A DNA stretch of 58,990 nt, counting the filler. It is 4 parts of 4 records of this genome, joined end to end, with 100 filler letters (N's around TTAATTAATTAA, not from the genome) between each part and the next. Parts side by side here need not be neighbours in the genome. Positions count along the whole stretch, not along the records: positions 1 to 24,564 come from SRR22947725_1345; 3 more parts are not named here. The stretch is one strand, 5' to 3'. This document shows positions 1 through 58,990 of the stretch, piece after piece. The notes under the pieces were generated by a model. That model did no database searches. It was not told the origin of the DNA and saw only the letters and a program-made list of their open reading frames with translations. Every line of letters begins with the position of its first letter. Within the stretch, counting starts at the first letter, position 1. The translations under genes were made by a program, and so were the position numbers.

Positions 1-2
1 CT

Positions 3-983
3 GAATCACCGACAGCAAAAGGTGTGTCAGATTTCTTGAAGCTATTCCTAGCTGATCGAAGAGTTGTTGAGCTTCCCAAAATTTTTTGGTGGCTGCTTTT
101 AAGGCTTATTGTCATCCCCCTCAGAGCAAAAAAAGTTGCAAGGGCATACCAAGAAATATGGTGGAAAGGGTGCACTACAGATCAATGTAATGAAGTCTCT
201 AGAAATAAATGCAAAGGATCTCCGATAAGAGTAATCACTTCTCGGCAGGTAAAAACACTACAAAAAGAGCTTAATGCACAGCATAGTCCTGAAGGGCCTT
301 TGGTAGTTAATGCGGTAACTTATGGAGAGCCATCAATTGAATTTGTTCTAGAGCAGCTCAAAATAGAAAAAATTGAAAGCTTTATTGTGCTACCAATGTA
401 TCCACAGTACTCGGGATCAACAACAGGGGCTATATACGATCAAGTGGCCGATATAATAAAAAAATCAAGGAACGTGCCTGATGTCACGGTTATAAAATCT
501 TATGCGACACATCCTGGTTATATTGATGCATTAGCTCAGACGATAAAAGATCATTGGAAGATTTATGGTAAAAAAGAAAAGTTATTAATGTCTTTTCATG
601 GAATACCCCAAGAATACTCAGATAAAGGTGATCCATATGAAGCTCATTGTTTATCAACCGCTAAAGCTCTGGCTGCAAAACTTCATTTGAAAAATGCTAA
701 TTGGTCAATGGGTTTTCAATCTAGATTTGGCCCAAAAAAGTGGCTGCAACCATATATAGATGATCAGCTTAATGATTGTGCAAAAGACGGCATAAAGTCT
801 ATAGATATTATAAGTCCAGCTTTTACGGCAGATTGCCTCGAAACACTTGAAGAGCTAAATATTGGATATCGAGAGTTATTTCTTGATGCTGGTGGTGAAA
901 ACTATAGTTATATACCTTGTGTAAATGATTCACCATTATTTATATCTGCTCTTGCAGATATCATTAGTGAAAGACTTCATTAA
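3..983 (+). CDS. hemH: Ferrochelatase (5'-truncated by window edge)
   Basis: Motifs LPMYPQYSGSTTG, MSFHGIP, GFQSRFGPKKWLQPY and ADCLETLEEL. The frame stays open upstream of the GTG at 24 (ESPTAKGV), so the true start lies before the window. Confidence 0.95.
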   Translation, partial: ESPTAKGVSDFLKLFLADRRVVELPKIFWWLLLRLIVIPLRAKKVARAYQEIWWKGCTTDQCNEVSRNKCKGSPIRVITSRQVKTLQKELNAQHSPEGPLVVNAVTYGEPSIEFVLEQLKIEKIESFIVLPMYPQYSGSTTGAIYDQVADIIKKSRNVPDVTVIKSYATHPGYIDALAQTIKDHWKIYGKKEKLLMSFHGIPQEYSDKGDPYEAHCLSTAKALAAKLHLKNANWSMGFQSRFGPKKWLQPYIDDQLNDCAKDGIKSIDIISPAFTADCLETLEELNIGYRELFLDAGGENYSYIPCVNDSPLFISALADIISERLH

Positions 984-984
984 A

Positions 985-1680
985 ATGGCTAATATATTAG
1001 CAATTGATACAACGACATCATCATGCTCTGTAGCTTTAAGCTCAGGAGACGAGCTGATCACAAAATGTAATCTAGCGGAAAGAAGCCATACGAAATTAAT
1101 TCTGCCAATGATTGATGAGGTTTTGAGTAAAAGCAGCTTAACTTTAGATAAATTAGATTACATAGCCTTTACTGCTGGACCAGGATCATTCACGGGTATC
1201 AGGATAGGCTTTGGTATCGTTCAGGGGTTAGCTTATGGAGCTAATATACCTGTCTTACCCGTATCTAGTCTTGAAACACTTGCATATACAGCAATCAGAA
1301 AGCTTAAAATAAAAGAAGATTTGAATATAGTCCCAATAATTGATGCTCGAATGAATGAAATATATTGGGCTAAGTTTTCATATAAATCCGGAATTTTATC
1401 GCGCGACAGTAAAGATTGCGTTACGTCCCCACAATGTTTAAAAGATTCAATAGAATTACCAGTAATTTTGATTGGTAATGTTATCGATTACAATGATCAA
1501 ACATCAGAAAATACTCTAGATTTAGACCATATTGTAATGCTCCCTGAAGCCCAAGATGTGCTTAACATGGCCCAACTGCAGTTGAAAAAAGGATCAGGTA
1601 TTGATGTTCAAGAAGTTAGCCCAATTTACCTAAGGAATAATATCAAATGGAAAAAAAGAAAAAAATTAAGAAAAACATAA
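985..1680 (+). CDS. tsaB: tRNA threonylcarbamoyladenosine biosynthesis protein TsaB
   Basis: Motifs ILAIDT, GPGSFTGIRIG and IDARMNEIY. Start moved to the ATG at 985, just after the hemH stop. Confidence 0.93.
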   Translation: MANILAIDTTTSSCSVALSSGDELITKCNLAERSHTKLILPMIDEVLSKSSLTLDKLDYIAFTAGPGSFTGIRIGFGIVQGLAYGANIPVLPVSSLETLAYTAIRKLKIKEDLNIVPIIDARMNEIYWAKFSYKSGILSRDSKDCVTSPQCLKDSIELPVILIGNVIDYNDQTSENTLDLDHIVMLPEAQDVLNMAQLQLKKGSGIDVQEVSPIYLRNNIKWKKRKKLRKT

Positions 1681-1700
1681 AAGTAGAAGGATAGAATCTA

Positions 1701-2504
1701 GTGGATTTATTGCATTTAATAGCTCTATCTTTAATACAGGGTTTAACTGAATTTTTGCCTATTTCTAGCTCAGCTCATCTAATTTTACCATCTGTGCTGC
1801 TAGGCTGGAGAGATCAAGGTTTAGCTTTTGATATAGCTTTACATATTGGCTCTCTAATCGCTGTAATTATTTATTTATATGATGATATTAAAAAATTATT
1901 ATGTGCTTGGTTGTCTAGCTTCATTAACGGAGGGAACACTGCAGAGAGTAGATTATGCTGGTGTATTATTTTATCAACGATTCCAGCTGGATTGATTGGG
2001 CTAATTTTCGGGAACTTAATTGAATTACATTTGAGAACTCTAAGCATCATAGCAGTTGCAACTATAATTTTTGGATTAGCTCTCGGTTTTGCAGACTACA
2101 CTTCTGTAAAGACAAAAAAATTAAATGAATTTACATGGAAAGCTGCACTCTTGGTTGGACTTGCTCAGACTCTAGCACTCATACCTGGGACATCAAGATC
2201 TGGAATAACTATCACAGCTGCTCTTTTATTGGGATTTGAAAGAACAGCTGCAGCTAAGTTTTCTTTCTTACTGGCTATACCAATTATTTTTTTAAGTGGT
2301 TCATATAAAGTCGCCCAAATAGCCGGCGATACTGCTATCCACTGGGGAGATCTTATGCTCGGAGCATTAATATCCTTTTTAGCTGCGTACACATGTATAA
2401 ATTTATTTGTTATTTTAATCAATAAAGTAGGGATGATACCCTTTGTTATTTATAGGCTCATTTTAGGTATATTCTTGATTATGATCGCAATCGGTACTAA
2501 ATAA
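1701..2504 (+). CDS. uppP: Undecaprenyl-diphosphate phosphatase
   Basis: Motifs QGLTEFLPISSSAHL and ALIPGTSRSGITI; multiple hydrophobic helices. Confidence 0.96.
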   Translation: MDLLHLIALSLIQGLTEFLPISSSAHLILPSVLLGWRDQGLAFDIALHIGSLIAVIIYLYDDIKKLLCAWLSSFINGGNTAESRLCWCIILSTIPAGLIGLIFGNLIELHLRTLSIIAVATIIFGLALGFADYTSVKTKKLNEFTWKAALLVGLAQTLALIPGTSRSGITITAALLLGFERTAAAKFSFLLAIPIIFLSGSYKVAQIAGDTAIHWGDLMLGALISFLAAYTCINLFVILINKVGMIPFVIYRLILGIFLIMIAIGTK

Positions 2505-2523
2505 AAACAATCTGAGAAATTAT

Positions 2524-3828
2524 ATGAATAACTTTAGTTATAGCGAACAACTAATTGAATTTATTAAAAATTCTCCGACATCTTACCATGCTGTAGATAA
2601 TATGAAGAAGTTTTTAAATTCTGCAGGGTTTGAATGTCTAGATGAAAATGAACCTTGGTGTCTAAAAAGTAATAATGGATATTACGTAACTCGTAATGAT
2701 TCATCTATTATCGCGTTTATTGTTGGGGCCAAAGAACCTATAGAAACAGGTATTCGTCTTGTTGGGGCACACACTGACAGCCCTTGCTTAAAAATAAAAC
2801 CTAACCCAGAGATCCACAAAAAAACATATTTTCAATTAGGCGTAGAGGTTTATGGTGGAGTGCTCCTAAATACATGGTTTGATCGTGATCTGTCTATCGC
2901 TGGGAAAGTTACCTTTAAAAATAAAGATAATAAGCTTGCTGTAGCATTAATAGATTTTAAAAAACCAATCGCTGTTATCCCAAGTCTAGCAATTCACTTA
3001 AATAGAGATGCAAATAATGGCCACATAGTTAATCCTGAAACTGGGATGCGTCCAATCTTAACTGTACGCCACACAAATAATGAAGATTTTAGAGATATTT
3101 TGGCTAAAAAACTCGTATCTCAATTATCTTCGACATCAAAATCTGACAACTTGTCAGTAATAGATTACGATCTTTCCTTTTATGATACTCAGCCACCAGG
3201 TTTAATCGGGCTTAAAAAAGACTTCATATCTAGCGCAAGACTCGATAATCTTTTAAGTTGCTTTGCTGGTGTTCAGGCAATCATCAGAACTAATAAACAA
3301 GTAACTAGTATGCTTGCCTGCTATGATCATGAGGAAGTTGGAAGCACCTCTGCTATAGGTGCAAATGGAGCATTTATGGAATCAGTGCTCAATCGGCTTT
3401 TTGATCAGGCCGAGACTAAGTCCCGTGTCGTTGCAAACTCAATGCTTATTTCTACTGATAATGCACATGGCGTTCATCCCAATTTTTTAGATAAACATGA
3501 TGAAAATCATTCTCCTATTATAAACAACGGGCTCGTAATAAAAGTTAACGCCAACCAGCGTTATGCTACCGACAGTTTGACATCTTCATTACTGAAAAAC
3601 TTATGTAATGATATCAGTATCCCAACACAATCTTTTGTTAATAGAGCTGACATGTCATGCGGGAGCACTATTGGACCTATCACAGCAGCAAATATTGGTA
3701 TAAAAACTATTGACATAGGCGTTCCTACATTTGCCATGCACTCTATAAGGGAAATTGCAGGTAAAGAAGATGCTTTTTACTTGTTTCAAATGCTGAATAA
3801 GTTCTTGGATACAGAAAAATTACAATGA
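2524..3828 (+). CDS. apeB: M18 family (aspartyl) aminopeptidase
   Basis: Metal-ligand motifs GAHTDSP, RLDNL, DHEEVGS, DNAHGVHPNF and MHSIRE. Confidence 0.9.
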   Translation: MNNFSYSEQLIEFIKNSPTSYHAVDNMKKFLNSAGFECLDENEPWCLKSNNGYYVTRNDSSIIAFIVGAKEPIETGIRLVGAHTDSPCLKIKPNPEIHKKTYFQLGVEVYGGVLLNTWFDRDLSIAGKVTFKNKDNKLAVALIDFKKPIAVIPSLAIHLNRDANNGHIVNPETGMRPILTVRHTNNEDFRDILAKKLVSQLSSTSKSDNLSVIDYDLSFYDTQPPGLIGLKKDFISSARLDNLLSCFAGVQAIIRTNKQVTSMLACYDHEEVGSTSAIGANGAFMESVLNRLFDQAETKSRVVANSMLISTDNAHGVHPNFLDKHDENHSPIINNGLVIKVNANQRYATDSLTSSLLKNLCNDISIPTQSFVNRADMSCGSTIGPITAANIGIKTIDIGVPTFAMHSIREIAGKEDAFYLFQMLNKFLDTEKLQ

Positions 3829-3945
3829 GGCCCTTTATTGCAAAAGTATAGCCGAAAATTGCAGTGCTCATTTTATGATTATAAAATACTTTTTACGCCC
3901 AATAAAAAGCTATAATCTTTATATTTATCTTAAACAGGATTTTAG

Positions 3946-4980
3946 ATGGAAGTTAAATCGAAAAACGTCTCGAATAGGGTGCTTACAGGAATAACTACAA
4001 CAGGAACACCTCATTTGGGTAACTATGTGGGTGCTATTCGACCTGCGATAGAAGCTAGTAAAGAAGAGAATGTTGATAGCTTCTTCTTCCTTGCGGATTT
4101 TCATGCAATGATAAAGTGCCAAGATCCCAACGTGGTGCATCAATCAACAAAAGAAATTGCTGCAACATGGTTAGCACTTGGTTTAGATCCCAATAATGTA
4201 ACATTCTACCGACAATCTGATATTCCCGAAATACCCCAGTTATGTTGGTACTTGATGTGCGTGGCCCCGAAAGGACTTATGAACAGAGCACATGCATATA
4301 AAGATGCGGTCCAAAAAAATATTGATTCTGGTGAAGATAATGATTTTGGAGTAGCTATGGGTTTGTACTCATATCCAATTCTGATGGCAGCAGACATACT
4401 CATGTTTAATGCTACCAAAGTTCCAGTTGGAAAAGATCAAGTTCAGCACATAGAAATGACCAGAGATATAGCTCAACGCTTTAATTATCTTTATGGTAAA
4501 CAGTTCTCTTTACCGCAAGCTGTCGTTAACGACCAAATCTCACTCTTACAAGGCACAGACGGTAGAAAAATGAGTAAGAGTTACGGAAATACTATTCCGC
4601 TGTTCTTATCTGAAAAACAGCTAAGAAAGCAAATTAATAAAATTAAAACAAATCTCCTAGAGCCTGGAGAGCCGAAAGATCCAGACTCTTCTGTAGTGTT
4701 CCAAATCTGGAGAGCGTTTGCTTCACCAGATCAAATTAGCTATATGCGAGAATCATTTAGAAATGGAATTTCATGGGGGGATGCAAAAAAGCAACTTTTT
4801 GAGCTTGTTAATGCGGAGCTTCAAAAACCGAGAATTCTTTATAATGAGCTACTAGAGTCTCCTGATTATATTGAGTCCATATTATGCAAAGGAGCCATAA
4901 AAGCTAGAAATCATAGCGCATCATTCTTAAAAAAAATCAACATTAGTATGGGGCTACAATCACTTGAAATAAGAAACTAG
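3946..4980 (+). CDS. trpS: Tryptophan--tRNA ligase
   Basis: Motifs HLGN (HIGH-like), KMSKS, YPILMAADIL and VPVGKDQ. Confidence 0.96.
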   Translation: MEVKSKNVSNRVLTGITTTGTPHLGNYVGAIRPAIEASKEENVDSFFFLADFHAMIKCQDPNVVHQSTKEIAATWLALGLDPNNVTFYRQSDIPEIPQLCWYLMCVAPKGLMNRAHAYKDAVQKNIDSGEDNDFGVAMGLYSYPILMAADILMFNATKVPVGKDQVQHIEMTRDIAQRFNYLYGKQFSLPQAVVNDQISLLQGTDGRKMSKSYGNTIPLFLSEKQLRKQINKIKTNLLEPGEPKDPDSSVVFQIWRAFASPDQISYMRESFRNGISWGDAKKQLFELVNAELQKPRILYNELLESPDYIESILCKGAIKARNHSASFLKKINISMGLQSLEIRN

Positions 4981-5015
4981 AGGGATTGCCAATAGTTTCG
5001 AGCTCGGAAAACTAG

Positions 5016-6311
5016 CTAGTAAAGTCTATTGATGACTTTTATAATTCCATTGGTTAATTTTTTTAGATCCTCAGACGAGATATTATAAGGAGGCATTAAA
5101 TATATTCTTTTATCAAAAGGCCTTATCCATATACCTTCGGAAACGAACTCTTTTTGTATTTTACCAACATCAATTTTTTCAAACATCTCAACAACGCCAA
5201 TCGCCCCCAAACATCTGACATCTTTTACACTACGATGCTCGTCTAGACCTGAAAGCTGATCTTTTAACTGGGTGTTGATTCTTTTAATGGTTGTCTGCCA
5301 ATCAGTATCTAAAAGTAAGTCGATACTAGCATTGGCAACAGAGCAAGCTAGAGGATTTCCCATATAGGTGGGTCCATGCATAAAAACACCTGAACCTCCT
5401 GAGCATATAGTGTTACTTATCTTGCTCGTACAAAGTGTTGCTGCTAGAGTCATGTAGCCTCCTGTTAATGCCTTGCCAAGGCATAAGATATCGGGACTTG
5501 TATCTGACCACTCGCATGCAAATAACTTGCCTGTGCGACCGAAGCCTGTAGCAATTTCATCTGCAATCAACAAAACATCATAACTGTCACACAGTTTTCG
5601 AATTTCCTGCATATAAAATGGAGAATAAAAATTTAACCCTCCGGCACCCTGCATTACTGGCTCAATAATTACAGCTGCTATATTTTGGGAGTTTGCTTCT
5701 AATTTCGATTTAACGTCATATATATATCTATCTTCCCAGGCATCATGGAAACCACAAATAGGTGCTTCTGCAAAAATTTGCTTATCAAGAGTATGGTTAA
5801 AAAGGGAATGCATTCCATTTACTGGATCACAGACAGACATAGCTCCTAATGTATCGCCGTGATACCCCTTTTTAAAGCTGAGAAACCGAGACTTCTCAAA
5901 ACGCTCTTGAGATGACCAAAATTGTAGGGCCATCTTAAGAGCCACCTCTACACTCACTGATCCAGAATCTGACAGAAACACCTTATCTAGACCATCAGGA
6001 GTAATGTCAACTAAAGTCTTACAAAGAGTAGCGGCAGGCTCATGCGTAATACCTCCAAACATGACATGAGAAACCTTGCCTATCTGATCTATCAAAGCTT
6101 TATTTAACGCAGGATGGTTATAACCATGGATAGCTGACCACCATGAAGACATGCCGTCTATCAATTCTGTGCCATCAGATAATTTTAATCGGACTCCAGA
6201 GGCACTCACGACCTGGTATGCTGGTATAGGTTTTGTTAAAGAAGAGTAGGGATGCCATATATGATTCTTATCAATAATAGCAACCTGCTCTGGTGTTAAA
6301 GGCTTTGTCAT
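5016..6311 (-). CDS. bioA: Adenosylmethionine--8-amino-7-oxononanoate aminotransferase
   Basis: Motifs IWHPY, DGMSSWW, GYHGDT, DEIATGFGRTG and CLGKALTGG (PLP lysine). ATG at 6311 chosen as start. Confidence 0.95.
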   Translation of the reverse strand: MTKPLTPEQVAIIDKNHIWHPYSSLTKPIPAYQVVSASGVRLKLSDGTELIDGMSSWWSAIHGYNHPALNKALIDQIGKVSHVMFGGITHEPAATLCKTLVDITPDGLDKVFLSDSGSVSVEVALKMALQFWSSQERFEKSRFLSFKKGYHGDTLGAMSVCDPVNGMHSLFNHTLDKQIFAEAPICGFHDAWEDRYIYDVKSKLEANSQNIAAVIIEPVMQGAGGLNFYSPFYMQEIRKLCDSYDVLLIADEIATGFGRTGKLFACEWSDTSPDILCLGKALTGGYMTLAATLCTSKISNTICSGGSGVFMHGPTYMGNPLACSVANASIDLLLDTDWQTTIKRINTQLKDQLSGLDEHRSVKDVRCLGAIGVVEMFEKIDVGKIQKEFVSEGIWIRPFDKRIYLMPPYNISSEDLKKLTNGIIKVINRLY

Positions 6312-6404
6312 AGTTAGCACTAGTTTGGACGAATGTTTGTAGAAAAAGATAAGTAAATAAAATTAATAATATCAATAAAAATTTCTTAAGGCACTCTAAG
6401 GTAT

Positions 6405-7088
6405 TTATTTGCCTCCATTCATTTCAGACCATCCATTCGGATCGTTTAAGTACTCTTCAATCGTCAGAATTGATGACTCGTCTATATAACTAGTATCTCT
6501 GCATACAGATAAAACATCTTTCCATGTCGTAAGGAAATGTAACCTTATATCATTTTTAGCAAGTATTTTTTTTGTGTCAGGAAAAATATCGTAAAAAAAG
6601 AGGACAAAGGTATCGGTAACTTCTGCACCGGCCTCTCGAAGAGCATTACAAAACTTAATTTTACTACCTCCATCTGTAGTTAAATCCTCGACTAAGAGAA
6701 CCTTGGACCCTTCTGTGATATGACCTTCTATTTGCGCATCCTTACCAAATCCTTTTGGTTTCTTTCTTACATACTGCATTGGCAGAGAAAGCCTTTCTGA
6801 AAGCCAAGCAGCAAAGGGTATACCAGCTGTTTCTCCACCAGCTATAGCATCTATAGACTCAAAGCCAATATCTCTCAGCACCACGGAAGCTCCAAAATCC
6901 ATAAGAGCCGACCTAACTCTAGGGTAGGATATTATCTTTCTACAGTCGATATAGACTGGACTTGCTTTTCCAGATGTCAGAATATAAGGATCACTTGGCC
7001 TAAAATTGATTGCCCCAATCTCTATTAACATTTTAGCGCTCAAGGATGCTATAAGTTTTTTATCAGGGAAGCTATTAAATGACATCAC
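6405..7088 (-). CDS. pyrE: Orotate phosphoribosyltransferase (SPVYIDCR type, alphaproteobacterial-like)
   Basis: Motifs [13 protein letters not shown] and [10 protein letters not shown], plus the PRPP loop [12 protein letters not shown]. Confidence 0.93.
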
Positions 7089-7148
7089 TACTCCAGAACA
7101 AGAATTAAAAAATTTACATACTTAATATTGCCAGAATAGGCTAGTTTT

Positions 7149-7166
7149 ATCTATGTATACATAGAT
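7149..7166. promoter_or_regulatory. Perfect 18-bp palindrome, candidate operator in the divergent pyrE/rhodopsin intergenic region
   Basis: ATCTATGTATACATAGAT is its own reverse complement. Function is inferred only. Confidence 0.4.
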
Positions 7167-7340
7167 GAAGTTCATAATTTAAGTAAATTCTTTATTTTAG
7201 ATGATAATGATTACCATCTTTTATTAAAATTAACTGGTGTGTCTGGCCTGCAGCCCTGAAGATTCAATAATAAACAGGTATTTAATTTCATTAAATATCA
7301 ATTATATGTAATTTTATATTAGTTTTTTAGCAAAAATCTA

Positions 7341-7369
7341 TTGACTAAAAGGTCTTCATTGTTCAAATT
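7341..7369 (+). promoter_or_regulatory. Candidate sigma70 promoter for the proteorhodopsin gene
   Basis: TTGACT at 7341-7346, a 16-17 bp spacer, then TG-n-TCAAAT/CAAATT as a weak (extended) -10. RBS AGGAGA lies just before ATG 7516. Confidence 0.35.
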
Positions 7370-7515
7370 AGACAGGTGATTCCTTTAGGCAAACAATTTG
7401 TCTTGCAAAGAAAGGCTCATTTAAGTAGTAATTTGAAGCAGGCGTTAAGACTTGCAAGCTTTAATATTTACATTAATGTGAAAATAAAACTTAATAAAAG
7501 TAAAAGGAGAGAAAC

Positions 7516-8211
7516 ATGGAAACGACAGGTTTAAATCCTAGTGATTATACAGGAGTCAGTTTCTGGATTATATCCGCAGCAATGGTTGCGGCAACTTACT
7601 TTTTCACTGTTGAACGCGATCGCGCAGAAGGCAAGTGGAAAACATCTTTAACCGTTGCGGCGATGGTAACTGGTATTGCAGCGATTCACTATTTCTACAT
7701 GCGAGGGGTTTGGGTATCAACAGGTGCAAGCCCGACAGTCTTCCGCTATGTCGATTGGTTGTTAACTGTACCACTGCAGATTGTCGAGTTTTTCTTGATT
7801 CTTTCTGCTATAGCTGTAGTTCGTGCTGCTTTATTCTGGAAGCTGTTAATTGCATCCGTTGTGATGCTAGTTGGCGGATATCTCGGTGAAGTTGGAGCTA
7901 TGTCCTATTGGCCAGCATTCGCAATTGGTATGGCTGGTTGGATATATATCATCTACGAAATCTTCGTTGGTGAAGCTAGTCAAATCAGCGCAGCCCAAGG
8001 TACTGAAGCAAGTAAAACTGCCTTCAATGCACTGCGTTTAATTGTAACTGTTGGGTGGTCAATCTATCCCATAGGTTATATCGTAGGTGCTGGTGCAGGT
8101 GGTGATGCTGCATCTAACCTCAACCTTGTATACAACCTTGCAGACTTCGTTAACAAGATTGCATTCGGTGTTGTTATTTGGGTAGCAGCTACATCTTCGT
8201 CTAAGGCTTAA
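7516..8211 (+). CDS. Proteorhodopsin, DTE proton pump, Gln at spectral-tuning site (blue-absorbing type), no signal peptide
   Basis: Seven TM helices. Helix C RYVDWLLTVPLQIVE gives D80/T84/Q88/E91 (D97/T101/Q105/E108 in GPR numbering). H58 corresponds to H75. Helix G ADFVNK carries the retinal-binding Lys. Confidence 0.96.
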   Translation: METTGLNPSDYTGVSFWIISAAMVAATYFFTVERDRAEGKWKTSLTVAAMVTGIAAIHYFYMRGVWVSTGASPTVFRYVDWLLTVPLQIVEFFLILSAIAVVRAALFWKLLIASVVMLVGGYLGEVGAMSYWPAFAIGMAGWIYIIYEIFVGEASQISAAQGTEASKTAFNALRLIVTVGWSIYPIGYIVGAGAGGDAASNLNLVYNLADFVNKIAFGVVIWVAATSSSKA

Positions 8212-8242
8212 TAACCTGTAGTTCGAATATCAAGTAGCAAGT

Positions 8243-8288
8243 TTGGCGTTATAGGGCGATATATTTAGTCCTGTAACGCCAATTTTTT
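8243..8288 (+). terminator. Intrinsic terminator after proteorhodopsin
   Basis: 15-bp stem TTGGCGTTATAGGGC / GTCCTGTAACGCCAA (two G-U pairs) followed by T6. Confidence 0.75.
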
Positions 8289-8367
8289 ATAATATCTTCT
8301 CAATTTTTCGTAATTTGTATTTAAGAGGGTGCTGTAAAAAATTATAGTTTTTTAAGGGGAGAAAAGA

Positions 8368-9111
8368 ATGGAATTAAGTGATTACAATCTCGTCTTTAAT
8401 TCATTGTCCTTTGCTATTGCAACATTTGGAGCAGCTACAGTATTTATGTTTGCTCAGCGTAGCCAAGTTGCTCCAGCATATAAAACAGCACTTACGCTAT
8501 CAGGCTTAGTATGCCTAATTGCCTTCTATCATTATGTCAGAATGTTTGAAAGCTTTGAGCATGCATATACCCTTAAAGATGGAACAGTGATTGCTACTGG
8601 CTCAGCATTCAACGATGCATATCGTTATGTTGACTGGTTACTAACTGTGCCACTGCTTTTACTAGAACTTGTCCTTGTGATGAGATTGAGTAAGAAAGAT
8701 ACTTATTCAAAAGGCATCAAGCTAGCAGTCGCTTCAGCATTAATGGTTGTTCTAGGTTACCCAGGCGAAGTTGCCGCTACTGGAGAGGAGCGTTGGTTGT
8801 GGTGGACTGCTGCAATGATCCCATTTTTTTACATTGTAAAAGAATTGATTATAGGTTTAGGTGCCTCAATAAACTCTCAACCCACTAGTGTTAGAGGATT
8901 GGTAGCTAATGCAAGAACTTTAACTATACTTTCTTGGTGCTTCTACCCAATAGTCTTTATTCTACCAATGCTTGGCATAGGTGCCTTAGAGCTTGGTAAA
9001 ATTAATGCTGCTGTTCAAGTGGGTTATACAATTGCAGATATTGTTGCTAAAGCAGGTTTCGGTGTTATGATCTATATGATTGCTCAACGTAAATCTGATG
9101 CTGGCGCTTAA
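8368..9111 (+). CDS. Xanthorhodopsin-like rhodopsin, DTE proton pump, Leu at tuning site, Trp at carotenoid-antenna window
   Basis: Seven TM helices. XR-family signatures YHYVRMFESF, FNDAYRYVDWLLTVPLLLLE (D89/T93/L97/E100), LGYPGE, SWCFYPI and QVGYTIADIVAK (retinal Lys). RBS AAGGGGAG. Confidence 0.93.
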   Translation: MELSDYNLVFNSLSFAIATFGAATVFMFAQRSQVAPAYKTALTLSGLVCLIAFYHYVRMFESFEHAYTLKDGTVIATGSAFNDAYRYVDWLLTVPLLLLELVLVMRLSKKDTYSKGIKLAVASALMVVLGYPGEVAATGEERWLWWTAAMIPFFYIVKELIIGLGASINSQPTSVRGLVANARTLTILSWCFYPIVFILPMLGIGALELGKINAAVQVGYTIADIVAKAGFGVMIYMIAQRKSDAGA

Positions 9112-9130
9112 GTAGTAGAAAAAATACAAG

Positions 9131-9160
9131 AAAAAACGCGCCTTATTGGCGCGTTTTTTT
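9131..9160 (+). terminator. Intrinsic (potentially bidirectional) terminator after the xanthorhodopsin-like gene
   Basis: AAAAAA-CGCGCC-TTATT-GGCGCG-TTTTTTT. Confidence 0.85.
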
Positions 9161-9184
9161 ATACTGAGATATATGAGAGGGCCT

Positions 9185-10123
9185 ATGAAATATTATATGC
9201 CTCCAGAGGCAGATGAATGTCTTCATCTTGTAAAAGAGGAATTTGCAAGAAGTTTTGATATAGAAGAATCATTCATATCTGATTGGCTTAAACATCACAA
9301 TAAGTCGAAAGGAAAGTGGATAAGGGCCCGTTTGGCACTTGCTTCAGGTGGCTTGCTAGGGCTTTCAAGTCAAACGTATATCAAATGGGCAGTTGTGTGT
9401 GAACTGATTCATAGTGCCTCCCTTTTGCATGACGATATATGTGATAAAGACTCAATGAGGCGAGGAAAAAAGTCTCTCTGGAAAGAGTTCGGTATACCTG
9501 CAGCTGTTTGTACGGGAGATTACTTAATTGCAGAGTCATTTAGAAAAATTACTGAAATAGAGCAAGGGTGGCATCAAAATATCCTATTAAAACTACTATC
9601 ATGCTCAGTAAAAGAGATAATATTTGGCCAATCACTAGACGTCAGTTTAGATCATTTAACGCTAACTAAAGATCAGTGTCGAAAGATAGCTATTGATAAA
9701 ACTGCTCCATTAATCGCGTTACCTATGATGGGTATGTTTCGCTGCAAGGAGCTCACAGAAGATGAATGTGTTGCCCTAAAAGAGATCTCAAACGAACTTG
9801 GTTTTGCTTATCAATATTTAAACGATATAGAAAATATAATCGGCTTTGAGCAGGAAATATCGTCAGATTTTCTAAAGGGTCATCCAAATTTTATGGTGAT
9901 TCGAATACTTGAGAATTTATCAGCTCTAGAGAAAAAAGTCGTATTTAAACAGCCAAGCAAATTTAATGATTTTATTTCTGAAAGAAATTTTATTCAGTCA
10001 CAAGAAGAGATAGTCGCTATATTAAAAAATGCTATGTTAAATAATCATCGATTACCTATAATTATTCAACCAATCATCGAGTCACTAAAAGATGAAATAA
10101 TTAAAAGGCTTAACTTGATATGA
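9185..10123 (+). CDS. crtE: Polyprenyl (geranylgeranyl) diphosphate synthase
   Basis: Motifs GKWIR, ELIHSASLLHDDICDKDSMRRG, GQSLD and DKTA. First gene of the crt-blh cluster. ATG 9185 follows GAGAGG, whereas the ORF-track start at 9146 lies inside the terminator. Confidence 0.85.
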   Translation: MKYYMPPEADECLHLVKEEFARSFDIEESFISDWLKHHNKSKGKWIRARLALASGGLLGLSSQTYIKWAVVCELIHSASLLHDDICDKDSMRRGKKSLWKEFGIPAAVCTGDYLIAESFRKITEIEQGWHQNILLKLLSCSVKEIIFGQSLDVSLDHLTLTKDQCRKIAIDKTAPLIALPMMGMFRCKELTEDECVALKEISNELGFAYQYLNDIENIIGFEQEISSDFLKGHPNFMVIRILENLSALEKKVVFKQPSKFNDFISERNFIQSQEEIVAILKNAMLNNHRLPIIIQPIIESLKDEIIKRLNLI

Positions 10124-11589
10124 AAAGAGTTGCTATTATCGGAGGAGGTTTTGGTGGCATTGCTGCCGCGATCAGATTGAGAGCAAGAGGGAATAAGGTA
10201 ACCATATATGAACGTCTAGATAAATTAGGGGGCAGGGCACAAGTTTTCCAAAGAAATGGCTATCTCCATGATGCTGGACCTACTGTAATAACAGCGCCTA
10301 ATCTATTTTATGAGCTATTTGAATTATTTGATGAAAGCTTAGAAGATCATCTTGAGTTCAAACCCTTAAACACTTGGTATAGATTCCATTTCAACGATCA
10401 AACAGAGTTTGATTATGGATCCGATCGAGAAAAAATGCTTAGCCAAATTGAAGAATTATCTCCTGAGGATGTTTCAGGCTACTTAGACATGCTCAAAGAA
10501 TCAAAAGAAATATTTAAGCTCGGATACGAAAAGTTAGCGGGACATCCATTTCACAGACTAACAACAATGCTCCGTTATGCCCCAGATATTATCAAAATGA
10601 AAGGCTACCGTTCTGTTTATACCTTTGTATCTAAACATATAAAGCACCCAAATCTACGTCAAGCATTTTCAATTCAACCACTCCTAGTTGGAGGCAATCC
10701 TTTTACAACATCCTCGATATACTCACTTATTCATGCGCTAGAACAAAAATGGGGTATTTTCTTTTGTATGGGCGGGACAGGAAAACTTGTACTTGAACTT
10801 GAAAAATTAATGTTAAGGAACGGCATTGAGATAAATTATTCATGTGATGTGAGTCATTTTTCTACATCAAAAAAATTAATTACAAGAGTCAACTTTACAA
10901 ATGAAGAAAGCAAGGAATTTGATTATATTGTAAGTAATGCTGACCCAATACAAGTATCCAAAGAATTGCTAAAGAATGAAAAAATATCTCTTCATAATCG
11001 ACTAATAAATAAATATGCGAAGCACTCGATGGGCTTATTTGTATTATTTTTTGGGTCAACAAAATGCTATGAAAATGTTGCTCATCATACGATTTGGATG
11101 GGTCCTAGATACAAAGAGTTACTTGAAGATATATTTGACAACCATCATTTATCAGAGGATTTTTCTATATATCTTCACAGGCCTACCTGTACAGATAAAT
11201 CTTTCGCTCCAGATAAACATGATAGCTTCTATGCACTTGTGCCAGTTCCAAATCTTAAAGGTGGGCAAAATTGGTCTGCAATAAAAGAAGAATTCTCCAA
11301 AAGAATTTTAGGTGCTCTAGACAAGACAATCATGCCGGGTATTAATGACAATGCTAGAGAAATTTTTTGTATGACCCCTGAAGATTTTAAAACTAACTAC
11401 AGAACACCATTCGGAAGTGGATTTTCCATCGCACCAATCTTAACTCAGTCTGCGTGGTTCAGGACACACAATCAAGACGATAGATATAAAAATTTATTCT
11501 ATGTAGGAGCCGGCACCCATCCTGGAGCAGGAGTTCCCGGAGTCATAAATTCAGCGAAAGTAGTAGAAAGAATTCTTTATCATGACTAA
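10120..11589 (+). CDS. crtI: Phytoene desaturase
   Basis: FAD motif IIGGGFGG, DAGPTVIT, QSAWFR and YVGAGTHPGAGVPGV. ATGA overlap with crtE. Confidence 0.96.
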   Translation: MKRVAIIGGGFGGIAAAIRLRARGNKVTIYERLDKLGGRAQVFQRNGYLHDAGPTVITAPNLFYELFELFDESLEDHLEFKPLNTWYRFHFNDQTEFDYGSDREKMLSQIEELSPEDVSGYLDMLKESKEIFKLGYEKLAGHPFHRLTTMLRYAPDIIKMKGYRSVYTFVSKHIKHPNLRQAFSIQPLLVGGNPFTTSSIYSLIHALEQKWGIFFCMGGTGKLVLELEKLMLRNGIEINYSCDVSHFSTSKKLITRVNFTNEESKEFDYIVSNADPIQVSKELLKNEKISLHNRLINKYAKHSMGLFVLFFGSTKCYENVAHHTIWMGPRYKELLEDIFDNHHLSEDFSIYLHRPTCTDKSFAPDKHDSFYALVPVPNLKGGQNWSAIKEEFSKRILGALDKTIMPGINDNAREIFCMTPEDFKTNYRTPFGSGFSIAPILTQSAWFRTHNQDDRYKNLFYVGAGTHPGAGVPGVINSAKVVERILYHD

Positions 11590-12469
11590 TTATTCCCATG
11601 TGATGAAGAATCATGGAAAAACTTTTTTTTGGGCTACAGCATTTCTCGAAAAGAAAACTGCTAATAATTTATACTCGGTATACGCATTTTGCCGCCGTAT
11701 TGATGATTTGATAGATAAAAATCCAAACCATGACACCTCATACAAAGATTTTTTTACGGCAAAAAATGCATGGGATAAAAATAAATATACCGATGCATTT
11801 GATGAGCTAAAAAATATAGATAAAGAGTTTTTACCAAGGGAAGATATTCTTAAAGAATTCTTTATAGGGCAAACGAGCGATATTACCCATAAACAACCTG
11901 ATAATATCAGTGAACTTCTTATTTATTGCTATCGAGTAGCTGGTGCTGTTGGTCTGATGGTTTGCGACGTCTTAGGAATTAAAGATCCACGCTTAAAATA
12001 TTTTGCTATTGATCTAGGTATTGCAATGCAGCTCACGAATATATGCCGTGATATAAATGAAGATGCTTTGATAAATAGGGTTTATTTACCAAAAGATATG
12101 ATCAATATAGAGCTTGAAAATTACAAAAACCCGACAAAAGAAGAGATAAAAAAAATTAATTCAGCAAGAAATGCTTTATTGAGTTTGGCAAATAAATATT
12201 ACAAGAGTGGGGAAAAGGGTATAGCTCATCTACCATCTAGAACAGCAAGAGCGGTTCTCATTGCATCAAGGCTTTATCAAAATATAGGGATAAAAATTTT
12301 AAATAGAGAAGTTTCTTATGAATCATATCGAGTTTATCTGAATGTATTTGAAAAACTGCTCATAACAATAAAGTTAATATTTAAACCAAATATAAAGAAA
12401 AATATTGAAAATCATAATGAAGTGTTACATTCATCTTTAATAAAACTTCCTGATGTCCATATAAAATGA
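11582..12469 (+). CDS. crtB: Phytoene synthase
   Basis: Motifs GKTFFWA, YAFCRRIDDLID, YCYRVAGAVG and LGIAMQLTNICRDINED..RVYLP. Confidence 0.95.
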   Translation: MTNYSHVMKNHGKTFFWATAFLEKKTANNLYSVYAFCRRIDDLIDKNPNHDTSYKDFFTAKNAWDKNKYTDAFDELKNIDKEFLPREDILKEFFIGQTSDITHKQPDNISELLIYCYRVAGAVGLMVCDVLGIKDPRLKYFAIDLGIAMQLTNICRDINEDALINRVYLPKDMINIELENYKNPTKEEIKKINSARNALLSLANKYYKSGEKGIAHLPSRTARAVLIASRLYQNIGIKILNREVSYESYRVYLNVFEKLLITIKLIFKPNIKKNIENHNEVLHSSLIKLPDVHIK

Positions 12470-13599
12470 AAAAAATATACGATTTAATAGTAATCGGAGC
12501 AGGGTTGTCGAGCCTAATGTTTTTGAAGCAATACCTAAAAAAAACTAATGATCAAAAAATTCTTCTGCTCGAACAAAAAGATAGTATTAATAGTGATCAA
12601 ACATTTTGTGTTTGGGAAGGGCCAGGGCTACCGAATGTTACAGATGAGTTTCAATTAAACCCAAAGAAAATTTGGAAAAAAATAGTTTTAAATAGTCTTA
12701 ACTATGAAATCAAAAGAGATACCCAGCTATACAGCTATGTTTGTTTTGATGGTAAAGAAGCACTCGAAAGCTTATCCAGCTCATGTAATGAGAAAGTTAC
12801 AACTATAAAAAATGAAAAGGTCACTCAAATAGTCAGTGAAAACAATATTCAAGTTGTTACCACTAACAGTAACACTCATTTCGGTAAAATCATTGTTGAT
12901 AGTAGAAATAATATTAAACAGCAAGAAATAAAATCACCATTAATTCATCAAGCTTTCGTCGGGAGCGAAATAGAACTTACAAAAGAACGATTTAATCCTG
13001 ATGAAGTGACACTGATGTCATTTATAAGAAAGAAAAATCAGATTGAATTCGTATATATACTACCTTTTACAAAAAAGAGGGCACTTGTTGAAACAACAGT
13101 TTTTTCAATAGAACCTGAGCTTAAAGCTATAAAAAATACACATAAAGAAATCCTCAAAACCTATGAGCCTTACAAAGTAATAAGGCAAGAAAAGGCAATT
13201 ATCCCTATGGCTGTTATTTCTCCGGTTAGAGAAAAAGGAATACTCAAGATTGGTATAGGGGGAGGAATGATGAGAGCCTCTTCAGGTTATTCAATGAGGA
13301 GGATTGCTAATTGGGCAATCAAGATGGGGGATTACAGGCTAAATGAAAATAATATCTCTACATTCAGGTATCACTCTAATAAGTGGTTAAATTACCTCGA
13401 TAAAATCTTCTTAAATGTTATCCTCAAATACCCAGAAAAAGGTCCATATTTGTTCATGATGCTATTTAGGCGAGCAAAAATGCCCCCATTAATAAGATTC
13501 CTATCAGATAAACCATCGGGTGCTGATTTAATAAATATACTATTGTGTATGCCTAAAAGGCTAATGCTGAAAGGTTTAGCAAAAAAGAAAAATGACTAA
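12466..13599 (+). CDS. crtY: Lycopene beta-cyclase
   Basis: N-terminal IGAGLS Rossmann motif, FVYILPF..RALVETT and E.AIIPM; positioned between crtB and blh. Confidence 0.88.
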   Translation: MKKIYDLIVIGAGLSSLMFLKQYLKKTNDQKILLLEQKDSINSDQTFCVWEGPGLPNVTDEFQLNPKKIWKKIVLNSLNYEIKRDTQLYSYVCFDGKEALESLSSSCNEKVTTIKNEKVTQIVSENNIQVVTTNSNTHFGKIIVDSRNNIKQQEIKSPLIHQAFVGSEIELTKERFNPDEVTLMSFIRKKNQIEFVYILPFTKKRALVETTVFSIEPELKAIKNTHKEILKTYEPYKVIRQEKAIIPMAVISPVREKGILKIGIGGGMMRASSGYSMRRIANWAIKMGDYRLNENNISTFRYHSNKWLNYLDKIFLNVILKYPEKGPYLFMMLFRRAKMPPLIRFLSDKPSGADLINILLCMPKRLMLKGLAKKKND

Positions 13600-14488
13600 A
13601 GTTAATAAACATCAAATTTATTTCATTATTTTTTCCGCGATAACAATTCTCCTATGCGCTATGTCTGGCATTCTTATGATAAACAAGCCAGAAGTTAAAC
13701 TAAATATAAGCATAATAATGGTTATTTCTATGAGCCTTATAGGTACTATAGGTATAGCACATGGTGCACTAGATGGGAAAATTATATGGAAGCATTCAGC
13801 TCGAACAAGTGCTAGGATAAAGTTATATTTACTTTATATACTCTTTACTTCAAGTGGTGCGTTAATTTGGTTTTTTTATCCATTTGGTGGGTTAGTTTTA
13901 CTACTGATAATGTCATCAGTACATTTTGGCGTATCTGATTTAAAGTTCATAAATGAAATGAATTTTGCTTCTAAGGTTTGCTGGGGTGTTGCTATGGCAT
14001 TCTTGCCGATAGCCTTCAAACCAAATTTAGTAATATCTCTATTTTACGATTTAACACAAGTTAGGATACAACCAGAAACATTTGGTGCTATAAATATTAT
14101 AGTATTAATTTGTATAATCAATTTTTGTGTAAGTTTGTATAAAATTGCACAAGAGAGGAAAAAGAAAGGGAAGAATATATTTGAGTTAAAGCTGTTGAGT
14201 GCTGAAATGACGGTATTAATTTGTCTAGCTTATTTCTTAAGCCCACTTATCTGGTTCTCGATATATTTTTGTGGATTACACGGTATACGAGCACTTATAG
14301 ATAGTGATTTTAGGATATTTCCGGATATATTATGGTTGACACTATTTACTGCGCCTATTTCAATAATAATCTTTTTATTCAAATGGGAATATAGTCTAAA
14401 TAGCCTATTAATTATCTTTCCGGTATTAGCAAGTTTGACCATTGCGCACATGCTTCTACCTAAATTAAGAGAAATTGTAAAACCTTAG
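13592..14488 (+). CDS. blh: Beta-carotene 15,15'-dioxygenase (Brp/Blh family)
   Basis: Membrane protein with His motifs GIAHGALD, SVHFG, FCGLHG and LTIAH; last gene of the retinal cluster. Confidence 0.9.
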   Translation: MTKVNKHQIYFIIFSAITILLCAMSGILMINKPEVKLNISIIMVISMSLIGTIGIAHGALDGKIIWKHSARTSARIKLYLLYILFTSSGALIWFFYPFGGLVLLLIMSSVHFGVSDLKFINEMNFASKVCWGVAMAFLPIAFKPNLVISLFYDLTQVRIQPETFGAINIIVLICIINFCVSLYKIAQERKKKGKNIFELKLLSAEMTVLICLAYFLSPLIWFSIYFCGLHGIRALIDSDFRIFPDILWLTLFTAPISIIIFLFKWEYSLNSLLIIFPVLASLTIAHMLLPKLREIVKP

Positions 14489-14499
14489 AAAAAAATATT

Positions 14500-15153
14500 T
14501 TAGTCTGGCTGTTTAATGTATCTCAAATAGGCTAGTTTTTTATCAATTAATCCGTATTTGTTTGCAGCGTCGTCATCGCTTATAGATAAAGGAATAATAA
14601 CATCTTGACCGTTAAGCCAATTTGCTGGGGTAGCTATAATATGTTTATCAGTTAACTGTATAGCGTCTAAGGCTCTTAAAATCTCAGAAAAATTTCGGCC
14701 TACAGCCATAGGGTAAGAGAGTGTTAACCTTATTTTTTTGTCTGGTCCTATTATAAATACGGTTCTTACAGTGGCGCTATCCTGAGCTGTTCGTCCGTCA
14801 GGCAAATACGCGTCTGAAGGGAACATGTTGTAGAGTTTTGAAACAGTCAAAGAGGTATCTTCGATAATAGGGAAGGCAACTTTAGTGGATGATATAGACT
14901 CAATATCTTCCTTCCATTTTATATGATCTTCAATGCTATCTACAGACACTCCGATGACTTTAGTATTTCTATTTTTAAACTCTAACGACAGGGCTGCTAA
15001 AACTGAGAATTCTGTTGTACAGACTGGTGTGAAATCTTTCGGGTGTGAGAACAGAATAGCGTAGCTTTTACCAATCCACTTATGGAACTTAATTAGGCCA
15101 TCTGTAGAATTAGACTCGAAGTTAGGAGCAATATCATTTATAAGTAGAGACAT
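14500..15153 (-). CDS. 1-Cys peroxiredoxin (Prx6 family)
   Basis: Peroxidatic motif FSHPKDFTPVCTTE, plus GRNFSEILRALDA and ATPANW. GAGG RBS lies upstream of ATG 15153/15156. Confidence 0.93.
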   Translation of the reverse strand: MSLLINDIAPNFESNSTDGLIKFHKWIGKSYAILFSHPKDFTPVCTTEFSVLAALSLEFKNRNTKVIGVSVDSIEDHIKWKEDIESISSTKVAFPIIEDTSLTVSKLYNMFPSDAYLPDGRTAQDSATVRTVFIIGPDKKIRLTLSYPMAVGRNFSEILRALDAIQLTDKHIIATPANWLNGQDVIIPLSISDDDAANKYGLIDKKLAYLRYIKQPD

Positions 15154-15260
15154 CATGATCCTCATTTAATATTAAATTTATTAATTTTAGATTTGTTGAA
15201 CGAAGTATAACAAATAATCGGTAGTTTAAATTTTAATAAAAAATATTATATCAAGTTTTA

Positions 15261-15288
15261 ATTTAACATAATATACATTATGCGCAGT
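15261..15288 (-). other. dif: dif site (XerC/XerD chromosome dimer resolution site)
   Basis: Minus strand reads ACTGCGCATAA-TGTATA-TTATGTTAAAT versus E. coli dif GGTGCGCATAA-TGTATA-TTATGTTAAAT: 26/28 identical, with a perfect XerD arm and spacer. It is intergenic, and gene orientation converges here. Confidence 0.93.
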
Positions 15289-15291
15289 TAT

Positions 15292-16662
15292 TTATTTAAG
15301 TGTCACGAACTCTTCCGCTGCGGTTGGGTGTATAGCGATTGTATTATCAAAGTCTTTTTTGGTAGCACCGGACTTGATTGCTATAGCTAAGCCCTGAATT
15401 ATTTCTCCTGCATGATCACCAACCATATGGCAACCGACTACCTTGTTAGTACTTTTTACAACAATCAACTTCATAAAGACTTTCGTTAAGGCGCCCCCTA
15501 ATGTCTGTTTCATCGGTTTAAAGTGGGTTTTATATATTTGTAGATCATCCTGAAACTTAATTAAGGCTTCTTCCTCTGTATAACCAACTGAGGCTGAATT
15601 TGGTGTACTAAATATTGCTGTAGGTATATTGTAGTAATTAAAAAAAGGTTTCTTACCTTCAGTAAAATAAGCGGATAAAGCCATAGCCTCTGCAATTGCG
15701 ACAGGTGTTAACTCTTTTTTTCCTATTACATCACCCAAAGCAAATATACTTTTAATTGAGGTTCTGTAGTATTCATCAACCTTAATTGTACCGTCTCCAT
15801 TAAGAACTATATTTAACTCATCGAGCCATAATTTACTTATATTCGGTACTCTTCCAGTTGCGCACATGATTAGATCAGCCTGGATTTCACTACTAGATTT
15901 TATTTTAATTGAGTACTTATGCTGATTACTTTTTTTTGATAACTCAGTTAACATATTCTCATTTATAGACTCAACCTCTTTCGAGAAATATGTTTTAACA
16001 CCATGATTTATATATTCTTCTTTAATTTTATTTCTTATATCTATATCAAATCCTTTTAAAAACAAAGGACCTCGATGCATTAGGTGTGTGTCTACACCCA
16101 TCCCATTAAAGATCCCAGCAAATTCGACCGCTATATAGCCTCCGCCTACTATCAAAATCTTTTTTGGTAATGATTTTAAGAAAAAGGCTTCATTTGAGGT
16201 AATTGTGTGTTCGTTTCCTGGGAAATTAGGCACATATGGCTTTCCCCCAGTAGCAATTAATATATTTTTTGCACTATAGGTTTTTTTCTCAACCTTTACT
16301 GAATGTGGTCCAGTAATAAACGCACTACCCTTTATAATTTTTACGCCAGACTTTTCTAAAAGATTTTTATATATTCCATTTAGTCGACCTATTTCTTTAT
16401 TTTTATTTCTTATTAGCCTTTGCCATTCAAAGCTACTGCCCTCAATACTCCACCCGAAACCTTCGGATTCTTTAAATTTTTGACCATACTCCGATGCATA
16501 TACAAATAATTTTTTTGGTATACAACCAACGTTCACACAGGTACCACCAAGTTCTTGAGATTCTACTATTGCAACTTTCAGACCTTTGCTAGCACATATT
16601 CGCGCGCACCTAACACCACCAGACCCTGCTCCGATTATAAGAAGCTCATAATCATATCGCAT
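15292..16662 (-). CDS. gor: Glutathione-disulfide reductase
   Basis: GAGSGG, redox-active GGTCVNVGCIPKK, GGGYIAVEFA and C-terminal IHPTAAEEF. Confidence 0.95.
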   Translation of the reverse strand: MRYDYELLIIGAGSGGVRCARICASKGLKVAIVESQELGGTCVNVGCIPKKLFVYASEYGQKFKESEGFGWSIEGSSFEWQRLIRNKNKEIGRLNGIYKNLLEKSGVKIIKGSAFITGPHSVKVEKKTYSAKNILIATGGKPYVPNFPGNEHTITSNEAFFLKSLPKKILIVGGGYIAVEFAGIFNGMGVDTHLMHRGPLFLKGFDIDIRNKIKEEYINHGVKTYFSKEVESINENMLTELSKKSNQHKYSIKIKSSSEIQADLIMCATGRVPNISKLWLDELNIVLNGDGTIKVDEYYRTSIKSIFALGDVIGKKELTPVAIAEAMALSAYFTEGKKPFFNYYNIPTAIFSTPNSASVGYTEEEALIKFQDDLQIYKTHFKPMKQTLGGALTKVFMKLIVVKSTNKVVGCHMVGDHAGEIIQGLAIAIKSGATKKDFDNTIAIHPTAAEEFVTLK

Positions 16663-16672
16663 AAAAGTTACC

Positions 16673-18061
16673 TCAGTTATTTTTTGATTTAAACCATGAC
16701 AATTTTTCTTGTAACAACACTACTGAACCAATAATAATTAATGTTGGGGCTTTAGCACCTGCAGCTCTGACCATCTTCGGTAATCCCTGAAGGTCGGAAA
16801 CATAAGTTTTTTGATTTCTAGTAGTACCCTTTTCTATTAATGCAGCTGGAGTATCTGCATTCATACCAAATAGTATTAATTTTTCACAGATTATTTCTAG
16901 CCCATTCAAACCCATATAGAAAACTAAAGTTTGATTTGGTGCGGTTAGCTCCAACCAATTGAGATCTAAATAATTATTTTTCTGATGACCCGCTATAAAA
17001 CGAACTGACTGCGCATAATCCCTATGAGTTAAAGGTATTCCTGCATAACTTGCACAACCCGAAGCAGCGGTTATACCTGGTACCACTTGAAACGGAATAC
17101 CACAATCTCTTAAGTGCTCTATCTCTTCACCACCGCGACCAAATATGAACGGATCTCCACCTTTTAAGCGTAAAACACGATTTCCTGTTTCTGCATATTC
17201 AACTAATTTTTTATTGATATTTTCTTGCGTTACAGGATGATCACCTGCTGTTTTTCCTACGAACACTAGCTCGGCATCTCTTCGAACAAGAGCTAAGACC
17301 TCTTTTGATACTAGTCTATCATATAAGACTATATCTGCTTTTTGCATTAACCTTAATGCTCTAAAAGTCAATAAATCTGGATCTCCTGGCCCCCCACCTA
17401 CGAGATAAACTTCACCTAAATTTTTAGGTACATCATCTTCAATTTTCTTCTGAAGTTTAGCTTCTGCGACAAGATTTTTTTCTGCATACACCAACTCTGG
17501 TATTTCACTAGAAAATATCTCTTCCCAAAAAGCTTTACGGCTATTCGAATCAATAATTTTTTTCTTCACAAGTGGGCGAAATTTGCGGGCTAAATCGGCT
17601 AACCTGCCAAATCCTGACGGTATGATACTTTCTAATTTTGTTCTTAACATTCTTACTAAAACGGGAGCGGCTCCCCCGCTACTTATAGCTATCAATATTG
17701 GGTTTCTATCTACAATAGAAGGGAAAATAACTGTACATAATTCTGGTTGATCGACTACATTCACTGGAATATTTAAGGATTTAGCGTGGCTGGATACCTG
17801 GATATTAATCTTTTTTTTATTTGTAGCAGAAATGACTAGACAAGCATCTTTTAAGTCATTGTTTTCAAAAGGTTTAATGTATAACTTTATGGAATGTTTT
17901 TTTGCGAGGTCTTGGATTCTACTATCGATATCGGGTGCAATAATATCTATTATTGCACCCGCCTCTAACAATGGACGAATTTTTCTCAGCGCTATAGAGC
18001 CTGCCCCAACAACCACGCAGCGTCTATTTTTTATATTGTGAAATAAAGGTAAAAAGTCCAT
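16673..18061 (-). CDS. cysG: Siroheme synthase (multifunctional)
   Basis: N-terminal dehydrogenase/chelatase part (VVGAG, VNVVDQPE) fused to a methyltransferase part (VGGGPGDPDLLT, RLKGGDPFIFGRGGEE). Confidence 0.95.
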   Translation of the reverse strand: MDFLPLFHNIKNRRCVVVGAGSIALRKIRPLLEAGAIIDIIAPDIDSRIQDLAKKHSIKLYIKPFENNDLKDACLVISATNKKKINIQVSSHAKSLNIPVNVVDQPELCTVIFPSIVDRNPILIAISSGGAAPVLVRMLRTKLESIIPSGFGRLADLARKFRPLVKKKIIDSNSRKAFWEEIFSSEIPELVYAEKNLVAEAKLQKKIEDDVPKNLGEVYLVGGGPGDPDLLTFRALRLMQKADIVLYDRLVSKEVLALVRRDAELVFVGKTAGDHPVTQENINKKLVEYAETGNRVLRLKGGDPFIFGRGGEEIEHLRDCGIPFQVVPGITAASGCASYAGIPLTHRDYAQSVRFIAGHQKNNYLDLNWLELTAPNQTLVFYMGLNGLEIICEKLILFGMNADTPAALIEKGTTRNQKTYVSDLQGLPKMVRAAGAKAPTLIIIGSVVLLQEKLSWFKSKNN

Positions 18062-18083
18062 ATGTCCAATGTAACTTTATTTA

Positions 18084-19373
18084 TTAAGAACTACTAATAA
18101 CTGTTTGTGAGTTCATATATCGCTGCAGTACCTCTGGTATCTCTATTGAGCCATCTTCTAATTGATAATTCTCCATTATTGCTACTAGTGTTCTTCCAAC
18201 TGCCAACCCCGAACCATTTAATGTATGTAAATACTCAGGCTTTCCAGATGCTGGATTACGCCACCGAATCATTAACCGACGCGCCTGAAAATCACCAAAG
18301 CTACTACATGAAGATATTTCTCTGTAGTATTTTTGTGAAGGCAGCCAGACCTCAATATCATAGGTTACTGCTGCTGAAAAACCAATATCTCCACCACACA
18401 GCAAAACTGTTCTGTATGGAAGATTAAGCTGTCTTAAAATAGTTTCGGCATGTTCAATTATTGACTCGAGGGCCTGTGAAGTACTTTTTGGATCCACAAA
18501 TTGGACTAACTCAACTTTTTCAAATTGATGTTGTCGAATCATGCCTTTAGTGTCTTTACCATAGCTGCCCGCTTCACTTCTAAAGCAGGGTGTATTACTA
18601 GTAAGCTTTATTGGAAGTTTTTGGGCATCTATAATTTGGCCTCTATATATATTGGTTACTGGTACCTCTGCTGTTGGAGCAAGGTAAAGCTCCCTTTCAT
18701 CCTGGAGTTTAAATAAATCCTTCTCGAATTTTGGTAGCTGTCCTGTACCATATAAGGAGTCTTGATTAACAACATAGGGTACATTTACTTCCTCATAACC
18801 ATGTTTTAGCTGATGTGTATCTAACATGAACTGAGATAGCGCTCTATGCATTCTAGCAATATCGCCCCTCATGACAGAAAAGCGTGTGCTTGCTATTTTA
18901 GTAGCCGACTCAAAATCTAGCATACCTAAAGCTTCACCCAGTTCCACGTGGTTTTTGATCTTAAAAGGAAATTTTTTAATTGATCCCCAGCGTCGTACTT
19001 CTAAATTACTAGATTCATCTATCCCAGATGGCACAATATCGTCAGGTAGGTTTGGAATACTGCTTAGATATACCTCAAGCTCAGTTTTGACTATATTGAG
19101 CTTGTTTTCTGCTTCAGCGCAAGATTTCTTTAATTCCTCCCCTTTCTTTTTTAAGAGGTTGATCTCATCTTGATTTTGAGCCTCAGAAATAGCCTTCCCC
19201 ATCATCTTTGAATGGCTATTTCTTTCTGACTGTAAATTTTGTGAAATTCCTTGAATTTTTCGACGCTTAGACTCGAGTTCATCGAGATACTCAATATCTA
19301 AGACAAAACCTCGAATTAAAAGTTTTTTTGCAACCTCATCAGGTTCAGAGCGAATAAGCTTTACATCTAACAT
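18084..19373 (-). CDS. serS: Serine--tRNA ligase
   Basis: Motifs PTAEVP, CFRSEAGSYG, RQHQFEKVE and TLNGSGLAVGR. Confidence 0.97.
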   Translation of the reverse strand: MLDVKLIRSEPDEVAKKLLIRGFVLDIEYLDELESKRRKIQGISQNLQSERNSHSKMMGKAISEAQNQDEINLLKKKGEELKKSCAEAENKLNIVKTELEVYLSSIPNLPDDIVPSGIDESSNLEVRRWGSIKKFPFKIKNHVELGEALGMLDFESATKIASTRFSVMRGDIARMHRALSQFMLDTHQLKHGYEEVNVPYVVNQDSLYGTGQLPKFEKDLFKLQDERELYLAPTAEVPVTNIYRGQIIDAQKLPIKLTSNTPCFRSEAGSYGKDTKGMIRQHQFEKVELVQFVDPKSTSQALESIIEHAETILRQLNLPYRTVLLCGGDIGFSAAVTYDIEVWLPSQKYYREISSCSSFGDFQARRLMIRWRNPASGKPEYLHTLNGSGLAVGRTLVAIMENYQLEDGSIEIPEVLQRYMNSQTVISSS

Positions 19374-19389
19374 AAAATTTAAATTTTTC

Positions 19390-19761
19390 CTAAAAAAGAC
19401 GCATCAATGTGATTGCGCATAAAGTTCCAATCAGGCAAAGAAAAATGGTTCCAAACACATATAAAATAGAAAGCATTATTTGGTTATTTTGCCACATAAT
19501 TATCGTATCAAGCGAGAATGCTGAAAATGTGGTGAAAGCACCCAAAAATCCAACCATTAGCAAACTTCTTAATTCAGTGGGGAAAAAACCCTTTTCAACA
19601 ACAAGAGCATAACAGCAACCTATAAGGATAGACCCAGTTAGATTGACTAATAAGGTACTTAACGGAGAACGCTCACTAAATATACCTATAATATACAGGT
19701 TTATTGCGTATCGGGCTAAAGAACCTAGCGCCCCTCCCAAAGCTACAGCAAACCATTGCAT
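19390..19761 (-). CDS. crcB: Fluoride efflux channel Fluc
   Basis: Motifs GGALGSLARY and GFLGAFTTFSAF. ATG 19761 follows a GGGAGA RBS. Confidence 0.93.
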   Translation of the reverse strand: MQWFAVALGGALGSLARYAINLYIIGIFSERSPLSTLLVNLTGSILIGCCYALVVEKGFFPTELRSLLMVGFLGAFTTFSAFSLDTIIMWQNNQIMLSILYVFGTIFLCLIGTLCAITLMRLF

Positions 19762-19819
19762 TCTATTCTCCCTGAACTTAAATTTCATAAATTCATAAAA
19801 CCAACTGAAGAAATGAAAA

Positions 19820-20452
19820 TTATTTGTGTTCTATCACATCAACCCCATCAGGTGGATAAAATTGAAAATTGCTATTAATTTTTTTATTTAACTGGTGTTT
19901 CGTAAAGTATATTTCAGACCTGTAACCAAGAGAATCCCATAACTTCATTGTTACTGGAGTATTTTTTTTGAAACTGATCTGTATTTTTTTATAAAGGCTC
20001 TTAGTATTAATCGGTATAAGTATAAAATCAAAAAGTTGAGTTTTTGCACAGGTTATATTGTAAATTAGCTCAGCTCCCTCGATGTCTCCTATCAGCAAAA
20101 TAGCTGGATTTACAATCAAATCTTGAGCAAACCTGCTTACGGTGACCTGTTCAAGATCAGGATCATATATCCATATATTTTTATTATTAGCTATTATATG
20201 TTGCTCTAAAGGTGCTTTTGTAATCCAAATAATATTTCCTGGTTTCTTTGCAATCAAATATCCGTATGCTTCTTGAGTTATAGTATTTTTTTCAGTGTAA
20301 TTAGTTTGCTTGAAATCAGCACTCATTGTATTAACAAATGAAAGCAAACGCTGTAAATTTTTTGTACAATCTAATGGGTTATTTTGTATCTCACTTACAG
20401 CGTCATCAACGAAAAAGCTAAAGAAAAATATGATTATCAACAGTCTGCCCAT
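19820..20452 (-). CDS. lolA: Outer-membrane lipoprotein chaperone LolA
   Basis: Signal peptide, ADFKQ, KKPG, WIYDPDLEQVTV and F.PPDGVDVI; directly downstream of ftsK. Confidence 0.9.
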   Translation of the reverse strand: MGRLLIIIFFFSFFVDDAVSEIQNNPLDCTKNLQRLLSFVNTMSADFKQTNYTEKNTITQEAYGYLIAKKPGNIIWITKAPLEQHIIANNKNIWIYDPDLEQVTVSRFAQDLIVNPAILLIGDIEGAELIYNITCAKTQLFDFILIPINTKSLYKKIQISFKKNTPVTMKLWDSLGYRSEIYFTKHQLNKKINSNFQFYPPDGVDVIEHK

Positions 20453-20454
20453 AA

Positions 20455-22809
20455 CTAATCTCTCGGTGCAGCTGGTGCTAAAACATCTCTATTACCGTTT
20501 AACCCCATCTCACTCACAACACCAGAGGCCTCCATCTGCTCTACAAGCCTAGCAGCCCTATTATAACCAATTCTCAGTTTTCGTTGCACCGATGAAATTG
20601 AAGCCTTGCGAGTTTCAAGAACAAAAGCTACAGCTTCATCATATAGTGCATCTGATTCTTGATTATTAGAATCAGATGAATCGTTACTATATCCAGGAAT
20701 TGGAATGTTGTTGGTAACAATCTCACTTGTTATATCTTCTAAATATTCTGGTGTGCCCCTTTTTTTCCAATCAGCTACAACCTTATGTACTTCATGATCG
20801 TCAACAAAGGCTCCATGAACTCGAACTGGAACACTAGTTCCGGGCGGTAGATAAAGTAAATCTCCATGACCTAATAAAGACTCTGCGCCACCTTGATCCA
20901 GTATAGTTCTCGAGTCAATTTTTGAAGAAACTTGAAATGCAATACGACTTGGTACATTAGCTTTGATTAAACCAGTTATAACATCTACAGAAGGTCTCTG
21001 TGTTGCAAGCACTAAGTGTATTCCTGCTGCCCTAGCTTTTTGTGCAATTCGGGCTATAAGCTGTTCGACTTTTTTGCCTACTATCATCATCATGTCAGCA
21101 AATTCATCAATTACCACTACAATATACGGTAATTTGTTTAATTCAGAGGGGGCGTCATTCTCATCGATGAGAAATTCATCTTGTTTCCATAAAGGGTCAA
21201 GTAATGGCTTCCCTGATGTAATTGCATCGGTAACTTTTTTATTATATCCAGCAAGATTTCTAACCCCTAGAGCTGACATTAGTTTATATCGGCGCTCCAT
21301 TTCACCCACGCACCACCTAAGACTACTCGCTGCATCTTTCATATCTGTCACGACTGGCGTTAATAAATGTGGTATGTCATCGTAGACAGATAGTTCCAAC
21401 ATTTTTGGATCAATTAATATTAGCCTTACATCTTGTGGAGTTGATTTATATAACAAACTTAACAACATTGAGTTAATGCCAACTGATTTTCCAGAACCAG
21501 TTGTTCCTGCCACAAGCAAGTGTGGCATTTTTGCTAGATCAGCACATATTGGTTGGCCTGATATATCGTTGCCAAGAGCTAGAGTTAAAGGTGACTTAGC
21601 TTCCTCGTAAACTACCGATGATAAAACTTCGCTGAGTCTCACCATCTCTCTATGTTCATTCGGAATTTCAATTCCTACATAAGATTTTCCAGGAATTACT
21701 TCAACCACTCTTACGCTCACTACTGCTAACGATCTTGCTAAATCTCTAGAAAGAGCACTTATTCTGCTAGCCTTAATACCCGCCGCTGGTTGTATTTCAA
21801 AGCATGTAACAACTGGTCCTGGTAAAACCTCTATCACTTCAGCGCTAATACCGAAATCTTGTAATTTCAGCTCCAATTGCTTTGACATTGCCTGCAAAGA
21901 CTCTTTCGAAAAAGCTTTACTGTTATCAGCATTAGCTTGATCTAATAAACCTAAAGCTGGTAACACTGTTAGATTTGGGTCTGAAAAAAAAGATATTTGT
22001 TTTTCTTTTTCAACGCGCTCACTAATTGATGGTTTTTGAAGGGGGTGCTGTATACTTAGTGGTTGCCTTGTCACTTCCCTCTTTGCCTGAATTTCTTGGG
22101 CTTCTTTACGATGTTTTTGGGCAAGCAGAGCTAGATTAGCTTCGTTTTTTTTTGCAGCTCGTGCCTCAAGCCGACAAGCAATATAGTCATTCAATTTAGA
22201 TACTGTTTTACCTATAGTTTCAATTAAACCCAACCAAGATAAATCAGTGAATACTGTCAAACCAAACAAAAAAACAGCAACTAGAATCAATGTACTGCCA
22301 ACATTATTGAAGGCTGCTAAGGCTGCGCTTTGAACTGAGGAGCCAAGAATACCTCCGACGCCAAAGGGCAAGGAGGCTATTGGGTCTGTGTAATAAATTG
22401 CAGCTAGTGAGGTGGCACTGACTAATACCATCACTAATCCTAATATACGAAGAGTGAAAACGAGGCTATCTATACTCGCCTCATTATCACGACGAGTTCT
22501 AAAAACATTCCATGCTCTTAAAGCTAGCAAAACTGGTAATAAAAAGGCTACGCAGCCAAGAAAAGAAAATAAAATATCTGATACCCAGGCACCAAATAAT
22601 CCACCTGCATTTTTAATATATGCAACATTCCCAGCATGAGACCATCCAGGATCATCAGTTGAATGTGTTATTAAGGCAATAAAAAGGTACGCACAAATAA
22701 CTAGCCAGCCAATAAGTGACCCCTCTTTAAGGATAAAGCTAACTTTGGAGGGCTTCAATTGATCACTTTTTTCTAATAAAGATTTGCGAATTTTTTTTTC
22801 TTTACTCAA
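20455..22809 (-). CDS. ftsK: DNA translocase FtsK
   Basis: N-terminal TM domain, Walker [25 protein letters not shown] and gamma domain [14 protein letters not shown]. Confidence 0.97.
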
Positions 22810-22904
22810 AACAACACCCTGATTAGCCTCAATATAGATACTATTGTAAACACAGTAGACCGAAATGCTATAGGTCTCTTTAACAAGATTATACTATAAG
22901 CTGA

Positions 22905-23945
<1,041 letters not shown>

Positions 23946-23952
23946 ATTTTAA

Positions 23953-24564
23953 ATGCTCAACATACCAAATCTTCAAGATAAAAATATTCTTTTTCCAGAT
24001 CCAAATACAGCCCTTAAAGAGCCAAATGGACTTTTAGCATGTATGGGAAATTTGCATGCTGAAACACTACTGAAAGCATACCAAAAAGGAATTTTTCCTT
24101 GGTATAATGAGGAGGATCAACCAATACTCTGGTGGTCACCAAATCCGAGGTCTGTAATATACCCAAACGAAATAAATATATCTCATTCTCTAAAAAAATC
24201 TATCAGAACTCAGCCCTGGGAAATAAGGATTGATACTGAATTCGAAACTGTAATAAAATATTGTGCGAATGTTCGCAAAAATAAGGGTCAAAGTACTTGG
24301 ATAAACACTAATATGCAGCACTCTTATATTGATCTGCATAACTCCGGCTACGCACACTCTTTAGAAGTTTGGTTTGATGATGATTTAGTTGGTGGTTTAT
24401 ACGGAATTGTTCTTGGTGATGTTTTTTGCGGGGAGTCTATGTTTAGCTTAAAATCAAATGCTTCTAAAGTAGCGTTAGTTCAATTAGCCTTATTAATGAG
24501 AAAATATACCAAAAATGGATTAATTGATTGCCAAATTGAAAATGACCACTTATCGTCAATGGGA
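23953..24564 (+). CDS. aat: Leucyl/phenylalanyl-tRNA--protein transferase (3'-truncated at contig end)
   Basis: Motifs AYQKGIFPW, WWSPNPR, GESMFS...NASK and IDCQ. Confidence 0.93.
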
Positions 24565-24664
24565 NNNNNNNNNNNNNNNNNNNNNNNNNNNNNNNNNNNN
24601 NNNNNNNNTTAATTAATTAANNNNNNNNNNNNNNNNNNNNNNNNNNNNNNNNNNNNNNNNNNNN
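24565..24664. other. Artificial contig linker (N44-TTAATTAATTAA-N44)
   Basis: Identical 100-nt spacer with six-frame stops, repeated three times in the window. Confidence 0.99.
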
Positions 24665-24751
24665 TTGGCCTCGATGTTGAAGCATTAACAAAGAATCATA
24701 AATCTCACTAGCAACATTTTTTTCAGCAACTATGCCAACTATGCCGCACAT
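24665..24751 (-). CDS. purF: Amidophosphoribosyltransferase, N-terminal fragment (contig end)
   Basis: Translated by hand: MCGIVGIVAEKNVASEIYDSLLMLQHRGQ. TAATG overlap with the cvpA stop. Not in the ORF track. Confidence 0.9.
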
Positions 24752-25329
24752 TATATTTTGTCCTCTTCTGGCTCTGGGGAGATGTTTTGCACTTCTTCAA
24801 TAATTGGTTCAATAATATTTGTAGCCTCTTTAACCAAGTCCTTATCAGCAACAAGATCTCTAAAATAAGCCTCTACACGAGGAGCATATTCTTCAATAAA
24901 TGGAGATATTTTTGAATTAACAAAGAGGTCATTTTGCTTTACGCTATTTGGAAGTAAAAGGAATACAATAAAAACAAGAATTAGACCTCTTGTGAATCCA
25001 AATAGAACACCTAGAAATCTGTCAAAGCCTGATGCACCTGACCATTTAACAAGCTTGCTAATAAATTTAATAAAAAAACCACCAGCTACAAGGCACACAA
25101 TAAAAATTAATATATAAGAAATAATTTTTGAAATATCTTCATTCCCAATGATTGCTGCAACCTGAGGTGTTGCAAGATGCTCAAGAGATAAGGCTGCTAT
25201 GAAAGAAAAAACCCAAAGAAATAATGATAAAAACTCTCTAGTGAAACCTCTTGCTAAAGACATTAGGCCAGAGGCAACAAGAATAACAAGTATTGCCCAG
25301 TCAGTGATATTTAAACCTAGAGCTTCCAT
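24751..25329 (-). CDS. cvpA: Colicin V production protein CvpA
   Basis: Motifs SLARGFTRE and DRFLGVLFGFTRG; membrane protein upstream of purF. Confidence 0.9.
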   Translation of the reverse strand: MEALGLNITDWAILVILVASGLMSLARGFTREFLSLFLWVFSFIAALSLEHLATPQVAAIIGNEDISKIISYILIFIVCLVAGGFFIKFISKLVKWSGASGFDRFLGVLFGFTRGLILVFIVFLLLPNSVKQNDLFVNSKISPFIEEYAPRVEAYFRDLVADKDLVKEATNIIEPIIEEVQNISPEPEEDKI

Positions 25330-25799
25330 CTTGTAACCTCTCCCTGGCTGCTTTGAGAAACTTCTTCAATTCTCTCTATATTACTACTAATTTCACCTTC
25401 AGATAAGAAAGGTCCTACATATATTGCATATAAATTTTTATTTGCTCCAAAGGATTCTACAAAAGATGGAAAGCCTCCTTCTTTTATTTTACTTGAAAGC
25501 TTTATAGCATTTTCTTCTGATGAAAGTACGTGTGCTCTATATACAAATAAATCAAAATCTGATTTTTTAAAAAATATGTTTTCGGGTTCACTGCTAATAT
25601 AATTGCTCTCTTCTATTATAAGTTCATTAGAGGCTTCAACTTGCTTAACTTCTTCAACATCAATAACCTTTGCCACATTTATTTTGGGTAGAGACTTTTT
25701 TATATTATTTTTATATTGATCTTGAGGCTCTGTAAAGAAACCTATTGAAAAAATTATGCTGGCTAAAAAAATAAATCCGATAGATTTTTCTAGATTCAT
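25317..25799 (-). CDS. dedD: SPOR-domain protein (DedD-like)
   Basis: N-terminal TM helix and C-terminal S.ENA..L...IK..GF...YVGPF SPOR pattern; located between accD and cvpA. Confidence 0.7.
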   Translation of the reverse strand: MNLEKSIGFIFLASIIFSIGFFTEPQDQYKNNIKKSLPKINVAKVIDVEEVKQVEASNELIIEESNYISSEPENIFFKKSDFDLFVYRAHVLSSEENAIKLSSKIKEGGFPSFVESFGANKNLYAIYVGPFLSEGEISSNIERIEEVSQSSQGEVTRWKL

Positions 25800-26644
25800 T
25801 TTTGTTTATAAAGCTTTGATAAAAGAGCGTGAACTTTTGATCTAAGGTTTTTTCGATGAACAATCATATCAATCGCACCTTTATCAAGAAGAAATTCTGA
25901 TTTTTGAAAGTCTTCAGGAAGATCAACGCGAACTGTTTGCTCTATAACCCTTCTTCCAGCAAAGCCTACAAGAGCATCTGGCTCTGCGATATTTATATCA
26001 CCCAACATAGCCAAACTCGCTGATACTCCTCCGTAAATTGGATCAATCATTACTGAAATATAAGGAAGGTTTTGAGCTTTAAGTTTTTGCAATGCAGCTG
26101 AAGTTTTAGCCATCTGCATCAAAGAGATCATAGACTCTTGCATTCTTGCACCTCCTGAAGTTGAAAAGCACACAAAGGGTCTTTTTGTTTTTATTGCCTC
26201 TTCTACACCCTTAACAAATTTTTCTCCAACAACCCCGCCCATTGAACCGCCCATAAACCTAAATTCAAATGCAGCAACGATAATTGGTGAAGATTCTAGC
26301 TTACCTGAAGCAATCACAATCGCTTCATTCTCTCCACTTGCAGCAATCGCATCTTTAACTCTATTTGTGTAAGTTTTAGTATCTTTAAATTTTAAAGGAT
26401 CTTTAGTAACTAAATCTGCAGCTATTTCCTTGTACTTACCGCCATCTAAGAAAATTTCTAACCTTTTTCTAGCACCAATTCTTAAATGATGATCGCATTT
26501 TGGGCATACAAATAAAGATTTCTCTAATTCTGGAGCGTAAAGAACAGATTCACATGCAGGACAAGAGCTCCACAAACCATCGGGAACTGTGCTCTTTGAT
26601 TTAGAGGTACCAATAGTAGGTATTAATCTAGTTAACCAGTTCAT
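25796..26644 (-). CDS. accD: Acetyl-CoA carboxylase carboxyltransferase beta subunit
   Basis: CPAC...CPKC zinc finger, FMGGSMG and SGGARMQE. Confidence 0.97.
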   Translation of the reverse strand: MNWLTRLIPTIGTSKSKSTVPDGLWSSCPACESVLYAPELEKSLFVCPKCDHHLRIGARKRLEIFLDGGKYKEIAADLVTKDPLKFKDTKTYTNRVKDAIAASGENEAIVIASGKLESSPIIVAAFEFRFMGGSMGGVVGEKFVKGVEEAIKTKRPFVCFSTSGGARMQESMISLMQMAKTSAALQKLKAQNLPYISVMIDPIYGGVSASLAMLGDINIAEPDALVGFAGRRVIEQTVRVDLPEDFQKSEFLLDKGAIDMIVHRKNLRSKVHALLSKLYKQK

Positions 26645-27426
26645 AATATTGCGTTCTTAAGCCCCCTTAAATACTCGCCTATTCTATCAAAATTTCTTGA
26701 CTCTGATTGCTTTGTAATCATATCAACAATACTTGACCCTACAATAATACCATCAGAATATTCTGAAAGAAGCTTTGCATCCTCGTTTGATTTAATACCA
26801 AAACCTGCAAGCGTCGGTATATTTGAATAAGATCTTATTTTTTTAATATTTGAATTAATTTCCTCAACATCTAAATTAGAAGATCCCGTTACTCCTCTTA
26901 GGGTTACATAGTAAATAAACCCAGATCCATTTTTTGCAATCTTTTCTATTCTCTCTTGTGAAGTTGTTGGAGAAATTAATGAAATTGAATCAATATTTGG
27001 ATTTGAGATTCCATAACTCGAAATGCTTAACTCTCCAGGAATATCTACAACCAAAACTGCATCAACCCCATGTTGGTCTGATTTATCTATTAACTCTTTA
27101 TGAAAACTAAATGTATTTAGATACCCCATTAAAATAATAGGTGTTGAGTCATCAACTTTTCTAAAGTCTTCAACTAATTTTATTATATTTGGCAAAGAAA
27201 TATTGTTTTTAAGAGCTCTATCATGAGCCTTTTGAATAATTGTTCCTTCCGCGATAGGGTCTGTAAAAGGAACGCCAACCTCTATAATGTCTACCCCTGA
27301 TTTAACAAATAAATGCATCAAATCAAGCGTAGAGTCTAGATCTGGATCACCTGCAACAAGATAGGCCACTAAAGCTTTTTCTTTGATCGAAATAAGGTGG
27401 TCTAATTTTTTTCTTAATCTATTCAA
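26641..27426 (-). CDS. trpA: Tryptophan synthase alpha chain
   Basis: Motifs [24 protein letters not shown] and GFGI. Confidence 0.95.
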
Positions 27427-28628
27427 AATTTAATTCCATCTATTTCTGCGACAGTATTAATATCTTTGTCTCCCCTACCCGAGACATTAACGATGATATT
27501 TTTTGATTCATCAAAGTCTTTGGGAAGATGGTCAAGATATGCAAATGCATGAGCTGTTTCTAGAGCAGGCATTATCCCTTCAAGCTTCGTAACGGTATGG
27601 AATGCATCAAGTGCTTCTTGGTCATTGATAGCTACATATTCAGCTCTACCAATATCCTTTAACCACGAATGTTCTGGTCCTACTCCAGGATAGTCCAGTC
27701 CAGCCGAAACAGATTTAGTGTCTTTTACTTGCCCAACTTCATCTTGCATTAGGTAGCTCCGAGCTCCATGAAGGACGCCTGGACTTCCATCATTTAATGG
27801 TGCTGCATGTTCTCCAGTGCTGACTCCATTTCCACCAGCCTCAACACCAATAAGTCGAGTTTCTTTTTTATCTATAAATGGATAAAAGGCTCCCATTGCA
27901 TTTGAACCGCCCCCAACACAAGCAATAATTGCGTCTGGCATCCTACCAAATAAAGCTTTAGATTGATCAATAAGCTCAAAACCAACTACTGAGTTAAAAT
28001 CTCTTACTATCATTGGATATGGGTGAGGTCCGGTAACACTTCCTATAATGTAATAAGTATCATCTACATTTGTAACCCAGTCTCTTAAAGCTTCATTTAG
28101 TGCATCTTTTAAAGTTGCCGTTCCAGAATCAACCGCATGGACATGAGCTCCGAGAAGCTTTATTCGATAAACATTCAAAGATTGACGCTTAACATCCTCA
28201 GCACCCATATATATGTGGCACTCTAAACCCAATCTTGCTGCAACTGTTGCAGTTGCAACACCATGCTGTCCTGCCCCTGTTTCAGCAATAATTCTTTTTT
28301 TGCCCATATATTTAGCAAGCAATATCTGTCCAACAGTATTATTGATTTTGTGGGCTCCTGTATGATTAAGATCTTCCCTTTTAAGCCATATCTTCCCAGA
28401 CTTATAATGTTTGGTCAGCCTGTCTGCATAATATAAAGGTGAAGGTCTTCCAACAAAGTCTGATAAGTCAGCATAAAATTCTTTCTTAAAATCTTCGCTG
28501 TCTTTTAATTTGGAGTAGGTATCCTCTAACTCCTCTAAAGCATACATGAGAGTTTCGGGAACAAATTTACCTCCATACTCTCCAAAGAAGCCATCACTAT
28601 CAGGAAATTTTTGTTTATCAGTTTTCAT
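27423..28628 (-). CDS. trpB: Tryptophan synthase beta chain
   Basis: Motifs [24 protein letters not shown] and [13 protein letters not shown]. Confidence 0.98.
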
Positions 28629-28631
28629 TTT

Positions 28632-29255
28632 TTATTTTTTATTTTTTATTTTTTCTAAAATCTTAATTATTAAATTAATGTCTTTGGTGCCAACAGATGA
28701 TTCCACACCTGAGTTCAAATCAATACACCAAGGTGATGTATCTTTAGCATTATCGACATTTTTGATGTTAATTCCACCAGAGAGAATGATTTTTTTATCA
28801 TGATAATCATAACCATCTAGTAGTGACCAGTTAAAAGCCTCTCCTGTACCTCCATAAACTCCATCTTTATGGTTTTCAAATAGAATTGCTTTTGCTGATC
28901 CATAGGATAAAGTTTCTTCAAGAGATTTCAAATTCTTTACTCTTATTGCTTTCCAATAGTCTAAATTAAATGAATTACAAAAAATCTCAGGCTCATCACC
29001 ATGGAACTGAAGGATGGGATTCTTAAAATACGAAGATGTTTTTAAAACATAATCTTGTGATGGATTCACATAAACACAAACTGGTTTTGTTTGGTCAAAA
29101 TCAATCTCTGCAAGGTCCTTCATTATTTTACTAGGGACATTTCTTGGGCTTTGTTCATAAAAAATAAATCCGATAAAGTCTAGCTCTAGCGATATAAGTT
29201 TTTTAACTATTTCAATGTTAGATATGCCGCATACCTTCGTTCTTATTTTATTCAT
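28632..29255 (-). CDS. trpF: Phosphoribosylanthranilate isomerase
   Basis: Motifs KVCGI, QFHGDE, GGTGEAFNW and DLNSGVES. Confidence 0.93.
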   Translation of the reverse strand: MNKIRTKVCGISNIEIVKKLISLELDFIGFIFYEQSPRNVPSKIMKDLAEIDFDQTKPVCVYVNPSQDYVLKTSSYFKNPILQFHGDEPEIFCNSFNLDYWKAIRVKNLKSLEETLSYGSAKAILFENHKDGVYGGTGEAFNWSLLDGYDYHDKKIILSGGINIKNVDNAKDTSPWCIDLNSGVESSVGTKDINLIIKILEKIKNKK

Positions 29256-30037
29256 ACCTTAAATTTATCCATTATATTCTTGCTGGGCTTTGGTATCTTG
29301 TATAGATCATCATACTCAGGCCCAAGAAAAAAAAGACCTTTTGCGGAAAGTGTTCTTCCTGCAAAGTTTCTATCTTTGGCAGCTATAATATCTTTAATAC
29401 TCATCTTGTTTTCATTCTTTGAGATATCAACTAGAGTTCCCATAATTATTCTAACCATATTATGAAGGAAAGCATTTGCTGTAATATGCAAAATAATAAA
29501 ATCATTAAACTTTTCTGCCTTAAAATTTGTTATATCTTTTATTGGATTATTTGCAGAGCAGCTTGAAGATCTGAAAGATGAGAAGTCATATGTCCCAAGA
29601 AGATCTTCGCCTTCTCTTTTAAGGATTTCAAAATCTAAAGGAGTTTTTTCCCAGTGTACATAATTATTAAAAAATAATGGTTTAGATCTAGAATTGAATA
29701 TTACATATCCATAGGTTCTAGTTTTTGCTAAAAATCTTGAATGAAATTCTTCAGATACATTAATCATATGCTTAACCTGAATTGATTTTGGTAAATTAGA
29801 GTTGATGCCTTTAATCCAATCATGACAGTCTCTATCGATTTGTGTGCTGAAGTCAAAAACTTGAGATAATGCATGAACTCCAGCATCTGTTCGTCCAGCA
29901 TAATTAATAGAGACTTTTTGGTTTGTTATTATCTCAATAGCGTCTTCAATTTTTTCTTGGATAGTAATTGCATTAGTCTGGCGTTGAAAGCCTGAGAAGT
30001 CCCCTCCATCATACTCAACAGTAAATGCTAATTTCAC
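29252..30037 (-). CDS. truA: tRNA pseudouridine(38-40) synthase
   Basis: Motifs EYDG..FSGFQRQ, AGRTDAGVHA and AFLHNMVR. Confidence 0.96.
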   Translation of the reverse strand: MKLAFTVEYDGGDFSGFQRQTNAITIQEKIEDAIEIITNQKVSINYAGRTDAGVHALSQVFDFSTQIDRDCHDWIKGINSNLPKSIQVKHMINVSEEFHSRFLAKTRTYGYVIFNSRSKPLFFNNYVHWEKTPLDFEILKREGEDLLGTYDFSSFRSSSCSANNPIKDITNFKAEKFNDFIILHITANAFLHNMVRIIMGTLVDISKNENKMSIKDIIAAKDRNFAGRTLSAKGLFFLGPEYDDLYKIPKPSKNIMDKFKV

Positions 30038-31368
30038 TTTGATTCAATTATAGAGATCAGCTCGCTTGCTTTCTCTTTGGCTGTCTTGCTTTCAGATTCC
30101 TTTAATAGATTAGTTAAAATTGAATGTGCTTGTTCTAACTCACCCATCTCTATATAAGTAGAGGCAAGATCTATCTCTTGCTCATCTTTGTTATTTTTAA
30201 TACTAAGTCCTGATGGTAGTGCTTGGGTTTCAGGACCTGATGTGGGTGCTTCTTCAAAATCGTAAACTATAGTCTTCTTTCTATTCTTGCTTAATTGGAT
30301 AAAGATTAGCGCAAGCAAGACACCGCAAATAACAGATATACCTGCTACAAAAAGAAGGTCTATGAAATTAAATCCTGAATCTTTTTTTACATCTTCAGTG
30401 ACTGAGATTTCAGTTAAATCCTCAATAATTTGGTTATTTGTTTTAATAGTTAAGGTTGATGTATTTTGTGAAATGATATCTTTGGGAGAACTTGAAACTA
30501 GCTCTTTAGAGACTATATCCACCACTCCATCCTGCTCATCTTTAACCAAAGTTATTTCAGTTTCTTTATTAATTTTTGGAGCAGTTAATGTTAATAATGA
30601 TTTGGTAGGTGTTTTAAAATCCAAACTAAATGATTGATTCATTTTTATTACTGCTGCCTTAGAATCTGATGGAGAGTTTCTAGACATAACTTCATAGCTT
30701 GGAATAGTGATATCAATATCATCTCTAACTAAATTTATATTCTCATTAATGAATGCTGATGGGTTTCCTAAATAGATTGACCACATAATTTGATATATAG
30801 ATAAATCATTTGAAGATTTAGCAATATCAGTCGCAAGACTCCACATGGTTTTAATATCACCTGCTGGAATGGTTTTACTGGAAAAAGAATTATCACTTAT
30901 TGGCTTTATGTTATTAATATCAGAACTTATTACAGGCCTCACCTCATCGTCATCAAGCACTTTAGATAAAGGATTTATGGATATAACTTCTGAGTTGCTT
31001 GCAATCTTGTTAAATGAGTTTCTATTGCTAGATGGAAGAAAAATAAAAATATCTTTTGAGAAGCTGTCTTTGATTTTAATTTTAAAGTTAAAATAATCAG
31101 ATACATAGGTATCAGACAAAGCAATTAAGAACTCATAGAAGGAGTCATTATCTTTTAAGATCGTGTATTCAATTTTACTATTATCAATTAACTCTTCTGA
31201 TCTATATTCAAGAAGTTGGATGTCCTCATCATCAAGATTAGTATCTTTTACTTTTAATTCAATAACTCTTAAACCGGCATCATTTAAGCTTATTTTAGGT
31301 GATGATAATAAGCTATCAGCACTTATTGAAGTGGTAATAAAGAATAAAGAGGTTAATAAATATTTCAT
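30034..31368 (-). CDS. fimV: FimV/HubP-like polar landmark protein (short form)
   Basis: Signal peptide, LysM-like TMWSLA...IY..NPSAF..NIN, one TM helix and C-terminal IDLASTYIEMGE; canonical asd-fimV-truA position. Confidence 0.78.
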   Translation of the reverse strand: MKYLLTSLFFITTSISADSLLSSPKISLNDAGLRVIELKVKDTNLDDEDIQLLEYRSEELIDNSKIEYTILKDNDSFYEFLIALSDTYVSDYFNFKIKIKDSFSKDIFIFLPSSNRNSFNKIASNSEVISINPLSKVLDDDEVRPVISSDINNIKPISDNSFSSKTIPAGDIKTMWSLATDIAKSSNDLSIYQIMWSIYLGNPSAFINENINLVRDDIDITIPSYEVMSRNSPSDSKAAVIKMNQSFSLDFKTPTKSLLTLTAPKINKETEITLVKDEQDGVVDIVSKELVSSSPKDIISQNTSTLTIKTNNQIIEDLTEISVTEDVKKDSGFNFIDLLFVAGISVICGVLLALIFIQLSKNRKKTIVYDFEEAPTSGPETQALPSGLSIKNNKDEQEIDLASTYIEMGELEQAHSILTNLLKESESKTAKEKASELISIIESK

Positions 31369-32381
31369 TTAATTTTATTATTAGCCATTAGATTTTCTGC
31401 TATCTGAACTGCATTGAGTGCAGCGCCTTTTCCATAAACATTATCTGCAACAATCCATAGTGAAATCCAGGTTTCACCTTGTATAGTTTGACTTCTAATT
31501 CTTCCAACATATACATCCTCTGAATCATTTGCTTGATCTAGAGGCGTTGGATAGACAAGATTGCTTGGATCATCCATTACACAAACACCGCTAACTCCAG
31601 TTAGTGAGTCTATAATGTCCTGTCTGGATGCAGGATGTTCTAATTTAAGAAAAACTGCTTCAGAATGTCCATTTAAAACAGGAACACGAACACAGGTAGC
31701 TTGGACATCAATCTTCTCATCTAATATTTTCTTTGTTTCCCAAACAAGCTTCATCTCTTCTTTAGTAAAATTATTTTCTAGAAATACATCGCATTGAGGC
31801 AATGCATTGAACCCAATTTTTCTTGGATAAACTTTTGGTTCAGCATTGGGATTAACTGTTTGCTCTTTTAATTCCTCAACAGCTTCCTTTCCAGTTCCAG
31901 ATACTGCTTGATATGTTGCTATATTAAGAAAATGAATATTAAAATTTTTATGAATAGGCTTTAAAGCCATTAATAGTTGGGAGGTAGAGCAGTTAGGATT
32001 GGCAATTAAAGTTGCCTCTTCTAGATTATTTAAGATTTCTCCATTAATCTCAGGTATTACAAGAGGAATATCATCATGATATCTAAACTCAGAAGATAGA
32101 TCTATTACATAACATCCTTTCTCTACATATGATTCCGCATGTTTTTTTGCTACAGATGATCCAGCAGCAAATATAACTAAGTTTGCATCAGATGCATCAA
32201 AGGAATCTACATCTTCAATCGTATAATCTTGATCAAGTAAAGATACAACCTCGCCAACTGAAGACTTTCCTAATGGAAAAAATTTATTAATTTGAAAATT
32301 TTTTTTCTCTAGCAGTTGAATTATTTTTTGCCCAACTACGCCAGATGCTCCAACAAGAGCAAGGTCTAATACTTTATCCAT
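31365..32381 (-). CDS. asd: Aspartate-semialdehyde dehydrogenase
   Basis: Motifs VGASGVVG, IANPNCST, YQAVSGTG and CVRVPVLNGHSE. Confidence 0.97.
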   Translation of the reverse strand: MDKVLDLALVGASGVVGQKIIQLLEKKNFQINKFFPLGKSSVGEVVSLLDQDYTIEDVDSFDASDANLVIFAAGSSVAKKHAESYVEKGCYVIDLSSEFRYHDDIPLVIPEINGEILNNLEEATLIANPNCSTSQLLMALKPIHKNFNIHFLNIATYQAVSGTGKEAVEELKEQTVNPNAEPKVYPRKIGFNALPQCDVFLENNFTKEEMKLVWETKKILDEKIDVQATCVRVPVLNGHSEAVFLKLEHPASRQDIIDSLTGVSGVCVMDDPSNLVYPTPLDQANDSEDVYVGRIRSQTIQGETWISLWIVADNVYGKGAALNAVQIAENLMANNKIK

Positions 32382-33450
32382 TTTTCATTATCTCAATTAA
32401 TTTTGAAGCAACATCTGATGTATGTATAAATTCACCTGATGTGGTTATATCTTTTGTTCTATTTCCATTTTCAACAAATACTTTTATAGCGTTTTCTATA
32501 TTATCAGCTAGGCCAGGTTCATTTAAGGAATATCTTAAAGCCATTGCAAGAGATGCAATCATGGCAATTGGATTAGCAATATTTTGTCCAGCTATATCAG
32601 GGGCGCTTCCATGGCATGGTTCATACATTCCTTGAGATGAACTATTAAGAGATGCTGATGGCAGCATTCCAATTGACCCTGATAACGTCGCAGCAATGTC
32701 TGAAAGAATGTCCCCAAAAAGATTGCTTGATACAATTACATCATATTGATTGGGGTTTAATACTAGCTGCATGGCTGTGTTGTCTGCCAATTGATGGGTT
32801 AGCTCTACATCAGGATAATCCTTAGACATATCTGTAACTATTTCTCTCCAAAACTTAGAAACTTCCAATACATTTGCTTTTTCAACTGAGCATAGTTTTC
32901 CATTTCTCTTTCTTGCAGATTCAAATCCAATTTTCGCGATACGTCTTATCTCATCTTCGTTATAAATCATTGTATTGAAGGCATAGTTCGGAGTTTCATC
33001 TTTAACAATTGCTCTTGGTTCGCCAAAATACACTCCCCCAGTCAGCTCTCTAACAATGAGTATGTCTAACCCTTCTATAATATTATTTTTAATTGGGGAT
33101 GCCGAAGCTAGTTCATTAAATAAAAAAGCTGGTCTTAGATTTGCAAAAAGCCCAAGCTCTTTTCTCAGGGTTAGTAAAGCTTGCTCTGGTCTATCATCCC
33201 AGCCAAGGTCATCCCATTTTGGTCCACCTACAGCACCAAACAAAATAGCATCTGAGTCTTTAGCAGAGCTTAATACATTAGATGGGATAGGAGAGCCATG
33301 TAAATCATAAGCTGTTCCACCAACATCCATAGTATTAACCTCAAAATCAAGAGAATGTTCTGAAATAAGATAATTTAAAATTTCATTTGAAGATTTTGTT
33401 ACTTCTTGACCAATTCCATCGCCTGGGAGAATAAGTACTTTTTTACTCAT
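32374..33450 (-). CDS. leuB: 3-isopropylmalate dehydrogenase
   Basis: Motifs LPGDGIG, RELTGG, NLFGDILSD and EPCHGSAPDIAG. Confidence 0.97.
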   Translation of the reverse strand: MSKKVLILPGDGIGQEVTKSSNEILNYLISEHSLDFEVNTMDVGGTAYDLHGSPIPSNVLSSAKDSDAILFGAVGGPKWDDLGWDDRPEQALLTLRKELGLFANLRPAFLFNELASASPIKNNIIEGLDILIVRELTGGVYFGEPRAIVKDETPNYAFNTMIYNEDEIRRIAKIGFESARKRNGKLCSVEKANVLEVSKFWREIVTDMSKDYPDVELTHQLADNTAMQLVLNPNQYDVIVSSNLFGDILSDIAATLSGSIGMLPSASLNSSSQGMYEPCHGSAPDIAGQNIANPIAMIASLAMALRYSLNEPGLADNIENAIKVFVENGNRTKDITTSGEFIHTSDVASKLIEIMKNG

Positions 33451-34087
33451 TTTTGTATATCCATGGTTTTTCTATCATTCTTTTATTTTCAAAAATCTTT
33501 ATAGCTTCTTTATTCTTTAATGTAATATCAACATCATCTAAACCAAAAATTATTCTTTCAAGAAGATTGTTATCTACTTTAAAACTTATCTCTTTATCAT
33601 TTAATTTAATAAGCTTCTCATCTAATAGAATCTTAATATTTGACGAAGTATTCTCAAATATTTGGAATAGATCCTCTATGTTATCTTTTGATAAAACTAT
33701 TGGTAAAACTCCATTCTTAAAACAGTTATTATAAAAAATATCTCCAAATGAAGATGCAATTACTGCTCTTATACCAAAATCTCGCAGTGCCCAAACTGCA
33801 TGTTCCCTTGATGAACCACAGCCAAAGTTGTCTCTGGTTAATAAAACGGAGGAATTATCATATGGAGACCTGTTAAGAATAAACTCCTCATTCTTTTGCC
33901 TTTCGTTTGAGGCAATGCCAAGCTTACCTTTGTCTAGATATCTCCATCCGTCAAATAGATAATCTTCATAACCAAATTTTTTAATAGATTTAAGATATTC
34001 AGTAGGAATAATTTGATCGGTATCTATATTATCTCTATCAATAGTTGCAACAATGCCATCTATTAATTTTAGATTTTTTTGATTCAT
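33443..34087 (-). CDS. leuD: 3-isopropylmalate dehydratase small subunit
   Basis: Motifs NIDTDQIIP and [11 protein letters not shown]. Confidence 0.96.
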
Positions 34088-35481
34088 GACAAATCACCAA
34101 CTTTACCATTTATAGCAATAAAAGCTGCCATAGCTGGGCTCATTAAATGCGTTCGCCCCATATTTCCCTGTCTTCCTTCAAAGTTTCTATTTGAAGTAGA
34201 AGCGCATCTTTCATAGGGCTTAAGTTGGTCTGGATTCATTCCTAGACACATCGAGCATCCAGGGTCTCTCCAAACAAAACCAGCTTCAATAAAAACTTGG
34301 TCTAGGCCCTCAGACTCAGCCTCAGATTTAACCGCTCCTGAACCAGGAACAACAATTGCTTCAATAATATTATTGCTTACCTTTTTTCCAGCAACAACAT
34401 TTGCTGCTTCTCTTAAATCTTCAATTCTTGAATTAGTACATGAACCAATAAAGACCTTGTCAAATTTTAGATCTGAGAGTTTTTGATTGTCTTCAACACC
34501 CATATACTCTTTAGCAAGTTCAATATTTCTTCTGTTTTTAGATGATAGATTTGATAAAGGTATTGTTTCATCAAAATCTATTACCATTTCTGGGGAAGTT
34601 CCCCATGTTATTTGTGGTTTGATTTCCGATACATCAATTTTAACTTTTTTACTAAAGACTGCATCATCATCTGATTTAAGTGTTCTCCAGTAATTAATGG
34701 CATTAACCAACATGCCGTCCTCTAAAAAAGAATGTTTCTTAACATAATTAAATGTGGTCTCATCAGGTGCAACTAATCCAACTTTTGCACCAGCCTCAAT
34801 AGCCATATTGCAAATAGTCATTCTTGCTTCCATGGAAATTGAATCAATATAGGATCCAGTAAATTCAATTGCATGACCATTACCACCAGCAGTTCCTATT
34901 TTTTTAATCATATATAAGACAATATCTTTAGAAGAGACTCCAGCCTTTGGTTTTCCTTCAAAGATAACCTGCATATTTTTTAATTTTGATATTTTTAAAG
35001 TTTGTGTTGCTAAAACATGCTCGACTTCAGATGTCCCAATACCCATCGCTAGACAGCCAAAGGCGCCATGTGTAGAAGTATGTGAATCTCCACAAACAAT
35101 GGTCATCCCTGGAATTGTATATCCCAGTTCAGGGCCAATTACATGAACAATACCTTGATTTGATGAGCTTATATCAAATTGCTTGATACCAAATTTATTA
35201 CAATTTTTGTCTAGTTCTACCACTTGAATCTTTGATATCTCATCAAGGATTTTATCTGTACTGAATAAAGTACCTCTAGTTGTGGGAACATTATGGTCAG
35301 GTGTTGCTATATTTGCACCCAACCTCCATGGTGATAGTTTCTTTTGGTCTAAACCCTCAAAAGCTTGAGGAGATGTTACTTCATGCAAAAAATGCCTATC
35401 AATATATATAAGAGACTCTCCTGAGTCTAGTTTACATATGTGATGTTCGTCCCATAATTTGTCATATAAAGTCTTAGGCAT
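34084..35481 (-). CDS. leuC: 3-isopropylmalate dehydratase large subunit
   Basis: Motifs [25 protein letters not shown] and [12 protein letters not shown] 35481 (MPKTLYDK) chosen as start. Confidence 0.97.
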
Positions 35482-35482
35482 A

Positions 35483-36568
35483 TCATTCAACAAATGGTAA
35501 ATCTTGACTTATTTGACCGCACTGAGCTCTATTTCTAAGCAAGTGATCCACAATAACAAGATTAACCATTGCCTCAGCAATTGGAACAGCTCTTATTCCT
35601 ACACAAGGATCATGCCTTCCGGTAACATTGATATCAACTTCATTGCCTTTCGCATCAAGTGTCTTGCCTGATGCCTTGATGCTGGAAGTTGGTTTTATAA
35701 GAAAGTCTAGATTAATTACATCTCCGTTTGATATTCCACCCAAAATACCCCCGGCATTATTTGTAGAAAAGCCGGTCTTACGAATCTCATCTCTGATTTC
35801 TGAACCTTTAAGAGCAAGAATATCTCCTGCATTTCCAATAGAAACAGATTTCACAGCATTAATGCTCATAATGGCTTTAGCTAAATCTGCATCAAGCTTG
35901 TCAAAAACTGGCTCTCCTAATCCAATTGGACAATTTTCAACACTTACTCCTAACTTTGCACCAACAGAATTACCTTCAGAAATTAATGCTGAAAACATTT
36001 CATTTAATTCATCAAGTCTTGATTCATCTGCAAAGAAATACTTGTTTGTTTTAGGAGAATTCAAGTTGATCTGGTTAGCTTTGATGTTGCCTATCTGACT
36101 TACGTAACCCCTTGTAACAACTCCGATGCTTTCTAAGTATTTTTTTGCAACAGCTCCAGCCGCAACCCTCATAGCAGTCTCTCTAGCGCTAGATCTTCCT
36201 CCGCCCCTGTAATCTCTATGTCCATACTTTGCATGATATGTAATATCGGCATGATTGGGTCTAAAAGTATCTTTGATATTAGAGTAATCTTGCGACCTCT
36301 GGTCTTTGTTGTAGATGATAAGGCCTATAGGCGTTCCTAATGTTTTCCCCTCAAACACTCCTGAAAGAATTTGAACAGTATCATCTTCTTTTCTTTGAGT
36401 TGTTACGTCTGATTGTCCAGGCTTTCTTCGATCAAGCTCTTCTTGAATATCAGCTTCACTTAGCTCTATTTGTGGAGGGCACCCATCAATAATGCACCCA
36501 AGTGCAGCTCCGTGGCTTTCACCAAAAGTGGTAACTTTAAAAATTTTTCCGAAAGAGTTTCCTGACAT
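35483..36568 (-). CDS. aroC: Chorismate synthase
   Basis: Motifs [18 protein letters not shown] and GRHDPCV. Confidence 0.97.
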
Positions 36569-36638
36569 GACAAAATTATAGTCTAAAAATGCGATTCTTA
36601 TATATTGTAAGGGGTTTTAAGATTTATTAGAACTTATT

Positions 36639-38087
36639 TTAAGATAATGAAAGCATTTGCTGAAAGTCAATGACGCTCATCTGTTCTAGATCATCTTTAT
36701 TTACACATAAATTAAAAATTTCATCAGCTTTCTCTTTTGTAAAGGTTAATTCAAGGTTTCTTCTGAATTTTTCTTCAAGCACTGGTATGCCTTCCACTCT
36801 TCTTCTTTTATGTCCAATAGGATATTCAACTTCAATAGCTTCAGTTGATGAACCATCATTAAAATGAATTTGTATCTTATTAGCAATAGATCTTTTATCA
36901 GCTTCGTGATATTCAGCTGAATATCTTTTATCTTCACTAATTTTCATTTTTGATCTTAATGTATCAATTCTAGGATCAGCTGCGACATCATCCTCGTAAT
37001 CTTCTGCAACTAGATTACCTTTTAGAAGCCCTATAGCTACCATGTATTGAAGGCAATGATCTCTATCAGCAGGATTATTAAGATCGCCAACTTTAGAAAT
37101 AATTCTAATAGCAGACTCATGGGTTGTGATATTTATCGTCTCAATATCGTCAAGTCTATTTATGATATCCAAATGTAATTTTACCGCTGCCTCAACAGCA
37201 GTTTGGGCATGAAACTCAGCTGGGAAACTAATTTTGAATAGAATATTTTCCATTACATAACTATTTAATTCCTGGTGCAGTGTGAGTTGTTTTTTGTTAA
37301 AAGATATATCTTCAAAACCCCAAGTTGGAGCAGATAGTACTCCTGGATAACCCATTTCACCTTGCATGACAATCATAGCTAATCTTACCGCTCTGCTAGT
37401 TGCATCTCCTGCGGCCCAACTTTTTCTAGACCCAGCATTTGGAGCATGCCTATATGTTCTAAGACTTTGTCCATCAACCCATGCATGAGAAATAGCATCT
37501 TTAATTTGATTTAGGTCACCACCTAATAATTTGGTAGCGATAGCTGTCGAAGCTACCTTTACTAGCACCACATGATCTAGACCTACTCTGTTAAAACTGT
37601 TCTTGAGTGCGAGGACTCCTTGAATTTCATGGGCCATTATCATGCAATGTAAAACATCCTTGACGAGAAGAGAGTTCTTGCCTTCTTCAACTCTTTTTTG
37701 GGAAACATAGTCTGATACAGCTAAAATAGCACCTAGATTATCAGAAGGATGTCCCCATTCTGCAGCCAACCAGGTATCGTTATAATCCAGCCATCTTATT
37801 GAGCATCCAATATCAAATGCTCCTTTGACTGGGTCCAAATTAAAGTTTGTACCTGGAACTCTTACCCCGTAAGGAACTGATGTGCCTTCCACAATAGGAC
37901 CAAGCATTTTTGTACAAGCAGGAAATTGAAGAGCAAGAAGGCCGCAACCAATAGTATCAATTAAGCAGTTTTTTGCAGTTTCTAGAGCTAGATCAGATTC
38001 AACTTTGTAGGAATAAACATACTGAGCTATATCTGTAATAATTTTGTCATAATCTGGCCTTACATTAAGGTCTACATTTGATGACAT
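36639..38087 (-). CDS. prpD: 2-methylcitrate dehydratase
   Basis: Motifs RWLDYNDTWLAAEWGHPSDN, RKSWAAGDA and FPAEFHAQTA. Confidence 0.96.
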   Translation of the reverse strand: MSSNVDLNVRPDYDKIITDIAQYVYSYKVESDLALETAKNCLIDTIGCGLLALQFPACTKMLGPIVEGTSVPYGVRVPGTNFNLDPVKGAFDIGCSIRWLDYNDTWLAAEWGHPSDNLGAILAVSDYVSQKRVEEGKNSLLVKDVLHCMIMAHEIQGVLALKNSFNRVGLDHVVLVKVASTAIATKLLGGDLNQIKDAISHAWVDGQSLRTYRHAPNAGSRKSWAAGDATSRAVRLAMIVMQGEMGYPGVLSAPTWGFEDISFNKKQLTLHQELNSYVMENILFKISFPAEFHAQTAVEAAVKLHLDIINRLDDIETINITTHESAIRIISKVGDLNNPADRDHCLQYMVAIGLLKGNLVAEDYEDDVAADPRIDTLRSKMKISEDKRYSAEYHEADKRSIANKIQIHFNDGSSTEAIEVEYPIGHKRRRVEGIPVLEEKFRRNLELTFTKEKADEIFNLCVNKDDLEQMSVIDFQQMLSLS

Positions 38088-38091
38088 GATT

Positions 38092-38835
38092 TTATGATCT
38101 ATCTTCTATATCAACCCATTCAGAATGCTCAACTCCAATATAATCTGCACTTGGTCTTATAATTCTATTATTAGCTCTTTGTTCCATGCAATGAGCCGTC
38201 CAACCAGAAACTCGAGACATCACAAATATAGGAGTGAATAGTTTGGTAGGTATGCCCATATAAAAATATGCTGGTGCGTGAAAAAAATCAGCATTGGCAA
38301 ACATTTTTTTCTCATCAGCCATAACTTTCTCTACCTCTTCTGCAACTTGGTATAGAGAATCATCAGCTGCTAATTTTGAAAGCTTTTCTGCGTACTCTTT
38401 AATTACTGCATTTCTTGGATCTCTAATTGAATAAACAGCATGTCCAAAACCCATAATCTTTTCTTTATTAGCAAGCATTGATAATATTTTTTCTTTTGCC
38501 TCATCTCTTGAAGTCCAATTTTCAATTAACTCCATAGCTTTTTCGTTGGCTCCTCCATGCAGTGGCCCTCTAAGAGAACCAATCGCCGCTACAACACATG
38601 AGTGAATATCAGACATTGTTGATGCACAAACTCTTGATGTAAAAGTCGAGGCATTAAACTCATGCTCAGCATAGAGAACTAGAGAAACATCCATAACTTT
38701 TCTGTGCAAATCAGATGGAGTTTTTCCATGCAAGATATGAAGGAAATGACCAGCCATACTATCCTCATTATTAACCAAATCTATATCAAGACCTTCATGA
38801 GAATATTTATACCAATAAGTAACAATTGAAGGCAT
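38092..38835 (-). CDS. prpC: 2-methylcitrate synthase (5'-truncated at contig end)
   Basis: Motifs YAEHEFNASTF, GPLHGGANE and MGFGHAVY; adjacent to prpD. Confidence 0.92.
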   Translation of the reverse strand: MPSIVTYWYKYSHEGLDIDLVNNEDSMAGHFLHILHGKTPSDLHRKVMDVSLVLYAEHEFNASTFTSRVCASTMSDIHSCVVAAIGSLRGPLHGGANEKAMELIENWTSRDEAKEKILSMLANKEKIMGFGHAVYSIRDPRNAVIKEYAEKLSKLAADDSLYQVAEEVEKVMADEKKMFANADFFHAPAYFYMGIPTKLFTPIFVMSRVSGWTAHCMEQRANNRIIRPSADYIGVEHSEWVDIEDRS

Positions 38836-38935
38836 NNNNNNNNNNNNNNNNNNNNNNNNNNNNNNNNNNNNNNNNNNNNTTAATTAATTAANNNNNNNNN
38901 NNNNNNNNNNNNNNNNNNNNNNNNNNNNNNNNNNN
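38836..38935. other. Artificial contig linker
   Basis: N44-TTAATTAATTAA-N44. Confidence 0.99.
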
Positions 38936-40210
38936 AGGTCTATCTGAAAACTTGAGTTTAACATCTTCAAATCCAAATGATTTATAAATATCTAATATTA
39001 AATTAGTTACTTTCAAAGATTCCTCGGTGATTTGTTCTTCAGTACAAAAAATATGTGCATCATCTTGAGTAAAAGCTCTTACTCTCATTAGTCCATGGAG
39101 CGCTCCAGAAGGTTCATATCTATGAACTTTTCCAAATTCAGAAATTTTAAGTGGCAAATCTTTATAACTTTTTAACCCTTGGTTAAATACCTGGATATGT
39201 CCAGGGCAATTCATGGGTTTAATTGCAAAAGTTTTCTCATCAGCATCTGTAGTGTACATATACTCCTGAAATTTTTCCCAATGTCCTGATTTTTCCCACA
39301 AAGTTTTATCCAACATTTCAGGGGTATTAACCTCCAGATAGCCAGCCTTTGTTTGCTTGTCCCTCATGAAATTCACTAAAGATTGAAATAAACTCCAACC
39401 TTTTTGATGCCAAAACACTGCACCCGGACTTTCCTCTTGAAAGTGAAATAAATCTAATGATTTTCCTAATTTCCTATGATCTCTTTTTTCAGCCTCTTCA
39501 ATTCTTTTTAAATAATCATCTAAATCTTTTTTTGTCTTCCAGCACGTACCATAAATTCTTTGTAACATCTGATTGTTTGAGTCACCTCTCCAATATGCGC
39601 CAGCAACTTTCATAAGTTTAAAAGCTTTTCCGATTTTACCTAGGCTAGGTAAATGTGGTCCTCTGCAGAGATCATGCCAATTATTACCATGATAGTAAAT
39701 TGAAAGTTCCTCCCCCGCTGGAATACTTTCGATGATTTCAGCTTTATAATGCTCTCCAATATTTTTAAAATGTTCAATCGCTTTATCTCTCTTCCAAACT
39801 TCTCTCCTTGTTTTAGGATCTAGATCAATTATTTCTTTCATTTTATTTTCAATTTTTTCTAAATCGTGCTCGGTAAATGGCTCTTCTCTAGCAAAATCAT
39901 AATAAAAACCATTTTCTATAACAGGTCCAATTGTTACTTGCGTTCCTGGAAATAATTCTTGAACTGCCATAGCCATACAATGAGCAGAATCGTGTCGAAT
40001 TAATTCAAGTGCATAATTGTCATCCATTGTTACGATTTTAACAATGGAGTCTTTTGTAATTTGAATATCTAAATCTTTATGCTCGCCATTGATTTCAATG
40101 GCTAGTGCTTTTTTTAATAATGATGGCGCAATATCTTTTGCAATTTGAGTGCCCGTAACTGGCGCTTCGTACTTTTTAATATTTCCATCAGGAAGAGTAA
40201 TTGAAACCAT
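38936..40210 (-). CDS. thrS: Threonine--tRNA ligase (3'-truncated at contig end)
   Basis: TGS domain, [22 protein letters not shown] and [11 protein letters not shown]. Confidence 0.97.
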
Positions 40211-40223
40211 ATCTTCTAAACTA

Positions 40224-41360
40224 TTAAACTAATGATTTATAGATTTCTAGTGTTCTTGATATCATTAATTCCCTTGTATAGTTCTCTTTAACATTTTTTC
40301 TGCCTTGGCGGCCAATTAAATCTAGAACATTTTGGTCTGTTTGAATAACCATCCTAATTTTTTCAGCTAAATCATTAGCATCATTATTTTTAAATAACCA
40401 TCCAGTCTTATTATTTATAACTGTTTCAAGCGAACCACCGATATCGCTTGCTAATATTGGTTTCTCCATGGATTGGGCTTCTACACTCACTCTTCCAAAA
40501 GCTTCTGGTTCTATTGAAGTTGATAAAATCAAATTTGAAATTGAATAAGCGACTGGCATTTTTTTTAACCCATGAGCTATAATAAGATGATTTTCTAATT
40601 GATATTTTTTCATTAATCCAATTAATTCTTCTTTAAAGTTTAATCTGCCCTGATGCCCACCTACAATAAGTGCCTGAACATTTGTAAGCAAATTTTTTTG
40701 GTTAAGAATATTCAAAGCTTCAATAAATAATTTTTGCCCTTTCCAATAAGTTAACCTTCCTGGCAATAAAATTATAAATTTTCCATCCTTAATCATTAAT
40801 TTATTTTTTAATTTTTTAACTTCATCATCACTTATATTTTTTTTTGAAAAAAATTTTTCATCTATACCCCTTTTGACAACCGAAGAATTAGTTTTAATAT
40901 TATAATTTGAATGAATATGATTTAGAATAAAATTAGAACCTGCAATGACATAATTTGATTTAACCATAATTGAGTTATAAAATTTTTTTATCTTTGATTT
41001 AAAATTATATGTTCCGTGAAATGTTGTTACAAATTTTATCATTGCCAGTTTAGAAGCAAAATATGCTGACCATGCTGGAGCTCTACTTCTTGCGTGTACT
41101 ATATTAATCTTATAAATTTTAATAATCAGAAAAATATAAAAAATATTAAATAAAATTAAAAAAATATTTTTATTTACCGGCCATTTAAATATTTTAATTT
41201 TTTCATCATCTATTAGTTCTAATAATTTACCTCTACTTGTCAGTATTGCAGAGAAACCATTTTGTTTAGATATATAATCTGCAACATGCAGGCATCCTGT
41301 CTCTGCTCCACCAATATCCATATTTGGAATAATTTGAAGTAATCTAATATTTGCGCTCAT
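40224..41360 (-). CDS. Glycosyltransferase family 4
   Basis: Motifs [26 protein letters not shown] and [11 protein letters not shown] (EX7E). Confidence 0.9.
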
Positions 41361-41392
41361 TCGAAAGATTTTATAACTATATATTTATTCAA

Positions 41393-42145
41393 ATGAAAAA
41401 CAAAAAAAATTATTTTTTATCTTTAGGTAAAACAACTTTACATTACACTGAATTGAGGACTAAAAGCAAAATTGCTGTTTTTTTTCTTCACGGTCTAATG
41501 TCTGATATAACAGGTAAAAAAGTTAAATATTTAAAAAATATATGCAAAAAAAATAATATTAATTTTTTATCTTTTGATTACTCTGGTCATGGAAAATCTT
41601 CGGGTATTTTTGAAGAAAGGGGTATTGATAATTGGGTATCTGAAGCTATCGAAATATGTAAAGAAAAATTAAGAAATAAAAAAATTATACTTATAGGTTC
41701 ATCTTGTGGCGGTTGGATTGCTGCTACGTTAGTAACAAAATTAAAAAATATTATTGGTTTTATTGGAATTGCCTCAGCACCCGATTTTACAAAATTATTA
41801 ATGTGGGATACGTTTTCAAAAAAATCTAAAAAAAATATTAATTCTGGAAAAATTCATAAACTTAAAAATGAATATGGTAGTTATTACCCAATTGGCCAAC
41901 CTTTAATTGAAGGGGGTAAAAAACATCTAATTTTACATAAAAAAATTAAATGTAATTTTCCACTCAGATTTTTTCATGGGTTACAAGATAATGTTGTGCC
42001 ATTTCAATATTCTTATATGTTGGCAAATACATTAATTTCAAAAGATAGTAAGATTTTAATTCAAGAAAAGGGTGACCATAGTCTTTCAAAAACTTTGGAC
42101 CTTAAAAGAATTAGTAAAGAATTACTTTATTTAATTAAACTATAA
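41393..42145 (+). CDS. Alpha/beta fold hydrolase
   Basis: FLHG, FDYSGHGKS, nucleophile GSSCGG, GLQDNVVP and GDH. ATG 41393 avoids overlap with the divergent GT4 gene. Confidence 0.88.
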   Translation: MKNKKNYFLSLGKTTLHYTELRTKSKIAVFFLHGLMSDITGKKVKYLKNICKKNNINFLSFDYSGHGKSSGIFEERGIDNWVSEAIEICKEKLRNKKIILIGSSCGGWIAATLVTKLKNIIGFIGIASAPDFTKLLMWDTFSKKSKKNINSGKIHKLKNEYGSYYPIGQPLIEGGKKHLILHKKIKCNFPLRFFHGLQDNVVPFQYSYMLANTLISKDSKILIQEKGDHSLSKTLDLKRISKELLYLIKL

Positions 42146-42148
42146 AAG

Positions 42149-45068
42149 CTATCCTGCTTTTTTTTCTAACACTTTGTTTGTTATGGGATGATCTAGCTTA
42201 TCAAGCATTTCAATCGGGCAAATTTGCATGAATTGTTCAATATTAATATCCCATTCATAAAGTATTTTTTTTGAATACTTAGATTTTGTAAGTTTAGCGT
42301 GCTCTTCTACTAAATTTTTTAGATAATTTTTCCAATATTCTGTTTCTACTTTATTAAATGTTACACTATTAGGGTTGATTAAATTTTCCAATGTAGATTC
42401 TGGATCAAACACAAAAGCCATTCCGCCTGTCATACCAGCAGCAAAATTATCTCCAACATTCCCTAAAAAAATTGCTGTCCCCCCGGTCATATATTCGCAT
42501 CCATTAGTTCCGCACCCTTCTACCACAGCAGTTGCTCCTGAATTTCTTACGGCGAATCTTTCTCCAGCTTGTCCAGATGCAAATAATCTTCCACTTGTAG
42601 CGCCATATAAAACTGTATTTCCAATAATTGTATTTTTTTCTGTCTGAATTTCAGTTGCATTTGCAGGCCTTACAACAATTGTTCCTCCAGATAATCCTTT
42701 TCCTACATAATCGTTACAATCACCAATGACTTCTAAATTTATTCCTTTAACTATAAATGCTCCTAGAGACTGCCCAGCTGAACCTCTAAGCTTAATATTA
42801 ATTTGATTTTCATTGAATAATTTATCTTTAAAGTTTGTTACTAAGGTTGAGGCTAATCTTGCTCCAACCGTTCTATCTGTATTTTTTATATTATAACTTA
42901 GTTGCACATTTTGTCCGCTTTCAATTAAAGGCATTAGATCATTAATAATTTTTTCATCCAAAGTATTTGGAACTTCATTCCTAATTTTATCTTTACAAAA
43001 TCTTGGATGATCCCCAGGGTCAGCTTGGACTAACAGAGGATTAAAATCTAAATCATCTAAATTTGAAGATCCTTTAGATATTTGTGTCAACAAATCTGTT
43101 CTTCCTATTACATCATTTAGATTTCTAAAACCTAACTCAGCCAAAATTTCTCTCACTTCTTCTGCTATAAATGTAAATAGATTGACGACCTTTTCAGGTG
43201 TTCCAACAAATTTAGCCCTTAAATCATCTCTTTGCGTACAAATTCCTACTGGGCAAGTATCAGAGTGACATTGTCTTACCATAATACATCCCATGGCAAT
43301 CAAACTTGTGGTAGCAATTCCAAATTCGTCTGCTCCCATCATTGCTGCCATCACAACATCTTTTCCAGTTTTAATACTTCCATCAGTGCGTAAGACAACT
43401 TTATGTCTTAGATTGTTCATAGTTAAAATTTGATTAGTTTCAGTTAATCCCATTTCCCATGGAAGGCCCACATATTTAACACTTGTTTGAGGTGTTGCTC
43501 CAGATCCTCCATTATGACCACTTATTAAAATAATATCAGCTTTTGCTTTTGCTACGCCGGCGGCAACAGTTCCAACGCCTGTGGATGCAACTAACTTAAC
43601 TCCTACCCGTGCTTTAGGATTAATTTGTTTTAAATCATAAATTAACTGGGCTAGATCCTCTATAGAATAAATATCATGATGAGGTGGAGGAGAGACTAAT
43701 GTAACTCCAGGTGTAGAATGTCTTAGTTTTGAAATATATTTTGATACTTTAAATCCAGGCAATTGTCCGCCTTCACCTGGTTTAGCACCTTGCGCAATTT
43801 TAATTTCAATTTCATTACAATGATTTAAATATTTTGCAGTTACGCCAAATCTACCTGATGCCACTTGTTTTACTCTTGAGTTTGCATTATCTCCATTTAA
43901 TCTTGGCGTAAATCGATCTTCATCTTCACCTCCTTCACCGCTACATGATGCTCCACCAATTCTATTCATTGCTATAGCCAATGTTTCATGAGCCTCTTTT
44001 GATAAGGCACCCATTGACATACTTCCAGTTCCAAACCTTTTTCTTATTTCAGTAACAGACTCTACTTCATCTAATGGTATTGTATTTTTTTTTGATTTAA
44101 ATCCTAATAAATCTCTTAAATGAATTGGAGGCATCTCATGAATTAATTTTGAATACTTTTTATAAGTATCAAAAGAGTCATTTGTCACAGCGCTTTGCAA
44201 TAAATGCATCGTTTTAGCTTGATAGCCATGTGTTTCTCCACCATTACGATATTTGTAAATACCTCCTATTGGAAGCGAAATTACATTTTCACGAAAAGTC
44301 TTTTCGTGATGTTTTTTTATCATCTCTTCGATTCCTAAAATTCCAATTCCTGAAATTCGAGATTCTAAACCCGGAAAATATTCTGATACTAAAGATCTAC
44401 TTAAACCTAAAGATTGAAAATTTAGTCCTCCCCTGTAAGAACTGAGAACAGATATTCCCATTTTTGACATAATTTTTAACAATCCATCATTTATGGCTTT
44501 CACATACCTTTGGGTACACTCATCAAAAGTTAACTTTCCAAATAGTCCTTTTTCAAATCTTTGGTAAATGGAATCTATGGTTAAGTATGGGTTAACGGTA
44601 GTTGCGCCAGCACCAATTAATACTGCAAAGTAATGCGTATCTAAGCACTCAGCTGACTTCACATGAATAGAAACAAATTTTCTTATACCAAGATTAGTTA
44701 AATGTGATTGTACAGCTCCCTGGGCTAAAATGACTGGTATAGAAATTCTATCTTTTAAAATATTCTCGTCTGAAATTATTAGATGTTTTGCACCACCTCT
44801 GACAAACTCTTCCGATTCAATTCTTATTCTATCAAGTTGATTTTTTAAATTATTCTTATCATTGATTTTGTAACTTAGATCTATTGTCTTTATTTCATCT
44901 TTAAAAGTATCATGTATTTTTTTAAACTGCGAGTTTGTTAAAACTGGGCTTTCAAGCAAATAACTTTTTTGTTTAGTTAATTTATCATCTAAAATATTTT
45001 CAAGATTTCCTAGTCTTGTGTTTAAAGACATCACTCTATTTTCTCTTAAAGAATCAATTGGTGGATTT
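42149..45068 (-). CDS. gltB: Glutamate synthase large subunit (5'-truncated at contig end)
   Basis: Motifs SGEGGED, KQVASGRFGV, QGAKPGEGGQLPG, CIMVRQCHSDTCPVGI and C-terminal GXGXG repeats. Confidence 0.97.
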
Positions 45069-45168
45069 NNNNNNNNNNNNNNNNNNNNNNNNNNNNNNNN
45101 NNNNNNNNNNNNTTAATTAATTAANNNNNNNNNNNNNNNNNNNNNNNNNNNNNNNNNNNNNNNNNNNN
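45069..45168. other. Artificial contig linker
   Basis: N44-TTAATTAATTAA-N44. Confidence 0.99.
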
Positions 45169-45555
45169 CCATGTTTTTCCTAAACCTAATCCAACAAATG
45201 GCTGCATATTTTCACAATTTAAAGCTTCAGCTAAACTATATTTAAGTATCAAATCACCTGCGAAGTAAGTAGCATCGTTTATAAACTCAGCGCCGTCTGA
45301 AAATTTTGAGATTGAGTTTACAGACCCACTAATACCAAGAGATATATTATCACCTAAATATTTAGAAAGAGTAAACATAGATAATCCACTAGAAACGTTC
45401 CAGTTTTCATCTACCGCAAAAAATTCGTCTGCATTTAGATCAATTGCATTTATTCCAAATGAAAACTGCCAAGGGTTATTTTCATCTTGAGAATATGCAT
45501 TTGCGTAATTAAAAGTTATCAATATAGCCAATACTAATTTGCTAAAATTTTTCAT
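45169..45555 (-). CDS. Outer-membrane beta-barrel protein, N-terminus of a flavobacterial OmpA-family protein (truncated)
   Basis: Signal peptide followed by QDENNPWQFSFGINAID and alternating beta-strand segments; cut by the contig end. Confidence 0.7.
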
Positions 45556-45653
45556 AATAATATTTATTTTATAATTTTTTATACTTTTAAAGATATCAAT
45601 TAATAATGAATTGATTTTTAACTATCATTAAGATTTAAAAATTATTACAGTAC

Positions 45654-48600
45654 TTAAATTTTAATCACCTCTAATTTGTTTGCTGTATTTATGATAATTT
45701 TATCTTTAACTTTATAACCCATACTACTCAAAACTACTTCATAATTACTAAGTTGATCATAATCTTCTTTTTTTAATTTACCTGTTTTGTAGTCGATTAT
45801 ACATATTTCTTTTTCTGAAGTAAAAACTATTCTGTCTGCTCTAATTGGGTTACTGTTTTTTAAAATTATATCTTTTTCGTTGTATGATTTTAAATCAGGA
45901 TTGTATAAGTTTCTCAACTTTTCGTGGTCTAAAATTTCAAATATTGTTTGTCTATAAATTTCTTTCAAATTTGTACTAATTATGCCATCATCGTAGAAAT
46001 CGTTTAAAACTTTATCAAGGTCCTGCTTAGATTTTATTTTAGACATAATTTCATGTAATAAATTCCCATTATTAGTAGCTTCTTCAATAGACTTCCCCCA
46101 TATTTTCGCAGATTTAGCATCAATATTTATATCGTGAACTTCCTTTGGGTTAATTATAAATTCATCAATAATTGATGTATTGAGTATTTTTCTTGCAAAA
46201 TCTTTTTTTATTTTTTGACCAAACTCAAAAGTCTCTTTATTTTCCTCCCATAAATTATTACTCTTTAAATAATTAATAAACATCCCTGAATATTTTTTTA
46301 AGTTTTCCTCTCCCTTATTGTTACATGAATTAGAGCATATTATATGAAGTTCATTTTGAGCTCTTGTTAATGCTACATAAAGTAAATTGATATTATCTAA
46401 TTCTAAGTTCATTAGATGAGTTTTATATATAGAATTACCAATATCTTCAAAAAACTCAAAATCCTTATTAAAATTTAAGAGCAAATTATTAAAACCATTA
46501 TATTCGTCTCTACTAACTGGATACCACTCTTTTGCATCTTTTTCTTTGTAAATATCTATATCTGCGTATGCATAAATAACAACAGGAAATTCAAGTCCCT
46601 TTGATTTATGGATAGTCATTATCTGAACTGCATCACTTTCATCAGGGGCTACAATACTTAAGGTATCTTTTTTTGACTCATAATGATCAATAAAGTCTAG
46701 TATATTAGCAAAATTTTTATTTGAATAATCAAAAGCAAAATCAAGAAAAAATTGAATATAATTATTTGACTTTTTAGATAATTTGAACGCAAAAATAATA
46801 TATTCAATTGCTTCATAAAGAGATGATTTTGTTAAAATATTATAATCAAAATGCAAATTAAGTTTATGCAGTTCTTCGAAAAAATCTTTTTTTGGTTTTT
46901 TTATTAATTCCTTAATAAAGTTGTGTTTTGATTTTTTTAAATTCTTTTTCCTGTGTAAATAATTTATAATATTTAACTTTGAATTCATTAGTTTAGGCTG
47001 AGAACAAAACTTTAAAATTGCTATAATAAATTCTACATCTTCAGATTTGCTAATTAAAAGTGTCTCAGAAGAGATGATATTTATATCTTTTTTGTTTAAA
47101 AAGTCAGAAATTTTCACTCCTTGATCATTGGTTCTTACAAGAATGCAGATATCTCTTAATTCGAAATTATTCTTTAAACTATCTTCAACAATTTGCTGTA
47201 TTTTTAAATTGTAAGCATTTTCTTTTTTTGCATTAGAATCTAAATTTTCTAATATGTTAACTCCAACATAACCTCCTAAATTATTGTTATATTCTTGTTG
47301 GCAATTTTTATAAATTTTTTTATGAACTTCTGAAGTAAATACAAATTGACTAATGTGATAGAAAAACGAATTATTAAATTTAATTATTTCATCTTTACTC
47401 CTATAATTAGTTTCTAAATTAATCACTTTGCTTTTAGTGAAAAAGTCAGTATTGTTATTGCAAAGTTTTAGTAATTGTTCGGGCTCTCCACCTCTCCACC
47501 TGTAAATAGCTTGTTTTATATCTCCTGAAATTGATAAAGATGAATCTTCTGAAGAAAGAGAGTTTTCAATAAGTGGTACTAAATTAGTCCATTGTAATTT
47601 AGAGGTGTCTTGAAATTCGTCGATAAAAAAGTGTTTATATTTTACACCTATTTTTTCATAAACAAAAAGTGCAGGTTGATTTTTGATTTGATTATTTACG
47701 ATTTTGTTAAATTCAGAAATAAGAATAATGTTTTTTTCTTTTTTAATAATTTCTAATTCTGAATTTATGTGTTTAAGAATTGATAAAGGTCTGTTATTTG
47801 ATTGAATATTTTCATAAAATTTAAATTTGAATATCTTTTTCTTTAAACAAGTAAAAATGACATAAAGTTCATCTTTTATTAAATCTATTATGCTTTTTTT
47901 GTCTTCTGCTAATGTTTTTTTATATAAATAACCACTTTTAACGTTTGACTCTAATTGACTTGAATATAACGCATTAAAATTTTTTGACTTCACCTTTTTT
48001 AAATGTTTAGGTAAAGCTTGACTTAAAAAATCACTATCATTTAAGCCTTTACTGTAAATTAAGTTTAGGCAATTAGTGGCCTCATTTACAATTTTTGATT
48101 CAGTTTTTATTTTCTTATCATCAATTAGTTTTTTTAACTTTTCAAAATCCTCCAAATTTTTACACTCTATAGCCGATATTTGTTCAAAGTGATTTTCATT
48201 TAGTAATAATTTAGAAATATTATTTAAGTCATACTCTATATCCCAACTTTTATCATTAGCAGATTTTTCAAATGAAAAATTAATAAGAGTTTTTGTTAAT
48301 TTTTTATCAACTCCAGCCCTTGATATTAATTTAGCGGTGGACTCTTCTAGTAAATCCTTAGTTTTAATTTCTACTTCATAATTAACAGGAATTTTTATTT
48401 CGTAAGCAAAATTTCTTATAATTTTTTGTGTAAACTTATCTATTGTTGAGATATTAAAAGAAGCATAATTTATTAGAATTGATTTCAATATTGAAATCGA
48501 TTTTGATTGAATTTCTAGATTAGTTAAACCTGTTTCTTTTTTAATAGAATTTAAAAGAGGATTGTTTTTATCATTTATTGTTATTTTGGTAAGTTGATTT

Positions 48601-48782
48601 AAACTATCAATTATTCTACTTTTCATTTCATTTACAGCTTTATTTGTAAATGTTATGGACAGAATCCTTTTATAAGAATCAATCTGGGGATCAGTAAGCA
48701 AAATTTTTAAATATTCCTTAACCAGGTTAAAAGTTTTACCACTTCCTGCTGATGCATTATATATGTTATAGAAATGTTTCAA
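45654..48782 (-). CDS. UvrD-family helicase with C-terminal PD-(D/E)xK nuclease (AddA-like)
   Basis: Helicase motifs ASAGSGKT, DEFQD, GDIKQAIYRWRG, MTIHKSKGLEF and LYVALTRA; C-terminal RADRI...IIDYKTG. Confidence 0.9.
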   Translation of the reverse strand: MKHFYNIYNASAGSGKTFNLVKEYLKILLTDPQIDSYKRILSITFTNKAVNEMKSRIIDSLNQLTKITINDKNNPLLNSIKKETGLTNLEIQSKSISILKSILINYASFNISTIDKFTQKIIRNFAYEIKIPVNYEVEIKTKDLLEESTAKLISRAGVDKKLTKTLINFSFEKSANDKSWDIEYDLNNISKLLLNENHFEQISAIECKNLEDFEKLKKLIDDKKIKTESKIVNEATNCLNLIYSKGLNDSDFLSQALPKHLKKVKSKNFNALYSSQLESNVKSGYLYKKTLAEDKKSIIDLIKDELYVIFTCLKKKIFKFKFYENIQSNNRPLSILKHINSELEIIKKEKNIILISEFNKIVNNQIKNQPALFVYEKIGVKYKHFFIDEFQDTSKLQWTNLVPLIENSLSSEDSSLSISGDIKQAIYRWRGGEPEQLLKLCNNNTDFFTKSKVINLETNYRSKDEIIKFNNSFFYHISQFVFTSEVHKKIYKNCQQEYNNNLGGYVGVNILENLDSNAKKENAYNLKIQQIVEDSLKNNFELRDICILVRTNDQGVKISDFLNKKDINIISSETLLISKSEDVEFIIAILKFCSQPKLMNSKLNIINYLHRKKNLKKSKHNFIKELIKKPKKDFFEELHKLNLHFDYNILTKSSLYEAIEYIIFAFKLSKKSNNYIQFFLDFAFDYSNKNFANILDFIDHYESKKDTLSIVAPDESDAVQIMTIHKSKGLEFPVVIYAYADIDIYKEKDAKEWYPVSRDEYNGFNNLLLNFNKDFEFFEDIGNSIYKTHLMNLELDNINLLYVALTRAQNELHIICSNSCNNKGEENLKKYSGMFINYLKSNNLWEENKETFEFGQKIKKDFARKILNTSIIDEFIINPKEVHDINIDAKSAKIWGKSIEEATNNGNLLHEIMSKIKSKQDLDKVLNDFYDDGIISTNLKEIYRQTIFEILDHEKLRNLYNPDLKSYNEKDIILKNSNPIRADRIVFTSEKEICIIDYKTGKLKKEDYDQLSNYEVVLSSMGYKVKDKIIINTANKLEVIKI

Positions 48783-48842
48783 GCATTATAGATTACTTAA
48801 CCAAATTAAGTATTCTATATTACTTATTAATAATCCTTTTTG

Positions 48843-48850
48843 TAAATTTG
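48843..48850 (+). promoter_or_regulatory. Bacteroidota -7 promoter element (TAnnTTTG) for sod
   Basis: TAAATTTG ~37 bp upstream of ATG 48887. Confidence 0.6.
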
Positions 48851-48886
48851 TATATTATATAAATATTAATCTAAAAAAATAATACA

Positions 48887-49492
48887 ATGGGATTTAAATT
48901 ACCAGAGCTGAACTTTTCATATGATGCATTAGAACCATCTATCGATGCTAGAACGATGAAAATTCATCATTCTAAACATCACAATGGTTACACTAATAAT
49001 TTAAACAATGCTATAGTCGATACAGATTTAGATTCTGCTTCAATTGAGTCTATTCTAGCTAATCTTGATATGGATAATAAAGGGTTGAGAAATAATGCCG
49101 GAGGTTATTATAATCACAAATTGTTCTGGGAAGTAATTTCACCCGTTGATAATAATGGTATCTCAGATACTATGTTAGATCTTATCAATACTTCATTTGG
49201 TTCTTTTGACACATTTAAAGATAAGTTTTCAAAAGCTGCTGCTACCCAGTTTGGTTCAGGATGGGCATGGCTTTGTGTTATGGATGATGGAAAACTTGAA
49301 GTTTGCGGAACTGCCAATCAAGACAATCCTTTAATGCCAAATATTGGATGTGGAGGTACACCTATTTTAGGTGTAGATGTTTGGGAACATGCTTATTATT
49401 TAAACTATCAAAATAGACGAGTAGATTATATTTCTGCATTTATGGATTTAATAAATTGGAAAGTCGTTGAAAATAAGTATTTATCTAAATAA
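48887..49492 (+). CDS. sodA: Superoxide dismutase, Fe/Mn family (Mn-type residues)
   Basis: Motifs HHSKHH, NAGGYYNH, GSGWAWL, NQDNP and DVWEHAYY. Confidence 0.92.
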   Translation: MGFKLPELNFSYDALEPSIDARTMKIHHSKHHNGYTNNLNNAIVDTDLDSASIESILANLDMDNKGLRNNAGGYYNHKLFWEVISPVDNNGISDTMLDLINTSFGSFDTFKDKFSKAAATQFGSGWAWLCVMDDGKLEVCGTANQDNPLMPNIGCGGTPILGVDVWEHAYYLNYQNRRVDYISAFMDLINWKVVENKYLSK

Positions 49493-49494
49493 AT

Positions 49495-49522
49495 AAAAAA
49501 GGCGAACATAGTCCGCCTTTTT
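49495..49522. terminator. Bidirectional intrinsic terminator between sod and purF
   Basis: AAAAAA-GGCGAAC-ATA-GTCCGCC-TTTTT. The stem pairs fully (one G-U) on the minus strand. Confidence 0.8.
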
Positions 49523-49668
49523 CCCCCAAATCAAATCACTTAATAAAGAAATTATAAAGTGAAAGTATAAATATATTCTCCTTCACATTTAATCATTTAT
49601 ATATTACACTTTAGTTGTTTAATTATTAGTAGTTAAATGTTTAAATATTAAAGAGAGTGAAAAAGTAA

Positions 49669-51564
49669 TTAGTAGGCTCTCTTTTTATTTCCTTCGTAGA
49701 AGTTTATAAATGCGTTGTTTACGACCCTATTACCACCATTTGTTGGGTAGTTTCCTGTAAAGTACCAATCTCCTAAATTATTAGGGCAGGCCTTGTGTAG
49801 ATTTTCGATTGATTGAAAGATAATTTTAACTTCAGCGCTGTTAACATCTGTACTCAATAGAGAAGTAATCATATTAGAAATTTCTTCAGCAGAAAATAAA
49901 GCATAAAGATCTTTTACATAATTAGTTATCTCTGAATCTGCTAAAAGTTCTTGCTTTTTACATTTTTTATATGTTGATTCAATTAATGAATATTGTTTGG
50001 TTTCTTTTAAAAGTGACAATAGTGCTTTAAAAGCTATAAGACTTTCTAAGTTTGCCATATCAATACCGTAACAATCTGGGTATCTGATTTGTGGTGCAGA
50101 CGAAACAACAATTATTTTTTTAGGTCCAAGTCGATCAAGCATTTTTAAGATACTTTTTTTAAGAGTTGTACCTCTAACTATACTATCATCTATAATAACC
50201 AAAGTATCAGTTTTTTTAATTACCCCATATGTTATATCATAAACATGCTCCACTAGGTCATCCCTGCTACTATCCTCTGTAATAAAAGTCCTAAGTTTAA
50301 CATCTTTTATAGCAATCTTTTCAATTCTAGCTTTTTCACTTAGTATTTTAATTATTTCCTCTTCTGAAATATCAGTATTATTTAATATTTTATTTGTTTT
50401 TTTCTTGATTAAATAGTTATCTACACTTTCAACCATTCCATAAAATGATGTTTCAGCAGTGTTGGGGATGTAAGAAAAAACAGAGTTACTTATATCATAA
50501 TTAATTTCTTTTAAAATTGTAGGCATTATTAGTTTTCCTAGCTCTTTTCTTTCTTTATAGATATCAGCATCACTACCTCTTGAGAAGTAAATTCTTTCAA
50601 ATGAACATGATTTTTTTTCAGTTGGGGGTAGTATCTCTTTTATAGTTAATTCTCCTGCTTTATTTATTAACAATGCATTACCAGGTGGAACCTCTTTAAT
50701 TTGATTTAATTTTAAATTAAATGCAGTTTGAATAGCAGGCCTTTCAGATGCAACTACTATAATTTCGTCATCTTTATAGTAAAAGGCTGGTCTTATTCCT
50801 GCAGGATCTCTAAGAATAAAAGAATCTCCGTGTCCGATCATACCTCCAATAACATATCCTCCGTCCCAATCTTTTGAAGATTTTCTTAATATTTTACTGA
50901 CTTTTAACCTTTTAGTAATTAAAGGTGAACATTCAGACTTGGTAAAGCCTTCTTTTTTTAAATCTTTATAAATTTTTCTAACTTGAGCATCTAAAAAATG
51001 ACCAATTTTTTCCATTATGGTAATTGTGTCAGTGTATTCCTTTGGATGCTGACCCAATTCTACAAGATTATTGAACAAATCTTTGACATTGGTCATATTA
51101 AAATTTCCAGCTAGAATTAAATTTCTGTGTTTCCAATTGTTTTGTCTTAAAAAAGGGTGCACACTTTCTACGCTATTTTTACCAAAAGTTCCATACCTAA
51201 CATGTCCAAGCATTACTTCCCCAATATATGGGATATGTTTTTTTTGAAGAGAAACATCATCTTTTAATAAAGGATTACTTTCTAAAGTATCATTAATTCT
51301 ATTGTTGATTTTTGAAAAAACATCTTGAATTGGTTGCTGTTCAATTGACCTAACCCTACTTATATATCTTTCACCAGGCTCAACATCAAATTTAATACTG
51401 GCAAAACCCGCACCGTCTTGACCTCTATTGTGTTGTTTTTCCATCAAGAGATACATTTTATTTATTCCATAAAATGTAGACCCATACTTTTTTTTATAAT
51501 AATCTAATGGCTTAAGAAGTCTAATATGGGCAATTCCACATTCGTGTTTTAAAGCATCACTCAT
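49669..51564 (-). CDS. purF: Amidophosphoribosyltransferase (Bacteroidota long form)
   Basis: Propeptide then ECG, QHNRGQDGAG, GHVRYGT, CSFERIYFSRG and IDDSIVRGTT. Confidence 0.92.
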   Translation of the reverse strand: MSDALKHECGIAHIRLLKPLDYYKKKYGSTFYGINKMYLLMEKQHNRGQDGAGFASIKFDVEPGERYISRVRSIEQQPIQDVFSKINNRINDTLESNPLLKDDVSLQKKHIPYIGEVMLGHVRYGTFGKNSVESVHPFLRQNNWKHRNLILAGNFNMTNVKDLFNNLVELGQHPKEYTDTITIMEKIGHFLDAQVRKIYKDLKKEGFTKSECSPLITKRLKVSKILRKSSKDWDGGYVIGGMIGHGDSFILRDPAGIRPAFYYKDDEIIVVASERPAIQTAFNLKLNQIKEVPPGNALLINKAGELTIKEILPPTEKKSCSFERIYFSRGSDADIYKERKELGKLIMPTILKEINYDISNSVFSYIPNTAETSFYGMVESVDNYLIKKKTNKILNNTDISEEEIIKILSEKARIEKIAIKDVKLRTFITEDSSRDDLVEHVYDITYGVIKKTDTLVIIDDSIVRGTTLKKSILKMLDRLGPKKIIVVSSAPQIRYPDCYGIDMANLESLIAFKALLSLLKETKQYSLIESTYKKCKKQELLADSEITNYVKDLYALFSAEEISNMITSLLSTDVNSAEVKIIFQSIENLHKACPNNLGDWYFTGNYPTNGGNRVVNNAFINFYEGNKKRAY

Positions 51565-51593
51565 TACAGATATATTATGGTCTTGTTAAAAAA

Positions 51594-51601
51594 CAAAAAT
51601 A
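51594..51601 (-). promoter_or_regulatory. Bacteroidota -7 promoter element for purF
   Basis: Minus-strand TATTTTTG ~30 bp upstream of the purF start. Confidence 0.55.
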
Positions 51602-51640
51602 GAATCAATTTTTACAAATATCTAAAAAAAGTGATTTATT

Positions 51641-52540
51641 TTATTTTTTAATTTTGGATACTCTTTTTTCAATAAGATTAATATCTAAATTCATTATGTT
51701 ATTTGGCCCAAAATCTTCAATGCAATATGATGCAATTGCAGTTCCATACATAACTCCATTTTTAACTTCATCAAATGAAATCTTTGAACAACTTGCTAAA
51801 TATCCTGCTAATCCACCTGCAAATGTATCTCCTGCTCCAGTGGGGTCCTTAACTTTTTCAGTAGGAAATATTGGACAATTATAATAATCATCTTCACCAA
51901 AAACTAGTGAACCAAACTCTCCTTTTTTAATGATTAAAAATTTAGGCCCAATATCAGATATTTTCTGTGCTGCGATCTTCAAATCACTTTCACCAGTTAA
52001 TTGTTCAGCCTCTTGGTCGTTAATACATAATAAATCAACTTTGGAAATCACATTAATTAACTCATCAAGAGAGTTATCCATCCAGTAATTCATTGTATCT
52101 AAGATTACAAGTTTTGGTTTTGAGTTCATTTGTTCCAGAACACTTAATTGAGTAGAAGGATGTAAGTTTCCAAGAAGGACTATATCTGCATTTTTATAAT
52201 TGTTTGGGACTTTAGGTTTAAAATCTGCAAGAACATTTAGTTCGGTGTTTAAAGTATCTCTATGATTCATGTTTACATGGTAAAGACCTTTCCAAAAAAA
52301 AGTTTTTCCACCTTTAACAATTTCAATACCAGAAATATCTATTTTTTTTGTTTTCAAAAGAGTTAAATATTCTTCAGGGAAATCACTACCAACAACCGAA
52401 ACTATAGCGTTATTAATATTAAAAACTGATGAGGATATTCCAATAAACATGCCTGAACCCCCTAAAATTCTATCTACTTTGCCAAACGGGGTTTCAATTG
52501 AATCAAAAGCAACTGTACCAACTATAAGTAATTTATTCAT
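51641..52540 (-). CDS. PfkB-family carbohydrate/nucleoside kinase
   Basis: Motifs GTVAFDSIETPFG, IIKKGEFG and DPTGAGDTFAGG. Confidence 0.92.
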   Translation of the reverse strand: MNKLLIVGTVAFDSIETPFGKVDRILGGSGMFIGISSSVFNINNAIVSVVGSDFPEEYLTLLKTKKIDISGIEIVKGGKTFFWKGLYHVNMNHRDTLNTELNVLADFKPKVPNNYKNADIVLLGNLHPSTQLSVLEQMNSKPKLVILDTMNYWMDNSLDELINVISKVDLLCINDQEAEQLTGESDLKIAAQKISDIGPKFLIIKKGEFGSLVFGEDDYYNCPIFPTEKVKDPTGAGDTFAGGLAGYLASCSKISFDEVKNGVMYGTAIASYCIEDFGPNNIMNLDINLIEKRVSKIKK

Positions 52541-52573
52541 TTTTTAATTTTATTTGAAAAATGCGAATATAAA

Positions 52574-53185
52574 CTATTTTCGTCCGAAATCTGCAGGGAT
52601 TTCACCCCAAATTTTCGTTTTCCATTTCAATATTTTTGTTTGATAAGTATTAGATTTAAGCCATAATATAGCTCTATCAATTAATAAAAATAGATTTTCA
52701 TTTTCGTTAGTCCTTTCTAATTTAGTATTACATTTTTTTTTGCTAACCCAACTTATTGCAGTAATAGAATCAGTGTAAATGGGTTTATTACTTTTCATCT
52801 TCTTTAATTCTGCTAATCCGTGGACCAAAGCCAAAAACTCACCAATATTATTAGTTCCTTTTTTAAACGGACCGAGATTAAATAATAGTTTTTTTGTTTT
52901 GGTGTCTACCCCTTGGTATTCCATAATGCCAGGATTCCCACTTGATGCAGCATCTACAGAAATAGAATTATAATTTGGAAGTTCATCACTCTTAAAAAGC
53001 TTAGATTTAGCAAGGTGAATTTTATGACCTTCAGTTAGTGCATTGTTAGCATCTTTTAAATTTTCAAAAGACTTATATTTTGCCCCTTTAAAATTATTAA
53101 TTTGTATTTTACACTGTTCCCAAGAATTATAGACGCCTTTTTTATGACCTTTCCAAACTACATAATATTTTATTTTTTTCTTCAT
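52574..53185 (-). CDS. rnhA: Ribonuclease HI with N-terminal hybrid-binding (viroplasmin-like) domain
   Basis: YYVVWKG...YNSWEQC hybrid-binding domain; SVDAASSGNPG, TNNIGEF, IYTDS and GEIPADFGRK. ATG 53185 chosen as start. Confidence 0.9.
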   Translation of the reverse strand: MKKKIKYYVVWKGHKKGVYNSWEQCKIQINNFKGAKYKSFENLKDANNALTEGHKIHLAKSKLFKSDELPNYNSISVDAASSGNPGIMEYQGVDTKTKKLLFNLGPFKKGTNNIGEFLALVHGLAELKKMKSNKPIYTDSITAISWVSKKKCNTKLERTNENENLFLLIDRAILWLKSNTYQTKILKWKTKIWGEIPADFGRK

Positions 53186-53186
53186 T

Positions 53187-53756
53187 TTAGTTAATAAGTC
53201 TTGCAACAACATCTGGAAAATACTTCATTTCTAAGCTATTAATTTTTTTTGCTAAGCTATCAATACTTTCATTTTTTTCTAATCTAATTTTTTTTTGGAA
53301 AATAATCTCTCCTTCATCATAATTACGGTTAACCTTATGTATTGTAATACCACTGAAGAGTTCTTTGTTTTCAATTACTGCAGCATGAACATAATTGCCA
53401 TACATTCCTTTACCACCATACTTTGGTAAAAGTGAAGGGTGAATATTTATTATAGGGAAACTCATTTCAATAAAATTAACTGGAATTTTTAATAAGAACC
53501 CAGCTAGTATTATCATATCTGGATTGATTTTTAAAATTTTTTGTTCTACTAATGATGAGTTGTAAAATACTTGTTTTTCAAATACTTCACATTTAATATT
53601 TAGCGCTTTACATCTTTTGATTATTCCAGCTTTTGGGTTGTTAGTTAAAACAAGCCAATTGACTTTTACTTTATTTGCCGAAAATTTTAAAATTAAGTTT
53701 TCTGCATTTGAACCACTACCAGAGGCAAAAATTATTATGTTTTTTATTTTTGACAT
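53187..53756 (-). CDS. purN: Phosphoribosylglycinamide formyltransferase
   Basis: Motifs FASGSGSN, LAGFL, INIHPSLLPKYGG and GITIH. Confidence 0.95.
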   Translation of the reverse strand: MSKIKNIIIFASGSGSNAENLILKFSANKVKVNWLVLTNNPKAGIIKRCKALNIKCEVFEKQVFYNSSLVEQKILKINPDMIILAGFLLKIPVNFIEMSFPIINIHPSLLPKYGGKGMYGNYVHAAVIENKELFSGITIHKVNRNYDEGEIIFQKKIRLEKNESIDSLAKKINSLEMKYFPDVVARLIN

Positions 53757-53852
53757 TCAAAAAAACTTATTAAATTTTCAATAATATTAGCCATTTAAAT
53801 TAAATAAATTGCACATTTCCTTTCTAAATAGTTAAATTAAAATAAAGTTTTT

Positions 53853-53860
53853 TATTTTTG
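53853..53860 (+). promoter_or_regulatory. Bacteroidota -7 promoter element for acpP-fabF-rnc
   Basis: TATTTTTG ~40 bp upstream of acpP. Confidence 0.6.
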
Positions 53861-53900
53861 TCAACTATAACTAAATATTAAATTAATAAAACTTAAAATT

Positions 53901-54131
53901 ATGTCAGACATTGAATCAAGAGTTAAAGCTATTATTGTAGATAAATTAGGAGTAGATGAAAATGAAGTTGTTACTGAAGCAAGCTTCACAAATGACCTAG
54001 GGGCAGACTCTCTAGATACTGTAGAATTAATCATGGAATTTGAAAAAGAATTTGATATTCAAATACCAGATGATCAGGCAGAAAACATTTCTACTGTTGG
54101 TCAGGCAGTTTCTTACATTGAAAGTGTGTAA
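53901..54131 (+). CDS. acpP: Acyl carrier protein
   Basis: Phosphopantetheine motif [12 protein letters not shown]. Confidence 0.97.
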
Positions 54132-54143
54132 ATAAAATTTTTT

Positions 54144-55397
54144 ATGGAATTAAAAAGAGTTGTTGTTACAGGTCTTGGTGCTCTTACCCCGATTGGAAAT
54201 AATGTTAATGAGTATTGGGATAACTTAATTAGTGGCAAGAGTGGTGCTGCGCCAATAACTTATTTTGATACTGAAAAATTTAAAACAAAATTTGCATGTG
54301 AACTAAAAGGTTTTAATGCCTTAGATTTTCTTGACAGAAAAGAAGCTCGAAAAATGGATAGGTTTACCCAATATGCTATGGTAGCTTCTGATGAAGCTAT
54401 TAGTGATTCAAAAATTGATTTAGAATCAATTGATAATTACCGAGCTGGAGTAATATGGGGGAGTGGAATAGGTGGAATCGAAACTTTTCAAAATGAAGTA
54501 ATTAATTTTGCTTCCGGTGATGGAACACCAAGATTTAATCCGTTCTTTATCCCTAAAATGATTGGAGATATAGCTCCTGGGCACATATCGATGAAATTTA
54601 ATTTTATGGGACCAAGTTATACCACTGTTTCTGCTTGTGCCTCATCAGCAAATGCAATGGTGGATGCTCTTAATTACATTAGACTTGGTCATTGTGATAT
54701 AATCATTACTGGCGGTAGTGAAGCAGGAGTTAATAAAGCAGGCATGGGAGGTTTTAATGCCATGCATGCATTATCCACAAGAAACGAAGATCCTGCAACA
54801 GCATCTAGACCATTTGATTCAACAAGAGACGGTTTTGTTTTGGGCGAAGGATCAGGAGCTATAATTCTAGAAGAATATGAGCATGCAAAAGCTAGAGGAG
54901 CAAAAATATATGCTGAACTTATTGGAGGAGGACTATCTTCAGATGCATACCATATAACTTCACCTCATCCTGAGGGACTAGGGGTTAAAGCTGTTATAAA
55001 AAATTGCTTAAATAACGCAGGGGTTTCCATTAATCAAGTAGATGCAATAAACACTCATGGTACATCAACTCCTTTGGGTGATGTCGCAGAGCTTAAAGCA
55101 ATTTCAGATGTTTTTGGGGATCATGCTAAAAACATTAATATAAATTCAACAAAGTCTATGACAGGACATTTACTTGGTGCAGCTGGAGCAGTTGAAGCTA
55201 TTTCCGTTATTTTATCAATTAAAAACGGTATTGTTCCTCCAACTATTAACCACAAGAACTCTGATGAAAGTATAAATCCGTCTTTAAATTTAACATTAAA
55301 TAAAGCTCAAAAGAGAGATATAAATATAGCAATGAGTAACACTTTTGGCTTTGGAGGTCATAATGCTTGTGTTATTTTTAAGAAATACATTAATTAA
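54144..55397 (+). CDS. fabF: 3-oxoacyl-ACP synthase II
   Basis: Motifs RVVVTGLG, SACASS, INTHGTST, KSMTGHLLGA and NTFGFGG. Confidence 0.97.
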   Translation: MELKRVVVTGLGALTPIGNNVNEYWDNLISGKSGAAPITYFDTEKFKTKFACELKGFNALDFLDRKEARKMDRFTQYAMVASDEAISDSKIDLESIDNYRAGVIWGSGIGGIETFQNEVINFASGDGTPRFNPFFIPKMIGDIAPGHISMKFNFMGPSYTTVSACASSANAMVDALNYIRLGHCDIIITGGSEAGVNKAGMGGFNAMHALSTRNEDPATASRPFDSTRDGFVLGEGSGAIILEEYEHAKARGAKIYAELIGGGLSSDAYHITSPHPEGLGVKAVIKNCLNNAGVSINQVDAINTHGTSTPLGDVAELKAISDVFGDHAKNININSTKSMTGHLLGAAGAVEAISVILSIKNGIVPPTINHKNSDESINPSLNLTLNKAQKRDINIAMSNTFGFGGHNACVIFKKYIN

Positions 55398-56131
55398 TGG
55401 GTAATTCAATACTGAATAAATTTAACCTATTTAATAAAAAAGACAACTTCTATTTTGAAATTAAAAAACTTCTAAAATTTACTCCAAATTCAATTCATTA
55501 TTACAAAACAGCTTTCACTCATAGATCTTTAAATGTAAAGGATATAAATGGCATTGCAGTAAATTATGAAAGACTTGAATTCCTTGGAGATTCTATATTA
55601 AGTTCTATTATTTCAACCTACCTTTTTAATCAAATTCCTGAAGCTTCTGAAGGTTATTTGACAAAAATGAGATCCAAGATTGTTAGCCGAAAACATTTAA
55701 ATGAATTAGGTCAAGAATTAAATTTAACTCAACACTTAACTTGTGATTTGAACATTGAGAATTATGGTGAAAATATTGAAGGAAATTTATTTGAGTCGCT
55801 AGTCGGAGCTATTTTTTTAGATAAAGGCTATAAATATGCTAAGAAGTTTATATTCCAAAGTGTGATTATTCCACATGTTGACCTTAAAAAACTTGATGGA
55901 AAAATAATAAGTTATAAGACATTGATTATTGAATGGTGCCAGAAAAATAAATTAAAATATTGCTATGAAACATTTGAAGATTCTGGTAATGATAGTGTTA
56001 AGCATTTCACCTCTAACTTACAAATATCAAGTTTTCAGTTAGTTAAAGCGAGGTCTACATCAAAGAAAAAGGCTGAAGAAAAAGTTTCACAAAGAGCCTT
56101 TTATATTAATCAAAATCAAATCAATATTTAA
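55397..56131 (+). CDS. rnc: Ribonuclease III
   Basis: Motifs AFTHRS, NYERLEFLGD and FESLVGAI, plus a C-terminal dsRBD. Confidence 0.95.
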   Translation: MGNSILNKFNLFNKKDNFYFEIKKLLKFTPNSIHYYKTAFTHRSLNVKDINGIAVNYERLEFLGDSILSSIISTYLFNQIPEASEGYLTKMRSKIVSRKHLNELGQELNLTQHLTCDLNIENYGENIEGNLFESLVGAIFLDKGYKYAKKFIFQSVIIPHVDLKKLDGKIISYKTLIIEWCQKNKLKYCYETFEDSGNDSVKHFTSNLQISSFQLVKARSTSKKKAEEKVSQRAFYINQNQINI

Positions 56132-56186
56132 GAAAATATTATTCAAATCAATATTTAAATAGAATAATATTTGTTATATTTTCTAT

Positions 56187-56669
56187 ATGGCAGTTAGAAA
56201 AATTATTTTTCAAGAGGAAGAACCCCTTCATTATCATTTATTAGCAATTCATTCGGTATTAACTGATTACAGACTAGCCTTTTTTTTAAATAAACATTTA
56301 AATATTGAGCTAAAAAGAGCTTTTGAAGATTTGGATATTTCACGGCAAGACGGTTTTTACTCATTCTTTCAGTACGAAGATGAAGATAATTTATTAAATT
56401 GGAACTTAATATCTAATAGTTCATATACAAACGTTAAAAATGAAATTAAAGAATCATTATTATTTAAAAACACCCAGGTTGAGCTAAAAAAATTTAAATT
56501 AATGAATGAATTAAGTCAAGTAGATTTTTTTCTAAAAATTGAATATCACACTGATCACATAAATATAAATCAAATTATAAAATCAATAAACGAAATACCA
56601 AATATAATTTCAGTTTACTCTTTGAACTTAAATAATATAAAAAATAAAGAAAATTTAAATTTTTCATGA
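56187..56669 (+). CDS. Conserved flavobacterial protein (IPExxxVDY family-like)
   Basis: LLAIHS..DYRLAFFLN and a degenerate MNELSQVDF motif; rnc-X-pyk context. Confidence 0.7.
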   Translation: MAVRKIIFQEEEPLHYHLLAIHSVLTDYRLAFFLNKHLNIELKRAFEDLDISRQDGFYSFFQYEDEDNLLNWNLISNSSYTNVKNEIKESLLFKNTQVELKKFKLMNELSQVDFFLKIEYHTDHININQIIKSINEIPNIISVYSLNLNNIKNKENLNFS

Positions 56670-58099
56670 GAAATAATAATAAAAAAACAAAAATAGTTGC
56701 AACTCTAGGTCCTTCTATAAGTTCTAAATCAAAATTAAAGAAAGTACTAGATGAAGGGGTTAATGTTTTAAGAATAAATTTTTCACATGCTATTCATAAT
56801 GATGTCAAGAAAACGATTAATTTAATTAGAGACTTAAATTCTACTTACCACTATAATGCTGCTATTTTAGCAGATCTTCAAGGTCCTAAAATTAGAATTG
56901 GTGAAGTGAAAGATGATTACGCTGTAAAAAAAGGAGATATAATTTCATTTAAAACTGGAGATCAATTTGTCGCGGATAATAATGAATTTTACATGAGTTA
57001 TTCAAACTTCGCCAAGGACGTAAAAGTTGGAGAAAAAATATTAATAGACGACGGTAAATTAATTTTTAAAGTAACTAAGACAGATAAGAAAAACACTGTT
57101 CATGCGAAATCTATCCTAGACGGAATTATTAGATCCAATAAAGGGGTAAATTTACCAAATACAGTGATTTCACTACCAGCTCTAACTAATAAGGACAAAG
57201 AAGATGCTATCTTCGCTATCTCACAAAAGGTGGACTGGATTGCTTTATCATTTGTTAGAAATGCAAAAGATTTAAAGGACTTAAATGACTTAATTTACAA
57301 GCATTCTGATGTCAAAATTCCTGTAATCGCCAAAATAGAAAAGCCAGAGGCAGTTTTAGATATTGATGATATAATACAAAATTGTGACGGATTGATGGTT
57401 GCAAGAGGAGATCTTGGTGTTGAAATCCCTAGTGAGCAAGTTCCACTCATACAAAAAAATTTAGTTCATAAGGCTAAAAAATGTAGAATACCAGTAATCA
57501 TTGCTACCCAAATGATGGAAAGTATGATGGATAGTTTAACTCCATCTAGAGCAGAAGTAAATGATGTGGCAAATTCAATTATTGATGGTGCAGACGCGGT
57601 TATGTTAAGTGGTGAAACTTCGGTAGGAAAATTTCCTGTTGAGGTTATTAAACAAGTCTCTAAAATTATTGATTCTGTCGAATACTCTAGTTTAATTAAA
57701 GTTCCCGAAAATCCTCCAACAATAAAAACAAATAGATATATAACAAAAACTATATGTTATCATGCGTCTCATATGGCTGATGAAATTAATGCCAAAGCCA
57801 TTATGACTTTGACCAACAGTGGGTATACAGCTTTTCAAATATCTGCATGGAGACCTCATTCAAATATTCTAGTCTTTACATCCAATAAAAGAATTTTAAA
57901 TAGATTAAGTTTATTATGGGGAGTAAAGGCTTTTTACTACAATAAATTTAGTAGTACTGACACAACTATTGAAGAAATTACTGAGATTGCAATCTCTGAG
58001 GGCTATATATCAAAAGGGGATTTCACTATTAGTTTAGCCGCTATGCCAATAAAAGCAAAAGGGATGGTAAATACCTTAAGAGTAAATCAGGTAACTTAA
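56666..58099 (+). CDS. pyk: Pyruvate kinase
   Basis: Motifs KTKIVATLGP, DLQGPKIR, IAKIEK, MVARGDLGVE and MLSGET. Confidence 0.97.
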   Translation: MRNNNKKTKIVATLGPSISSKSKLKKVLDEGVNVLRINFSHAIHNDVKKTINLIRDLNSTYHYNAAILADLQGPKIRIGEVKDDYAVKKGDIISFKTGDQFVADNNEFYMSYSNFAKDVKVGEKILIDDGKLIFKVTKTDKKNTVHAKSILDGIIRSNKGVNLPNTVISLPALTNKDKEDAIFAISQKVDWIALSFVRNAKDLKDLNDLIYKHSDVKIPVIAKIEKPEAVLDIDDIIQNCDGLMVARGDLGVEIPSEQVPLIQKNLVHKAKKCRIPVIIATQMMESMMDSLTPSRAEVNDVANSIIDGADAVMLSGETSVGKFPVEVIKQVSKIIDSVEYSSLIKVPENPPTIKTNRYITKTICYHASHMADEINAKAIMTLTNSGYTAFQISAWRPHSNILVFTSNKRILNRLSLLWGVKAFYYNKFSSTDTTIEEITEIAISEGYISKGDFTISLAAMPIKAKGMVNTLRVNQVT

Positions 58100-58105
58100 A
58101 TTGTT

Positions 58106-58573
58106 TTGATAGAAATAGAAAGAAAATTCTTAGTAAAATCTGACAAATATAGGTCTGATGCATTTAAAGTACAGTTATTATCTCAAGCATATCTAAATAA
58201 TAATCCAGATAAATCTGTTAGAATTAGGGTAGTTGACAATGAAGGATTTATAACGATTAAAGGGCCTTCCAATGATGGTGGATTATCTAGGTTCGAATGG
58301 GAAAAAAAAATCCCAATTGATGAAGCAGTTGAGTTAATGAAACTTTGTGGAAATCAGCTAATTTTAAAAAAAAGGTATTTTGTCAAACACAACAAAATAA
58401 TTTTAGAAGTTGACGAATTTTTAAATAATAATAAAGGTTTAGTTGTTGCAGAAGTAGAATTAAAAACAACTAGCCAAAAGATAGTCTTACCTGACTGGAT
58501 AGCCGAAGAAGTAACAGGAGTTAATAAGTATTATAATTTGAGTTTGATATCTCACCCATTTAGTAGTTGGTAG
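58106..58573 (+). CDS. CYTH-domain protein (triphosphate tunnel metalloenzyme)
   Basis: EIERKFLV (ExExK), VRIR, TIKG and VAEVEL. Confidence 0.9.
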   Translation: MIEIERKFLVKSDKYRSDAFKVQLLSQAYLNNNPDKSVRIRVVDNEGFITIKGPSNDGGLSRFEWEKKIPIDEAVELMKLCGNQLILKKRYFVKHNKIILEVDEFLNNNKGLVVAEVELKTTSQKIVLPDWIAEEVTGVNKYYNLSLISHPFSSW

Positions 58574-58628
58574 ATTAAAATATTGAACTAAATGATTATC
58601 TTCGTGCTCACAAACAAAAACAATAAAT

Positions 58629-58990
58629 ATGAATATTTCTGAATTTGGAATTAATCAGTCATTAAATACTCTAGGAGTTAATAAAAACAACTTAGGTTCT
58701 TCAACTGGATCTGATTTTTTTGCTTCTGGAGAAAATATACAAAGTTTTTCACCTGTTGATGGTGAATTAATTGGTACTGTTCAAGCTACAACTAAGGAAG
58801 ATTATGAAAAAATTATTAAAACTGCTTCTAATGCATTTAAACAATGGAGGGACAAAACTGCACCTGAAAGAGGTGAAGTCGTAAGACAGTTTGGTAATAA
58901 ATTAAGAGATTTTAAAGAGCCATTAGGAAAGTTAGTTTCTTATGAGATGGGAAAAAGTTATCAAGAAGGATTAGGAGAAGTTCAAGAAAT
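58629..58990 (+). CDS. Aldehyde dehydrogenase, ALDH7/AmaB-like (3'-truncated by window edge)
   Basis: Translated by hand: MNISEFGINQSL...SFSPVDGELIG...WRDKTAPERGEVVRQFG...LVSYEMGKSYQEGLGEVQE. TATCTTCG -7-like element at 58597-58604. Not in the ORF track. Confidence 0.88.
   Translation, partial: MNISEFGINQSLNTLGVNKNNLGSSTGSDFFASGENIQSFSPVDGELIGTVQATTKEDYEKIIKTASNAFKQWRDKTAPERGEVVRQFGNKLRDFKEPLGKLVSYEMGKSYQEGLGEVQE

Follow-up and report, generated by a model that had tools for sequence, protein, structure and literature searches.

Background

Several integrative elements, among them CTXphi, TLCphi, VGJphi, the gonococcal genetic island (GGI) and EludIMEX-1, exploit the Xer machinery of their hosts, residing at the chromosomal dif site with no integrase of their own and being present in some relatives and absent from others. 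The rhodopsin cassette of marine Porticoccus analysed here is alike in these respects. It differs from those elements, as they are characterised in the pertinent sections of PMC5357621, in having no second dif-like site and no phage, replication or transfer genes, in lying on the XerD-arm side of dif, and in being apparently vertically inherited. The pdif modules of Acinetobacter likewise consist of cargo without its own recombinase at Xer sites; however, the modules are plasmid-borne and bracketed by two XerC/XerD sites (PMC7399989), whereas the Porticoccus locus has a single dif, on the chromosome, without a second site.

The gene content also has precedents. A dual-rhodopsin arrangement has been described for 'Ca. 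Methylopumilus', and the relevant passages on the Methylophilaceae cassette (PMC6794327) give a gene order identical to that found here, with a xantho-like rhodopsin between the proteorhodopsin (PR) and the retinal genes. The Methylophilaceae host belongs to a different order, and the cassette lies 97-120 kb from dif in OM43, where dif is on the same contig (three of the five Methylophilaceae genomes searched). It has already been published that streamlined Porticoccus gained two rhodopsins laterally: 'Porticoccus arcticus' / Porticoccus sp. Uisw_050_02, also streamlined, carries a blue and a green-type pump by carotenoid genes, judged to be laterally acquired, and the passages on its two-rhodopsin region mention neither dif nor the insertion site (PMC13714315). 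A locus filed under the name Uisw_050_02 (L067) has the same pyrE-cassette-dif-gor layout as ours, which carries a peroxiredoxin gene (prx) in addition. The present organism is nevertheless a different, lower-GC species, with about 35% GC in the window versus the 41.5-41.6% given for 'Porticoccus arcticus' in the portion of PMC13714315 concerned. A full-text literature search found no paper linking proteorhodopsin to the dif site.

Gene content and borders of the locus

The features of the locus are collected in Table 1, in coordinates of the window (the whole stretch of DNA analysed, 58,990 nt). The seven genes from rho1 to blh are predicted from their domains to form a complete proteorhodopsin photosystem operon with the retinal pathway adjacent. 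The top solved relatives of rho1 are proteorhodopsins (281 bits) and those of rho2 are psXR and xanthorhodopsin (217-221 bits); the rhodopsin motifs (DxxxK, D/T/E) were read off sequences aligned to PR and XR structures. By Pfam, the block genes are limited to rhodopsin, carotenoid, retinal or peroxiredoxin functions, and no replication, packaging or transfer genes, nor an attP, occur among them. Neither gene calls nor Pfam revealed an integrase or transposase within 6405-15288, and the window holds no tRNA.

Table 1. Genes and sites around dif, in window coordinates
Feature	Position	Strand	Remarks
pyrE, orotate phosphoribosyltransferase	6405-7088	-	PF00156; core left flank, outside the island
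Left junction spacer	7089-7515		between pyrE and rho1
pyrE-upstream motif TTGCCAGAATAGG	7128-7140		retained in empty-site relatives too
18-nt palindrome	7149-7166		in left spacer
rho1 promoter-like ATTGACTAA	7340-7348		start point of similarity to the G020 cassette
rho1, proteorhodopsin	7516-8211	+	PF01036; D/T/E proton-pump motif, DxxxK; Gln at tuning position (blue type)
rho2, xanthorhodopsin-family rhodopsin	8368-9111	+	PF01036; Leu at tuning position
crtE-like polyprenyl synthase	9146-10123	+	PF00348
crtI, phytoene desaturase	10120-11589	+	PF01593
crtB, phytoene synthase	11582-12469	+	PF00494
crtY, lycopene cyclase	12466-13599	+	PF05834
blh, beta-carotene 15,15'-dioxygenase (makes retinal)	13592-14488	+	PF15461 (BCD)
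prx, 1-Cys peroxiredoxin	14500-15165	-	PF00578 and PF10417
Chromosomal dif	15261-15288	-	reads ACTGCGCATAATGTATATTATGTTAAAT; two 11-bp arms and 6-bp centre
dif XerD arm	15261-15271		faces prx and cassette
dif centre	15272-15277		6 bp
dif XerC arm	15278-15288		faces gor
gor-like disulfide reductase (glutathione-reductase-like)	15292-16662	-	Pfam; core right flank

The original prediction, that a rhodopsin/retinal block abutting dif was a possible Xer-exploiting or terminus-captured island, described these borders closely. Its distance of about 770 bp from the blh stop to dif is measured at 773 nt, and the absence of integrase and transposase genes holds. The proximity of prx to dif stands as well, but not the figure of about 108 bp: the gap from the prx ATG (15165) is 95 nt, lengthening to about 105 nt should translation start at an internal Met. 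The core genes gor-cysG-serS-crcB-lolA-ftsK do begin immediately past dif, the gor stop codon (15292-15294) lying 3 nt away, and Pfam identifies cysG, serS, crcB, lolA and ftsK. The gene identities given for the block pyrE-PR-XR-crtEIBY-blh-prx are upheld too, except that pyrE is a core flanking gene and not a block member. If the dif flank is read as a hotspot, it is a striking coincidence that an 8-kb insertion should have its right border about 100-800 nt from dif.

The dif site

The 28-bp sequence at 15261-15288, which we liken to the dif of E. coli and whose XerC and XerD arms we name on the presumption that the E. coli layout applies, is the genuine single-copy dif of this chromosome, at its replication terminus. 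With up to 3 mismatches allowed, the 28-mer matches once in the window and not at all in 100 shuffles; it occurs exactly once in each of 25 same-genus genomes (a reversed control gave no matches) and is present in 71 of 121 family genomes. Unlike dif itself, the surrounding DNA is not conserved among relatives. Cumulative GC skew, computed over the window, reaches its maximum at 14-15 kb, an FtsK gamma domain was found at 20455-22809, and genome G001 encodes exactly two full-length tyrosine recombinases (PF00589; about 301 and 304 aa). It is the single copy in all 25 genomes, the skew switch, the FtsK gamma domain and the two recombinases together that lead us to read this as a working dif; the original prediction had likewise called it the chromosomal dif site.

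Other elements do use this dif within the genus, a conclusion supported by three relatives (G012, G016 and G021) that carry Xer-exploiting elements there. Unlike the cassette, these true elements encode G2P or Zot and are marked by hybrid sites in which the XerC arm and the centre are perfect. There are four such sites, all on the XerC-arm (gor) side, in agreement with the att sites published for TLC, GGI and EludIMEX-1, as given in the relevant part of PMC5357621. The rhodopsin cassette lies on the opposite, XerD-arm side. With this finding, filamentous-phage-like elements that exploit Xer are documented for marine Porticoccus; their activity at this very dif is an observation that sits uneasily with a hotspot reading of the cassette.

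Search for a partner site

It had been noted that the left border shows no convincing second dif, and a scan for a degenerate XerC/XerD partner had been proposed. Such scans of the window and of the loci of 25 relatives agree with the former and give no partner for the cassette, with no site in the window above chance. The best other dif match in the window scores 18/25 and lies inside crtI, and all 30 shuffles reached 17-19. An XerC arm plus centre at 12/14 or better occurs in the window at dif alone, and there is no second site of this kind in the window or the other cassette-bearing loci; the same scan found the four in G012, G016 and G021. Matches to the centre plus XerD arm at 13-14/17 number 11 besides dif, scattered over 59 kb, and none falls in 7089-7515.

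Two candidates were rejected. The best one in the spacer, 7285-7312 (16/25), is at chance level, with 29 such matches in the window against a shuffle mean of 34, and is not conserved in G019, G024, G008 or G003. An exact XerC-arm 11-mer at 17008-17018 (inverted, inside cysG) lacks a matching centre or XerD arm and is attributed to chance. An ancient partner site could have decayed past recognition, a point to be held against the hotspot reading.

Distribution across the genus

Comparison of 26 same-genus dif loci revealed several states of the pyrE-dif spacer. The cassette lies at dif in seven loci (G001, G003, G008, G019, G024, G025 and G050), while ten have an empty spacer of 144-232 bp and five hold other cargo (a TonB receptor in three, DUF4202 in two); two more contain other genes, and in the remaining two the contig begins at dif. 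Both an empty pyrE-dif-gor locus and different cargo beside dif had been anticipated for relatives. These comparisons support the view of the block as an island with dif as its right border. A rho1 query detected rhodopsin in 6 of 35 genus genomes, small genomes in every case. The core-gene tree divides the genus into clade A (9 rows), which holds all cassette carriers, and clade B (16 rows), which holds none; the cassette is restricted to one small-genome Porticoccus subclade.

One genome, G020, is basal in clade A; its pyrE-dif-gor region is empty, and its cassette occurs on a different contig, next to an E2 acyltransferase gene. This arrangement implies that the cassette has relocated at least once, an observation that does not favour a hotspot reading. 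Outside the genus, 12 outgroup genomes from 8 other family genera have no rhodopsin within -10 to +8 kb of dif. Since pyrE is not adjacent to dif in these genomes, the outgroup flanks do not polarise the state of the pyrE-dif spacer.

Within the locus, junction size varies most at the two flanks of dif. When size classes are defined as junction lengths differing by more than 300 bp, the 12 junctions compared yield five classes for pyrE>dif and seven for dif>gor, against one to three for each of the ten others (three for bioA>pyrE). Across the genus, at least five different cargos occur on the pyrE side of dif and many on the gor side. Orthologs of prx (70-100% identity) are confined to G001, G024, G019 and G003, and prx is absent from this position in G008, G025 and G050; judging from this distribution, prx is probably a separate, younger insertion between cassette and dif. 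The order of the two, with the older cassette farther from dif and the younger prx nearer, resembles that of arrays assembled through repeated integration at dif and so counts against a hotspot reading, if only for two items. On the other side gor, which adjoins dif in clade A and some other genera, is represented in G024 by a gene 87% identical to a clade-B allele versus 58% to that of its sister. These data document the dif flanks as the plasticity zone of the genus.

Origin and inheritance of the cassette

The order PR, xantho-like rhodopsin, crtE-I-B-Y, blh is identical in eight Methylophilaceae loci (L077, L092, L097, L111, L119, L122, L128 and L146), with identities between Porticoccus and Methylophilaceae of 77-82% for rho1 and 69-81% for crtI, and in cassette trees one Methylophilaceae locus is sister to the Porticoccus cassettes. 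The PR loci of other Gammaproteobacteria have no rho2, and the identity of their crt genes is only 21-54%. Trees from both halves of the cassette place the Porticoccus rows in the same order, congruent with the core tree, which argues for one old insertion followed by vertical inheritance. Because the trees come from quick searches and are midpoint-rooted, they do not prove gain over loss or the direction of donation. A mosaic origin, with crtB-crtY-blh nearer to L070/L071 than to G003/G008, was considered and ruled out because both half-trees agree. Nucleotide similarity to L070, from another lineage, covers only 7504-14501 and includes nothing dif-like. The proposed count of rhodopsin operons within 10 kb of dif gave only two among 80 PR loci from many taxa, both from this genus.

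Explanations for the position of the cassette

The reading that we favour, with a probability of roughly 70%, is that of a laterally acquired operon, vertically inherited, that sits in a permissive dif-flank hotspot and was not moved by XerCD. A 7-kb operon (blue PR, xanthorhodopsin-like pump, crtE-I-B-Y, blh) would have been acquired once by lateral transfer, entering a pyrE-dif spacer of roughly 200 bp in the ancestor of the small-genome subclade and passing vertically from then on, with prx added later between cassette and dif. We infer both the direction of transfer and an illegitimate or break-repair event near the terminus as the mode of insertion. The position of the cassette would then reflect the plasticity of the dif-flanking spacers rather than XerCD catalysis, and the junction size classes fit this simpler alternative, already named in the original prediction, better. 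A streamlined marine bacterium would thus have gained its light-harvesting genes once, as a ready-made Methylophilaceae-type operon of seven genes in a dif-adjacent spacer. Perhaps, instead, the operon inserted at random, into an intergenic spacer that contains dif by chance, with no special permissiveness of the flank. A preference cannot be established from a single insertion event, and indels are also seen elsewhere, for instance at bioA>pyrE; but the dif flanks top the 12 junctions in size classes, cargos are numerous on both sides, and the gain of prx and the replacement of gor took place right at dif, which makes pure coincidence very doubtful. Ancestral presence of the cassette at pyrE-dif, followed by its deletion from clade B and from the G020 locus, strikes us as highly improbable. 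While, given the midpoint root, a single gain in clade A and a single loss in clade B are equally parsimonious, the empty dif of the basal G020 requires at least two precise losses. Moreover, the Porticoccus cassette nests among those of Methylophilaceae, the outgroup genomes lack rhodopsin around dif, and other gammaproteobacterial PR loci are of a different type.

Capture by the Xer system, in which host XerCD inserted at dif a circle bearing both the cassette and a dif-like site, and later loss or decay of the outer site locked the cassette in place, would account for an integrase-less cassette abutting dif, for the empty sites in relatives and for the nested order of cassette and prx, and XerCD-dependent elements do occur at this dif in three relatives. 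We nonetheless regard it as unlikely, given the failure of either half-site search to yield a partner, the chance-level and unconserved spacer candidate, the location on the XerD-arm side when 4/4 hybrid sites are on the other, the end of the L070 similarity with no dif-like sequence along, and the distance of the OM43 cassettes from dif. Unlikely, too, is a two-sided gene-capture platform, whereby, alongside the classical elements on the XerC-arm side, cargo on the XerD-arm side (the rhodopsin operon and then prx, elsewhere the TonB receptor or DUF4202) arrived by XerCD crossover at the universally conserved dif and was locked by loss of the outer site. The crossover could involve integration of a circle with a full dif, or a single Xer crossover at dif together with homologous recombination in one of the flanking core genes; the clade-B gor allele beside dif in G024 would then be a trace left by Xer-assisted exchange between species. 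Of the original prediction, then, an island bordering dif is supported, whereas arrival or movement of the cassette by XerCD is not, considering the missing partner site, the XerD-arm side and the congruent trees. Its account of what would speak against it had three elements: congruent cassette and core trees and an absent partner site are what we found, but the cassette is not carried by all relatives and its right border does coincide with dif. With respect to a new route by which rhodopsins are mobilised, the outcome is mostly negative.

The locus in metagenomes

No circle joint or pyrE-to-dif deletion joint was seen in four runs (two contig sets and two raw-read sets), in which raw depth was about 1-2x and contigs hide rare forms; the joints listed from these runs have short sides (21-39 nt) and lie off the island borders. 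Metagenome assemblies are broken or bridged by the conserved dif 30-mer, and the dif-adjacent gene content of assembled genomes therefore needs careful reading. Contigs of two metagenomes preserve the locus at more than 99.8%, and at least 92% of its words are present in each of 19 runs from 14 studies.

The rhodopsin island and the dif site

The analysis supports a view in which the rhodopsin cassette is an island and the flanks of dif are a hotspot. Its novelty is modest, since both the cassette and its lateral acquisition have already been published; what is new is the exact site of insertion beside dif, the later addition of prx, the second location of the cassette in genome G020, and the finding that elements exploiting Xer occupy this dif in related genomes.

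The 28-mer listed first in the table is the single match to dif in the window at up to three mismatches (0 of 100 shuffles matched), and its sole differences from the E. coli dif are presumably the two outermost XerC-arm bases. Each of 25/25 same-genus genomes contains a single copy of the pattern, with no matches for a reversed control, and it is present in 71 of 121 genomes and 15 of 20 genera of the family. Between species the DNA flanking the 28-mer is not alignable on either side, and thus the conservation is that of the site itself. Cumulative GC skew of the window peaks at 14-15 kb, an ftsK gene with the gamma domain lies 5 kb from dif, and the nearest genome (G001, essentially identical to the window at this locus) encodes just two full-length tyrosine recombinases. 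By these signatures the 28-mer is a working chromosomal dif. It is oriented with the XerC arm towards gor, which has its stop codon 3 nt from the site, and with the XerD arm towards prx and the rhodopsin genes. An exact 11-nt XerC arm inside cysG, inverted relative to dif, is accompanied by 3/6 matches in the centre and 5/11 in the XerD arm, and is probably due to chance.

Pfam matches identify pyrE, two rhodopsins, a crtE-like gene, crtI, crtB, crtY, blh, a 1-Cys peroxiredoxin (prx) and gor, and likewise cysG, serS, crcB, lolA and ftsK. Among solved structures, rho1 is closest to proteorhodopsins (PRs; 281 bits) and has Gln at the tuning position, while rho2 is closest to psXR and xanthorhodopsin (217-221 bits); both carry DxxxK, and they are classed by sequence as a proteorhodopsin and a xanthorhodopsin family member, respectively. 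No integrase, transposase or tRNA was found in the block, and the original observation of an integrase- and transposase-free rhodopsin/retinal block adjoining dif is thus confirmed. One point differs: that observation counted pyrE as part of the block, and pyrE is core rather than cargo. A motif upstream of pyrE, TTGCCAGAA(T/C)A, is kept in most genus loci that hold pyrE, empty-site loci included, and in clade A (below) it precedes an 18-nt perfect palindrome, ATCTATGTATACATAGAT; the two are possibly a pyrE regulatory site.

Features of the dif locus and related loci ("dif +/-" positions are counted from dif)
Feature	Sequence or genomes	Position	Remarks
dif	window, - strand	15261-15288	ACTGCGCATAATGTATATTATGTTAAAT
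Motif and palindrome	window	7128-7166
Left-spacer candidate	window	7285-7312	rejected
XerC arm in cysG	window, + strand	17008-17035	rejected
Very low G+C	window	45000-49000, 53000-57000	0.24-0.25 vs ~0.35 elsewhere
Two tandem copies, ~3.1 kb	L043+L147 (G016)	dif +71..+6053	gor side; G2P in each; hybrid sites +2889, +6026
One element, ~3.3 kb	L040 (G012)	dif +61..+3377	gor side; G2P, repressor; hybrid site +3350
One element, ~8.2 kb	L047+L149 (G021)	dif +92..+8206	gor side; Zot; hybrid site +8179
Second direct-orientation site	L032 (G002); L053 (G004); L045 (G018)	dif +523; +528; +539
gor allele	L050 (G024)	dif +397..+1770
gor-serS-crcB-lolA-ftsK	L161 (G097)	dif -8293..-148	XerD-arm side
Cassette at second location	L063 (G020)	1-3919	rho1-rho2-crtE...
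trpS-bioA-pyrE-dif-gor	L052 (G020)	1-5285	empty at dif
Seven-gene cassette	L070; L071	3699-10623; 1799-8624	60-91% protein identity
Cassette between pyrE and dif	G001, G003, G008, G019, G024, G025, G050 (n=7)
Empty pyrE-dif spacer	G005, G006, G009, G010, G011, G014, G016, G017, G020, G022 (n=10)		144-232 bp
TonB-dependent receptor between pyrE and dif	G012, G021, G023 (n=3)
DUF4202 between pyrE and dif	G013, G018 (n=2)
Unrelated genes on pyrE side of dif	G002, G015 (n=2)
Contig begins at dif	G004, G007 (n=2)

Descent and origin of the cassette

A core tree was built from concatenated trpS, bioA, pyrE, cysG, serS and crcB (25 rows; quick search, SH-aLRT support, midpoint root), with G015 left out because it does not hold these genes. 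The tree splits into clade A, in which G020 is basal to (G007,(G008,G025)) and (G003,(G019,(G024,(window,G001)))), and clade B, whose 16 genomes are larger and lack rhodopsin. The two halves of the cassette were analysed separately, in a 5' tree of 18 rows and a 3' tree of 17 rows; both reproduce the Porticoccus order of the core tree, the sole exception being the partial G020 cassette, which pairs with G003. Such a pattern is expected of a single old acquisition followed by vertical descent. A search with rho1 detects rhodopsin in just 6 of 35 genus genomes, each of them small, and in none of 2.0-2.9 Mb; crtY was additionally found in 2 of 5 fragmentary genus genomes searched.

Orthologs of prx are restricted to G001, G024, G019 and G003. 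The cassette ends 206-213 nt from dif in G008 and G025 and about 265 nt from it in G050, in each case without prx, so that prx is a later addition, nearer dif. The small-genome relative G020 has an empty trpS-bioA-pyrE-dif-gor on one contig and carries the cassette on another, where it follows a 2-oxoacid dehydrogenase E2 acyltransferase gene; the G019 ortholog of that gene lies 111 kb from dif. Either the G020 cassette has moved, or it was separately acquired, or the two short contigs belong to different strains in the bin.

In a survey of 80 PR loci from many taxa, the seven-gene order recurs in eight Methylophilaceae loci (identity 77-82% for rho1 and 69-81% for crtI) and in L070 and L071, contigs of assemblies labelled as alphaproteobacteria (Emcibacteraceae and Kordiimonadaceae). 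It recurs too in four records of the genus itself (L067, L100 and two partial contigs, L068 and L069), not counting which 66 other loci are left; the remaining gammaproteobacterial PR loci are without rho2 and have crt identities of only 21-54%. In both half-trees the sister of the Porticoccus clade is a Methylophilaceae cassette, and the L070 and L071 cassettes nest within that clade. A protein flanking the L070 cassette has no genus relative above 36% identity, so that this cassette looks like an export from Porticoccus to another lineage. The dual-rhodopsin arrangement has been described in 'Ca. Methylopumilus' (PMC6794327), and streamlined Porticoccus are described as having gained a blue and a green pump laterally, in passages on the gain that make no mention of dif (PMC13714315).

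Hotspot or Xer-mediated mobility?

With dif and its flanks taken from 25 genus genomes plus a 26th, relatives were found with an empty pyrE-dif-gor locus (10/26 spacers) and with different cargo beside dif, both as anticipated. Sizes at 12 conserved junctions of the locus were grouped into classes separated by over 300 bp: pyrE-dif has five classes and dif-gor seven, and the others have one to three. Among the cargo on the gor side are phage-like elements, glutamine-synthetase-like and oxidase genes, an MbnB-family gene, and genes for a histidine kinase, a hydrolase and an aldolase. In G024 (an assembly with 7% contamination and many split genes), gor is 87% identical to the allele of clade-B G009 and 58% to that of sister G001, and cysG and serS beyond it are still 95-96% identical to the window, an allele replacement bounded by dif. 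The excess of size classes, the cargo and the gor replacement thus argue that the dif flanks are a hotspot, which was the simpler of the explanations originally offered. In G097, from another genus of the family, the gor block lies on the opposite side of dif from that in the window's genus.

The bolder proposal was that the cassette arrived, or moves, by XerCD recombination at dif. Elements that exploit Xer are indeed present at the dif of this genus, yet opposite the cassette. The scans for a partner site (below), run in relatives as a positive control, recover textbook junction sites in direct orientation, in which the XerC arm and centre are perfect and the XerD arm diverges; all four lie on the gor (XerC-arm) side. 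The elements bounded by these sites encode the filamentous-phage replication protein G2P in G012 (once) and G016 (twice), a Zot-family assembly protein in G021, and also repressor-like proteins; they are filamentous-phage-like elements integrated at dif, and their hybrid sites agree with the TLC, GGI and EludIMEX-1 att sites in the pertinent passages of PMC5357621. Xer-exploiting elements partly account for the plasticity on the gor side. A further gor-side site, conserved across the related genomes G002, G004 and G018, has a perfect 11-nt XerD arm without a recognisable XerC arm or centre.

For the cassette itself, the scan for a degenerate dif partner returned nothing above chance in the window: the second-best site, within crtI, scores 18/25, 30 of 30 shuffled windows reach 17-19 of 25, and no site besides dif matches the XerC arm plus centre at 12/14 or better. 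One candidate in the left spacer was rejected, with a chance-level score and no conservation. Nor do rhodopsin operons commonly lie near dif. Only 2 of the 80 PR loci, both Porticoccus, have a gamma-type dif within 10 kb, in a scan that would miss alphaproteobacterial dif types, and in Methylophilaceae dif is on the cassette contig in 3 of 5 genomes searched, 97-120 kb away. Nucleotide similarity between the window and L070 is confined to 7504-14501. Of three outcomes originally named as refuting the proposal, two were observed, congruent trees and the lack of a partner site; contrary to the third, the border of the variable region does coincide with dif. With no partner site, trees congruent with the core genes, and cassettes elsewhere not beside dif, Xer mobilisation of the cassette is unsupported, and we consider it quite improbable. 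Insertion on the pyrE side would instead be break-associated or illegitimate, at a tolerated spot near the terminus.

The dif site in metagenomes

At least 92% of the locus words are present in 19 runs from 14 studies, and in two metagenomes a 21.6-kb contig spans 5000-15288 with 12-15 differences and ends at dif. Contigs of two metagenomes start or end exactly at dif (window 15259-15288) with 27-30 nt of overlap, and depth rises about 20-fold from the flanks to dif. The excess arises because this 30-mer is common to other organisms, and assembled contigs therefore break there; the genus assemblies G004, G007, G010 and G015 are also broken at dif. In assembly graphs the conserved dif thus behaves as a repeat shared across species. 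The reads gave no joint at the island borders that would mark excision or a circle, at a depth too low to weigh either way. In run X1, one contig (depth 4.1 versus about 70) joins 9136, just past rho2, to 7089, the first base past pyrE, with 29 extra letters between; this may reflect a minor variant in which the rho1-rho2 segment is duplicated, or just a stray match.

Follow-up and report, generated by a model that had tools for sequence, protein, structure and literature searches.

Gene order, host and integrity of the locus

The window, by which we mean the whole stretch of 58,990 nucleotides that was analysed, contains seven plus-strand open reading frames between positions 7516 and 14488, all at the coordinates given in the earlier note. 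According to Pfam these are, in order and co-oriented, a proteorhodopsin (PR), an opsin of the xanthorhodopsin (XR) family and crtE-crtI-crtB-crtY-blh. Both opsins match PF01036 (7516-8211 at 5.7e-46 and 8368-9111 at 4.8e-37), and the five frames that follow match polyprenyl_synt, Amino_oxidase of the phytoene desaturase type, SQS_PSY, Lycopene_cycl and BCD, which confirms the earlier placement of these five genes downstream of both opsins. With all five retinal-pathway genes adjoining the opsins in the same orientation, the locus is a rhodopsin photosystem gene cluster. Its features, with the evidence for each in brackets, are as follows.

7341..7346, plus strand: conserved TTGACT, resembling a -35 box and lying some 170 nt before the start of PR (alignment)
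7516..8211, plus strand: PR, 231 aa, with a Gln-type (blue-type) tuning residue (PF01036, matches to solved chains, residues)
8243..8288, plus strand: intrinsic-terminator-like hairpin after PR, with a 15-bp stem, a 10-nt loop and a T6 run (folding, conservation)
8368..9111, plus strand: XR-family opsin, 247 aa (PF01036, matches to solved chains, residues, tree)
9131..9160, plus strand: terminator-like hairpin A6CGCGCC-TTATT-GGCGCGT7, between the XR-family gene and crtE (scan, folding, conservation)
9185..10123, plus strand: crtE, geranylgeranyl diphosphate synthase, 312 aa from ATG 9185 (Pfam, conserved start)
10120..11589, plus strand: crtI, phytoene desaturase, overlapping crtE by 4 nt (Pfam)
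11582..12469, plus strand: crtB, phytoene synthase, overlapping crtI by 8 nt (Pfam)
12466..13599, plus strand: crtY, lycopene cyclase, overlapping crtB by 4 nt (Pfam)
13592..14488, plus strand: blh, beta-carotene 15,15'-dioxygenase, overlapping crtY by 8 nt (Pfam)

The crtE frame as listed begins at TTG 9146; since the conserved hairpin fills 9131-9160, ATG 9185 is the more likely start, and the corresponding MKY..MPPEAD beginning, 3' of the hairpin, is kept in the related loci L001-L003, L005 and L006. A single blh match in each of the genomes G001, G008 and G019 bears out the proposal of a single retinal pathway. In G024 stops interrupt blh, and some carriers may therefore have a broken pathway.

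Four unrelated contigs, with N44-TTAATTAATTAA-N44 linkers between them, make up the window, and pieces 2-4 come from organisms other than that of piece 1, a composition that by itself would speak for the adjacency of the two opsins being an artefact of assembly or binning. The whole cassette, however, lies inside piece 1 (1-24564), which differs from the Porticoccus genome G001, a complete single contig of 1.306 Mb, at 35 of 18,001 bases over window positions 1041-19041 (99.8% identity). The spacer at 8212-8367, which the earlier note had pointed to as a possible misassembly, is bridged by one contig in each of four public runs examined, among which X5 supplies a DNA contig of 21.6 kb that covers 6900-10300; the two genes are also adjacent in five genomes of the genus, and the gene order is identical in L001, L003, L005 and L006. 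The junction is genuine: the bridging contigs and the match to G001 already refute the artefact reading, whose probability we put at practically nil. The gammaproteobacterial host proposed earlier can now be named more closely, as a streamlined, genome-reduced marine Porticoccus (Gammaproteobacteria, Porticoccaceae). Nearly identical DNA is present in sequencing runs of 15 studies, whose labels are seawater, marine, salt marsh or aquatic.

The two opsins and their tuning and antenna sites

The first opsin carries D80, T84, Q88 and E91 together with H58 and K214, of which D80, T84, E91, H58 and K214 align with Asp97, Thr101, Glu108, His75 and Lys231 of green-type PR (GPR), and its tuning residue Gln88 (codon CAG at 7777-7779) falls on GPR position 105. 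Among solved chains it matches GPR 7b03 at 7.9e-83 and BPR 4kly at 1.1e-80, and XR 3ddl at just 9.9e-18. The full-length GPR chain 8cqc_A extends about 18 residues further at the N-terminus, a stretch that is presumably a signal peptide.

The second opsin possesses D89, T93, L97 and E100 with H55 and K228; D89, E100, H55 and K228 align with XR Asp96, Glu107, His62 and the retinal lysine. Its best solved relatives are psXR 9wfa (1.2e-64), XR 3ddl (2.3e-63), GR 6nwd (6.3e-62) and Kin4B8 7ytb (1.6e-60), the GPR chains being matched at about 1e-23 only, and in the tree it falls in the XR-side clade, among the XR/GR sequences. The D-T-E motif, the helix-B histidine and the retinal lysine that were claimed for the pair are recovered residue for residue against solved PR chains for the one opsin and solved XR chains for the other, and the respective Gln88 and Leu97 are present as stated. 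The two share 33% identity and stand in two clades of the PR/XR tree with very long branches between them; they are therefore not recent paralogues and belong to different families, as had been suggested.

The description of the second opsin as "xanthorhodopsin-like" holds for the family, given its solved relatives and the tree, and fails for the antenna. Its Trp146 occupies the column of XR Gly156, GR Gly178 and Kin4B8 Gly153, in an alignment that is ungapped against GR and psXR. Gly156 is reported to open the fenestration, and the Kin4B8 G153F mutant to lose carotenoid binding (10.1101/2022.08.24.505090). In our PR, Phe135 is at the fenestration position and aligns with Trp146, so neither opsin should bind an antenna carotenoid; ORF and Pfam calls within the cluster gave no carotenoid ketolase or hydroxylase gene. 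The fenestration site is Trp in 73 of the 81 XR-family sequences compared and Gly in 8, a count that leans to Trp because the loci were found with patterns including the Trp-containing peptide WLWWTAAM. A xanthorhodopsin in the strict, dual-chromophore sense was rejected on account of Trp146 in place of the antenna-window glycine.

The Leu/Gln tuning rule is established in proteorhodopsins and is here carried over to the XR family. What stands of the proposal of two spectrally complementary pumps is the contrast of Gln and Leu at the tuning site and the full set of pump residues in both proteins; the spectral difference itself is read from residues. Characterised relatives would lead one to expect maxima of roughly 490 nm for PR and 520-560 nm for the XR-family protein. 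One may suggest instead that the two pumps are spectrally redundant and were left side by side by successive gene transfers, a reading that gains from the borrowing of the rule across families, which leaves the two colours deduced from residues, and from the composite look of the cassette. It has to reckon with Gln in 119 of the 120 PR homologues nearest in sequence and Leu, like the retinal lysine, the D-T-E triad and the histidine, in all 81 XR-family sequences, as well as with the retention of the pair, both in six species-level genomes of Porticoccus and in two from another lineage. Over five pairs dN/dS ranged over 0.012-0.124 in PR and 0.062-0.091 in the XR-family gene. Purifying selection thus acts on both opsins, which together with that retention across lineages argues against a transient state. 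We regard redundancy as very improbable and keep to two differently tuned pumps.

Hairpins and transcription around the opsin genes

Each opsin gene is followed by a conserved hairpin which, judging from folding and conservation, would act as a terminator. The one after PR folds at -25.8 kcal/mol (z -5.64), a value that 0 of 200 shuffles equalled, and compensatory changes preserve it in L001, L003, L005 and L006; the consensus scan missed it because its loop is longer than the limit of that scan. The hairpin after the XR-family gene is modest by folding (z -2.49, 4 of 200 shuffles as good) and conserved in all eight related loci checked, including the Methylophilaceae loci L004, L007 and L008. 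Its stem is palindromic, and the scan flagged it on the minus strand only. Rfam gave nothing at or above the gathering score in 6900-9300, the weak matches at this hairpin, all below that score, being to terminator-bearing sRNAs and leaders.

In the RNA libraries X14 and X16 there are contigs that extend over both opsin genes, and RNA contigs cross both hairpins, which makes some read-through, or DNA in the libraries, possible. The start of an X16 contig at 7485 was rejected as a transcript start, as the runs are represented by contigs. Upstream of PR, TTGACT is invariant among the window, L001 and L003 and may be a PR promoter element; the consensus scan found 17 promoter-like sites against 32.4 in shuffles, and no promoter claim is drawn from it.

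Expression can be approached through a sister species. A preprint (bioRxiv 10.64898/2026.08.16.745133, 17 Aug 2026) describes 'Porticoccus arcticus', with two adjacent opsins predicted to be blue and green and carotenoid genes downstream, and reports the blue opsin among the most expressed genes and the green one about 64-fold lower. Two-colour harvesting would accordingly be very uneven, and a separate predicted terminator for each opsin could explain so unequal an expression. The same low level would suit an XR-family protein that is no weighty pump at all, rather an accessory or regulatory partner of PR, such as a subunit of a hetero-oligomer or a light sensor. A precedent is cited in PMC10308929, where the lysine-less, XR-related Rh-noK of marine betaproteobacteria stands in tandem with a functional pump and such proteins are proposed to regulate their neighbours. 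Yet every one of the 81 XR-family sequences compared has Lys228, the D-T-E triad and His55, and with K228 in place an identity with Rh-noK was rejected; the dN/dS of the gene is like that of the pathway enzymes, its closest solved relatives are all proton pumps, and among the open reading frames of the window no transducer gene adjoins it. A merely accessory role is, in our judgement, improbable, and a second proton pump remains the preferred reading.

Distribution, origin and relation to known systems

Rhodopsin occurs in 6 of 25 genomes of the genus, all of 0.8-1.7 Mb, and each of the six holds exactly the PR plus XR-family pair, adjacent on one contig in G001, G008, G019, G020 and G024 and at two contig ends in G003. 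At the scale of the family 98 of 201 genomes have a rhodopsin match, and the pair was found only in those six. In G005 and G017, two congeners that lack a rhodopsin, pyrE and gor are separated by unrelated genes. The XR-family opsin falls in a nine-row clade, starred in the tree, with the Methylophilaceae/Nitrosomonadales loci L004, L007 and L008, and the crt genes of the cassette are 33-71% identical to those of these three loci, compared with 23-54% to the crt genes that accompany PR in four other genera of the Porticoccaceae, whose PRs are themselves only 57-64% identical to that of the window. These sequence comparisons assign the second opsin to the Methylophilaceae (OM43-like) type of xanthorhodopsin and group the retinal genes with it rather than with PR.

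Two genomes of a distant lineage, one that bears the label Alphaproteobacteria, carry the seven-gene unit as well, and this implies lateral transfer. AU tests asked whether the four Porticoccus cassettes group as one clade apart from the two alpha-labelled ones, a group named after the identities had been seen. For XR+crtE the Porticoccus-cassette clade is already in the best tree (support 65/86); for crtI p = 0.125, and for crtB+crtY+blh p = 0.041, a marginal value for a group chosen post hoc.

From our analysis, the best explanation of the whole, which we consider highly probable, is a laterally acquired seven-gene photosystem with two retinal pumps and one pathway in a genome-reduced Porticoccus. 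Both opsins would be outward proton pumps driven by light, with pumping and absorption maxima predicted, and would use all-trans retinal made by the single downstream crtE-I-B-Y-blh operon. The Gln-type PR, of the blue-absorbing type, is likely to be the main pump and has a strong predicted terminator of its own. The second would be a Leu-type, green-absorbing pump of the kind that adjoins crtEIBY-blh in marine Methylophilaceae and, given Trp146, should work on retinal alone; its gene also ends in a predicted terminator, after which come the five pathway genes, which would be translationally coupled. The relative expression of the two is deduced from the preprint on the sister species. We may even suggest, tentatively and rating its chances a little short of even, that the cassette is a mobile seven-gene plug-in, in which a Gln-PR with its terminator was set before a Methylophilaceae-type XR-crtEIBY-blh unit, that it moved between Porticoccus and the alpha-labelled lineage, and that the weak green pump is selected for a role of its own.

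The novelty that the earlier note had attached to the arrangement does not survive, as the preprint holds the same arrangement and the same reading. Side-by-side blue and green opsins before one retinal pathway are already known from the sister species; the preprint also proposes lateral acquisition, with one gamma-like and one beta-like opsin, and places the lineage as abundant in Arctic surface water. In its main text, figures and supplements aside, the strings 'xantho', 'Methylophil', 'OM43', 'antenna', 'terminator' and 'Alphaproteobacteria' are all absent. No earlier pair of PR and xanthorhodopsin was found in the available portions of the literature on SAR86, SAR92, Porticoccaceae and tandem opsins of one genome; in those on SAR92 xanthorhodopsin is named in reference lists only, PMC12421898 mentions a Porticoccus isolate and not its rhodopsins, and PMC12823576 has nothing on a PR-XR pair. 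What is new here is the XR-family type, whose antenna site is occupied by Trp, the Phe that PR has there, the hairpin after each opsin, the purifying selection and the unit in a distant lineage.

With two differently tuned retinal pumps and one small pathway, a heterotroph of 1.3 Mb could add light energy cheaply. The value of our study lies in refining the reading of the preprint, by the XR-family pump without an antenna window, the grouping of the retinal genes, the predicted terminators and the unit in a distant lineage, and these refinements offer concrete tests of how multi-rhodopsin cassettes are assembled and spread.

Among known systems, the solved PRs (7b03, 2l6x, 4kly, 4knf, 4jq6) match the first opsin over its full length at E about 1e-79 to 1e-83 and have the same D97/T101/E108, His75 and Lys231 equivalents, their blue forms sharing also the Gln at the tuning site. 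The antenna-bearing XRs (Salinibacter XR 3ddl, Gloeobacter rhodopsin 6nwd, Kin4B8 7ytb, psXR 9wfa) share D-T-E, His and Lys with the second opsin, but have Gly at the fenestration where it has Trp146. Rh-noK, as cited in PMC10308929, is likewise a case of tandem rhodopsins involving an XR-related marine betaproteobacterial type, although it lacks the retinal lysine that our opsin keeps as K228. The marine Methylophilaceae/Nitrosomonadales loci L004, L007 and L008 have an opsin 75-81% identical with the same fenestration Trp, the common order XR-crtEIBY-blh and the same hairpin after the opsin; they differ in having no upstream PR in the sequence examined and in their more diverged crt enzymes (33-71%). 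P. arcticus belongs to the same genus-level clade of small genomes, has the same gene order and, in the text of its preprint, is interpreted through the same position 105 (blue)/Leu105 (green), D/T/E and two-wavelength reasoning. It is reported there to share 98% of its genes with Porticoccus sp. Uisw_050_02, to whose cassette ours is about 73% identical at the DNA level; the organism of the window is a different, lower-GC lineage, with 36% GC in piece 1 compared with a published 41.6% in P. arcticus.

Two opsins on a Porticoccus contig

The two-opsin cassette is real, functional-looking and conserved. Seven open reading frames in one orientation occupy window 7516-14488, and those after the two opsins belong by Pfam, in order, to a polyprenyl synthetase, a phytoene-desaturase-type amine oxidase, a phytoene synthase, a lycopene cyclase and a beta-carotene 15,15'-dioxygenase (crtE, crtI, crtB, crtY and blh).

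Opsin genes and hairpins of the cassette
7516-8211, proteorhodopsin (PR), 231 aa, Pfam Bac_rhodopsin 5.7e-46
8243-8288, hairpin 3' of PR, 15-bp stem, T6 run, -25.8 kcal/mol, z -5.64
8368-9111, XR-family opsin, 247 aa, Pfam Bac_rhodopsin 4.8e-37
9131-9160, hairpin 3' of the XR-family gene, T7 run, z -2.49

PR carries D80, T84, Q88 (codon CAG, 7777-7779), E91, H58 and K214, and the XR-family opsin D89, T93, L97, E100, H55 and K228, all of which align with their counterparts in solved proteorhodopsins and xanthorhodopsins; reading frames, Pfam matches and alignments agree with what the earlier note had described, namely two adjacent opsins with these residues followed by retinal genes, at the same coordinates. 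Against solved structures, PR scores E 1e-79 to 1e-83 with green and blue proteorhodopsin chains and only 1e-17 with xanthorhodopsin. For the XR-family opsin the preference is reversed: E is 1e-60 to 1e-64 with psXR, Salinibacter xanthorhodopsin, Gloeobacter rhodopsin and Kin4B8, and only about 1e-23 with proteorhodopsins. An origin of the pair as recent paralogues, against which a phylogeny had been proposed as a check, is ruled out by their 33% identity and by a 37-row tree that sets them in two clades on long separating branches (4.6 and 5.0 changes per column).

Linkers of the form N44-TTAATTAATTAA-N44 (24565-24664, 38836-38935 and 45069-45168) connect four contigs, so that the window is no single molecule, and the entire cassette lies inside piece 1 (1-24564). 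Over window 1041-19041 this piece differs from G001, a complete streamlined Porticoccus genome (single contig, 1.306 Mb), at 35 of 18,001 bases, a 99.8% match. Pieces 2-4 (GC 0.35, 0.31 and 0.28) match G001 in short stretches alone and merely at 64-75%, so the source bin is mixed, with at least two organisms, and the host was named from piece 1 only. Its serS has 100% identity to the G001 gene, 73% to the G008 gene and 63% to the G017 gene, all of one genus, and the nearest named records are Porticoccus. Three genes are truncated where contigs end and are assembly ends rather than pseudogenes: a citrate synthase without the N-terminal part (38092-38835), a threonyl-tRNA synthetase without the C-terminal part (38936-40210) and a glutamate synthase large subunit beginning inside its central domain (42149-45034).

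Misassembly of the spacer between the opsins (8212-8367), raised in the earlier note as a possible undoing of the arrangement, is opposed by contigs bridging it in all four runs examined; a 21.6 kb contig from DNA run X5 covers 6900-10300 with 8 differences, and the junction is genuine. At least half of the sampled words of the stretch are present in 19 of the 23 runs listed, from 15 studies. Downstream, a peroxiredoxin gene (14500-15165, minus strand) lies between blh and glutathione reductase, as it does in G001; the equivalent region of G008 gave no match to it, and there gor comes about 300 nt after blh.

Predicted expression units and selection

Both hairpins are conserved with compensatory changes in the Porticoccus loci L001 and L003 and in the alpha-labelled L005 and L006, and that of the XR-family gene additionally in L002, where this gene begins 12 nt from the contig end and the upstream side is beyond the contig, and in the Methylophilaceae-type L004, L007 and L008. 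crtE more probably begins at a conserved ATG, 9185, because the hairpin at 9131-9160 overlaps the TTG listed as its start. The successive overlaps of 4 or 8 nt from crtE to blh suggest that the five pathway genes form one translationally coupled operon. We would predict that PR, the XR-family gene and crtEIBY-blh are expressed as three separate units, between which read-through may occur. The shared retinal pathway proposed earlier holds, as blh is single in each of G001, G008 and G019, and therefore one retinal supply must serve both opsins. In G024, a carrier of both opsins with 7% genome contamination, the blh match is split and holds two TGA and one TAG (G024:C5:559818-560535); an assembly error or a broken retinal dioxygenase may lie behind this.

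Upstream of PR lie 427 nt (7089-7515), an unusual length for such a small genome, which may act as a regulatory leader. Blocks in it are invariant in three species, among them TAATATTGCCAGAATAGG close to pyrE and, 3' of an equally invariant TTGACT box, an inverted repeat GCAAG...CTTGC.

Over five genome pairs dN/dS (0.012-0.124 for PR, 0.062-0.091 for the XR-family gene) shows that purifying selection maintains both opsins; the crt genes give 0.040-0.192 in pairs with unsaturated dS. Between the window and L001, dS of PR is 0.31, the lowest of nine genes compared (others 0.51-0.79), and the two PR proteins (7516-8211 and L001 5145-5837) are one residue apart, the XR-family gene being 91% and blh 74% identical. 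The low value fits a highly expressed gene under codon-level constraint, and recent recombination could also produce it.

Distribution and origin of the cassette

In a draw of 41 relatives, 25 of them in the genus, rhodopsin is present in six of the 25, and each of the six has exactly two, side by side on a single contig in five and, in G003, at the ends of two contigs. These carriers are the small genomes (0.8-1.7 Mb), and rhodopsin is absent from all 2.1-2.7 Mb genomes of the genus survey; the named loci L001 and L003 probably overlap with surveyed genomes and are not counted twice. Of 201 family genomes, 98 give a rhodopsin match (96 above the Pfam cut-off) and nine give two: the six carriers, G082 and G132 with two PR-type genes each on separate contigs, and G155, where one broken gene is counted twice. 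As none of the latter three holds a PR and XR pair, the pair is confined, among the genomes searched, to the streamlined subclade. The sole rhodopsin of G155, from another Porticoccaceae genus, lies in two fragments with two TGA inside (G155:C8:867286-867889) and may be a decaying PR.

In the rhodopsin-less congeners G005 and G017, pyrE and gor are near each other and the intervening genes are unrelated: a glutamine-synthetase-like gene and a DAO oxidoreductase in the former; MbnB-type, DUF2063, DoxX, LysR, CMD and GST genes in the latter. The XR-family opsin falls in a starred clade of the tree with Methylophilaceae and Nitrosomonadales loci, which have the XR-crtEIBY-blh order in common with the window but are without PR. 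Identity to our PR is 57-64% for the PRs from four further Porticoccaceae genera, whose adjoining crt genes are 23-54% identical to those of the window; the nearest PRs outside cassette carriers are 227-aa proteins of 84-87% identity, source-named Gammaproteobacteria or Pseudomonadales, and Gln stands at the tuning site in 119 of the 120 best PR matches. From these comparisons the cassette looks composite, with a Gln-type PR placed before an XR-plus-retinal module. In L004, a MAG titled Methylophilaceae, XR-crtEIBY-blh (1288-7375) is nearer to Porticoccus cassettes (XR 81%, crtI 71%) than to the L007 and L008 clusters, and in all trees falls between the two groups; it may mark a link between betaproteobacterial and Porticoccus modules.

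L005 and L006, from records titled Kordiimonadaceae and Emcibacteraceae, carry PR-XR-crtEIBY-blh, about 77% identical in DNA to the window's cassette, and in trees their cassettes branch either as sister to those of Porticoccus or within them. Similarity sets in some 12 nt ahead of the PR start and stops near the end of blh (window 14349 for L005, window 14501 for L006); the upstream flanks are unlike the window and unlike one another. In G042, the genome of L005, serS is merely 48% identical to ours, and an 879-aa gene flanking the L006 cassette, without counterpart above 32% in three Porticoccus genomes, is 91% identical to one on a large G042 contig. Each of the two alpha-labelled genomes has exactly two rhodopsins, the cassette pair. 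Taken together, this is good evidence for joint transfer of all seven genes between distant lineages.

Relation to known photosystems

The fenestration required for a carotenoid antenna is enabled by Gly at the xanthorhodopsin 156 site, for which Trp or Phe are the usual bulky alternatives, and carotenoid binding is lost in Kin4B8 G153F (10.1101/2022.08.24.505090). Unlike antenna xanthorhodopsins, with Gly at this site (xanthorhodopsin Gly156, Gloeobacter rhodopsin Gly178, Kin4B8 Gly153), the XR-family opsin has Trp146, and PR has Phe135 at the aligned position; antenna use is therefore not expected for either pump. Among 81 XR-family sequences, gathered by search patterns biased towards Trp, 73 have Trp and eight Gly. 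The opsin is thus 'xanthorhodopsin-like', as it had been called, by descent and clade and not in the dual-chromophore property.

A preprint dated 17 Aug 2026 on a sister species, 'Porticoccus arcticus' (10.64898/2026.08.16.745133), already contains the two-opsin finding and the two-colour reading of the earlier note: two opsin genes side by side, predicted from positions 97, 101 and 108 to encode proton pumps and from position 105 to be one blue and one green, with a complete carotenoid pathway directly 3'. It places the relatives of one opsin in gammaproteobacteria and of the other in betaproteobacteria, ranks the blue opsin among the genes of highest expression, with the green one about 64-fold below it, and proposes an advantage from different wavelengths. 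As its main text is without the terms xantho-, Methylophil-, OM43, antenna, terminator or Alphaproteobacteria, the hairpins and operon layout, the antenna site and the alpha-lineage unit may add to that account. The boldest reading left standing is a composite, laterally mobile two-opsin photosystem; in its fuller form, with a Methylophilaceae-type operon, transfer between Porticoccus and an alpha-labelled lineage and selection keeping a weakly expressed green pump, we advance it tentatively, at a little short of an even chance. The window lineage differs from P. arcticus: GC is 36% in piece 1 against a stated 41.6%, and the cassette has about 73% DNA identity to that of an isolate for which the preprint gives 98% of genes as common to it and P. 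arcticus (10.64898/2026.08.16.745133).
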